Source: Paragordius varius
Lineage: Eukaryota; Animalia; Nematomorpha
Reading direction: 5' to 3'
DNA length: 64,000 nt
Assembly (NCBI GenBank): GCA_964247055.1
Contig: OZ176051.1
Coordinates: forward strand, 11,656,001-11,720,000
The notes under the pieces: model-generated
The model's database searches: none
Seen by the model: only the letters and a program-made list of their open reading frames with translations
What the model was told of the DNA's origin: nothing
Part shown: positions 1 to 64,000 of the stretch, piece after piece
Layout: each line of letters begins with the position of its first letter
Numbering within the stretch: position 1 is the first letter of the stretch
Made by a program: the position numbers and the translations under genes

Positions 1-600
1 TAAAAAAACGTATCAGGGTTGTTGGAAACTTTTGTATGAGTTACAAATTTATATAGTTGAATACACTTCAATCATAATAACTCAAAATCAAAAACCAAAT
101 TTAACACGCTTTGTGTTTTTTTCATAATAGCTAAATGTTTTAAACCCGAACATTTTGCTTATACATATTATATTCAAAAAGCCAGCTCTCATAATCTGAC
201 ATATATAATGGGTTTAAGAGAATAAAAATTTAAAACAATAATATTATTAATACCACCTTTTCTCTTGAGTTAATTTTCAAAGCTTTTTATTGCATACTAA
301 TCCTGATGGGAACGGTTTAAATTTAATTATTATAGCTTAAATACTTCTGATTTCTATAATAAAAAAAGATTCAAATTTATTTTAAAGTATTTTCAAACAC
401 AATTAGGTGGCAAAAATAAATATGGTTTTTATCCTGCCTCGAAATGTTTCAAAATAAACATTCCAAATGAAATATCGGCCTTATATAAATATGATTAATT
501 TTTTTCCAACTAAATTTATTAAATAAATAAAAGCGGTTAAATGTAGTTTTTAGAGAAAAATCAATTTAAATGTGGGCTCAATTTTCCCATTTCAGATTAA
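1..600 (-). repeat. Degenerate, interrupted arm of the foldback family also at 35.9, 38.0, 39.1 and 45.4 kb
   Basis: 1-140 is the reverse complement of the arm end (aatcctgatacattttt, catttagct); 560-590 carries tttaaatgtgggctc, as at about 45566. Confidence 0.45.
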
Positions 601-776
601 AGTGAATATAATTTTGTTAGACCAGTAAATTCCCAATAAACACCAAAGCAAAAACTTCTTCTGGAGTAAATTTATTATATTAGGTACATATTAAACCATG
701 AACGAATGGTTATTTATTAGTATTAACTTTCCTATTAAAATAGACGATCCTTATTTCCGCACAAATTAAAAATTAC

Positions 777-3700
777 TTTCGTCCATTAATTTAATTTTGA
801 GGGTTAAAAAGGATCCCAGAGAAACAAATCCACTTATGAGGGGACCATCAGGCGTTTTTCCAACATGAATTGTCATAATGGGTTCAGGCAATTCTGGGAT
901 ACCCGTCAAAACACCGACCGTTGTTATCATACTAAATAAATAAAGAGATATATATTATTTTTATTCGAGTTTGACATAATAGATTGGGGATGGCTGTATG
1001 GAGTTTGTATTATTTTTATATATTAATATATATTTTTTATTAGATTTTTTATATTATCTTAAGTTTGGGTCAATGTGTGGTTCATCTAATTGTCATATTT
1101 TAAATAGAGAAACTAGAATTAATCGTAATGAATTGGTTGTTACATTAAATCCAAGTAAAAACAAAATGAATTAAAAAATCATTTGTTTTAGAAATTAATA
1201 ACATCTAGTTATACAGGTGATTTTATGAATTTTGGGAGTTTGTTCCATGATATTAAAACAAAAATTTTATTTTACATTGTACGTATCTTAGAATATTTTT
1301 AACAATTCTATATAAAATCTAGTAGTATTCTCCATAACTATCGACGGGTATTTAATATGTTTTTTTAACATAAAAGTGAACAGGTAATAAGTATGCGTTA
1401 TATGAAACTGATCAGTCATACACGTTACATTTTACACAAATTTTACAATTATTATTCAAAGCTGTTTTTGAATTTTAAACGCTCTTTTGAAATATCGCCT
1501 GTTGAAATACAAGCATTTAATTTATGTATTTCACTAAATATGCAAAATCTTAGCCATTTGTTAAACTAAAATACACCATGAAATTATTACAGGGTTTAAG
1601 GTTTTGGGTTTATTTTTCTTAATTTTTTTCGGTTGGTGGCTAAGTCAAAAATATTTAAATTAAAAAACTTTATTTATGACCCATCCCATTATTATTTAAA
1701 TATATAATATAATCTTGTTTATTTTGTCTCGTTTAAAATTATTAGTGTCTTTTTATAATTTTATGATGATAGGGAATATTTAATACCTGACATTAGCATT
1801 GGATGTTATTAATTTTTCTTGCAATGGATAATGACAATCCAAATGATAAGCTCTGTCCGACGATGTCACCAAAAGCGGATGGTTTTGCAATATGACAACA
1901 TTTCGAAAATTTATGGATCCATCCTCCTAAGCAAAATGAAAAAATAAATTAAAAAGAATAAAATAACGCATTTGGCAAATTTAAAATGTTACTTTATTTA
2001 ATTAAGGAATTTATGTATAAACGACTATGCTATCGAAATGTCCAATTGAAACGCTGACTGTTTGGTAAATGATATTTATTAATTATTACTATGCTATATC
2101 ATTTGTCATTTTATTTAATACAATACTATATTTACTTATATTTCCCAATTGTACCTCTTAAAACTATAATTTTTCGCTAAATTCATGATAGCACTGGTAA
2201 AATACCTAATTTTTTCATTCGATTGGCTTTTTTAGATAAAACATAGTTGTCTTTTTTAAAAAATGTTTTTATACATAGAACAAAATAGATATGAATTAGT
2301 AAAATATTTTATTATTAGGTATCGATATACTAATACAAATTGATAGGTAGCACAATTCATTGTAATCAATAATAGGTACAAATTAAAATTTCTAGACAAG
2401 AAGATGTTTAGATCAGTACACATGAATGTATTCATTATATGAGAGATTTATGAAATTTACAATTTTTAGCATGTAGAAAGGTCCCTGAACTTTGACAATA
2501 TTGTTTGATTCATGTTGAATTGTAATGTAAAAATATTTATAAAGCATAATTATATAGATAACTAAGTAACTTAACTATATAATATATTAAAGGTAAATCA
2601 TGTGTATACATCATCTTTCTGTTTATAGATTAAAAAAATGCATTATTTTTATTAAATCCTTTGTAGATAAAAAGGGAAACAAACCATTGTTTAATATTTT
2701 GAAATTCTTTAATCCGATCAAAATAGATTTTTTAACTCACGATATATATATTTTAGACATAATGAACTGGCAGCATTTACATACATTACCTAATGCAAAG
2801 TTTTGGTATAAAAATATTAATTTGGTATTTTATTTAGTTTCACTTTTATCATAATTGTCAGCTTTAAAAACTCGGAAACTTTAAATAAATTATATCAAAT
2901 AACATGAAATTATCTATACTCCTGTATGCCTTTTTCGCATTCTGCAATTGTACCTTAGATAACCTCGAATAATCAAATTTGTCATCATAGGAAAAAAATA
3001 ATTTTAGATGTAAATTATATATTGATATTAAAATAAGTCATAAAAAGCCGAGTCAACTAGATTTACGCATACTTTGCATGCTTTGTATTGTTAAATGTAA
3101 AATTCTTTAGACTCAATCCTATATAATTAACGTCTATAATATAAGGTAATAAAACTCATAAAAGTAAAAGTTTTACATCTAACATTTTATCTGATGATTA
3201 ATTTTGAAGGAAGATAAGAACGTTCGCCTCAGATCAAAAAATGAAATGACTTTAAACAATATTAGAAAATTTAAACAATATTGTTGTTATAACTTTTTAT
3301 TAAAAAAGTAATATATTTCCTTTTACCTTTGTATGTACGCTTTTGATGATAATTATATTATTATACCTCTGTGATTAGATAATCCAACTCAAAGAAAATT
3401 AATGGTAACTAATAATTCTGTATAGAAAACAATAAAGCTGACATAATATGTTTTTTAAATTACAGATTACGGACTTTGATATAATTTTTATTATAGATCA
3501 TGTTAATATCCTCTAAGTCTCATATGGCAAAAAATTTGTTTTTTATTTTAAACATGAAAGACACTGTAAATTAATTTTGCCATTAATAATAATTAGTTTA
3601 TTTAAATGGCAACAAAGGAATTCAATAAAATATTAATATAAAGTGTCTTTTTTCCTTTTTATATTAAATGGTAAGCAGCCCAGGGCTGACAGTGATAATG

Positions 3701-5044
3701 GAAAAATCGCGCAGTTTTTCGGGTTCTAACTCGGGCACGCCACACACAATGTAAGAGTCCGGCTCACTAACTTGCAAACCATCACGGCTTCCAAGAAAGA
3801 TATTAAATGTAATCGCTATGATTATAGAGCTGTTGTAAAAAAGTCAGATTCGATGTATTAACTGATGAAAACTGAAACTTTCGTAGCCACGTTTTTATTG
3901 ATGTTCACACAAATGGATCTGACTTAATATAAATATTTTCGTAATTGCTTTCGCGGAACATAAGCTGAGAAGACCTTACAACAAATATATTTAAATCCCA
4001 CCATATAGATAAAAGTTTTACTTCTGTAATATTAAATTAGCTCAAATTATTTCATTTTATAAGACAATCGCATACATCTGAGCGAAGAACCAAAAAATAT
4101 TAGCAATCAAAAGAACATACTTGTTGTATAGATATTGTTCCACATCCGTACAAAGGGACTCGATACTCTAACGAAGTGCCGCCGGTACCTCGGAATGAAC
4201 AGTTTCCTTCACCATGATTGTAAGCATTCTTAGGGTATAGGATGCCATTGAATGGATTTATCAAATCAAATATGAGTCTTATTTGATCAGCATCACATTC
4301 TATCCTTGGGTCCCCTTTAACAAATTAATAAAAATAATAAGTAAAAGCTCAATACATTATGAATAAAAATACATATCATATCAAATTTTCATTGAATCCT
4401 CCAAATAGCATTTACAATAAAAATCAGATTTATTGGCTAACATGGAGAAAACGGAGAAAATTTTTTGTATTTTTATTTAAGCCATTCCATTCCATTTCCT
4501 TTCTACTTATCTGCTATCTGACAACAATTAATACTAGCAATCTATTTTACATGGTTTAATTAGGTTAAAAAAATCGGAATTTGTTGGTTTATTTGCAAAA
4601 CTAAGGTTTAAAATATTTTTTTGTCATACAATGTACGTAAATTAATTTAATATTAGCAAAAGTTTTTAAATTGTTATATTAAGAATTGTGTGTGTACATA
4701 AAAAAGTAATTGATGAAAAGAATGTTACCACTTAAGGGAATTTGTGTTAAAGCAGTCCATGGGTCCAACGTGGATGTTGTGATTTGTTGTCCATATATAA
4801 ACTAATTAAATATATTAGTTTAATAATTAAAATAAATTATTTAATTAAATTATTTGCTCTTATTATTGGGTTAAATCAATAATAATATGGAAAAAGGAGC
4901 ACAAAACAAATATTAAAAATATCTTTTGTGAGAAATATTTTTACTTTTAAATCACTCTATACTTCATAAATTTAAATTTATTCAATAACACACACATACT
5001 TGGGCACCATATATGACTGAAAACAGGACACAAAAAAGCAACAT
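777..5044 (-). CDS. Secreted ZP-domain protein (cuticlin/dusky-like), 5' part; continues beyond the left window edge
   Basis: Five phase-compatible GT-AG exons: 5044-5000 (MLLFCVLFSVIYGAQ, signal peptide), 4801-4729, 4314-4121 (DPRIECDADQIRLIFDLINPFNGILYPK...NCSFRGTGG...LYGCGT), 1926-1787 (NFRNVVILQNHPLLVTSSDRAYHLDCHY), 931-777 (PEPIMTIHVGKTPDGPLISG...LGSFLTLKI). The four-Cys ZP-N pattern and the HPxxVTxxDRAYxxxC motif match cuticlin-type ZP proteins. Confidence 0.9.
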
Positions 5045-5984
5045 TTGTGATGAGGATAGGGTTTTAATTCAGACTAAGTCGTTATATTGTTTTACTATAA
5101 TAGAAAAATTAAAAGTACGGATAATTGGGAACGGATAAAATATAATGTTTAAATGACAAGTAATATATAAGTTGATGACATATGGTTGGTCGATTCCATA
5201 GGAGAAATAACTATAAATTTAAAAAATAAATATCCCTCGAAATGAAATTAACAAAATAATTTTTTTCGAGCCTTGTATTGCTTTTATAATAAAGTGGCTG
5301 TAGTAATAACATAACATTTTTAAAAAAAGTTCAATGAATTATATATTTAAATAATCTTTTTATGGTCAACTCTTTCATTTGTCATGGGAAATTTTTCTAA
5401 CGTTTTGAAACGTTTTTGTCAATTGATCGGATTAACCTGCAATCCTGATCTTATAACAACAATACAGGCTATATGCTTATTCTGATGTGTCGTTTATGTC
5501 GCATCCTTATTATAATTTAGGAACAAAATCCCTTATATTTTATTTCTCAAATTACATTTTTTTCTTAATCACCGAAATACTACATTACAAATATATTTAT
5601 ATATATCAAAATTACAGTTATATAGTAAATTGAGTGAATTCGTTCGGGATTATAATTATTATTACATAACAAAAGGTTAATTCGAGTGATCAAATACTTT
5701 TTGAAATACTTGTAAGACAACGAATTTAAATCTGTTTGACAATAAGTTCAATGACCATTTGTATTCATCAAGATTTATTTTAATAAAATTATAATTCTGA
5801 CGATATACTAAATAAACTGGAAATTAGATATGTTAAAATTAGTTTTTTAACAGATTTTCAAAATTTTATTTCTTAAATTATTTATAAATTAGGGATCATA
5901 ATATTTAAAAAATTTATTCAGCATACAAGTGTTTCGTAGGGGTCATAAATGCGCTTTTTATCGTAAACATGACCTTTTTGAACA

Positions 5985-7320
5985 GAAATCCATATATTAC
6001 AACTAAAATATAAAAAAGGAGATGTACTTCAATGCGAGAATTATCGGAACATATCTCTTATTAGCCACGCTAGTAAGGTCTTACTAAAAGTAATACAAAA
6101 CAGAATGCACAGTATCATACAGACAGAAATACCAGAAAATCAAGCCGGATTTATGAAGGGAAAAAGCACAAGAGATCATATCTCAAACATGAGAAGGATA
6201 ATGGAAACATCAAAAGAGTTCCAGAAAGAATTATACATGTGTTTTATTGATTACAGACAAGCATTCGATTCAATTAACTATGACTCCTTGTGGGAAACAT
6301 TAAAGTTAGTAGGGGTATCGTCTCACTTAATAAGATTGATTAGCTCTCTGTATGCAAAACAAAGAGCGATTATTAGAACACCAGCGGGGGACACAGACGA
6401 AATACCAATCTTGAAAGGAGTCAGACAAGGGTGTTGCTTATCCCCTTATCTGTTCAATATGTGCACAGAAATGATAATGAGGAAGTTGGATGGTAAAAAT
6501 ATTGGAGTAAGAATAGGAGGGAGAACAATCAATAATTTAAGGTTTGCAGACGATACCACTCTTATAGCTGAAAGTGCAAACGATTTGAAGGAATTGATTG
6601 AAGAGATTCGAAAGGAAAGTTTGAGGTATGGTCTTAGGCTTAATCCTAACAAAACCAAAATATTATGTACAGGAAAAAAGCCTACGATTATAATAGAAGG
6701 AGTAGAAATAGAAATAGTTAAACAGTTAACGTTTTTGGGCGCAATAATTTGAGAGGATGGGTCTTTAACTCCTGACATCAGAAAGAGAATAGGATTGGGT
6801 AGAGAAGCGATGACCAAATTAATAAAGATTTGGAAAAACAAAAGCGTAGGAGTTGAAACCAAAAAAAGATTACTCTACTGTTTCGTTCTCCCGGTCACCA
6901 CATATGGATGTGAGAGTTGGAATCTCAGAAAAAAGGACAAAGAAAGGCTCATGGCTTTTGAAAGGAGTTGCTGGCGTAGGATGCTAGGATACACCTGGAA
7001 GGATAAAATTAAGATGAAAATCTAACTACAGAAATAAAACCTAAAACAAACATCATGGAGATAATTCTAAAAAGAAAGTTAACATATTTTGGTCATGTCA
7101 TGCGATCGAATTCTCTGGAGAAAGATACAATGTTTGGGAAGGTAGAAGGGCAAAGGAAACGAGGCCGACCACCGATGAGGTGGTTGGATATGATAAAAGA
7201 AGAGACCAAAATGACACTGAAAGAGCTCAATATAGCGGTTAAAGATAGAAAAAAATGGAAAGAAATAGTTAAAACTATATCCAAAAAGTCGTTTACGACT
7301 TAGGAAAAACCAACCAACCA
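5985..7320 (+). mobile_element. 5'-truncated, inactivated RTE-clade non-LTR retrotransposon (reverse transcriptase)
   Basis: KKGD..C.NYR.ISLISHASK from 6012, QAGF, FIDYRQAFDS, GVRQGCCLSPYLF, RFADD, YGCESW, RKLTYFGHVMR, GRPPMRWLD. In-frame TGA at 6750-6752, 1-bp frameshift near 7012-7020, (AACC)n tail at about 7308-7320. No clear TSD. Confidence 0.93.
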
Positions 7321-10300
7321 AAATTCATGTTATGAAAATATTTTATGGATATAAATGTCAAATATGATTTTTAAAACTTTAATTAGCCTTCACTATCAAT
7401 AAATAGTTTTAACAATACTTTATACATTTTAACAATTGGTTGATTTAAATTATTTCAATATTTAAGACATATGTTTGTATTAGTTGTATTAATTGGCTGG
7501 TTTTGACCGTGACTGCATTCATACTTCGGTTCGATCGTTTTTACCCATATTAAAAAATTTAAATTATTTGTGTTTTTTTATAAACGATTTTTAGGTAAAA
7601 TATATTTTATTTCAAATTTTTTAATTATTTCATTATATATGGTATATTTTCTACAAACATTATAGATTTTTTCTAAGTTAATATTACGCTAAAACCTTAG
7701 TTAAATACATATTTTTGACTTAACTGTTCAAATAGTCCTCAATATATCACGGAATTTATTCTTTTAAGAGCATCCAGCATAAATTTTCCGCGCCGCATTG
7801 ATTTTAATGATTAGCTTAAACTGCGTAAAAAAATTAGTTATCGAAATTTACAATAATTATACTTTTTAGTGTTTTATTTTTTTCAATTAACCCGTTAGGG
7901 AAAATGTTACTAAAATTTAATTATGTTTGGAAAAATAAATGCCATAATTTATTCAGTAGCGAAACAGTATTTACACAATTGAACCGCTGAAATATACAAA
8001 TCTGATACCCAGACAATATATCTTTATTTAAACGGTATGTTAGAATTAATTTTAATTACATATGTAACTTTCACTTTTTAATGAGAATGTTTTAGTACGT
8101 AGTTCTTTTATGTCCCCAGAATTAATTTGGTGTCATTCGATTCGACAGCAATAAAATTTGTTTGTAATAAAAAGTACTTTTTTTATTGATACTTTTTATG
8201 GTTGTTTGTTATAACAAAATAAATCCCGTTCTTGTAACAATTTGTCAAACAACTTCTCTAGCTCATTCGATTTTGTAGAGTCAAATAAACTTTCTGTCAA
8301 ATTTATTTTAGAAAATTTATGTAGTAAATAATTTAAAAATTATATTTTAGTGATATAACACACCAATTTTTAATATAGTATTGACATTTGACATTAAATT
8401 AAAAATGTGGGTGGATTTTAAATATTTTGTGTGTTCTTTTCCAAATTTTTCAATATGTATTTGTAAGTGTATAATATTTTTTGAAATAATATCTTTTTTT
8501 TGTAATTTTAGGTATACCGTTTAAATGGTATGAAAAACGAAGGTCATACTTTCAATTTAATTTAAGATTAACTTTTATTACGTTTCGTATATGGATGTGA
8601 AGTTAATTTAATTAAAATTCTTCATATAATCCTTTTCAGGTGTGCGCAAAAATTAAAAATTTTATATAGTTTTTTAAAAAATGTTATCCATTGCATTATT
8701 TAAAAAATATGTAAAATGGGTGATTATTAATTATTTTTGGTTATTAATATTGTAGGAAAATTAGAAGAAAATTTTAAAATAGATTTGGGGATAATTTCTT
8801 AACTTATAATTATATTAACCATCAACCTTGGTCCAACATTTTTAGATAATTTTTAAGATATAATATCTAGAATTACCTGTAACTTGAATAAAATAGGATC
8901 AGATATTTTTTGAGAAAAAAAGGGTGGATGAAAAAACTGAAGGAGGGAGAAAATTAAAAAGTAAATGCCAAAATATTCCAATATAAATGGTATTCTTTAA
9001 ACAAAATGACTTTTGTGTCAAAAATGTGTATTCTTCGATGGATGAAAAAATTTGGAAAAATAAAAATGTTAAAAGAATCGATAGATATATGTGTTTTATT
9101 TAATGTTTATTTATATTGTATAATTTTTTTATAATTTAATTTTAATGTATGCGTGTGTACGTATATATATAGTACATATGATAGTTGAAATTTTATTGTA
9201 GTCAGTTTTGATAATAATATTAATAAAAATAATAATAATTTGAATTTACCTTTATATTTATATTTATATACAATTTTTCATAATATATACAACAATGTAA
9301 CTAATAAAAAAATTAAAAATTATAAGTTCACAAATAAGTAAAAGTAAAAACTTGATTTTAAATAAATTTATACATATATAAATATAAATTATTGTAAAAT
9401 TTTTATAATCATATCATCAGTTAATTAAAAATTCTTGTTGTAATATATATATATATTAATATATATTCAAAATGTTTTACAAATTTTGCTGTCTCATTAC
9501 AATATACATAGGTAGGTTAGGCCTAAACTAATAAAAATAATTTTATTAGTGATTAATATATATATATATAATTTATGGCTAAAGTTATGTTATGTATTCT
9601 TTTGTTATTAATTTTAATTGTTTTATATAGGCACTTGAAAAGTAATTTATTGATTAATATTAAAATCAATCGGATAAGGCATTAAGATGAGCTGAAAGTT
9701 TTTATTGTTACTATTTAATTTCATTCAATTTTTTAATGAAAATAATCAGAAAATTGGTTTACTTTTGAAATCATTTCATATCTGTAACTTTGTAGTAAAA
9801 TAGTGCTGGTTTATATTTTTTATTATATTTGGATAAAGGTATTGATTTTCACCATTTTAAAATGTACTTTCGATTTCAATTATTTCATCGTTGGTATGGT
9901 GTACTTTTTTAAACATAATAAGGTTCAATTATCATTATTTTTACAAAAAGAGGGATTTTAAAACTTTTAATATCACGAGATGAGTTAGGTACATATGTGT
10001 GCTTTGTTCAAAAAATATACAATATACTTTATGGATAACAATGTCCTTTTATCACATGCAGTATTAAAATGAAAATTTATCACAATGTATATAAATTTTA
10101 TTAGTTTAAAATTAGTTTTATTGGCATGTATTAATTTTATTAATTTAGATTATCAAACCGTAAGGTAATTATAATTTTTTTACTACACAAAGTACTAATT
10201 TCAAGTACAATCGGAAACAAATATTTTATAATATAATTTTCACTTTTTTTAATTCTATATATAGGATATTTATTTATTAATTTATACCTCTTGATAAAGC

Positions 10301-11237
10301 ATCAGTGCTAGCCAATGCGACGAGCAAATAAATTATGCTTTTTGAAATATACTATTTTAATAAAATCATTTTTTGTTTCATTCAAACCCTTTTCAGAGTA
10401 TATTATATTAATAAATATAAAAGAATGATGGGTTTAGACATATAGCTATGTAATATTCATAATTGAATTTGTAATATATTTGATTGTTTTGCTGATATTG
10501 TCGACTGGTCGGGCTGCATTTTAGCGGTCAGACGGTTTATAACTAATGAATGCATGTAATACATGTGTGAACGAGATAATTTATTTTTACGGTTTGATAA
10601 TTAAATTTTTTATATTCTTTGTTGATCAATAATAATCCGTAATAAATAGTTTTTAAGTATTATAAAGTTTCTTAATTGGAGTAGTAAATGTGTACGTTTT
10701 AAGCTAACTGACACCATGTCTTTTTGAGAGCATAAAAAATATTTTTATGGGCATTTTTAGGGTAGTTTTGTATCCCACAGTGATTTTTAATTGTATTCTA
10801 ATAAATATTGTGCCATAATCCATTTATTTAATTACTTGGTGAAAAAAATTTAAAGTAAAATTGCAAAACACATATCCAATTTTTTTCCCTCCTTTTTATA
10901 CGTCCCAATATCAAATGGCTAATACAGCTGAATAAATGTACCTAACGACCAAAATATGTAATTAATATATTAAAGCTCGTTTAATTAAATTGTTGCGGCA
11001 CATTTTTTAAATTTATTTATTTTAATGTATATTTCGGTTGCGCACTATCACAATCGGACTTCAGAAGTTAAAAAACCTAAAAATGAGCTTTTGTAGCTAC
11101 AGCAGGACAATGTTTTATAGATAATGACCAAAACATCTTTCATTAATTGTACAAGATTAAGCTTTAAATTAATAAATTACCCCAAAATATAATCGTTAAA
11201 CAAAGGCATAGGTTGGAAAAAGATATATGCACTAACG

Positions 11238-11522
11238 CAACACGCGGGCCGCTTGCGGCATAAATATTTTTGCAGCCCACGATAAATCTAAAACGTATTT
11301 ACATAATCTAAATAAATTTGATTTCTTAAACAAATTTTCCGATAAGTTTTTCGAATTTCGGCAATGAACTAGCAATTTTTTTTAAAATAAATTGCAATTT
11401 TTTCAGTCTTATGTTTAAAATCTAAAAAAATATTTTTTATTGCCCATATATTTTGCGAAGGTGGCCCATCGGATTTTTCGATCCAAAAGTGCGCCCACGA
11501 AGCCACGTGTTGAACACCCTTG
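11238..11522 (+). mobile_element. hAT-type MITE (Buster/Charlie-like) with a damaged left TIR
   Basis: 8-bp TSD cactaacg (11230-11237) / cactaacc (11523-11530); right end gtgttgaacacccttg; subterminal cgcgggccgcttgcggc shared with the 51795 element. Confidence 0.65.
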
Positions 11523-12780
11523 CACTAACCCAACATTGATGCATTAAAATATTAAACTTTAAGATGAATGTCAATATATACAAAATATAAAATGTGGATT
11601 CGAACTTAAGCTATTCCAAATTTTGTTTTAATTATATCTTATTATTATTTTCTTTTGTTTTAGTTAATCCATCGAAAAAGATACTATTATGTATCGAAAA
11701 TTTTGGATATAGTTTAATTAAATAAATTTTACGAGTATTAACATGAAATCGTTCTTGTTGATAATATTAATTATTTAGTTATTGACATAGAATATTATAT
11801 TATGTTTATAATACGCATAAGTAAGCAAATACCTTAATAGGGCGATCAGTAAACGCCTTGTTGGCGGCCAAAATTTTTAGTTTTTTAATTGTGGACTTAT
11901 AAACTAAAATTATTTATGACATCAAACAAAATATAGCATGCCGTAAATTTTATCAAGCATACCCATGTTTTCAAATATTTTATGGGTATAAATTTTTTTC
12001 TGATTGTGGACGTGAATGATCGCGTGGGATATTTGGTATTCTGATGGTTTGGTTTTATATAAAGTTTTTTTACAGATGACATGCTGCTTTCATGAAATGT
12101 TATAGTAAACATGACAACCTTTTTACAAAGTTTTTTTTATTTCTTACTACTTTTACGATGCCGACAAAACCATTTCAATGCCAAATATATGGTAGCCTTA
12201 AATTTTTGTTTAATTTATTTAGACAACATTCCGTATCAATGTTTTTAATAAATTATTTTACAACAAGGAAATTGTTTTTATGGCTCGAAATTTTAAGTTC
12301 AAAAATAAAAAAATTTAAATGAAAGTTGTTTAAACATTTATACCCAAATAATCCAAAAAATATTTTATTTTCTCATGACATTTTTGAAAAATAATGTCAT
12401 ACTATAAGCAATGAAGCAAACATTTTGGAAAAACCATAAAATTGGAGACAGATTAATAAAAATGTCACCAAAAGAGGGGAAAACATTCATTTTAAAGTAA
12501 TTAAAATTTCAAAAATTCTGTAATTATGACATTTTAATCGTTGAAGCAACATCTAAATTTATTTTTATATAATATTATATTTTTTAAGAATTATCTATTT
12601 GTTGCTATTTTTTAAATAAATTAGCCATATATATTGATGCAGGTTTAATAATCTTAAACGGAACTACAGTTGAAAAATTATCATTCATTTTAATTTTATA
12701 TAACGTTATTCTATAAATTCATTGAACTGAGAATAAGTACTTTTATTAACAAGATTTTATTTTTTTAAAATAATCTAAAG

Positions 12781-12926
12781 ATTTGAAGCAAAAATCTGGT
12801 GGAATAGTTTATGCTAAATCTAACCCTATTAATATTGTCAAAGTACAAACCTCTGATAAATTAGCAAACTCATTAGGTATTGGTTCAATGGACTCATATA
12901 AAGCTGATGCACATCATATGCATTAA
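12781..12926 (+). CDS. Candidate terminal exon of an unresolved gene
   Basis: Acceptor ctaaag, then an open phase-1 frame (x)LKQKSGGIVYAKSNPINIVKVQTSDKLANSLGIGSMDSYKADAHHMH*, GC-richer than its flanks. Upstream exons could not be chained with confidence. Confidence 0.35.
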
Positions 12927-14024
12927 ATTAATATTGAATATATAACAGTCAAGATAGTACATTTCGATAAATGATGTTTCACAACAATAAATTCGAAGTC
13001 AATTTGACCAAATTTAATTATTTATCAACTAATAAAAATTATTATCGTATTTATTAACATTAACATTTCTTTATTTGTCACCCTAGTGTGGATGGATATT
13101 GGTTTCAAAAATCATATCCTTAAAATTTAAAGCTTATTAAAATATTATTGTTGTGCGATCTCTTACATGCATTTCAGTTTGAGCAAGGGGATTAAACCTT
13201 ACAAAGTGTAAAATTAGAGATAATTTAAATTTAATATATCAAATTTTAATGATACAATGCTGGAAAAACGGGTTATCGACCGATGAAAATTTTTTTACTC
13301 TAGCATCAAAAAATCGCCATAAACGTAATCAATAAATGTGAACCACAATTATATTAAATAGAAATTTTTATTTTAAATATCTCTCTTTTTTTATAATATT
13401 TTTATTAAACGTAAAAAAATTAAAATCCTTCTGCGTTTCATTGCATTCCATTATATAACTTAATATGTCAAATATAAGCGACAACTATTATTTTTAAAAA
13501 CGGTGTTTTTTGGATAGAGTGAATTATGAACTTTTGGTTTGGGGAAAAATGAATAAACGGATACAAATAAATACAAAACACTAAACGTGCCAAACACCTG
13601 ACTCTCAAACCCTCATATTTTTGGTTATAATAGGGGACGGTCAATATTAATATATATTTTAATAGCAGGCCTTGTAACGCTTCGCTGTGACGTAGTCTCA
13701 CCGATAATTATTCTTAATAATTTGCAATAAATAGAGGTAATGGAGATAAAATAATGAAAAACATATTAAATAAAAAAAATGTCTTTAATTATTCTTTTAC
13801 GGGTTGCATAGGCTCAAATATTGTTTACTCTAAATTGACCATATTATAACTGTCCCTTATGAAAGTTAACATTCAACTATCATTGGATTTAATTTACCTT
13901 TTACGAAATTATGGTTAAAAGTTTAAAATGTGTTCAGACAGCTGGGATCAAGGGATATAAAAAGGAACTCATTTTTTGTCCCTTTTTAAAGGAAAGAAAT
14001 ACAAATTCGCCAGAAATGTGTTTA

Positions 14025-15551
14025 ACTGAACTCGTATGTCTTCTTAGGTTTTTTAATCAGCTCCAAAACCACGCCATTTTTGTATGGCGTCTCAGTTTTA
14101 AACCGGTAAACCCCTACTTATAGACCTATATGGAAAAGCGCTGAGTTTAATTCTTTGCTTTTATAGGGCAAATATTTGGAATCATCTTTGATACCATCGT
14201 CCCATGGGTTATTCGAAAAAATACCTCAACACTAAATAATTATATGATGGCGTATTTTTAGGGGTAATAAAGGCCCCAAATTAACGACTGATTAAAAAAC
14301 GCCTGACCTTTTTTTATCTAGTTACGGGTTATATTTCAAGCTTTTAATGAACCCATATGGCTTCATAAATTTTCTGTAAATTAGCTTCAAAGCAACGCAA
14401 CTTCTATATAGTGGCGCAGTTTTTCGGGTAGCCCCTTACCCAGGGGCAAGTATAAAAAAGCGTTAAGCAAAATTTTGCCTTTATATGGGGAATACCTGGA
14501 ATTATCATGGATTCCATATGTTCCTTTTAGACACCTAGGTTTTCTGAAATTTGGCTCCAAAAGTCTTATGCGGGTAGCCCCCTAACCAGGGACGAAACAA
14601 AAAAACGCTCGATTAAAATTTTTTCCTTGTTAGGGGTAATATTTTAAACACTTGACCTCATGTGGCCCTTTCTTTAAATTAGTTCCAAAACAACGTAATT
14701 TCTATATAGTGGCGCAGTTTTGGCGGGTAGCTCCCTACCCAGAGGCTGATACAAAAAAAGCGCTTGATTAAAATTTTTTCCTCTTTACGGAGAGTACCTG
14801 GAATCATGATTGATTCCATATGATCTCATAAGTTTGGAAAATTGCCTCAAAATTAAAAAATCCTTCTATGGTGCCGCATTTTTCTGGGCGGGAAGGGCCT
14901 AGTTATCGGCTAATTTTAAAAAACCGCACGATTTTTGCCTTGTTACGGGTAATACTTTAAGCAGTTGTTGAACTCATATGGCTTGATAGGTTTTATGAAA
15001 TTTAGCCCCAAAGGCACGGTATTTCGATATGACGGGTCAGTTTTTAGCGGGTATCTCCTTACTCAGCAGCCCATATAAAAAAAGACTAAAATTGCCTTGT
15101 AACAGGAAATACTTGGGACCCTTATTAAATTTTTACGGTCTTATACTTTGGGTGAAAAATAGATTAAAAAATTATTTTTGTCGACTTTGTTTTTTTGAAA
15201 AAAAGTGGCATTTTACGGGGGGAGCGGGTAAAAAGAGGGTCTAAATTAAAAAAACGAGCCGACTATGTTCGGCGCAATCGAAAATAAGTAAAAAAAATTA
15301 TATTTTAAATCGAATGGTATAACACGTTCTCCAAAAATTGTCTCAAAAGCACGATTTGTGGATTTCTGTTTTCAAAAAACCGTTTTTTACACGGGGTGGC
15401 CCCGAACTGGGGGCCTAATTCAAAAAAGGGCGACGCTATTGTCGGAGCATTCATTAATGATTATATTTCTTCGACATTTGGATTTGAATGGTACCGGTTT
15501 TAGGGAAACAGATCACAAAGCCACCACTTTCCATTTTTATAAATATATAGA
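14025..15551 (-). mobile_element. Non-autonomous Helitron family A, copy with about 7 internal tandem units; 3' end not found
   Basis: 5' end A|TCTATATATTTATAAAAATGG at 15551 (minus strand). Body is the reverse complement of 57975-60130 (e.g. 14161-14199 vs 59960-60000). Internal units recur at roughly 150-170 bp. Confidence 0.8.
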
Positions 15552-15899
15552 TTTATAAAAAAAATTAAAACCAAAAAAAGTCCGTAATGTAAAAATTTAA
15601 TAGCTTTTTGGGAATTTTATTTTAGCATGCTATTCATCGAAAATAATTAACAACCATAAATCTATTTTAAATTTATATATATTTAATTTATATTTTCATA
15701 TTACTTTTAAAACTAAATAAATCCTGTAGGATGCTTGCGCCCTATAATTTTTAAACAAGATTAAATAATGCTACACAAGTTTTCGTTTTTATAATGTCCC
15801 TAATTAATAAATTTAATATGTTATGAACCACAATAATATCGCCTTAAGTTGAAAAATATTGGACACATTTTTGTATACTCGCTACATAAATCAAATGAA

Positions 15900-16493
15900 C
15901 ATTAGATCAAAAATCAGAAAATATCCGTTTAAATTCAGCTTCACCGTCATCTAAAAGTATTTTTGCAGCAAATTATGACCGGATGAATGGCTTGTTTTGT
16001 AAATCCAAAGCGGAAATCATAGTCTTTCCAAGGGGGTTTATTATCATCAAAGCTAAATCGTTTTATCTAGACTAGATGAATAAGATGTGCGCCGTATCGA
16101 ACCAAAGTGATTATGTCTATTATAACCAGAAGCCCGGTGTGATACTCAAAGCTTTCGTCTAAAAATAATTGTAAACCATAGATTTATTGTAAAATTACTG
16201 AATGGGTAAAACATGGCATTGCCTCATCTTACACAGCAAACCAGTGAAAAAAGCTGAAAATATATTCTATGAAAAAATTGTCCGCATCCGCCGGACTCTC
16301 CTAATCTGACCATTTGATTATTAACTCTTCGCATCAACTTTGGCGCACGCTCACAGAGCAGTAATTCAATAATTTCGACGTTGGAAAATAGCTTGACAAA
16401 TGCCCACCGCAAAAGACAATCCGTTTTATTGGCATGACATTCACAATAAACCTGAGTGCGTGGAATATGTAGAATCTGAAAGACTTTGAATAA
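15900..16493 (+). pseudogene. Decayed mariner (Mos1-like) transposase
   Basis: Frameshifted fragments matching Mos1 motifs: FLQQIMTG-DE-W-FVNPKRKS, HPPDSPNL (about 16285; HPPYSPDL), DYxLFAS, FYWHDIH..PE, ending FE*. Confidence 0.75.
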
Positions 16494-18289
16494 AATAAAC
16501 AAATGATTTTACTTCTAAATTACGTGTCTTTTTGCAAAAACAAATAAACCATTTAAAAGACTAATGTAAAATGCAAAAAATAATAAATATTATAATAAAT
16601 AAATTGATAAATTCGATGAGCTATCATAATTTTGAGTAATACCCACTCATTTTTCGTAATGATACATAATTAAACTACACAATATCTTGCGATATTTTCG
16701 CATTGAAGTGTATTATTTAAATCTTAGTTAAATATTTTATATTTTATAAAAAGATATGCTATTCTGCATATCGGTTAATCATATGTGTTTCCATAGTGTT
16801 AATGAACTAAAGAAAAAATATCTTTTAACCAAAATGACGAACAACAAACGAACACGAAATTGTTTTTATTTATTTAAAAAACTGTAGACGCTTCACTTTT
16901 AATTAGAAGCTAAAATGAAAGCATAATTTTACTATATCTTTTGATGATTTCTATGCAATTAAAAACTAAAACAAATACTTTGACAATAAACCAATAGCTT
17001 AAAATTAGAATTTGGGGTTTATTATCCTTAAATTCAACGCAAACCAATTATTTAAGATTGTTACTTTATAAATCGCTTATATGCAATCTATTTTTCTCTT
17101 AATATTTCCGTACGCATATATATGTTTTGATTAAAAAATTTAGGATATAATAAGGGTTCTATTGTAATATTATATTCAATTTTTTAAAGTTAAAATCCAC
17201 GAAATCTAAGATACTTAAAATTAAAAATTTCTAAACCAACATCACGCTGTCAATTATCGAATAACAACAAGCTCAACTACTTGTTTAGATAATACATATA
17301 ACACACTCAAATATATTAAATAACTTTATTAGGTAGTTCCATCTTTTCTTCATAAATTTACTATTTGATAAAATATATTGTTTTATAAACAAATTTGCCT
17401 TCATGGCTTATTTTTAAAAATTATGATTTCGCTAATCTACAATATCAGCGGGAGTCTTTTTAATAAAAATACCGACAGATTTTATGATAAAGATGTGTAA
17501 AAAAGGTAAATTTCCTATTAAAATATAAAATACATATTAGTAGATAGCTAATGGTGATTAAACAAATTGGGAAGGCGGCATGTTCAACAGGTCAAATTTG
17601 ATAGCTTCGTAAATTTTCAGATTTTTATGTAAAGCATTCAGATTCTTTAATTTTTCTCTAACTCTATTAAGGACACCATTAAAGTAAATCAAATGTAAGC
17701 AATTAAGACTTCTATTATTATGCAATCATTAAGGATAAAAAATCTCTAAACTTTGAATTAATAACAGTATGAAAGACTAATATCCTATTTATTACTTTAT
17801 AATTGAGTTGTTTTTTTTAAAATAAATTACTCTCATAATGTCTTAAAGCATGACTGGAATGTATTTATCTAACAAAATACAGACAGACATTAATTATAGT
17901 GATCTTTTGATTTAAATATATATAATAGCAGAATTTAAAAATAAAACAACTCTATTTATAAGGGAGTTTTTTTCGGTAAAAAGTCATTTTTATAATATTA
18001 GTACCATAACCTCTTATAATGTGTTCGATGTTTGTTTTAAAAATTGTCTAGATTTATAACCCTATTTTCATCTAAGCTTAGAACAGCGCAGACGCACTCC
18101 ATATTTATTAATTTTTAAATTTAAAAATTTTGTTTTACAATTATATGATTAGGCCTTATTCGTTTTATTTATGTATTATCACTTTAATTTATAAGATATA
18201 AATAACCTAATACACTCAAATTAAGTGAAGCTGGCAGATTTTTTTTCTTTAAATTTATTAAATTCTTTAAAAATAAATTTTTGTTTTTG

Positions 18290-18436
18290 AAAAGATAAAT
18301 AGGTATTCAAAAGTTATTATTTCAAATAATACATAAAAAATCACCCATTTATGAGTGGTCATGACCACGGTTTGAATTTAATTATTTTTTTAAAATGCAA
18401 GGAGCTGGGGCGTCAGATATGCTAGCTACACCTCTG
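18290..18436 (+). repeat. Dispersed repeat / hAT-like MITE 3' part, paired with 48272-48565
   Basis: About 110 bp near-identical to 48395-48500 (aatcacc.atttatgagtgg.catgacca.ggtt..atttaattatttttttaaaatg); ends gctagctacacctctg. Confidence 0.55.
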
Positions 18437-19028
18437 GCGAAATTAATATAGACGCTTATGAGACAGTTACATTTAATACAGCCCATAAACTTAATAAATA
18501 TATATGGCTTGTGATTCGCATCATGAATTTTAGAAAAATAAAATTTATGCTTTTTTATAATAATATATTTGATATTATTCCACAAATAGATTTAATGTTT
18601 AAATTTTAATATTATAAATACTCATTATACCTACTGTGTGTGATGCATTCCATGCCATAATAGGCCGGTAATTAATATCTAAAATTTCATGTAAAGAGAA
18701 AACCAACCCGTATTCTTCTTATATTATTGAATTTAATAGGATTTTATTTAGATATGACAAATTTAGAACGGATGTAAAATAATTATGAAATATTTAAAGA
18801 CTTGTTAAAATGTTTTTTGCTCTGGTTTGCTGAGAACGAATCGACTGCGACTTCTTATACTGATAGGGCATTTTTAGCCGTATCGGTGAAGATGTCTCTA
18901 ATAGCTTTTGCAAAATAATTCTTAATTGATTTCAAATCGCTTTATTAAACCGAAAATTATGTTTTTATAAGTACCTATATAGATCTTAGATGCAAATGAG
19001 AACCCCTTTTCAGTTTTTAGTTTGATAG

Positions 19029-19111
19029 GAAACGACACCGAACCGAGCCTTTTGGCTTCAATTTGGTTTGGAGCAGCATTATTTATCCTTTATACCTATT
19101 ATAAATATTAA
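19029..19111 (+). CDS. Candidate terminal exon with a C-terminal hydrophobic anchor
   Basis: Acceptor tttgatag; (x)NDTEPSLLASIWFGAALFILYTYYKY*; aataaa overlaps the stop. Upstream exons not resolved. Confidence 0.3.
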
Positions 19112-21473
19112 TAAATGGTCTTATCAATGAATCTTTTTTTCTTACAATGTTTAATCTATTAAAGTAATAAGGCTAAAATATATACGGTTATATCCTGGAT
19201 AAAGTGTTAAAAAAATTACAGCAAGGCACTCAAATCATGTAAAAAGGTTTATTTTCGGATAACTGGTCAGTTTAATAATAATCATCAGACTATTGACAAA
19301 ATTATCTATTCAAATAGCTCGTGGTTTTAACTGTAAACATGTGTATAATTTCAATATAATTAAAAATGACAATCATATCAGTTTTTAATTTTATGTTATC
19401 TGTAAGTTCTATAGACTTTTATTATTATCCCGCCATAACCCTCCGAAATATACTTTGTTTTCTTAAAAGAGACGGAATAATTTACATGGTTTTCCTTTTC
19501 AATTATTAATTATATATTAGCTTTATTATACTAAGAATTAAGCGTAGTTGAATTGTATTCACCCATAAAAACTTTACAATAACGTGTTTAGGAATGAAAA
19601 TGATAAAAAAACTAGGCAATTTTGAGTATTGGCATCTAATGGTTCTAACCCCTTCACTATTCTACGTATTCATCAATAGATAAAAAGATATTAAAATGTT
19701 GATGTGACATTTACTTTTAACTATTTATGCTGCTTCGATTGGTTTATGATTTTTGTTCATGCAAAATTACATTAATTGCTTTAAACAGGACACACCCTAA
19801 TGTGAACGAACTATATATATATATATATTGTGTGACTTCAAAACATATAAAAAACGCTATCGATTAAAATGAACTCTAACAAAACGGCAAAATATTGAAC
19901 TTAACTAGTAATATCAATGACCTTTAAAAAATATTAATATTCAACTTTTTTTATTTAAATTATTTATACCATTTTATGACTATGAAGCATTTAATCTTAT
20001 TGATCGTAATCATAGGAATCGTTCAGGGTAGCTTATAATTTTTTATAGAAATGCATTAATTAATTTGGTATATTAATCTGTGCATAAATATTAGTTGCGG
20101 TGTTTTTTTAAGAAAAACCTCTTTATCGCAACTTTGCCAAATTTTAAATATAATTTTTTAAAAAGTTATATATTAGTAAACTGTTAAGCAGCTTTGATGG
20201 TGGCTGGTTGTCTTACTTTTTTTTTAATTTTATTTTGAGTTTGGGTATAAATTTTATAAAGATTTTAACTTTATCACACATTAAGCATTATTTGTGTTAA
20301 AACCAAATTTTGTTACAGTCGATCATAGTCTTTCAAAATCTGAAATTAATATCAAGGCCTAAGCGCCAAGTAAGAAAATTAATTGGAAAAACCTAAAAAT
20401 AACGGTCACCTATTTTAATACTTTGGTAACAATTTTTTTACTAACGATTAAATTTACCATATATTTGTATGAAATTAAAAGAAAACAGTTGAGATAGCTT
20501 CAAAAATAAAATATCGGTAAAAATCATCCGGATAAAATTATGTTTTCGGATTTTATTTTGAATCAATTTTTTGTCAAATTAACTATAATACGACGCAAAA
20601 ACATGGTGAATTTATGAAGAGAATGGTAGTATTGGTTTTGAAAACATCCACAGATGTTTTCTTACACTCAATGCATTAATTTAAAAGCTGAATAATATTT
20701 ACGCTGTAATTAAAATTAACGAGTTTTTAGAATTAAAACTAAATATGAGATCCTATCGGAATCTTGCCATTTTTAATAAGTCCCAACATCTTTACAAATA
20801 TTATTTGAAATTTTAATTGATATTCATTATAATTGTAAAATATTTATATGGCCCAATGTAAATATTTAATGATATCCATAATAATGTTTGCCGATTTAAA
20901 CTTTGATAAATTATTAAGATTATTCCATTGTATTTACACCAAATTTGTACTTAAAATCTTTTGATGGTATAAATAACACTGTTATTAAATTTACATTAAT
21001 CTTGCTAAGATGATTTACATATTATAATTTAATAAAACAACAAAAACGGTTTTAGAACGATTTTTAATTTGAATATTTTAGAAATTGATTTTAAATTTTA
21101 GGCCAAATTTAATATATATTCTCTAGTGGTCCATGTTTATTTTATTGTGATAAATTGTTATTTAAACTTTTTGCCGCCATTTTTCATTATTTCGTAAACT
21201 CAACAGGCAAACAAATCTATTAATATAGTAGTTATAAAATCAACAATAGATTTAAAGCACGATTAAAATGATGTCGTAGAAATAAAATTTAAGTTTAACT
21301 AACAATATACTAAATGAGAAATGAAACTAAAAAAAATTGTTTGTGAATTTGATTTCTTTTTCCTGTTTATAATTTTGTGTTCCTTGTTAATATAAAAACA
21401 TTTTTCAATCGTCTTTGTTCATCTGTATCAACAACTTCGGCCTCCCGTTAACTTTATGTTTGCAGTTATAGGC

Positions 21474-24400
21474 ATGGTGTGTCAAAGCACTATCATTTGT
21501 TTTTTTCTTATTATCTGTTGGCTTTTTTTATATTCGAACATCCAATGCTCTGTCAAAATTTGTACTATGTACACAATTTATTTACATATTGATAATATTA
21601 ATCTTATGGTTTGAATATGTAAATGATCAACTTTTTTTACATGCAATTCAAAAGTAAATTTGATATATATTGACTATAATGTCAGGAGATTGATTCAATC
21701 TGATTTTGGATTCTAAATAACTATAAATATCATACGTTTGCCAAATTAATTCTTATATTGTCATTCACGTATGGAATCCTTAAATTCTAATATAAATATA
21801 AGCATTTTATAAAGGATAAATTGTTAATTAATTAATTATTTTTTGTCAAAAACAATCAATTACACGCAGTAAAACTGCTTTAAACAAAATCATCTATAAA
21901 AAATGGAAAAATAAGGGAGTGTTCATTAAAAAAAAATAAAACAGCTGTTATTTATTTTTAGTTTTTTGCAATTATTTTTCTTATGTGGCGCTTAAGCCTA
22001 AGATATTTTTCTGCTGAATACCCATCATTACTTAAAAAACAAGGCTCATGCAACTTATAAAACGTCCCCAAATTTGATACCAAATATTATATATATATAT
22101 ATTTATTTACTATGTCCGTTGAAAAAATTAAATAATATGTAGATATTTTATTATAATATTGATTTACAGATTAAGACAGTAGAAGATTATTTTTAACGGT
22201 CAAAAATTTAACACAAATATATAATTTTTAAAATTTTATAGCCTTCCAGAATGCCCAAAACAGCCTAAATGAATTGGACATTGACAATAAAGCTTTACGT
22301 AATTATAATTATATTTTTCACAACAGCTATAACTAAGTATTAGGACTTATATTAATAAATAATTAAAATAAGATACATACAAATTATTTTTGATATTTGT
22401 ATTTTTTTAAACAATAATCCTATTGAATCGTTTTGATTTTTAAGATTTATAATTTTTTTAATAGTCGTTTTGTCAATAATATTTTACCATAATCAAATTC
22501 CAAATTTTAAGCCCAATGTGTTTGCATATATACCGTTTACAATTCTATTCACCCTTGAAAAATTTAAATTCACCCTGGAACAATTTAAATACACCCACCC
22601 TTAAACAATTCGTTTACCCTTTAATTATGTTTTTTGTGGCTAATACAACTCATCATTAATATGACATATATCTTTATGGCATAGTTTATATTTTTTTCAT
22701 TTATTATTTTAATTTTGAAGGAAATTTCATTAAAAATATAAAAATATATAAGTAATTTTTTAATCTTAAAAAACACATAATTTATTTTAGGGTGAATTGT
22801 TAATTTGAATTATAAATGGTACATAAACTTTTTCATTTATATCAGTCGATATTTTGACAATCCTTTAACCCATACATGGCAGACTATATATCGTTGACAC
22901 CTTAAATTACGCTTAAACATTTCAAATTCACCTTCAGATTTTAAAATTATTGTGTTTGGGTTAATCTAACTTATTTTTAATACGAAATATTTTTTATCAC
23001 ATAATTTATCATTTTTCTGTATTCTTTCAATATTAAACATAGTTTAGAAAAAGGTATAGGTTATTTTTATCTAAAACATAATTAATTTGGCATATTGGAA
23101 TGTTAAGAGGGAATATAAATTTTGAATTTGAAGTGTACAAGAAATTTTGGATAAATATGGTAATCTTACGTATACCAAATATATATAAATGGGCGCATTA
23201 CCATTTTATCCGTCTGTATATTAATATAAAATAAGTAAGTTGTAACTGTAACATAACAAGCTCATTTGAAAACGCAAAATTTTGAAATTAATCATCTATA
23301 TATTTATAAAAATGGAAAATGCTGGCTTTGTGATCTGGTACCGCAAAACCAGTAGATCCATTCAAATCCAAACATCGAAAAAATATAATCATTAATGAAT
23401 GCCCCGACAATAGCTTCGCCCTTTTTTGAAATAGGCCCCCAGTTCGGGCCCACCCCGTGTGAAAAACGGGTTTTTTTTAAAACACAAGTCCACAAAAATC
23501 GTGTCTTTGAGACAATTTTCTGGAGAACGTGTTGGTCCATTCTATTTCAAATATGATTTTTGTTAAATTTTTAATCGCGCTGAACATAGTCGACTCACTT
23601 TTTTGATTTAGGCCCTCTTTTTACCCGCTCCCCCCGTAAAATGCCATTTTTTTTAAACAACAAAGTCCACAAAAATAATTTTTTAAATCTATTTTTCGCC
23701 CTAGGAATGAGACTGTAAAAATTCAATATGGATTCCACGTATTCCCTGTTAAAAGGCAAAAATTTTAATCAGGCGTTTCTTTAATGATAGCTGCTGGGTA
23801 AGGAGCTACCCGCTAAAAACTGATTCCTCATGTAACTTTGTGATCTGTTTCCGGAAAACCGGTGAACATCATCACATCCAAATATCGAAAAAATATAATC
23901 ATTAATGAATGTCCCGACAATAGCTTCGCACTTTTTTTGGAATTAGGTCCCCAGTTCGGGCCTACCCCGTGTGAAAAATGGGTTAAGTCAATTTTTTGGA
24001 GAACGTGTTGGACCATTCAATTCCAAATTTGATTTTTGTTTACTTATTTTTAATCGCGCTGAACATAGTCGACTCACCTTTTTGATTTAGGCCCTCTTTT
24101 TACCCGCTACCCCCGTAAAATGCCATTTTTTTCAAAAAAAAACAAAGTCCACAAATATAATTTTTTAAATCTATTTTTTCCCCAAGTAACAATATATTAG
24201 TATGAATGCACCGTTTTAAAATTCCTATATAATCATATTTAAATAATGTTTCGAAATAATCCACATATGTGGATCATTTTATTGTCCCTTATTTCAAATA
24301 GCTCCACCCCCCAGAAGTCCGCACGAGATTTACGCTAGTAAAATAATAATAATTCAAACTTCTTTTATTAGTTATGAATTTTAAAAATGTAATTTGGTAG

Positions 24401-27400
24401 CAATTATCACTTTGATGCGAACTTACTTAATACCCAAAATGAACTTATGCCCAGATACAGGGCAAAACAAGATACCAAAATTATAAAGAATGCAAGACCC
24501 GTTCTTAATCAATATTTTGAAATGTATATAGCAGCTACACATCTAATTTAATAGAAAGTTTATTTTAATTAAACAAATATTATCGATCATATATCACGTA
24601 AAACATAAAAAACATTTAAAGTGTCTAGTCGTTATTTATACCCAAAATATGCAGTATATTGGATTAAACAACTCTTTTAAAACATATATGCTTTTAGGCC
24701 CCATATTTGCGATTTACTTATTTAGGCATTAACATGATAACTTGGAATATGTCTTAAGATTTGATACAACCTGCTGTTTATAATCTTTAATTCCAATTTT
24801 GTGATATTGATAAAAAATGTGTAAATGACGATATATTTTGCCATTTATTAGGATCTCCATCAAAAATAAATTTATTGTTATAGAATAAAAATTATTGGAA
24901 TAGACTGCAAAAATTATATAATTTGTTTAATATTTTATTTGATGATAGTTACCCAAGCGAGTATATTGTTTTATAAATAATTTCATTTAATATATATTAT
25001 AAATTGAATAAAAGTTTGATTAGATATTGATTGTTATTAAACCGTATAAATATTTGGCATAGTTGAAAACTTCACCGCTAAACTGGATCCACGTATATAA
25101 CTTAATTTATATGAAAAAATTTAGAACATAGTCGGCCCTACTTATTTATCTTCCAAATTTTACCGCAAAGTTATTTCTTTTTTTATTTTTTTGTATATTT
25201 TGATGCCAAAAAAATATGGATTGTATCAGATTAAGGCAAATGTTTAGCGATCTAATATCATTTATAAACCAAGGATAAGTCCTTAGTTTCCCATTTTTAA
25301 TATCTTATTTAAATTGTGTTTGTGCACAAGATCGATTATTAAACAATTGCTAACTATTGACGGCGAAGAACTTATAGAGCTTCAATAGATTCCATAAAAC
25401 CATATTACTTTAAAAAGTTTAAATTCATTGCTGTTATTTTACATTGTGAGAAAAAATAACTAATTTTCGAAAATTCGTATCCTACAGATTGTTTTTATAC
25501 CAAATTTCTATGTTAATAATAGATCAAAGTGAAAAGCCCGAATACAGAATCATATATAAACCAGCAGTGGTGAATAATAGTGATACAAATTCATCCATAA
25601 CAAACGCTAACATTCAATCCATGAGTCTTAATTATAAAACGCTCGTTAAATGTATTTTATTTAAAACCAATAAAATTTAATTAAATAATAATTTAGCTTT
25701 GGGCGTTGCCGGTACATTATTATTATTAATACTATTTATAAAAGACACTGACTTACTTTAGGACGTTAAAATATGTGAAAAATCATTTGCAGATGTTTTA
25801 TAAGGTATAGAGCTAGCTATGTAATATTGAAAAAACGCAACTATAGTTAATTTTTTTGCCTCTTATTAAAAATTTGGAAATTTGTTTGAAAAAAGACCAA
25901 CCAATGTGTTAGACTTTAAATAAAAGCTAATATATAATTGTAATTGTTAATATTAATATGTGCCATTTAGGACTTCTATCAATATTTTTAATGAGTGTAA
26001 AATTATCAAAAATAAATTTTAATCAAATTATGCTAGATGTTACATCAAACTCAAACCCCCTTATTTTGCTGGTTAACTCTATTCGTATTCGCTAAAATAC
26101 AATTGTTCCAAATAAACATATAATCAAATAATTTTCATAATTTGACCCACTAAATTATAATATTCAATTTATTTCAAACATTAGCTCAAATATTTAACGA
26201 TTAATGAGTATTTGCCCTCTATGGTATTGCGTGGTGCCTTATTTTGTTGATCCTATTTAATTTAAATGAATCTATCTATTTTTTGAAATTTATTTCAAAA
26301 ATTTTCTTATTTTATTGGCTGAAATTTAGGAGCCGCGGCCACTTTTGGTATATTACGTCAAAATTTATATTTTAGCATCCCTTGGTAATTATTACTACTC
26401 TCTCTGTACAATGATATTTCATTCTACAGTATTTGATTAAATAAAGAATATTACGTATAATAAAAAAAACAAGATACCCTATATTTTAATAAATGGAACA
26501 AGTCTGTTCACAATTTCATTTATATAGGGATTTTAAGCCAAGCATCAGGCGTTGCAACCGGTGCAGAAATATCCCAAGCCAGTAGACAAGTCATAAATTT
26601 GGTTGAAAATCTGGCTCCGCATTCACACGGTAAAAGATACTTTCATTTTTAAGCAAAGTAAAGGTTTTAAAATTTTCACCGGAAAATTATAGATTTTATT
26701 ATTTGATACTTTTTTCACAATATTAATGGAATAGAAAACATAATACTACTATTATTACATATAGATGCAATGGCAGAGACATCATTTAACTCCCCAGATT
26801 CAGGTTTTTTCACATAAAATACTAAATAATCTATTCTCTTATGCACTTTATTATTTATAGTAATTTAATATAAGCATGCAAGATGGTTTTGAACCCATTA
26901 AAAATATTGAATTAAATTCCAAATATTTTTTTTAAAGACCAATCAATCTTTGTTATAAAGATATAATTTGATGCAGTGCAATGAGCTTACAAAAACACAA
27001 GATATTGCTTTCAGAATTCTCATGCTTTTGTTTTTGATTATTCAGAGTTGAATACTGAATATCATTATATTTCCCGTTTAAACAAATTAGCTTTATTAAG
27101 TCGCAATGAAACGAAAATTCAAAATAATGTCAAGTTATAGTAAAAAAATGAAACTGCATAATAATATGGCTTTATTTAGCCAAATAGCGTATTTCAGGTT
27201 CAATCATGTTCAAAACGGGTGAAAACACCTTATTTTAGATAAACCCTAATTCTTCTAATTCGATGCACGCCACGCAAAATTTGCTGCTACAAATTGAATT
27301 AAAGAATCGCTCCCTTATAAATTTATTGAAACTCTTTTGAAAGGATGAACTATTTTTTTTACCAAAATTTTGAGCTGTAAAAAAACCGACCATTGTAAAC

Positions 27401-27710
27401 GGATTTATTAACAATTTTACGATTTTGCTGAAATTTAAGGGCAAAGTATGCTTTTTATAGATAATTGTTTACTGGCATATATTTCATATCGCACGATCTC
27501 GGTGTATGTGTTTATTTTAAAAACATTAGCCTATTTTTAACGGGTTAAACTTTCAAAAATCATAAATTACATTGATTTGGTTTAAATTTTATAAATACAT
27601 TTATAATTGGTTAGCTTTTGGCTCTACCAAATATATATAATTTCCTTTGCTTTAGGGATAAAGTGAAAAGATATTTTTTTATAATTCGTAAAATCTAAAA
27701 TTAAAAAAAA

Positions 27711-27750
<40 letters not shown>

Positions 27751-30700
27751 TAAAGTTTTTATATATAATTTGTAGTATATTTTTGTATGCACTTTTTATA
27801 TTAATTACCATCATAGAGTCAAATCCTAGTAATATGGGTAATTAACTTGCACATTTACATATTTTAACCAATGTCCTAACACGTACTGTTTCATAATACC
27901 TGGTCTAAACAAACTTTTTTTACACTTGGATACAATACATTCATTTTAGTCCTTCGATTCTAATTCCGGTCGTTGAATACCCCAGGCCTTTCAAAAAATA
28001 TGGAAATCGAAACTATGGCAAATTTTTGCACTTGTATAACATTAATAAACCAAAACATAAAAAATAATTCCAAAGTATTTGATATTACTAATAAGGTAAA
28101 CTTAAAGGTAAAAATTTTGTCATAAAATAATACAAAATAAACCACTATTTCTGTTTCTATCAATGTTAGATATGGTTTAATTATTGTACCTTTAATTTTT
28201 AATAAATACACACGATATTTTTTAAAATAATGTAAAATAAAAATGGCGTCGAAATAGTTTGATATTAAACTTTCTTTTCAAACTAAATTTTATTTAGATA
28301 TTTCGGCTTAATTATATATTTTTTATTATAGCCCAATTTGAATCAAAGTCTTAAATAACAAAAGCTTAAAAAAATGTTTATGCATTAATATAGACTTAGA
28401 AGACGATGTTTTCGAAGCACCCAATGCTGGCCCTACTGGTTATCATAATAATTTATTAAAAAACCTATTTTATTCGATACACCTTTTCTATTTTTTAGAG
28501 GACAATCCACCGATTCAAGAAGAAATCCCAAGTAAAACAAATTCTAATAGAATCCCAATTACATGGGAACAATTGATATTATATTTTTAAATATTTTAAG
28601 ATGGGGACAATCGTCCTCCTTCGCCAATTAGAGGTTTTACGATATCATAATACTTTACATAGAAGAATCACTTAGGACTTCATCTAGTTCTGGTTCGTTT
28701 TATATGTTATGTTTTTCACTAGCCAGCGTGGAAGGTATGTTTAATATTAAAGTATCCTCAAATTACTTCTAACAATTTTACTGGATTTCTGTTTGCATTC
28801 TTGTTATTTAAAAGCTATTTAACATATTTTTTATGCAACAAAAATGGGCATTTCCCAATAATTTTTTGGTAATAAATTTATGCTTCCAGGTGTACATTTT
28901 ACCGATTTTTTGGTAAAAATATGTAAATTGAAAGGATATCAAATATTTTTATACAAAATGTTTTACATCGGTTTCTACAAAGTTTGCCCATCTCTCAGGT
29001 AGTTCATGAATGCCGTGCCAGAAAAATTGATTGACTTTTGCAGTAAACCATTTGTCAAACCATCTTCCACCGAAAATATAAAAATACCGCTCTTGGTGCC
29101 CCAATGCGAAATTCTTCAGATGGCGCCAGTCAGGAGAGTTCAGCGGATCCAGAAAATTCTCTCTCCGATGCGATTTGGTGTTTTTAGCTGATTTTCCTGC
29201 GTGAGCCGATGTAATGTTATATGTCTAATTGGTTGTTATTCTAATGCATGGTTAAGGAATTTGTTAGCGATCGTGTTGGATTAATCATTTCACGGAACTT
29301 TTAACGGCACAATGTCGCTCTGATTCCACAAGAGATCATATTTCTTAAATAGAACGGCTGAAAGCCACGTTTTTTGAATTTCCAAATAAGGCCATTTTTC
29401 ACCTGTCCCCATTCGATGCATAAATGATTCTGTTAGTGACGTTGAACAAGATTTTACAAGTCACTTTGCGATTTTTATTTGGCGTTTAATCAATTGTTTT
29501 GGACCAATTCGGATTTATTGTATCCCATTGTTCGTAGACATCTATTCGTAATACGTATAATACTTGTGTTGTTGTTAAGTTTGAATTGGGTCATCATACA
29601 GTAATTGCACTTAAATGATTTAACAGTCGTGTGATTGGCTAGAGGGTCCACATTCTTTCACAAGAAATCACAACTTTTATTATTTCCGAAATCATCTTTC
29701 ACATGTGATAATTGATAGAGAATGTCAGCCATGTGTTTTAAAAACGATAATTTTTGAAAGCCTTTTTCTTCCTATGGCAATGCGCATCGCAAAGGTTTAT
29801 TTCAAGCACCTAATTCGACATGATGACTATATGATTATGATAATTGGACGTTGGTTTAAACTCAACTGATATGTGTATGTTGCTTAACAAAATGGGGTAC
29901 GCAAATTAGTCGTCTGTGTATTTGACGTATTCTAAAAGCCTGTATGAATTTATTAATACACTCATAATTTTTGCGAAAATTGCTTTACGGCCTTTCATGT
30001 TTTGACCCAATATGCGATTTATTCATATTAAATTAAACCAAATATATTTCAATCTGAAAGATGGCTTCATCAGCAAAGTAGCTCTAAAAAATTTGTATTT
30101 TCACAGTTTTCGGTATAAGTAAAACCCACTAGACCCCAATACATAATTATAAAAATAAATTATTTTGTTTTGCTGAAATTTATTTTTGAATACCATTGTA
30201 GCTATAACCTTTAATTTCCTTAATCAACCTAATATATTTAGCACCTAATGCAATGAGTCCAGCAGCAATAGGTTTATTCATAATAAAATTTTTATGAGAT
30301 CCATTAATTATTTAATTCATTTTTTGTTACACACAATATATCTCTACTAAATTCATAATATATAATATTTTAATTTATATATATAATTTTATCTTAGCTC
30401 GATTTGAATTACATTATGCAAGTATATAATCTTTATACCTTAAAAATATAATATTAAACACACTTTTTTAGTATTTCGGCAATTACGAGCGGGTAATATT
30501 ATCATTAACCAATATATATATATATATATATATAGCCATAATCAATTTGCGATATAGTAAGAAATTTTTCATAAATTTAAAAATACTAAAGCTGCTGGAA
30601 TCCTGAGTCAAGGTTGATCATGTCTATCTAATTAATATCCTTTTTAGATGCCAATTCGTTTGCCGGAGGTCACAAAATATATTTTCTATAATTTAAAATG

Positions 30701-33700
30701 TGTCATCGCGTAAATGATTTATAAGAGGCTAATATATAAATAAATATATCCGGGAGCAGTACTCGGTGAATCGCATTGAATTTCATTATATTTATGGATA
30801 GGGCGGAAGCTTATGCTTTACTTAAAGTAACTTGCTGTTAATTTATATTATTAAAACCCGATTGTGAAATCTTTGTAGTACATAAATTTTTTCGAATTCA
30901 AGAGTTTGTATCAATATATCTGTAAACTATTTTGCATTAGGCCACAAAATAGAACCCAAAATCGTTAGGGAAATTTTTTTTAATCGTACGAAATTAGAGT
31001 ATGTGATCTAAAAATATTGGTCGGAAAAAAAAGAACCGGGTTGCTTTTGAAAAATGGTGTTGGAATCGGTTGTTAATGTCTATTATTATTTTAAATAACA
31101 TCCAACTCATTATTTATTATTCTTTGCGGAGGTAAAGTTCCATTGATGAAACAACATAATAACTTCATAAATGCCAAAATATCATTGGTGAAAAAAAGGC
31201 CAAATCAAAATATATATAAAATATTTTTTACAATTTTTTGTTATTTTAACATTTCGATGAAATAACGAATTAAAATCCTACATAATTTATATATATACAG
31301 GAAATTTTGATGGCAAAATATAACCTTTAATAACGTGCGAAATTGTTTTTCTGAGGTCACCGAAACTGGATTGATTTTTAAAACACTAATGAGGCAATCA
31401 AAGCAGTTTTTAAAATTTATAAAATCCGGCTTGGTAGCAGAGTTAGAACCAGATTTATATAAAAAACAAATTTTTTCCCACTAATAGAGTTTTTGAGTGT
31501 CCCTATTTTTTTACTATTTCATGAAAATTAAATTTATTAATCTAGTTATGCAAATGTTGGATCATCGTAATTATTATAATGCTAATATTGTTCACAATTA
31601 TTAACATAAATATTGTATGACACTTGTTTTATATATGGGCTAAAGTTACCCTGACCAACGGTATATCTTTGCTTAATTTCCATTAACTACCAAATTGCCA
31701 TTTTTTTTATTTTTTCTTTATAAAAATTATAGAAGGCGGTTACGTTCAACTGATACAAAGTATCATTATTGCTAATTCTAAAATATCGAATCCAAAAATT
31801 TAGGATTAAGAGACATTGGTATTATTTAACCTCTAATCTTTAAAGGATATTTTCAACACATTGATAGTTATGTGCGAAGTATAATTTAATGATGATAAAT
31901 AAATACTAAAATATAGCTTTGGCTAGCACACAAACACGTATAAAATTTATTTAATTACAATTTTGATAAATAAATAGGACATATCAAAATTAATATTTAT
32001 TAATATAATTTTAATTACTATGTTTAATAAATTTTTGTGTTCACATAGGTTTGGAAACCTTTTTTGATAGTATGTCTACATAAATATTAAATTCATTTAA
32101 ATTATAGATTTACTATTAGTTTTTGCTGTTTAACATTTGTTATTACAAATAGTAACACTATTTTATAACCCAAGTCAAAATGCAGAATCGTAATCGGATT
32201 AGATCTCAAAATCGTTAAAATAAAACAAGGTTTTATAATTTAAAGGTATTTCTATGGGAAAAATGGAACTGGAACCGAGTTAGTTCTAAAAATATCAAGT
32301 GATCACTAGTTGTAGAGGGGTTTACTTTTGTTTTTCTAATTCTGAAACGAACATAAACTATTGCAATGTGCACAAAAATAAAACAAATGATCAACATTCT
32401 CATCAAAAACATATAATTAGTGTGTGCTAAGGGCGAGTCAATTATAAAAATAAAACTTTGATATCGATGTGAAATATCAAAAAACACTAACCTGCAATAT
32501 GTGATAAAAAATTAGGTTGGTCGCTTTTTGCCTTTGTGTAGAAAGACGATGCTGAACAAAAAATATAAATAAAATTTTGACGGAGATCGGTATAAATTTG
32601 GGTAGTTGTAAGAAAGTTATTTTACTTTCATAGAAATTCAAATTTGATCAAAGTTAAAATGTTGAAGTTGAACATTTTTTCCTTTTGTCTATTTAATTAT
32701 GTACTAATTTATTGCATAAGCACGCATGTGCGTACTGTATACATATTATAAAAAAATTTAAGCAAAACAATATATATATCGTTTAATTATTTTTATGTGT
32801 GACCCAATAACACATGGATCCCGCAAATTTTCCTTTTCTTAAAATAAACATAAAGGCCGAATAAATTAATATTTAAATATTTACATTCAGAAATACAGTA
32901 AAAATTATACGGACAAACTGTAAAAATATAAACACAAATTTTTTTTAAAAAATAACCATACTTTTTAAGCCTTGATTTATCCTATAAATAACATTTCTTT
33001 ACACTCGTAAAATACATATTGTATTACTAATTTACTTTTTCTATATTATACTTTGTAGTTAAAAACAATGAGTTATATTTAATTAAGATTAAAAAGATAT
33101 GGTTGTTTTGAAAAAATTATTTTTCTATTTTCACGTTTTGTCCGTATAATTTTAATTTTTACTTTAATTAAAGCCGATTAAATTATGTAATATTTGTCAA
33201 ATGTATTATTGAATTAAAATATAAAACAATTAATTATCTTTTATATAAGTCCCAAAATGATCGTTCGCCTTCTTATGTGAGTAGATTCATTAAAAAAAAT
33301 TGTTATATTTGACATCATTTTAAGGCACCAAATATTAATAAAAGAGGCGAATAAAATTAAAAATATAAACTATTTTCAAAAAATGATAGATGCCGTATAC
33401 TAATTAATTCTTTATGCTTAGATCTCGCCATATTTCCATATGGTGCAAATACATAACATAAGTCCGTATATAAATATAATTACTCGTAAGGCTCAAAACT
33501 AATGCTAAACTGATACGTTTTTATCAAAATATATCCGAATATTTTTATTGTTTCCTCTGATTAATGCACTTAATCTACAAGAACATAATGTATATGTATT
33601 AATTCTTTCATCGAAATAAATTTTTTATGGTATTTGCGCATAAGGGCTGTATTGTAAAAAGCTTTATGTAACAGACATATGTTGTGGGCTGTCCAAACTC

Positions 33701-34481
33701 AAATTTATCAAAATTTACACTTCTATCCTTTTTCAAATAATTTAATTTAGTATTGCAACAAAGAATTTTGGGTAAATATGTTCACAATTATTCTATAATT
33801 CTATAGAGGATACAGGTCATTTATTGGGTAAAATAAGTATATATAATATTTGTATTAGCTGCTCCAAGCCAAGTTATCGGTAAATTTATAAAAAATAAAT
33901 TCATAATTTTTTAGATACTGTCGAACATGTGACAGGTTGGATTGCGATATTTGTTTCATTTATATTGCCATAAATAAATATATAACACCTTTATTGTGTA
34001 ACATTAGATGCGATTGAGCTAGATGAAGGTAGACTTAATATATTAATTTAAAACCCAAAAAAAGCTTTAACATTTTTACCATCGTTATTTAATATACTGG
34101 AGCATTAAATAATTTTAAAATATCGTCTTCGGGCCAAACTACATAAAAATGTTTCGACATAAACTCTAAATCGATAATATTCATTTGCAAAAATGTCAAA
34201 TTAATTGTTTAATCTTCTAATTTTTCAGAAGACCAAAATAGTTTATGTTGTAGGGTGAAAGTTTTAGGCTTTCATTTACAGAATTTAAACTTATTGGACA
34301 TGTTTAAGAAATTTACGATAATAATGATAAAATTAATCCGTATTTATTTTGTCATATTTAGCTATTGATGTGATTTGTAAGATGAGCTTTATAAAAATAT
34401 TTAAAAAATATATTTATATAGTCTCTCACATGGCAAGTTTATTCATTTTTTAATTTTTTTCAACCTTTAGCCGAAGAATAA
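21474..34481 (+). CDS. Putative secreted micro-exon gene (MEG-like), about 28 symmetric phase-1 exons, product unknown
   Basis: Signal-peptide exon 21474-21561 (MVCQSTIICFFLIICWLFLYSNIQCSVKI). Then AG..GT-bounded, stop-free phase 1-1 exons, each a multiple of 3: 22242-22298, 25063-25092, 25523-25651, 26528-26629, 26765-26803, 27817-27837, 28394-28438, 28499-28531, 28601-28633, 28663-28692, 28723-28734, 30242-30271, 30472-30492, 30592-30612, 30648-30668, 31546-31566, 31733-31759, 31804-31818, 31917-31937, 32049-32069, 33807-33815, 33859-33879, 33915-33935, 34008-34028, 34229-34240, 34362-34376; terminal 34471-34481. Most are GC-rich islands ending G|GT, and none overlaps a recognised transposon. 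Individual micro-exons and both gene ends are less certain than the overall architecture. Confidence 0.7.
22531..22821 (+). mobile_element. Tc1/mariner-type MITE with repeated subterminal aattcaccct motifs
   Basis: TIRs tacc(g/a)tttaca...t(a/g)taaatggta; colinear with 46555-46818. Confidence 0.7.
23295..24338 (+). mobile_element. Non-autonomous Helitron family A, both termini intact, with an internal tandem duplication
   Basis: A|TCTATATATTTATAAAAATGG at 23295 and ...gcacgagatttacgCTAG|T at 24338 (A-T insertion, no TSD). About 23830-24190 duplicates about 23325-23700. 16-bp palindrome atccacatatgtggat near 24270. Confidence 0.88.
27713..27749. repeat. (TA)n microsatellite
   Basis: Uninterrupted AT dinucleotide run; others at about 30510-30533 and 45328-45353. 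Confidence 0.9.
27923..28350 (-). mobile_element. piggyBac-like TTAA MITE, internally deleted copy
   Basis: Begins cacttggatacaatacattcattttagtccttcgattc; ends cccaatttgaatcaaagtc|TTAA (28351-28354); colinear with 60620-61165. Confidence 0.75.
28886..29900 (-). mobile_element. Decayed mariner (Mos1-like) transposon
   Basis: Terminal CCAGGTGTACA (28886-28896) equals the start of the Mos1 TIR. Minus-strand fragments: ATGTCGAA start at 29821, FMHRMGTGEKW (FLHRIVTGDEKW), SPD-APS, RWFDKWFTAKVNQFFWHGIHELPERWANFVETDVKHFV* ending about 28949. Many frameshifts; the far end is approximate. Confidence 0.85.
32901..33153. mobile_element. Short MITE-like inverted repeat with about 80-bp arms
   Basis: aaaattatacggacaaa...aaccatactttttaa (32901-32968) mirrored by ttaaaaagatatggtt...tttgtccgtataatttt (about 33089-33153). 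Confidence 0.6.
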
Positions 34482-35944
34482 TAAAACAGCGTCATTATAA
34501 ATAATCATATAAATAAATATATTCTTTTTTAATTATCATAATAAATTATATTAATATTCTATCCATATAAAATGGTAAATCTGACTAGCTTCTATAACGT
34601 TCTGCATGCAGTGTCTAATACGCTCTTAAGATATTATATGCAGCCCACAAAAAATTTGGTCAATAAATCCATGATTTGTAATTAATTACAAATGAAATTA
34701 AGAATATTAGGTAATTTTATCGTCCGAATAAGTTAAAAAAATTTGGTAATAGAAAAAAATATAAATATACATTAAATGCTTATTTTTTAGAGATTTTTAA
34801 TCTATTAGCATATTTATCAATGCCCTTGAAGTTTCGATTTTTTTAATTAAAAAAGCGGCTCTCTTTGAATAAAAAACCCTTCTCTAAAACTTAAAAACTA
34901 TAAACAAAAGATATTGTTAAATATTTGGAATGATTTAATTAAAATAAACTATAAAATTTTATTTAAACTTTGATTTAAAAAACACAATTCGTAGCAATCC
35001 CTAAAAAAGTACAGTTTTTCTCAAAATAATTTAACCGCATATTCATGATGTGATTTATTAAAGCTTTACCTATAAGACCTGTTTTAATTCTGCTATATCT
35101 GGTTATAATATAATTTGCTTAAATAAAACAATTTTTTCCTCCAAATCAGGGGTATTCAACACACGAACACACTGAGGACTGCAGTCAAAAAAATATAACG
35201 TATGGATAGCATAATATTTATTATATTACAACTACCATATAACTGAAAAATTACGACCGCTATATATCTATTGGTTTATTCGGTTGACAAAATTCGGAAA
35301 TATATATTTATTCGCCTCAATTTCTAAAATCATTTAGGTGTATCTTCGATAAAAAAATTCTAATAATCTTTACAGTTGTCTATAATGAATGATAATTTTG
35401 ACCGTTAAGAACTTAAATCCAATTTGAAGGTTTTTAAATTTTTATCAAACAATCAAGGATCTAAATAAACAAATATATTTGATTCTGAATGAATTAATAT
35501 TAAAATATTATTTATAAAAGTAAATAAATAAATATAACTCATAAAATGTTTATAATTTAAATAATTTTATACAATTAATTTATTTTTATAGTGTGAATAA
35601 TCAGTGTTTTTTTTGTAATATGTGAGATGAAAAATTTTAATTTTATATTTTTCGCTCCAAGCCAGATTCAATTTTATTATGACATGGGATATTTAACCAA
35701 AAAAATATTAATGAAATCATATTCTAGTATATTAACAGAATAATATCAAACCTCATTTTATTTGAGGGTAATTTTGCACAAAGAGATTTAATTTAATTAA
35801 ATAATAATTTTTTAGTTTTAGGAGCATAAAACCATAAATAAAATATTTAAAATACACCCATTTTATATGCCACCTTTTAACCTTTGAATTTAATCGCTTA
35901 TAACATAGTGTCCACAATATAAATATTACCGGCATTTTTGCGTT

Positions 35945-36240
35945 TAAAGGTTACAGCCCGTTTTAGTAGAGGAAAAAAATTTGAGTTTCGGAGCTCACAT
36001 CTAAAAATTAAATATTATAAAATTATTTTGCTTTATAAAAGTAATTTTATGATATACAGTGATATTTTTTGGAATGAAGTAATTAGCTTTTCATTAAAAA
36101 AAATTATTACAAAAATATGGTATTTTTCCATTTTCCAATATGGAACTCTTAGAAGTATGAATAACTTATATCACTCGCAAGGCCACCAAAGCACCATGAG
36201 AATCCTGATACATTTTCTCTCAGAATATATTTATTTTATG
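35945..36240 (+). repeat. Partial arm of the foldback family
   Basis: gagctcacatctaaaaatt...aatcctgatacattttctc; colinear with 46190-46455 and 39310-39650. Confidence 0.7.
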
Positions 36241-36495
36241 AAGATACTTATTCATGATCCCAATTTTATACACTGTGTAATTTATTTTAGGGAAGCATAT
36301 TTTAATTGAGACTATATTCATTATTTTTTAAAGGTTCAAAAATAGTATGGTGTCTTTAGATACCCCAAAGTCGAAGTGTTAAGACCTTCGTTTTTATTAA
36401 TTTTTAATACATTTTGGGTTGCCTGTTATATTAGCATTAAATAATTTAAAGAAGGATAATAGCAAAGCACTTTAATACGTATTTTTTAAGAAAAA

Positions 36496-37058
36496 CACTT
36501 CGATTAAAATTGGGGTATCTAAATACCCCAAACTAAATTTAAATTTATATTTTTAAAAAAAACTACTGAAGGAATGGTCCCAATTATGCTTCTATTCTAA
36601 TAAAAATTATATAAATAAGCCAAAATAAATCTAAATAAAATTTTGTTTTGAAAAAAAAGTTTCATGTCAAACTACTTCGACGCCATTTTTAATTCACAAA
36701 ATTTTTGTAAAATACGTGTTCATTTTATTTTAAAGCTGTAATTAACGATAATTTTTTATTTAAATAACATCTAGCAGTGATAGAAATAAAAAAATTGGTG
36801 TATTTGTATTATTATTGAATTAGCCGATGCCCACATGTTACGTTAACTAATTTTTTACATCTGGGTTTTACATAAAATAAGTAATATCAAGTATTTTTAA
36901 ATTATTATATTTCGGTTTATTAAAGTTATATAAGTGCAATTTGCCATGGCTTCAATTCCTTCCATATTTAATAAAGAATTTAATTTTAAAGAGGCCTGGG
37001 GTATCCAACTACCCCAAGTTGAATCGAATGACTGAAATGAATGTGTTGCATCCAAGTT
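36496..37058 (+). mobile_element. piggyBac-like TTAA MITE
   Basis: Left end cacttcgattaaaattggggtatctaaatacccca; right end taccccaagttgaatcg...tccaagtt|TTAA (37059-37062). Confidence 0.75.
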
Positions 37059-37432
37059 TTAATAAAAGAATAAAGACATATTGTATTTGGCAAATTATAA
37101 TTATATAATCCTTAGAGGCGTTTGAATTGACGATCTAAAAGTTGACGTATAATATATTGATCTGCTTAAAACTTAAACGCTTACAGCTTTCTAACTTCCG
37201 GAGTCCTAACTTGTGATACCTCCAAGACTTGAATTAAATAAGTCTAAACATAAGAAGCTATGCACAGTTATTGTAAGTTTTATAACACTATTTACTTGTT
37301 GTAATAGACTGCGCGAGATTGGACGGTAACTATATTCTGATAAATTTGTATGTATCCTGATAATCCAGGAATGCTTTTTGACCCTTACGAGATTTAAGAA
37401 AAATTATTAACACTTTTGTGGAACTGCATAAA

Positions 37433-37963
37433 CACTTCAATTCTAAATGGGGTGTCTGAATACCCCAGGCGATTTAAATTGATATTTTTTGAATACTGTT
37501 TAAATTTATGCTTCTATCCTAATAAAAATTATATAAATAAGCCAAAATAATATAAAAAGTTTCGTCTCATACTTGGACACCATTTTTATTTACAACATTT
37601 TTGCAAATATCGTGTTTATTTGATTATAAGCCAAAAATTAAGCTTACTTTGTTATTAAAATCACATTTAACATTAATAAAAACAAAAAAGTGGTATATTT
37701 TGAGCTATTTATGTATTTTACTTATGCACATATGTCATCTTTGCTAACTTTTTACCTTTCGGTTTTACCCTAGAATAAGTAATGTCAAGTATTTTTAAAT
37801 GAATATTTTATTATATTTCGGTTCATTAATGTTACATAAGTGCAAACATTTGCCATGGTTTTAATTTATTCGATATTTTTTTAAAAACATATATTTAAAC
37901 AAGCCTGGGTATCTAACTACCCCAATTTGTATCGAAGGACTGAAATGAATGCGTTTTATCCTG
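37433..37963 (+). mobile_element. piggyBac-like TTAA MITE
   Basis: Left end cacttcaattctaaatggggtgtctgaatacccca; right end taccccaatttgtatcgaaggactgaaatgaatg...tg|TTAA (37964-37967). Confidence 0.75.
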
Positions 37964-38039
37964 TTAAGAAAATAGAAGTACACGTAATATTTTTTTGGTG
38001 AAAGTCAAATGATATAAAAATGACTAAATCATATCATGA

Positions 38040-38830
38040 TAAAAAGCAAAACCATATTTTTATAAAATTTTAATTATGGGCTCCGAAAATCCTAAATTTT
38101 TTCACCCTTCTAAAATCGGCATTTTCTCTTAATATAAACTCTAAAATGCTGTTGCCGATAAAAAATATTTTGAACCAATGCATGCATTGTTCAAAAATTT
38201 ATTTTTTAGCAAAATCTTGTGAAGCGTCCTTCATGCTTTTAGATGCATGTTTAAGAACGCTTTAAGATGTATTAAAAGTTTTTCAAATTTTCTGATGCTG
38301 AACATTTACCTTAGAATAATAAAGGGCGCATTTGATTTCCTTGTAAATTTTTGTAAAACATCAATTTATATTCAACATTTTTGAAGACAAACGATATTTT
38401 CATCGCACTATTCAGCTTCCACTTATTCAGAAAAAATATCTTAAAATATTTTTATACCGTTTTCATCATGTCTTAAATGGAAGTAGGATTCATCCTTTTG
38501 CTTAATATCAAACTTTTAAGTATAACAATTTTTTCGAAAAAAACTTTGCCCAATCTAAGCATGGCGTTTATTAGGATCTAGCTCATTAAAGAAAAATGAA
38601 TTTACACTTTCATAGCCTACATCAAAAATAAAATATATAAAAAAATTGTTTTGTTTGCAGATATATTTTAGTGATATTTGTTAAATGAAGCATTAACGTT
38701 TTGCCAAAGAATATTTATTTAACGAAATAAGGGCGAATTTAGAAATTTTTTGATATGGAGCAGTTGCCAATAAAATGTAAATAACTTTTTTAATGAAGGA
38801 AAAAAAACCAAAAGCACCATGTATCTTATG
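38040..38830. mobile_element. Degenerate foldback element (two inverted arms, centre about 38350)
   Basis: Minus arm contains tgggctccgaaaa (38078); plus arm starts ttgaagacaaacga (38381) and runs to ccaaaagcaccatg (38810); same family as 45355-46455. Confidence 0.6.
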
Positions 38831-39059
38831 AGAATATGTAGTAAATTATTTATATATATATGCTAATTGACATCGAAAAAAAGATTTTAGCGTGCTTATA
38901 GATAATTCAATTTTTGGCAATTTTTTTAAGGCGTACCTCCTACTATTTTACGAATGAGGAAAACGGTCGTAGAATGCTTTTATATATTGTATTTTCTGAA
39001 AAATTGGATGAAGCTGACTCTCAAATTTTGGTGATTTTCTATATAAAAAACAATTTATA

Positions 39060-39650
39060 TTTGACACAAATTTGAAGACAGACGAATATTTAAAATTCTG
39101 AGAGGACAGAAATGTTTAGAATAATCAAATTATATAGAGAAAAAGGTTTTTCTAAAACCGTTTTAATATAGTAACATGCCTGGAAAAATTAAATTTTTGT
39201 AAAAAGTATGCATTTTAAAAAATATTTTTTATATGTCAAAATTCACCATATACCAATGAAATTCATCGCGCAATCTCGGCATTTTTGTATTTATTTTATA
39301 AGATCTAACCCGTTTTTGAAAAGCAAAAAAATTTGGTACTTTTGGAGCCCACATCTAAAAATCAAAACCAGTTAATTTATAACATATAAGGAGATGACGC
39401 CTTCCGCCGCAAAATATCTGATTTTCTTATTATAAAAATATTGTTTTGCCTTTTATATTTTGATATGTTTTAGTAATATTTTAGCAATGCAATTAGCTTC
39501 ATCAAATAATTTATTACAAAACATGTGCTCAAATTTTGGCATTTTCTGATATAAAGCGCTTACCACAAAAAAGTAAATAACTGTCTTAAATAACTTGTAA
39601 GCTCAAACCAAAATCTCTCAGATTATTGATACACTTTCCCATCGAAATAT
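39060..39650 (+). repeat. Single arm of the foldback family
   Basis: tttgaagacagacgaatatttaaaat ... gagcccacatctaaaaat ... ttgatacactttccc; colinear with 45920-46455. Confidence 0.7.
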
Positions 39651-39760
39651 ATATACTTCATGATATTCTTTTGTGAATACTGTTATATAAGTAGGAGAAA
39701 TATCTAAATAAATTTTAGTTTTAAAATTTGAGGCCATTTTTATTTTACAAAAATTTTTAA

Positions 39761-40830
39761 CACTTTGATTTATGGGGTATCTACATACCCCAGATAATAT
39801 TTAAGCTGGAAATTTTACAAAACTACTGAAAGAAACAATTTGAGCCAAATCTAAAAAGAGTTTGGTTTTGGAAAAAAAATTATTTTCAAACTTCTTGGAC
39901 GCCATTCTTATTTTACTAAATTTTTGAATATCGCGTTTTTAATTCTAACCTTAAAGTTAAATTTACTTTTTTATTAACATCTCATATAAATTAATTAACA
40001 CGATTCAAATTGGGGTATCTAAATACCCCAGACTAAATTTGAGTTAGGATTTTTAAAAAACTACTGAAGGAAACGGTCCCAATTTAAATTTATGCTTCTA
40101 TCCTAATAGAAATTATATAAATATGCCAAAATATTTAAATAATGTTTTGAAAAAAAAGTTTCATGTCAAACTACTTCGACGCCATTTTTATTTCACAAAT
40201 TTTTTTCAAAATATCGTCTTCATTTAATTTTAAGGGTAAAATCAAAGCTAATTTTTTATTTAAATTACATCTAAAATTGATAGAAATAGAAAGAGTCGTT
40301 TATTTTGTATTATTTTTCAATTTTACCATTACACGCAGGTCAGGTTGTCTAAATTTTTACCTTTCAGATTTTGCTCAAAATATGTAACATCAAGGATTTT
40401 AATTTTTATATATGTATTTCGGTATATTAATGTTATATAAGTAAATATTTTGCCATGGTTTCGATTCCTTCCATATATTTTGAATAATTTAATTTTAAAC
40501 AGGCCTGGGGTATTTAACTACCCCAATTTGAATCAAAGGACTAAAATGAATGTGTTGTATCCAAGTGTTAAATTAAACAGGAAAAGTTGTATATATTGCA
40601 TTATTTTTATATTTAGCTAATGCACACATTTCAGGTTGGCTAAATTTTTACCTTTGGATTTTACCTCATAATTAATATCAAGTATTTTTAATTGAATTTT
40701 TCATTTGATTCGCTTCATTAATGTTATATAAGTGCAATGTATAATTTCATTTTTTCCATATTTTTTACTTTAATTTTACTCAAGCCTGAGGTATAAAACT
40801 ACCCAATTTAAATCGAAGAAATGAATGTAC
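39761..40830 (+). mobile_element. Older piggyBac-like MITE interrupted by a younger copy of the same family
   Basis: TTAA (39757-39760)|cactttgatttatggggtatctacatacccca; similarity breaks at TTAA 39995 and resumes after TTAA 40571, running to a decayed right end at about 40785-40830. Confidence 0.7.
39999..40567 (+). mobile_element. piggyBac-like TTAA MITE, full length
   Basis: TTAA at 39995-39998 and 40568-40571; near reverse complement of 60620-61165. Confidence 0.88.
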
Positions 40831-40949
40831 CTGTCTTGTTTATTGTAAATCACAATAACTATAAACAGAAAAGTGGATTATTTAGCATTTCCATAACCCT
40901 AATCCACATATGTCGTTTACAAAATATATAACTTAATAATCCATAAAAT

Positions 40950-41126
40950 AACATCAATTATTTTTAAATAAAATATTTCTTATATTTTGCATCATCATGT
41001 TATATAATTGCAAACTTTTTCAATGGCTTTTTTGGTTTATATTTTTATAAACATTTATAAACAGGCATGGGGTATTCGAAGTATTCAATTTAAATCGGAG
41101 GATTAAAATAAGTGTATTGATAAGTG
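40950..41126 (+). mobile_element. Right-end remnant of the piggyBac-like MITE
   Basis: caggcatggggtattcgaagtattcaatttaaatcggaggattaaaataagtgtattgataagtg|TTAA (41127-41130). Confidence 0.6.
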
Positions 41127-41258
41127 TTAATATTAATTGTAGATTTTTTTTATAATCTAAATTGCTATTGTAATATGCATAATATATCCAATAATTATAA
41201 ATAATTATATTATATTTTATAATACATGTAATCACTTTTCTTTGTTTGTTTACATTTG

Positions 41259-42159
41259 ATGGAGCGTGGTATGAAAACAAAATACGGAGGAAAAACATTT
41301 ACCCTTTTTGTTATATTTATTTCTCTGCTGTCACTTTTTATAATAATAAATTATCTAAAAATATCTAAACAAAACTCGAATTGTTTAAATGTTAATGAAG
41401 AACTGTCAGAAAACGCAAAAAATCTGAATCTAAAAATAAATGCATTACAACAAGAAATGGATTATGCTAAGGATTCTGCCAAAATAATTGAAAAGGATTT
41501 AAGTCAATGTTCCGAAACATCTAAAAACTTACGGGAACAACTTGATCGTACAAAATCTGAGAATGAGGATAAAACATCTAATATTTTAAGATTGAATACT
41601 GAATTTCAAAAAACCAAAGAAGAATTAGTTTTTTATATTTTTATGATAGGCTAAAATTAAATCCGATTATGAGGCACTTCAAGAAAGTAATAACATTCTA
41701 AAAGGTATAATTATATAATATTTTAGGTGAAAAACTCCATATTCAGGGCGAATATGACAAAATTTTTAAGGAGTATCAGTCGCTTAAGGAAAAAGAGTAA
41801 AATTTTTAGAAGATATTTTATGTTACTTTGGACTGTTTTTATGGTTTTTCTTTTTTAGATGAAAAAAATTCATATGCTTAGTATATTTTTTTCACACTTT
41901 AATTTATGCAATCACCATTTTTTCAAATAGGAAAATGGTAAGTCAAACTCAACCATCACCAAAGGCTGAACAAATGGTTAATAAGGTTAATGAACAGGTC
42001 GGTGTTCAACCTCCTGTACAAGAAGCCTTGGCCCCTGCAGAACCCAAAAACGTTTTGCCAAATCAATTTGAACCCGAAGATTCTGATGATGCTGTACTTC
42101 AGCAAGGCCATGATGAAAATATCCCTCCTCCTCAAAATCAACAAGATGCTCCAGTTTAA
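41259..42159 (+). CDS. Type II membrane coiled-coil protein with an acidic/Pro/Gln-rich C-terminus (Golgi GOLM1/CASC4/GOLIM4-like architecture), about 240 aa
   Basis: Exons 41259-41627, 41650-41704, 41727-41796, 41931-42159 total 723 nt in one frame. Short basic N-terminus, TM segment TFTLFVIFISLLSLFIIINYL, heptad coiled coil continuing across the splices (AKIKSDYEALQESNNILK, GEYDKIFKEYQSLKEK), tail EPEDSDDAVLQQ. The family call rests on architecture only. Confidence 0.8.
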
Positions 42160-42566
42160 TTTCCAACATATGTTTGCTACAAAAATGTTTTTTTGGGGAG
42201 CGGTGTTTTTTTATACTTACGAATTGTATTTGTCAAAATCGGTAATGGATGATAATAATTATTACTTCTATATTTATTTTACAAAAAACACACAATTTGG
42301 GATAATGTATTATATATATATATAAAAAATATAATAATACAAAAACAAGACTATTTACTTAATCAATTGTGATCATTTTGAATGGTGATGTAATTTATAA
42401 TGTTTCAAATATACAACCAATAACAATCATTGTATGCCAAAAACAGAAATGTGATTATTTTTGATAAATTATTTTTTCTATTTCAAAATATTTATGGGAC
42501 TAGCATTGCTTGTTTGTTGAGATTTCATATTAAGAGGTAGTTTGAAATTGGGTGAGTGGGAAAGAT

Positions 42567-45500
42567 TTAAAATTTAATTTCCATCGTTAAGCATCCTAAT
42601 TCCTCTCCATCCTCTAGCACTTTAGCCGTAATTTTGAATTGACCCTGGAAAGAGTTGTAAATTTATGTTGGCACATTTAAACGAAAATTTTAAATTTTCG
42701 ATATTGTAAATATGTTTTTTTCAAATTAGGCGAAACGGTATTTTATTATCACTGTCAGTTCTAAGAGGTTTTAGTGGGACTCGCGAAATTTTATAAAAAA
42801 AGCCATATTATTCGGTTTTAATAGCTTATTTTTCACATAATTTCACAATATTTATTATATGAAAAATTGGGATAGCGAAAAATACTCATTAATTTTACCT
42901 AGAAGTCTCATTTTATTATCTATATTTGAATCATAAAATTTGACAATCTATTCTCATTTTGGGGTTCTTTTTACATTGTGAATCTATATATAAATTAAAT
43001 TATGCGCTTGCGGAATCAGAAAAGATTTGGAAGATTGACAAAAATATTCCATAAACGCCTGATTTTCTGTATTTTGGTTCTAACATAAAAACCTATTTAA
43101 CGCTTCAAAATTTATTTAACGAGCTCTGTCATGATGGGACCAAACGATGACTAAAAAATATTTCTCCAATAAACCGAAAATTATTAAGGTTAAGAAAAGA
43201 ATAGTTTTATAACTTGTTCTACTATTTATTATATTTTCCGTGTCAATGGTATTATTTTTCTTTTGCACTATTAACTTGGACAAATTTTATAATAATGATT
43301 ATCTCTTATCAACCTAGTACGGCTCTACACGGGAATCAATTCAAACACTGGCATAATCAAGACGTGCATTTTATAAATGCGATGTATATAAATAGATCCG
43401 TATGCTTTTCGCATGATTGTTTTAAAGACTAAATGGGATGTGGAATTAAAAAAAAGAAAGACGTATTTATTCGGGAAACTGCTCCTAATCATAATTTAAG
43501 CATACAAAAGAGAAATTAACATCACCTTCCTCTGCTCTCATACGTTATTTTAAAATCGCATTATAATATTTAGAAAATTGATTTTTAAAACCCTATTTAC
43601 GTTGGTCGTGTCGCCACAAAATGGCTCGACTTAAAAAAATTGTTTTCACGTTTAAGTCAAAATAACGATAATCACCTATCACGTTTGTTTTTTCTCTTAT
43701 GTTGGGTTTGACCACCGTTTTTTTCAGTTTCTGTAAGCTTATTATTTCTAGAAAATTTAAATCCACAAAATTTGACATTTGTTTTTGTTAATTGTACAAA
43801 AATGTTGTTATAAGGACTCAGATTTGGGATAAAATACATGAGGTATATTTGCATCATGGTCCTTTTAAAATGATTAAAAGTAAATATCTTGATTAAGATA
43901 TAATTAGATAAATTAGGAATATGTTACAGATATCTAAAAATCTTTAAAAATTAATAAAAAATGATTAAATTTAATATTTTGGGTAAGTTTCCATGATAGT
44001 TTGTGGGTTTGCAACCTGAAAGCATTTAACTTAAAGTCGTTTTAAAATCGTAAGTCATTAAGTATGATTTTTTAAGTTTACAGGCTCTGTTTAATTAAAA
44101 AAGTTTATTTGAGGGGGGTCCACTGTATCTTGCAAAAAAATTTACATTACCGACAATTTTTGCGAATATTCATCAGGAACTTCGATATCAATGTCTCGTA
44201 TAGCATATGTACCGCCCAAAATGGGACATTTACATGGTATTTGAGAATTGTAACTTTGGTTGAAACGGTTGTAAGCGATACAATCTGGTTCAACCAAATC
44301 TTTCAGTAATCGACAGGCATGATAAGTGCTAATGTATACAGATAAATAATAAAATACATAATTAAATATACCACAATTATGTTATATTTGTGTCAATTTA
44401 TTGGAGTTTTGAAAATTGTTTAAGTATTAGTTGGTTTTTAATAGGTAGAATTGATTTTTATTGTTTTATTTGATCCTCTTTTTATATCGTTTACCTTGAA
44501 TTTTTAATTTATATGTGCAGTATGAATAGCGTTTATAAACCATTTATATAAGTGCTGGGGCCATGAATTTCTATTGATGGCTTCTCTCGTATTTAGGGAT
44601 TTCAAATATAGTTATTAGTGATTTGGTAGTTTATAAATATATTCCGATATTACACTAACACTTAATTTTTTTAGATATATTAGTAACTTGGGATATATAC
44701 CCATGGGTCCAGTTGCGGGCCGCATTTAAATCTGGCTGGCTGGTGTAAAATATATGGGCATTAAAAAAATTTTTTGGATTTAAGACTGTAAAAACAACTA
44801 TTTAATTAAAATTTTTGACAGTTTATTGCCAGAATTTATCAGAAAATTTGTTTTTTTTGTTAGATTCCGTAAAATTGTATTTGAAATTTTTCGCGCTATG
44901 GAATTTATTTGCCATATATCTATGTGGTTTCACTTTTTTCTATTAAGTCGAACCACTGGGATAAATTTTTAACCATATTATGCTTTTAAGAAGGGATGGC
45001 CACTCCCGGGCCGCATGCGGCCGTCCGATACTGTATATGCGGCCCGGGAAAATTCGGAAATCAATAATTTGCAAAAATATTTAAAAAAGCTTAGTAAAAT
45101 TGATATTTCTTAAATTTTTCCGATTAGATCTACCTAGGTAAAAACTAGTAAAAATTGTAAAGTTCTGTTTGATATCTCTATCTTTCTTTTTAAAAAATAA
45201 ATAATTTATAAATGCCCTTATAATATTTCAAATGTGCGCGATGCCATTCGTGTTAAACACCCTTACTTTAAACTAAAGGATTTGTATCGAAATATTTAGC
45301 AATGTTATATTGTATAACAATGCCTCCAATATATATATATATATATATATATATCCTGGTGGTTTTGGCCCTTTAGAGTGATATAAGAAAGTAATTTACA
45401 TTGTCCTAAGTGCTTTATATCAGAAAATGGCAAAATTGAGCACATTTTTGTTTTAAAATTTTATGGTGAAAGCTAAATAAATCCTTCAATCCAAAAAATG

Positions 45501-48500
45501 TTACTAAAAATATATCACAAACTACTTATATAAAGCAAAACAATATTTTTAAAATATTGTAATTTTTAAATGTGGGCTCCAAAAGTCTCAAATTTTTTTT
45601 GCTCTTCTTGGAGTTCGCTCATAAACGCAAAAATGCGGGGGTTGCGAGATAAAAAAATTTAATATATACTTAATTTTGACATCAAAATATTTTGAAAAAA
45701 TGCATTTTTTTATAAAATTTAATTTTTAGGAAAATTTTGTAGAAGCGTACATATTATTTTAAGCCATGGTGGAAACCGTATGAAAATGCTTTTAAAAATT
45801 ATAAAAACACTTTTTCTATATAATTTAATGATGGTGAGCATTCCTAACGCTTCAGATTTTATTTAAAGGTTCGTTTACTTTCAAATTTAAGTAAATTTAA
45901 AAAAATATACTTTATATATAATTTGAAGACAAACGAATATTTAAAATAATCTAAGGTGATAGAAATGTTCAGCATCATCGAATTATATTAAAAAAGTGTT
46001 TTTATAAAATCTTAAAGCGATATCCGACTTCATCATACCTCAAACTAGTGGGAAGTGCGCTTTAATAAAATTTTGCTAAAAATTGTAAAAAGTAACTATT
46101 TGGAAAAAATATTTTTAATCAAAATTTACAATATATTTAAAATTTTTAACGCGCGATCCCAGAATTTTAGGGTTTTATTTGAGGCTCATTTTAGAAGAGC
46201 GAAAATTGTAACTTTGGGGCCCACATCTAAAAATTAAAATTTTTTAAAATATTGTTTTACTTTTTAAAGGTAGTTTATGATATGTTTAAGTGATATTTTT
46301 ACAAAGCATTTAGCTTTCATCCAAAAAAATTTATTTAAAAATGTGCGCAAATTTTGACATTTTCAGATATGAAGCACTTACCATAAAAGTATATATAACT
46401 TTCATAAATCTCTAAGGACCAAGCATCATGATAATCCTGATACATTTTTCTCAGGTAGATATTTAAACAGTTTAAACAGATTAATGAAACAGTATTAATT
46501 TTAGCTAACAAATATTTTCATACCCTAATATATTTGAATTTATTTCGAAATATATACCATTTACAATTTAAATTCACCCTCAAACAATTCAAATTACCCT
46601 TGAACAATTACACCCTAAAAATAAATTGTGTTTTCGGCCTAATATAACTCATTTATAAGAAATATATTCTTTTGGCATAGTTTATTATTTTTTGGCATTG
46701 TATTAATTTTAAACAAAATATAGGAATTTTTTAAGCTTAAAAACACTTTATTTTAGAGTGAAATCGAATTGTTCGAGTGAATTGAATTGTTAAGGGTGAA
46801 TTTGAACTGTAAATGGTGTATTACACCTTTTTTATAATATTAGCTTATGTTTCTTTAGATTTTATAAATAATAAAAAAATGAATTTGAAATTTATCCAAG
46901 TTTAATACTTTGAGTAGAAATTAGATATTATAAATAATATATTGAATTTAAAATCAAAATATCTCAAAGTTTAAGACTTTGTGTATTAATTCTGCCTAAC
47001 AATAATAATATTACAAAAGCAATACCATACCAAGAGCCTATGGGGATCAATGAGTTCATGTTTATGCAAGGGATACTAAAGTATTTAAATACGAAAAATT
47101 TTTCGACTTGGAATTCAACCTTTAAATTCTTGTAAATGTAATTCACTGAGTATTCGTCATCGCTATTATCGTTGCTAATAGATTCTTTGAAGGCATCGCC
47201 GACATTGGATGTCACACCATTCGATAATGTCACATTAAATACTTTAAATGATAAAAATGTTTTTGTCGGCTCTTTTGATGATGCTCTTTTCCGTGTTAAT
47301 TGGGCATCGTGTCTTTTTGCGACTAAGAATATATAATTATAAAATGATATTTATACACAAATGTATGATACAAAACAGTGCTCAGAAATTAAAAACAAAA
47401 TTTAGATAATGTAAAAAATATGCCTTCATTCGAGAATGAGTCTTGGTATTGAGATGCATTGGAGTTAGTATGTGAGAAATAATATTTGCCAACTTTGTGG
47501 TAAAAGCTTGGCTCATACATTGGTATATTTTTGTTCAATGATATGCTAACATCGTTGAAACGAATATATTTTTCCGTTTTTTTGTGCATTACTGAATAAT
47601 GTGATGAAGCACCTAATAATAATAACATACCATTTTTCGGTCCAAAACACTTTTTCAAGCAAACGCAAATATTTAGTCAAACTCATCTTTTTCAAGCAAA
47701 CGCAACATTTTCCATCCAAACGGAACTAAATATGTTGCGTTTACTTGAAAAATATGCATTTGCTTAAAAAAATTATTGTGTTTGATTAAAAATATTGTTG
47801 CGCTTTGAAAAATATTGTTTTTGACTAAAAAATAGTATAAATATTTTTCAAAAACTATAAGAATGATTTCATATTTTTAACGTATCTACCAAGTCGTATT
47901 AATGCCTTTTTTAAAACTAAGGACAGCCCTGGTAAAAATGTGTTAAATGTAAAAACACGAATCTATTGTTTGGTGTGTATCACAAAATAGTTATAAGCTT
48001 TCTTGAGGACGGAGCTCATCCTGTGTCTACGCCTTATTTAAACTTCAAAAATACAAGAACATTTAAATTCTTATAATATATATAGAATCGCAGATAACAT
48101 CGCACTTTTACATAAAACCTAGGTTCTATCCAAGACAAATGGTCTGGCTGAAAATTAAAATAAACTTGTTAAACATAATCTGTTATTGCCGTGTGGCGTC
48201 GTGATTATTATTTTCCTGGATAAGTTTTTAAAATTTACAAATTATTTTTTTAATATAGCTTTTAAATATAAAGAGAGGGCATTGGCACTATGGGCTCTTT
48301 GGAGTAGTTAGAGAAAGGAAGGGGGCTGATTCACCGGGCGCCATGGTTGAAGGGGCGTCGGATTTTAAATTTTTTTAATTATATATCAAAAAAATAGGTA
48401 ATTAAAAGGTATTATTTTAAATAAAACATAACAAAATCACCTATTTATGAGTGGCCATGACCATGGTTAAAATTTAATTATTTTTTTAAAATGAAAGGGC

Positions 48501-50023
48501 TTGTATGGAGGGGAGCGTCATCACGGATTCATGCACCTGGTGGCAGAAACGCAAGCTATTCTCTGGTTATAAAGACAGGAAATTCAGACGATTTAAATTA
48601 CAAAGCAAACATTACGAAGTATCAAATATTTTATCAGATCCATTTGAAATTAAGATAATTGTGATCATATCCATCACAGTTTTACTTTTCTTTGACAGAT
48701 TCGTTGGCTTGATACTAAATACGAAACCAACTTCCAAGAAAATTCAAAAATTAATTAAATAAGCCCTAATTAAACTACTGTTTATTTAAAATTTTTAACA
48801 CATTTACGAATCTTAGTTAAATCAAATAATATTGCTAGCATCAATTTACAATTGTGGTTTTTTATTTCTTTTAAAATAACTTATTCCGTGGTGTATGCTA
48901 TTTTTGACATAATCAGGCTTATAGGTTACTATGCAATGTTAAACGCAATTTATAAAATAAACATACTCCAATGTTTAAGCTGAAAAAGAATCTGTATTTT
49001 TCAATTAAAAATTAGCGGTAAATCACAAATGAAAAGAAAACTTGTGTTTACAGTTATTTATAAGTATATACATTCATGCTTGTAAAAATTAAAACTGACT
49101 ATTAATTATGCTGTAATGAAATTAAAAAGATCTTAATACCACCAAAAAAGTTTTATAATATAATTATTAGTTTTCCATTAAAACATTTAATTAAATCACA
49201 ATTAAGATATATTTTGGCCCTATAGGAATTGAAAACTAAGGATGTCCAACATATGGCCCATAAATTTATTTACAGCCCGAGAAAGTTCAAAAAACAAAAC
49301 AAATAAATTGAACATTTCATGATTTAAGAAAATATCTTTATCAAGTTTATATCATTTACTTTATAATAATAATTTATCAGATTGTATCTATTTTGAAAAT
49401 TAACACCATTAGTTCGGTAAAGGGTTGGTTATTTTAGGGCATGTAATATTTATTAAAACTACACATACCAATTGTTGGATTTCATCCTTTAAGATAAAAT
49501 TTATCATTCATTCAAAATTTTTATGGACAAAAACTGTAAAGATAAGTAATATTGATATGAAAACTTCTTGTGGTCCTGACCAATTTTAAACTGAAAATGC
49601 CCCGAAGCTATTTGTGTTGGACCCCCAGTCTAATAAACCCGATTTTCTTTATTTATGCATACGAATACGCTAATTTACAATAAAATTTTAGCACTATAAA
49701 TAAAAGTATTACTAAGGTATAAAAACTTGAATGTTGTACTGTAAAACTATATTTAATGATCAGGATTATACCAAGCACAACTAATTTTTCTATGTATATC
49801 TAAATAAATATTTCTATTTCAATATTTTCTTACTTAAAATAAATCAATATTATAATCGTATAAATTTAGACATCTCATTTTGCTCAGTTATTCACAACGA
49901 TAAAATTATATTGTAAACCAAAATAAAGACATCTAAAATTCAATAAATTATACCACAATTATTCCATTTAAAATCTCCGTGAATGCCGGTTGGTAAATGG
50001 AACAATAACATAATCCATATCAT
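42567..50023 (-). CDS. GM2A: GM2 ganglioside activator-like (ML lipid-recognition domain) secreted protein, about 277 aa
   Basis: Exons 50023-49954 (signal peptide + DFKWNNC; upstream in-frame ATGs at 50104-50110), 47612-47397, 47322-47031 (NVTLS...LKVEFQVEK...IPC...IGSC), 44328-44151 (TYHAC...IPCKCPILGGTY), 42644-42567 (GQFKITAKVLEDGEELGCLTMEIKF*); 834 nt, all phases compatible. Eight Cys in GM2A spacing. The exon 2 donor is uncertain. Confidence 0.88.
44995..45265 (+). mobile_element. hAT-type MITE remnant
   Basis: cccgggccgcatgcggccg subterminal motif; right end gtgttaaacaccctta resembles 11505-11522. Confidence 0.5.
45355..46455. mobile_element. Foldback-type element: about 530-bp imperfect inverted arms around a spacer of about 33 bp
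   Basis: Inner ends ttcgtttactttcaaatt (45870-45887) and aatttgaagacaaacgaa (45920-45937); paired tttaaatgtgggctcc (about 45567) / ggggcccacatctaaa (about 46216). Confidence 0.75.
46555..46818 (+). mobile_element. Tc1/mariner-type MITE
   Basis: TA|taccatttacaatttaaattcaccct ... agggtgaatttgaactgtaaatggtg|TA; second copy at 22531-22821. Confidence 0.78.
47960..48240 (+). pseudogene. Highly decayed LTR-retrotransposon (Gypsy-like) integrase fragment
   Basis: Frameshifted fragments LFGVYHKIV, FLEDGAHPVS and FYP-TNGLAE resemble FGxPxxIVSDNGPQFVS and YHPQTNGLAER. Confidence 0.4.
48272..48565 (+). repeat. Dispersed GC-richer repeat, hAT-like MITE
   Basis: 48395-48500 is near-identical to 18295-18400; ends gcaagctattctctg. 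Confidence 0.5.
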
Positions 50024-51794
50024 ATAAAAGTAGAATTGATGAACCAAAGATTGGAATATGCAATTTTTAAAAAATAATTTTAAAGTCGATAAATTAAGGT
50101 ACATCATCATTTAAAATTTGTCAAAATTAAAAAAATCCCTTTTCTTTTTTTCTTATGTTTCTAAAAAAAACGAGATTGTCAATGAAATAGTTAGTTGTAT
50201 TTTAATTTACAAAAAAATTAAAAATACTGTTTATTGGGTATAATAAAAATGTTGTCTTTTTTAAATAAAAATATGCTTTTAATTATATTTTTTCTATATC
50301 ATACGCATCATAAAATTGATATAATTTATTCATAAAATATATATATTTAATACAAAATGATAAGAAGAGTAATGTTATTGAAACCAGACAACAGCACATT
50401 ATTCATTTACCTTTATACATTGTATTTATGTATTATTTTTACAAAATTTCTGTTTTTTGAAAACTCTATTACAAATTCTTTGATTTGGCTTTAAAATAAC
50501 GAACGAGCCTTTAAAGATGTGATCACATTGTAACTCATGGAAAAATCTTAATATAATATTCGTGGTACGAATCTGTAACGTCAATTCAAAGTCCCCTTTA
50601 TTCCCAATAAAACAGTGCCAATTAACTAATTAACTAACTCATCATTTAAAATGCCATTTTCTAATCCCATTTTTAGTTCATCATAGTTAAATAAGTTATT
50701 TCCGGTTTTAAACTTTCACAAGTTATCATCTATGTTATTTTTATAAAGATATCGGTAAAATATTATTAATTACTACTTTTATATTACTTAAAATATTTTT
50801 CAATTTACATATTTATGGAAAAAATGTATACAAATAATGAGTTACGTAAATTTTCTCACAAATTATGAGATAAATTAAGTCCCATCTAGTATATATTTAA
50901 GTAAATCTATAAGTTTATTACATCTGCGACATTCAAGGGCAAAAGTTTGATATTAATCACAAGCTGGAAAAATTAAAAATGTTTTTATGGCTACATTACA
51001 AATTAAACTTGTCCAAAATAAAAAATAGGGTACTGTGATACAATAGGTGATGATATGTTATTAATTCTTTTAGGATGTAATATATAGAGGTTGGGACATT
51101 AAAATAAACCAGCATTTTAATGCTAGAGTCTTTAATTTTTACAATTTCAGCAAAACTATATAATACAAATTACAATAGCTGAGGCGTTAACTATTATATT
51201 GCCATTGTATCGGAAGTCAGAAATGAAACAGTAATTTTTCTAACATTCAAAAAAATCAGAATAAGCTTTTAATTGTAAAATTCGAAATATTTTTGTAACA
51301 TAGCTAAACCGCATTATTTGCGTTTATATCATTATAAGATTACCAAGTTAAATGGCACATATATACCGCGCAAAAGTATTTATATTCACTCTATCATGAT
51401 ATTACAATTATATAATTTATTTAAAAAATGGGATTGGATAGATCAATTTTAACAAGATAGGCAAAGCTAAGACCATTTTTATTTATTTTAACATCAAGTA
51501 GTATAATATCAATAAAATGTGTGTGACGATTTACATTGTAATGTCAACGTAAAAAAGGATATATTTAGAATGTAAAACTATACGATATGATGTATATTAG
51601 TCATCTTTTAAAACAATATATATGACTTAAACTTTACTGGTATTTCATGATATAGAAAACACTTTTAAAGTGTAATGATTTATGTATTAATGTTTGGGCG
51701 GCTCTTTTTTAATTAAAATTTTTTACGTTTATAATTTAAATTTAAATTAACCCCGGAATATGTGTTAATAAAATAATATAATAGAGATTTAGAG

Positions 51795-53759
51795 CAGTGA
51801 TACTCAAACCGCGGCCCGCGGGCCGCATGCGGCCCTAAGAGTGCTTTAAAATTGCCCTATGACCATATTGATACTTAAATTAATTTTTTTAGATGAATTT
51901 TTAAAATACACATAAACGAATTTTCGCTTATTTTAATATTAATTTATTTTCTTTAGATCTATTTCGTAATTTCTATTTTTTGCCCAATTTGGTAAAATTT
52001 CCCTACATAAAATGATTTAAAAATTTTGGCACACGTTGTCTCTGTTTCTGTATTCTATTATTTTTCTATTTTGAAATTTTTATTGGTTTCCTTTTTTGTA
52101 TTTTAGCAAGCTTTTCACCCAAACTTGCATATGCATATTCTTTTCATTGCTATCCTGCATCATTTTATATAACTCATTCCCATAAAATATTTTTCAAATC
52201 AACATCATTAAATTTTTACCTATTTTTTATAGCATAATTCAAATTATATTCCTATTTTTTGCAAAAATTTACATAATTTTTAAATATAAATTTAAAGGAT
52301 GACATCTAATGAAAAACGTAAATTATCCGATAAAAATCGCTCTTTAAAAAGGAATGGGAAGAAAAATTCTTTGTCGTTTTTAAAAATGTTGATACCTGCC
52401 TTATATGCAAGGACAATATAATTATAAAAAAATACAATATTGAAAAACATTTTACAATCCATCATTCTCATAAATTACCAGAAAATCATGAGGAAAGAAA
52501 CGAAAAATATAAAAAATTAAGGAATTATACCAGAAAGAAAATCTATTATTTTTATAGCTTTCTCCCAGGAAAAGTTGTAACATTAGCTTCGTATGAAATT
52601 GTTATATTATAGGAAAAAATATGAAACCGTTTAGTGATTCCCAACTAATAAAAGAAAGTGGTAGCACTTTTTTCGATAATAATGGTATATCTATGAAAAA
52701 AATTGGTTTCGATCTGCACAGATGGCTGTCCCTCTATGAAACGAAGGATTTATTCCTCTTTTGAAAAACAAATATAATTTGAAAAATATTTACTCAACAG
52801 CAAAACTTGGTTTCGCATGTAAAAGATGAATCACTCAATTCAAATTAAAACGGTTGTGGATATAGTTAACCACATCCGAGAGAATTTAACAGCCGTAAAT
52901 TCTAAACCTTCTGAAAGATATTCACAGTGAGTTTGATGATATTCTTTTGTACACCGCTGTGAGATGGCTAAGCCTTAGAAAGTATTAAATAGATTTTTTG
53001 TTTTAATACATGAGATTGTATTATTCATAAAAGATAACAGAAAGTTTGACGAGGAAATTAATAGTGACTAATGGTGGGTTTTATTTCCTACCTTTGCGAC
53101 ATTTACTTATAGACTTAATCTTAATACAAGTTTTCAAGGGAGCAAAATAATAACCCAATTTGCTAATCAAATCATTTAGCATTTTTATCTAATAAAATGA
53201 CATTAAGATTTGAAGGACTAAGAAATATTAAAAATTGCTTAAAACTCGTTATGGATATATCCAATATTAAGCAACTTAAGCATCTCGGTTTTGATCAGGC
53301 GCATATCATTGAAGAATTCGTAGATTTTAAAAATGATTCCGATTCGGAGGCTATATATAAGGAGAATCGAAGAGAAGAAAGATATGTATGGTTTTGGCAA
53401 GATGTGCCAAATAAATATGAAAATATAAAAAAATGTGCTCAAGTTATCTTAACTGTTTTTTGTCAAGTTACCCGTGGACAGCATATTCAAAATAAGGTAT
53501 CTAACCAAATTTGTCGAAAATTATTGGTTATTATCAAAATAAATGTTGTTATCAAAATATTTATTTTAAACTAAATGGCGCAAAACGAGTTTTTACTTGG
53601 ATTTATATGCGATCCGCAAAAAATTAATTCTCCTGATTTAGAGTATAAATATGTGCATATGTCAAATAGCTATGGATTATTTGCCATTATAAGATTCTGG
53701 CCCTCGAAAAAAATATATATTTTATTTGGCCCGTCAAATTTTTTTCGTGAGTACCACTG
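51795..53759 (+). mobile_element. Defective hAT transposon (Buster/Charlie/SPIN, GTF2IRD2-like transposase) with an internal deletion
   Basis: TIRs cagtgatactc / gagtaccactg; perfect 8-bp TSD ATTTAGAG (51787-51794, 53760-53767). Frameshifted transposase from ATG 52299: KRK..NRSF.KEWEEKFFV..CLIC..KKYNIEKHF, then DILLYTAVRWLS..KVLNRF (about 52940). ORF 53197-53574 is a C-terminal fragment. Confidence 0.92.
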
Positions 53760-54478
53760 ATTTAGAGTAATGAGTGTAATGCTGCGCCGTATTTGTTTTT
53801 AAATACGTAAAACAAAGATAAAGTGGATGTCATTTGTTTAATATTTCAATATTATCCACCCCTGTATTTGAAAAGAAGTTAGGTAGAATCAGAAAAGGCT
53901 ATTAGATATTTGTTATATGAATAACAGACAAAAACAAAAAAATCCAGGCATTGATTTAATAAAGGTCATTTATTAGTGTGGGCAGCTGTTAAATTAATGT
54001 TAGTATGGGCATTTTATGGGAAAAAAAATATTATAAATGGCCTTTGTTTATAGTTGGAGAGCAAAAATTTAAAAAGTGAAATCAGGTGCTAGTTGTGGCG
54101 AATTCCATCCAAATGTACTCTAAAATAAGTTAAATACTTTATTACATAAAATAGGTCTGTAAGAATAGTCCCACAACATATTGCAAATTATTTCATTCTT
54201 GCTCGTTTCCGTTGTCAAAACTTTTAGAGACTGATTTAGATCAGAATATGTTTAGATAATTGAATGTATCAAATTATGTCATCTCTTTCAATTATCAAAA
54301 AACAATCTAAGATCGCACGAACATTCTCAACTAAGAATTCTAATAATTTTTAATTAAATTACATGTCCCAAAAGATATGGCTTCGCGGGCCGCATTTTAG
54401 GATTAAAAATCTCGACGGGCAACATTTGCAATTTTTTAGATTTCAAACTTATGACACTTAAATGTAAATACAATATGA

Positions 54479-56991
54479 TTATGTTTTCAGGTTCTTTGCC
54501 AATTTGATAGACTTATTCAAAAAATTTAAAGAAATATCAATTTCGCTAGGATTTTGTTCTGAATTATAAATTTCCATTTTTTCGCGGTCCCACTCAAAGT
54601 CGTTCAGGGCAATACCCCGCTCTAAACTGTAATATTATTATTATCTTAGTACTTAAAAAACTAATTGGATTAAAATTTATCAATGCCCTCATAATCGTCC
54701 AGTTATATAGATTGTATAGTATACTATGTATTATCAATAATTTATCAATAAAAATGTGTGTATGATTAGACAATGTTCATGATAATGGAATTGTCCAAAG
54801 TATATTTAGGTTTCTATGGTTGTAACTGAAAATAATTGATCCACCGAGTAATTATTGCCATTGAGATGTTTTGGCTACATTTTTATCAAAAGCCAAAAAA
54901 TAATATTCCTCGCAATTCGTTGAATGATATTTTTTAGAACACACTACTTTAAGATGTTATGACATTTGAATTCATTTATCTGTCTTATGTGAAAAAAAGT
55001 TCAGTTATGAAGGCAGGCAGTTCAGGCAGGTAATTACTTAGGGCTAGTTCGACCCCTTGGAAATTAAAATGACTAAATCTCAACACTTGGCTCTTTCCCG
55101 TGCTTTTTCCTTCAATTCGAAAATTATCTTTTACTGATGCGGTGGTGTGAGTAAGTTGTTTTCTAATATTTTATTACAATCGACATAATACCGCATACAC
55201 ATGCGCTCCATATGTTTTAGTAAATGCCTACATTTAAATTCAAACTTAGGCTTAAGTATTTAAATTAAATGCGGATCTTACGGTTTTCATCTAAAAATAT
55301 GGATATATAACAGCCCTTAACTGATAATTTTTACTATAAAAACCGATAGTACTGAAATAAAACTACAGGACAATGTTAATTTATTTAACGGCCTAAAAAA
55401 ATTTCCCTTACTGAACATTTAATGGTGTTATTAAATTCAATAGATATAATTTTAAATGAATTAATATAATACTTAACACTTCATATAAGGTACTGTTATA
55501 TCCCACGATTTGATATTTAAATATCTCAAAAACAATTTAAGATATTAGCTTTTTTAGGCACATGCATCAAATATTTTTTTATAAAAATGCAGATTGGAAA
55601 AAACTCATCTCAAAATATTTTTCTCCCTGATACAACAAACAAAAAATGTATAACTTTAGAAGCTTACGTTTTAACAGCAAACACTTGATATTTGTGTTCA
55701 AAACCAGCTGTTCACTTCAATCGTGTTTTGGCGACTTAATTTTAGACTTTAGTTAAAAAAAGTAAAGTATAATCCTAATTGTTTTATAATTAATTTTCCT
55801 GCGAATTGCATACTGGGCAGTAGAGTATTGAGACACAGAGTGAATCGTGGATTAAATATCAACAGTATTGGCCCCTGTAATGAGCCTTTTTAAACAGCGC
55901 CTATAAAATAATAAGATTTCGCTGATCATCGTTCACTTTTCCAAATTTTAAAGAATGCCCTAATTTTAAGTTATAATCGTAAGGTAGGATTATTATCTGA
56001 CATAAACACAATAGTTCAGTGGTACACGCCAAATTTTAAAGGGCCGCATCCTTGTCTGAAGGGCCGCGCACCACATAATACTGATAAAATTTCATAGCTG
56101 TTTGACATAGGTGACACTTATGCTAAAAATAAGTATATAAAAAAGGGGCCATCAATTTTTAGGGCTGCAAGCGGCTGGTAAAGCGCGGTATGATTGCCAC
56201 TGCAATCGTTTGTGGGTAATATGGATCTATAATATAATAAGCCAAACATAAGAAAATAATAAATTGTTCATTTTTTATATATTTTCTAATATCGATAGCA
56301 TATTATTGATTATTATTAGATAGTATTGGGCCTTTATACGACAACATATGTATTTTTCCCACAATCGGGTTCATTATGGGGGTCCACTGTATCTAGCAAA
56401 TATATTGAATAAATTATTGTCTATGATAAAATCGAGTACATTTCAAACCAATTTATTGTTAAATTATAATGGATACCCCGGAGATGGATTACAGCTATAT
56501 TTCATCTGAGCCAGCAATTTTTTCCATTTTATACTTTTATTTATTAATGGTTTTTTTTGCATTAAACATTACTAATTAGGTATACTTTTAGGTCGGATTA
56601 TTTTATTTTTATTAATTACGAACATTTAAAAGAAATTCGTATCCAAAATCAACAATATTAATATCCCCTAATGTGGCAAAAAAACACGAAAAACGCTATT
56701 TTATTTTAAAGGAAGAAATAAAAACTTTTTTGCAGCATTTTGTTTGAGATCATGTAACAGATGATTTTTAATCAAATTTCGAATATCCATTAACATGCCT
56801 AACAAAACTATCACATTATTTAATTATCAATTGATATAAAATTTTCGAATTAATTATCCAGATAACAATGTTTAATTTCATCCCATCCATCTTTTTTTCA
56901 ATGGAGATTTTACGTTATCTTTAAAATATCCTCGCTGACCCCACCCGAATTTCCAACCCGCTACTGATTCTGGGATATGGCCATCACTCAT
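54479..56991 (-). CDS. Candidate exons of an unresolved minus-strand gene
   Basis: 56991-56914 MSDGHIPESVAGWKFGWGQRGYFKDN|gt; 55162-55038 KQLTHTTASVKDNFRIEGKSTGKSQVLRFSHFNFQGVELAL; 54626-54479 LERGIALNDFEWDREKMEIY...KT*. All are splice-bounded and GC-enriched, but the phases could not be chained and no family was recognised. Confidence 0.25.
56017..56202 (+). mobile_element. Small hAT-type MITE
   Basis: Ends cagtggtac / tgccactg; TSD caatagtt (56009-56016) / caatcgtt (56203-56210); internal gggccgc motifs. Confidence 0.7.
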
Positions 56992-57974
56992 TTATTCTGC
57001 TGAAAAATCAATATTCTTTATCAGAAATATGTGGAAAACAAATATATCTTGTAGATATAAAATGAACGTTAACTGTAATTATTAAAAGCAAGTATGCATA
57101 TATACATATAGAAATAATTATATTTAAATCATTTCAAGGTAGAAAGGCTACCGTAAAAAGAATGGCATGAAAAACAAATGTATACATCTTACATAGGTCA
57201 TACCGATATAAATAAAAGAAGACGCCAATAAAATTAGGCTTTTAGTTATCAATATCGAATATTTTTTATGAAGGTAATAGGGTATATTTTTTAAAAACAA
57301 ATTAAAAAATGAAAGGCTTGCACCAATCTATTAGTTACTTTTTTATTTTTACAGTATGTATCTGTATAGCGATGGATATATATTTTGTAGCATTATGTAG
57401 TAAGTTATCAAGCTATTTTAAAACATCCCAAACATACAAATATTGATACTGCTTTTCAATTTTATACTTACATTTGGAAAATGGAGTAGCTCACTAGGCC
57501 AGGCGTAAATTATAACATAAAAGTATAAATCTAAGACTTTAAAAATATACAATTATTTTATGTATCCATAATTTTATGAAATTAAAATATGCCTTTATGG
57601 TCTTTTATTAGTTTAGAAATTTTATTTAAATATAAACTTTACTGATTCTTTATTTTAATATTTAAATATTCTTTGATTTTATGTTAAGAGCTACAAAAAA
57701 CTTGGAACGAAAAGGCATTTACAGCAAAGTTTCGTGAAAGCATCTTTAATTGTATATGGATGCTATCATTAGAATATAGAAAACTTATGTCAGAGGAAAA
57801 ACCTTTTTTCCCGAGAACTACTTTTTTGGAATAAAATACGCGAGCACATATGGTTATCATTGATTTAAAATTCATTTATCACTTCAACACAAATGGCATA
57901 TGTATCTCTATTTACCGATTGGAATGACCAGCTACAAAAAATAATTATTTTGTTATTTTTATATATAATCTTAA

Positions 57975-60900
57975 TCGATATATTTATAAAAATGGAAAAT
58001 GGTGGCTTTGTAATCTGTTTCCGTAAAACCGGTACACCCCTTCAAATCCTAATGTCGAAAAAATATAATCGTTAACGACAATAGCTGTGCCCTTTTTCAA
58101 TTAGGCCCCCAGTTCCCCGTGTTAACGAGTTTTTTTCGACAACAAAAGTCCACAAACATCGTGTCTTTGAGATAATAATCAGAAAAATGTGTTGGACCAT
58201 TTGATTTCAAATATGATTTTTTTACTTATATTCGATTGCGCCGAACATGGTTGGCCTACTTTTTAATATAGGCCTTTTTTTTTACCGGCTCTCCCCGTAA
58301 AAAGCCAGTTTTTTTGAAAAACTTAGTTCACGAAAATATTTTATTGAATTTATTTTTTCCCAAGGTAGGAAACCGTAAAAATGAGGATTCCAGGTATTCC
58401 CTGTTAAAAGGTAAAAAATGTTGTCGTGCGTTTTTTATATTGGCTGCTAGATAAGGTATTACCCGCTAACAACTGCCCCTTCATATCGAAATATCTTGTC
58501 TTTGGAGCTTAATTTTAGAAAACCTATCAGGCAATATAAGTTCAATAGGTGCTTTAAATATTACTTGCATCAAGGCAAATATTTAGGTCGTGCGGTTTTT
58601 AAAATTAGCGCCCTCCCTAAAAAATGCGCGCCACCATAGAATAATTTTTCAGTTTTGAGGCAATTTTCCAAAAACTAATGAGAGCATATGGAATCAATCA
58701 TGATTACAGGTATTCTCTGTAAAAAGGCAAAAACTTTAATCAGGCGCTTTTTTGCATCAGCCTTTGGGTAGGGAAATCCCCGTCTAAAACTCAGCCACCA
58801 TATCGAAATTGTGTTGTTTAGGAGTTAATTTTCAGAAAACTTATCTGGCCATATAAGTTTAATAAGGGCCTGAAAACCTGTAAAAAGGTAAAAATTCAAA
58901 TTGAGCGGTTTTTTTAATTAGCCGTTATTTAGGCTCTTTACGCCCTAGAATGCGCTATCATGGAACTATATAGTTTTGAATAAACAATTAAGAATATATG
59001 GAATGAATGATGATTACATGTATTCCCCTATAAAGGCAAATTATCGAACGTCTTTTTTATATTATCATCTGGGTAGGGGCCTACCAGCTTGCAACTGCGC
59101 CACCATATCGATACAGGGTGACACTGGAGGCAAATTATAGAAAACTTATCAGGCCATATGAGTTCAATAAGAGCTTAAAATATTACCCGTAAGAAGGCAA
59201 AAATTTGAGAGCGGTTTTCTTAAATCCCTTAATTAGGCCCCTGCCCTGAAAAATGCGCATAGAATGACTTTTTGGTTTTGAGAAAATTTTTCGAAACTCC
59301 CACGAGAGCATATTGAATCCATTATGATTCTAGGTATTACCTGAATTAAGGCAAAAGTTTTAGTCGAGCGTTTTTTTTGTTTCGCCCCTGGTTAGGTGGC
59401 TACTCGTATAAAACTGCGTCACTATCTCGATACAGTATGCCTTTGGAGCCAAATTTCAGCAAACCTATGAGGGTATGTGAGTTCTATAAAGGTCTAAAAT
59501 ATTTATTACCCCTTAAAAAGTAAATATTTTACTATAGGGGGTTATTGTAATGAGTCGCTAAGTATAATTTTATGCCCTGAAAAATGCGCCGCCATAGAAC
59601 AATAGTTTTGAAGCAATAATTCCAAGAACTTATAGAAACATATAGAATCCATGATAATTCCAGATATTCCCCATATAAAGGCAAAGATCTTGTCCAACGC
59701 TTTCTTATACCTGCCCTGGGTAAGGGGCTACCCACTAACATGCGCCACACTATATAGAAATTGCGTTGTTTTGGAGCTAATTTACAGAAATATAAAGCCA
59801 TATGAGCTCATTAAATGCTTGAAAAATTACCCATAACTAGATAAAAATTAAGGTCATTGGTTTTTTTATAAGCCGTTAATTTGGGGCCTAAGACCTAAAA
59901 CTACCCCATCATATAACGATTATTTAGTGTTGAGGTATATTTTGAGTAATTATGAGCCGATGGTATCAAAGATGATTCCAAATATTTGCCCTATAAGGCA
60001 TCACCGTTTTTTGTAGATATTATGGGAAAGGGTCTACCGGTTTAAAACTGAGACGCTATACAAAATGAGGTGGTTTTGGAGCTTATTTTTAAAATTAAGA
60101 AGCTATACGAGTTCAATCAAGGCTTTAAATCCCTGCCATAAAAATGTAAAAATATAGTATAGCGATTTTTTTCGTTAGCCGTCCATTTGGGGCCTTCACA
60201 CCAGTAAATGTATTAGTATGAATGCAGAGTTTGAAAATTCTATGAAGTACAGTTTTGAAAATCCTATGAGATTAACTATTAAATAATGTTTCGAAATAAT
60301 CCACATATATGGATCACAATTTTGTTGAGCCTTTATTTCGAATAACGGCTTCGCAGGCTCTAATCCAATTGGGTGTAAGCCATATATACCTGCTCCCTAA
60401 GGACAAATTACGCTCATAGTAACTGGATCACAGGTAATCCTTTAATATATATATATAGGAATTTTAAATGTGGGTAAGTCAAACCTTTTTTCCCATAAGG
60501 ACAAAATTATACATGTCTTTTTAATTAAGAATTTTTTCGCAAGTTTCACCCAATAATTGCTTAGGTTTTTTATACTAAGATCATTAATGAATAAATATTT
60601 TTTTGCAAACATTGTTTAACACTTGGATACAACACATTGATTTTAGTCCTCCGATTCAAATTGGGGTAGTTAAATACCTCAAGCCTGTTTAAAATTAAAT
60701 TCTTCAAAAAATATGGAAGGAATCGAAACCATGGCAAAATCGTGTACTTGTATAACATTAACAAACCGAAATATATAAAAAAATTTATTCAAAAATAATT
60801 GATATTACTTATTTTAAGCTAAAACCGAAAGGTAAAAACTTGGAACATGACATGCGTGCAATGGTAAAATTAAAAAATAATACCAAACAAAGAGCTTTTT

Positions 60901-61337
60901 CTATTTCTATCAATGTTAGATGTAATTTAAATAAAAAATTGGCTATAGAAGATGATATTTGCAAAAATTTGCAAAATAAAAATGGCGTCGAAGTAGTTTG
61001 ACATGATTTTTTCATAACAATTTATATAGATATTTTGGCATTATATAATTTTTCTTAGGATAGAAGCATAAATTTAAATTGAGATTGTTTGCTTCAGTAG
61101 TTTTTTAAATATCTTAACTCAAATTTAGTCTGGGGTATATAGATACCCCAATTTGAATCGAAGTGTTAAATTTGATATGCTTGGGGCCTTTATACCCTTA
61201 AACCCGCTAAAAAATATGTTTTTGAGGCTTTTTTCCCCATTATTATAAGATCATACGCATATAAAGGGAAAAAATTTGCCCCCCCAAAAGTCCCGAAGAC
61301 TTTCTCGGGCTGCCTAGCATCACTAGATTTACACTAG
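57975..61337 (+). mobile_element. Long non-autonomous Helitron family A with about 12 internal tandem units; probably extends to CTAG 61337 and carries a nested MITE
   Basis: 5' A|TCGATATATTTATAAAAATGG at 57975; array about 58390-60200; atccacatat(a)tggat at about 60300; family 3' end ctcgggctgcctagcatcactagatttacaCTAG|T at 61337. Continuity across 60350-60615 is inferred. Confidence 0.75.
60620..61165 (-). mobile_element. piggyBac-like TTAA MITE, full length
   Basis: TTAA at 60616-60619 and 61166-61169; termini CACTT/AAGTG; inner inverted repeat cgattcaaattggggta / taccccaatttgaatcg. Confidence 0.9.
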
Positions 61338-61582
61338 TTTTATATAAAAAATAATTATTCAGAAGACCTCTGGATGCCACAATAAGTACAATCATTAAGA
61401 CATTTACTATTAATTCATTAAATTAACAATGGATATTAACTGTACATCTTGCGACTGATTATAGATGATTGAAGTAAAAAATGGATTATAGACCTTGGAA
61501 AATGTCTTCCTCAATTACTAGATTTTATGGATTATGCATACAAGGTTTAAAATTGTTATATCGTATTGTTTTTATAGATATA

Positions 61583-62169
61583 CTAATGTAAATCTCGTGC
61601 TGCTGCGCAGCCCGAGGAAGTCCTTCGGAATTTTTTTTTTTGGGGGGGGGGGGACAGCTATTTGAAAAAAGGGACAATAAAATGATCCACATATGTGGAT
61701 TATTCGAAACATTATTTAATAACTATGATTTCATTTTAAAACGGTGCATTCATATTAATATATTGTTTACTTGGGCGAAAAGAGTCAAAAAATTATTTTT
61801 GTGGACTTTGTTTTTTGAAAAATGGCCTTTTACGGGAGGAGCAGGTAAAAAGAGGGCCTAAATTAATGCGAGCCGACTATGTTCGGCGCAATCGAAAATA
61901 AGTAAACAAAAATCATATTTGAAATTGAGTGGTCTAACACGTTCTCCGGATAATTGTCTCAAAGATTTTTCTGGACTTGTGTTTTCAAAAAACCCGTTAT
62001 TCACACGGGGTGGGCCCGAACTGGGAGCCTAATTCAAAAAAAGGGCGAAGCTATTGTCGGGGCATTCATTAATGATTATATTTTTTCGATATTTGGATTT
62101 GAATGGGTTTACCTGTTTTCCGTAAACAGATAACAAAGCCAGCACTTTCCATTTTTATAAATATATAGA
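61583..62169 (-). mobile_element. Short non-autonomous Helitron family A without the internal array
   Basis: 5' A|TCTATATATTTATAAAAATGG at 62169; 3' hairpin gctgcgcagc then gcacgagatttacaTTAG|T at 61583; colinear with 15130-15551 and with the reverse complement of 23295-24338. Confidence 0.85.
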
Positions 62170-62742
62170 TTAAGACATTATTACTTATAGATCTATTTTA
62201 CAGAAGAATTATTCATTTCATAAGTGAAAGTAAATCGTCCCTTTTTCATGCGATATCTTAGAAAAATTATACATTGAAAACCAATAAAAAACAGTAATTT
62301 GAAGCATTTTTCTAATTTGACGTCTAAATTGCTTTTAAAAATGTTCTGATTAAGATTATCACCTCTTCGCTAAATTGTGTTTTTAATTTTCTGTTTATAA
62401 TATTCTTTTTGTCTTCAGAATTTTAAGACAATAGAGAAGCTTTACGGAGCTTCTTACAAATTTGTCCATAAAAAGATTTGTTGTTTTTTATTACCATTTC
62501 CGATATTTTGAAGGTGCGATTAATTAATTTGCTGTAATTTTACAATGCAGTGTTTCTGGGCACTTTGAGCCTATCAGAATCGTATTTTTATAATTCATGT
62601 TAATAAAATGTGTTTGGATATTTGCCTTTTTAGGCAAAGTCACGGTTAATTTACAAATCAAACAAGTAATTTATCATCATTGAAAAAAAACCCATTCATT
62701 TCTATAACGATATATTTAGCATTTTCTAACTTGGATTATTGA

Positions 62743-63035
62743 TCATATTATATTATAAGTTTGAAGGATACCTCCTTATGTTTTTTCGCTAAATTTAAAC
62801 TATTTTTCAAGCAATTTACGAATATATTTATAAATAAATTGCTTAAAATAAATTTTAACAATACAAAATAAAAATATACGAATAAATTATAATTTTGTGG
62901 AGAAAATATTCTATGCATAAATATTTTATGCATTTTTTTAAAAATTTTCAGACGGTCAAGCTCTGAAATTTCGCGGTCACGAAAATAGATAATAACTTAA
63001 TCAAATTATGTAGAATAACGGCAACCCGAAACTAG
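62743..63035 (+). mobile_element. Probable second non-autonomous Helitron family (B)
   Basis: A|TCATATTATATTATAAG at 62743; internal gctctgaaattt; short hairpin cggcaacccg then aaaCTAG|T at 63035. Single copy in the window. Confidence 0.5.
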
Positions 63036-63196
63036 TATATTATTATTTAATAGAGATGTTTATATATGATCGTCATCATATCAATGAAATCCTTCATTAT
63101 CATTTGAAAATGTTATAGTTGTGACTATGATATCGACTCACTATTTGTATTATCTTAGTCGATTGATATATTTGAAAACTATTAGTTTGTTTACAG

Positions 63197-63484
63197 CAGT
63201 TCCCAAAAGTGGGCAACGCCCCCTGCGCGAAAAATTTGGAGAAATCAATTATAAGATAAAACTAGAAACAAATTAGAGTTTAATAAGGATCTTAAAAATT
63301 TATCAATATTTGTCCCCGATATGCAGATAATATTTCAACAATGGCAGATATAAGGATCTAATTGATAATCATTTTTATAATGTTATAATAAGATTTGCAT
63401 TTTTATTTTTTGGGGGAGGGGGGGACGCAAGAAAATTTTTAATTTATGGGGAGGTGGGGAACGAAAACAGGTTAGTAACCACTG
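63197..63484 (+). mobile_element. hAT-type MITE
   Basis: Perfect 8-bp TSD GTTTACAG (63189-63196, 63485-63492); ends cagttccc / gtaaccactg. Confidence 0.82.
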
Positions 63485-63846
63485 GTTTACAGAATCGTTT
63501 TTATAAATTAATTGTATTTAGTTACATTTACCATAGATGGTCTATTGTGACTTATTTGTCATTGTATATAATAAAGATAAAACAGAGATAAAAACGGAAC
63601 AAATACCTTTGAATATAATTAACATTCCATTACCTTTTAGAGTAGTTTTATTTCCAATTAAAATTTGAATACCTTAAAAAGTATTTAAGGTAAATTAAAT
63701 ATGCTTACCTTAGTCTTTAGGAACATTATACAATTTTTTTTTAAAAAAATGCAAAATTCAAAGTTACTCATTTTAAACTTCGCGTCATTTATTTCTATTA
63801 TATAATGTATGTTATAATTATAAAATGTAAATAATTAACTTTAAGA

Positions 63847-64000
63847 CAGTGATTCCCAACCTTTTTTTGCTCACGTCCCGACAAATTGAAAATAAAAATT
63901 CTTGCGCCTCCCTCTCAAAAAAATCAAGATAAACATGTAAAATATATTATATTATGAAAATCCCAAACAATGATATCCTCATATCTGCATTTTTTATATT
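63847..64000 (-). mobile_element. End of another copy of the 63197-63484 hAT MITE family in opposite orientation, cut by the window edge
   Basis: cagtgattcccaacc terminus; aaaattcttgcgcctccc is the reverse complement of the gggggacgcaagaaaattttt segment at about 63420. Confidence 0.55.

Follow-up and report, generated by a model that had tools for sequence, protein, structure and literature searches.

The question raised by this locus is whether a very AT-rich, empty-looking stretch of Paragordius varius DNA holds a gene. The window, which is the whole 64,000-nucleotide stretch analyzed here, had been described in a first-pass annotation as containing a 13-kb chain of short islands, each bounded by AG and GT, each a multiple of 3, and each in phase 1. 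The stretch almost certainly contains a genuine gene, consisting of about 25 tiny, frame-neutral pieces. The features as a whole are best explained by a spliced protein-coding gene on the + strand whose product would be soluble, largely unstructured, and secreted, mainly as one constitutive isoform, and we regard this explanation as highly probable. The gene would begin near 19976 (or 21474) and end near 34485. Its first exon would encode a signal peptide and end in intron phase 1, and would be followed by 21–23 internal exons of 9–129 nt, 18 of them no longer than 36 nt, each a multiple of 3 that begins at the second codon position. The stop codon and poly(A) signal would lie in a tiny last exon. 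Predicted intron lengths run from 29 nt to about 2.8 kb, with dispersed repeats in the long ones. The 18 short exons make up about 48–55% of the coding length, depending on how the exons of 30 and 129 nt at 25063–25092 and 25523–25651 are counted.

Islands with a strict GC contrast, symmetric and with an open phase-1 frame, occur 27–28 times on the + strand between 21.5 and 34.5 kb. The opposite strand of the same interval gives four such islands, 12.9-kb control blocks clear of the gene give 1–14 per block, and 50 dinucleotide shuffles give 7.0 ± 2.6. The first-pass annotation had named equal island frequency in shuffled or intergenic controls as an outcome that would overturn its claim. In the controls run here, the frequency is clearly lower (shuffle maximum of 13 versus 27–28), and the chain is thus present far above chance.

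In a second scan, AG..GT islands were scored without any length or frame rule, with a cut-off score of at least 6. On the + strand of the interval, 20 of the 23 islands detected are multiples of 3, for which the chance with random lengths is about 1e-7, while the opposite strand of the interval yields two islands. Island lengths on the + strand outside the gene are spread over remainders 0, 1, and 2 modulo 3 as 8:9:11, and those on the − strand as 14:11:13. Two-fold cross-validation gave boundary picks that are multiples of 3 in all 21 cases, 20 of which are equal to the annotated exon. It should be noted that the splice matrices were trained on the gene's own exons, and absolute scores are therefore partly circular; the tests on length, frame, and periodicity are free of this circularity.

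The chain is real, and splice consensus and codon periodicity, neither of which was used for exon selection, agree with the length rule. T occupies acceptor position −3 in 19 of the 21 exons (TAG acceptors), compared with a background of 0.35. Fifteen of the 21 exons end in G, in line with the earlier claim that the islands mostly end in G before GT, and the penultimate base is A in 14 of the 21 (AG/GT donors). The GC contents at codon positions 1, 2, and 3 of the spliced chain are 0.57, 0.47, and 0.34, respectively, and the frequency of G is 0.37 at codon position 1 versus 0.13–0.14 at the other two positions. In a leave-one-out composition test, the phase-1 frame is preferred by 20 of 21 exons (p about 4e-9 if random). 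Each of the 23 internal exons begins at the second codon position, corresponding to intron phase 1, and the reading frame is intact across more than 20 junctions. From these signals, we infer that a transcript would be spliced in this manner.

Chance pairs of AG and GT around GC-richer patches, or repeat debris, could in principle mimic such a chain with no gene present. AG and GT are frequent, stop-free segments of 9–21 nt are common in any frame, and among the 29 strict multiple-of-3 islands, 20 and 23 are open also in the two other frames, respectively. Copies of repeats elsewhere in the window also yield false islands with similarly high scores. However, the density, length, cross-validation, frame-preference, and shuffle tests all contradict this explanation, as do the p values given above for the length split and the frame preference, and the overlap between supported exons and repeats is zero. 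A chance origin is extremely improbable.

The internal exons, all on the + strand with phase 1 at both ends, begin with an exon of 57 nt (22242–22298, score 8.7), which has the acceptor ttttatag, is open only in the phase-1 frame, and passes the frame test. Between 22298 and 25697, the sole exon candidates are those of 30 nt (25063–25092, score 3.6) and 129 nt (25523–25651), both of which had been proposed earlier and are moderately supported. Their splice and GC signals are weak, with a GC content of 0.32 and a weak acceptor in the latter, but their frame periodicity speaks for the claimed frame, with margins of 4.7 and 7.3 bits in the former and of 13.9 and 11.8 bits in the latter. A 45-nt intron joins the 129-nt exon to a strong exon of 15 nt (25697–25711, score 16.9, GC 0.67), which is bordered by taatttag and gtacat. 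This exon and another of 18 nt (26330–26347, score 13.9, GC 0.67) are absent from the first-pass list and are among the best-scoring islands. The exon of 102 nt (26528–26629) is the top island of the window with a score of 25.1; only its phase-1 frame is open, and the frame test prefers this frame by 22 and 18 bits. An exon of 39 nt (26765–26803, score 14.9) follows. Two further candidates in this part were left out: 25125–25169 (45 nt) has a splice score over the threshold, but its composition favors other frames, and 27180–27197 contains an in-frame TAG.

A compact group is formed by exons of 45 nt (28394–28438, score 17.8), 33 nt (28499–28531, score 12.5), 33 nt (28601–28633, score 14.0), 30 nt (28663–28692, score 6.8), and 12 nt (28723–28734, score 12.6). 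The intron upstream of the first 33-nt exon is 60 nt long. The 30-nt exon, with the lowest score of the supported set, lies between introns of 29 and 30 nt, and the donor of the 12-nt exon is GAAG/gtatgt. The next exon, of 30 nt (30242–30271, score 12.5), is open only in the phase-1 frame and precedes three exons of 21 nt (30472–30492, 30592–30612, and 30648–30668, with scores of 12.6, 11.4, and 8.5, respectively). The first of the three is the sole supported exon without a composition preference for the claimed frame, and a 35-nt intron separates the second and the third. The exon of 27 nt (31733–31759, score 7.6) was outscored in cross-validation by a shorter alternative of 6 nt, and is followed by one of 21 nt (31917–31937, score 10.7). 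Further downstream, there are exons of 9 nt (33807–33815, score 8.9; the alternative 21-nt form 33807–33827 scores 6.4), 21 nt (33859–33879, score 11.2), 21 nt (33915–33935, score 13.1, with an upstream intron of 35 nt), 21 nt (34008–34028, score 7.0, open only in the phase-1 frame), and 15 nt (34422–34436, score 10.4). The coding end lies in the last exon (34471–34485, + strand), which has a T-rich acceptor tract. There the chain closes in frame at the stop codon TAA (34479–34481), which overlaps AATAAA (34480–34485), and the chain makes up a single closed reading frame.

Of the 26 internal exons listed originally, 19 are well supported (57, 102, 39, 45, 33, 33, 30, 12, 30, 21, 21, 21, 27, 21, 9, 21, 21, 21, and 15 nt) and the two of 30 and 129 nt moderately so. 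The remaining five, all small, find no support: no candidate of the claimed size stands above background for the 21-nt exon between 26804 and 28393, for a fourth 21-nt exon in the gap before 31733, for the 15-nt exon at 31804–31818, for the 21-nt exon in the gap before 33807, or for the 12-nt exon between 34029 and 34421. About one-fifth of the exons in that list are doubtful, as is the first exon chosen there. Individual exons of 9–21 nt are not provable singly, and one to three false or missing exons are expected in the present model from the background rate of the window.

The position of the first exon should be noted, since two candidates on the + strand, 1.5 kb apart, both encode a hydrophobic core and end in a phase-1 donor. 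Simple rules (hydropathy and the −3/−1 rules) were used to judge the signal peptide. The exon at 21474–21561 (88 nt), which had been taken to carry a clear signal peptide, begins with ATG, encodes a hydrophobic stretch, and ends in phase 1. The hydrophobic stretch is confirmed, but the donor AAATTT/gtacta scores −3.7, which ranks it at the 37th percentile among GT sites and no better than a random GT, making this exon doubtful. The segment 21472–21561 is also an open, symmetric phase-1 segment of 90 nt with a weak acceptor (−2.9). The other candidate, at 19976–20027 (52 nt), also begins with ATG and ends in phase 1; its hydropathy is 3.8, and its donor is at the 93rd percentile of GT sites. 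Its translation has a short, Lys-containing n-region and a Leu/Ile/Val core of 11 residues, after which come Val-Gln and a split codon, and joining the exon to 22242 generates a cleavage-type site between Val-Gln-Ala and Phe. Judging from these features, 19976–20027 appears to be the better candidate for the signal-peptide exon, and its membership in the gene is putative.

The predicted product consists of 225–277 amino acids, the span being set by the two moderately supported exons. After removal of the signal peptide, the mature product is acidic, with a pI of about 4, and contains much Ala, Ser, Glu, Asp, and Pro but no cysteine. Neither a transmembrane-grade segment nor a dibasic site was found in it by hydropathy and a sequence check. 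We infer that it is most likely a soluble, largely unstructured, secreted protein, produced mainly as one constitutive isoform. Two possible regularities within the product were examined. An amphipathic heptad per 21-nt exon is not supported as a strong feature (mean helical hydrophobic moment about 1.7 SD above shuffles), and an internal duplication between the 102-nt exon region and the 3′ run of 21-nt exons fails because 140 of 500 shuffles reach the observed alignment score.

The locus might alternatively be part of a larger or different gene, or a copy of one in decay, with its true start elsewhere, or might encode a membrane-associated protein. The competing first exons are compatible with this idea, as are the sparse region between 22298 and 25697 with its two moderate candidates and a Gly/Ala-rich hydrophobic stretch with a 19-residue Kyte-Doolittle mean of 1.38. 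This mean, however, falls short of the value of about 1.6 commonly taken as the threshold for a transmembrane segment, the frame persists through more than 20 junctions to a stop codon fused to AATAAA, and the 64-kb window has no second dense chain able to extend the gene. A fragment or membrane protein is quite improbable.

The architecture can be compared with three known gene designs. In class 1-1 exon-shuffled extracellular proteins, each phase 1-1 exon corresponds to a known folded module (EGF, Ig, etc.). Here, the two largest exons have no match in Pfam, and the other exons (3–15 residues) are too small for a domain.

Schistosome micro-exon genes (MEGs), described from 2010, have exons of 3–81 nt and are reported as restricted to flatworms (PMC4350168; bioRxiv 10.1101/2023.06.21.545858). 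The first-pass annotation had likened the present locus to them, and the design does correspond: a first exon resembling a signal peptide is followed only by symmetric phase-1 exons, all 23 internal ones being multiples of 3 and 18 of them 9–36 nt long. Further likenesses are introns that vary from short to kilobase size with repeats inside them, a small product without a known domain (judged here by Pfam on the two largest exons), and the fact that standard gene finders miss both. Unlike MEGs, the present gene has only about half of its coding length in exons of up to 36 nt and has two exons longer than 100 nt. The hydrophobic/aromatic motif that follows the signal peptide in MEGs is not seen here, and no sequence similarity was found with the 33-residue exon searched. 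Differential splicing and gland expression are what make MEGs a variation system.

Aphid bicycle genes have a mean of about 17 exons, and the first base of nearly every internal exon falls on codon position 2 (Korgaonkar et al. 2021; Stern and Han 2022, PMC9168663). The present gene shares this feature in 23 of 23 internal exons, and in 20 of 21 by composition. An N-terminal signal peptide (a candidate here), many unusually small internal exons (about 25 here), and orphan-like proteins found by gene structure alone are also common to both. The paired CYC (Cys-Tyr-Cys) motifs of bicycle proteins are absent from the cysteine-free mature product. The lineage also differs, since bicycle genes belong to hemipteran insects, in which they are strongly expressed in the salivary gland and their products are secreted into the host.

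The symmetry of the exons raises the possibility of a true MEG-like variation system, in which combinatorial exon skipping would generate a pool of secreted variants at the host–parasite interface. Any subset of the 21–23 internal exons could be skipped without a break in the frame, and schistosome MEGs owe their isoform variety to the same symmetric-exon design (PMC4350168). Two short introns also keep the frame and contain no stop codon. Hairworms are parasites, and the repeat-rich DNA with about 26% GC fits the published hairworm genome at 26.93% GC. On the other hand, bicycle genes, too, are symmetric in phase 1, yet the paper on them stresses gene-family expansion and rapid evolution, not exon skipping (PMC9168663). 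Neither duplicated nor mutually exclusive exon sets are seen, internal similarity is not significant, and there are no repeats of the exons in the window. We consider such a variation system unlikely, and one main constitutive isoform remains the preferred reading.

A bolder version is that the gene belongs to a micro-exon class of the hairworm lineage, independent of those of flukes and aphids, in which frame-neutral skipping would diversify secreted proteins acting on the arthropod host. This version is unlikely; if true, micro-exon architecture would be a solution that recurs across three or more parasite lineages. If transcripts confirm the gene itself, this hairworm lineage would be a third unrelated group, after blood flukes and aphids, with signal-peptide proteins encoded on long chains of tiny phase-1 exons. 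Such confirmation would support the repeated evolution of this gene design for secreted, fast-changing parasite proteins, and would supply candidate secreted molecules for hairworm biology that ordinary annotation skips. ORF-based and standard gene finders see nothing in these 13–15 kb, so that for such genomes the secretome catalogues probably have gaps. The class could be recovered by a classifier based on gene structure, like that applied to bicycle genes (PMC9168663).

A phmmer search with the 33-residue product of the 102-nt exon against 1.84 billion representatives gave no matches, a result that speaks only against a near-identical sequence in the collection, the query being too short for distant relatives. 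The ORF at 41256–41651 also had no match in the protein collection. The species seems to be absent from this collection, because repeat proteins reach 55% identity at best, as in the case of the LINE reverse transcriptase of this genome. A convergent origin is plausible because no homology was seen in the search, which covered this one exon. No paper tying micro-exon genes to Nematomorpha was found in the literature searched.

The repeats within the gene lie at 22561–22712, 23279–24312, and 27910–28328. All are intronic, consistent with the earlier statement that every transposon falls between exons. The one at 23279–24312 comprises two units, in tandem, of a roughly 500-nt dispersed repeat, with copies at 15.0–15.5, 57.9–58.5, and 61.6–62.2 kb. 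Copies of the one at 27910–28328 are found at 36.6–37.1, 37.5–38.0, 40.1–40.8, and 60.6–61.1 kb. High-scoring islands at 36.8–40.6 kb, which might be taken for a second micro-exon gene downstream, sit in copies of this latter repeat. Noncoding RNA was dismissed as a cause of the GC islands, since Rfam and tRNA scans of the window were empty. The ORFs of a GC-richer block at 28.9–30.0 kb gave nothing significant against Pfam; our impression is that this block is a putative decayed mariner-type transposase.

The plus strand between 21.5 and 34.5 kb carries a chain of islands, that is, GC-richer segments bounded by AG and GT, that are symmetric and open in phase 1 (internal exons start at codon position 2). 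The chain, claimed in the first-pass annotation, is largely borne out, with corrections, by tests of density, length, and frame. All segments between an AG and a GT in 21.4–34.6 kb were enumerated, and the tests were independent of the earlier exon choices. Among the 50 strict islands on the plus strand of the interval (9–60 nt, exon GC at least 0.40, flank GC at most 0.25), 27–28 are multiples of three and open in phase 1. Such islands number 4 on the opposite strand and 1–14 in 12.9-kb blocks clear of the gene. That annotation had proposed shuffled controls; across 50 dinucleotide-shuffled versions of the interval, the count of such islands is 7.0 ± 2.6 (maximum 13 versus 28 observed), which excludes equal abundance in shuffled DNA.

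When islands are scored by GC contrast plus splice-site matrices, with no rule on length or frame, 23 non-overlapping islands on the plus strand of the interval score at least 6, and 20 of them are multiples of three; one of the remaining three is a merger of three neighboring exons. With the same scoring, lengths modulo 3 (0:1:2) are distributed 8:9:11 on the plus strand beyond the gene and 14:11:13 over the entire minus strand, where only 2 islands fall inside the interval. In cross-validation, matrices were trained on half the exons and the best AG/GT pair was sought around each remaining exon; this pair is a multiple of three in 21/21 cases and identical to the annotated exon in 20/21. It should be noted that the matrices are derived from the exons of this gene itself, and their scores are partly circular. 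The main weight lies on the tests of length, strand, frame, and periodicity, which escape this circularity.

Splice-site context, codon-position GC, and the frame preference of each exon were not used in choosing exons. The acceptor reads TAG in 19 of 21 exons (background T is 0.35), the final exon base is G in 15/21, and A precedes it in 14/21; AG/GT is the usual donor context. Read in the claimed frame, the three codon positions have a GC of 0.57/0.47/0.34, and G reaches 0.37 at codon position 1 versus 0.13–0.14 at the other positions, the kind of bias that coding regions of AT-rich genomes are expected to show. Tested singly by leave-one-out position-specific composition, 20/21 exons favor phase 1 (chance, 1/3 for each exon). 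The chain closes on a TAA at 34479–34481 that overlaps an AATAAA at 34480–34485.

Most sizes in the earlier list are retained. The well supported exons are 57, 102, 39, 45, 33, 33, 30, 12, 30, 21, 21, 21, 27, 21, 9, 21, 21, 21, and 15 nt long, together with the terminal piece (34471–34485). Two further exons, 25063–25092 (30 nt) and 25523–25651 (129 nt), are moderate, with a weak splice or GC score, and composition favors the claimed frame in them by 4.7–13.9 bits. Five small exons of the list find no support: three 21-nt exons (between 26804 and 28393, between 30669 and 31732, and upstream of 33807), the 15-nt exon at 31804–31818, and a 12-nt exon between 34029 and 34421. In none of these five gaps does a segment of the required length stand out from background. 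Two exons among the strongest islands had been overlooked, 25697–25711 (15 nt) and 26330–26347 (18 nt).

The introns are, in order, 2214, 2764, 430, 45, 618, 180, 135, 1590, 60, 69, 29, 30, 1507, 200, 99, 35, 1064, 157, 1869, 43, 35, 72, 393, and 34 nt long. The plus-strand introns 28439–28498 (60 nt) and 28693–28722 (30 nt) have lengths divisible by three and no in-frame stop, and retaining them would therefore preserve the frame; this frame-neutral state may well be due to chance. An 18-nt island at 27180–27197 (plus strand) has good splice-like flanks (score 10.3). A TAG interrupts its phase-1 frame, and the island is a false positive or, alternatively, a poison exon.

The position of the first exon should be noted. 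The exon 21474–21561, previously proposed to encode the signal peptide, is indeed hydrophobic, but its donor lies at the 37th percentile, no better than a random GT. An ATG exon 1.5 kb upstream, 19976–20027 (plus strand), ends in phase 1 with a donor at the 93rd percentile. Its product has a charged n-region and an 11-residue Leu/Ile/Val core, a textbook-like predicted signal peptide, and splicing to 22242 gives Val-Gln-Ala/Phe, a putative cleavage site of the classic −3/−1 kind. The first exon may be either of the two, or both may serve as alternatives; 19976–20027 may also be the orphan start of another gene. Acceptor-like sites (tttgcag, ttatag) are located at 21456–21476 (plus strand), immediately 5′ of the ATG at 21474. 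They may belong to a 5′ UTR intron, or 21472–21561 (90 nt) may be an internal phase-1 exon.

The supported exons encode 224–236 aa, or 277 aa with the two moderate exons. Apart from the signal peptide, the only strongly hydrophobic segment, the product is acidic (pI approximately 4.05–4.09; 32 Asp and Glu versus 7–8 Lys and Arg), rich in Ala, Ser, Glu, Asp, and Pro, and free of cysteine. A stretch rich in Gly and Ala peaks at 1.38 (Kyte–Doolittle, 19-residue window), under the usual membrane cut-off. Amphipathic periodicity is weak, and neither dibasic sites nor internal duplication are detected in the predicted product. All three N-glycosylation sequons lie within the moderate exons. Pfam gives no match for the two largest exons, nor does phmmer with the 33-aa exon (26528–26629) against 1.84 billion representatives.

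Transcription would run from approximately 20 to 34.5 kb, approximately 24 introns of the GT-AG type, each in phase 1, would be spliced out, and translation would yield an acidic, largely unstructured protein that its predicted signal peptide would direct to the secretory pathway. Every internal exon is frame-neutral, so skipping any of them would preserve the frame. Combinatorial skipping is rated as unlikely here, and constitutive splicing is our working assumption.

The first-pass annotation read the design correctly as a signal-peptide-like start followed by symmetric phase-1 micro-exons; the combinatorial, possibly host-interacting secreted-protein system that it proposed is a putative function. 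Schistosome micro-exon genes (MEGs) combine a signal peptide with a coding region of mostly very small symmetrical exons, produce pools of variants by differential splicing, and reportedly occur only in flatworms (PMC4350168; 10.1101/2023.06.21.545858). In aphid bicycle genes, a signal peptide is combined with approximately 17 mostly tiny exons, nearly all beginning at codon position 2 (intron phase 1), and with CYC motifs (PMC9168663). The predicted Paragordius varius gene shares with both the layout of a putative signal peptide and small symmetric exons; CYC motifs are absent from it, and no homology to either is seen. It is MEG/bicycle-like in layout but probably a member of neither family, a variant of a known design. 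In the literature searched, we found no paper connecting micro-exon genes with Nematomorpha.

The window is AT-rich, repeat-rich animal DNA (GC approximately 26% along its whole length) nearly devoid of long ORFs. Its composition is in keeping with the published genome of Gordionus montsenyensis (26.93% GC, 64% repeats). Transposons had been described as lying only between the exons, and no supported exon overlaps a repeat. Two tandem units of a dispersed repeat of approximately 500 nt occupy 23279–24312 within an intron; the repeat has GC-rich cores, and its copies (15029–15552, 57955–58475, and 61645–62170) give false exon-like islands in scans. A second family (approximately 420–470 nt; 27910–28328, 36598–37066, 37520–37961, 40104–40829, and 60606–61057) has one copy that stops 66 nt 5′ of exon 28394. 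The intronic block 28900–30000 is GC-richer (0.36), single-copy within the window, and has short ORFs on the minus strand; it looked like a candidate decayed transposase, but Pfam gives no match. Rfam and tRNA scans of the window gave no matches. At 41256–42159 (plus strand), a gene codes for a coiled coil and, at the N terminus, a membrane anchor; an acidic ORF rich in Pro and Gln comes after them, and homologue and Pfam searches assign the gene no homologue or family. An RTE-type LINE remnant at 6105–7303 (plus strand) retains a reverse-transcriptase ORF (Pfam RVT_1, 1.7e-33), whose closest database relatives are 51–55% identical.
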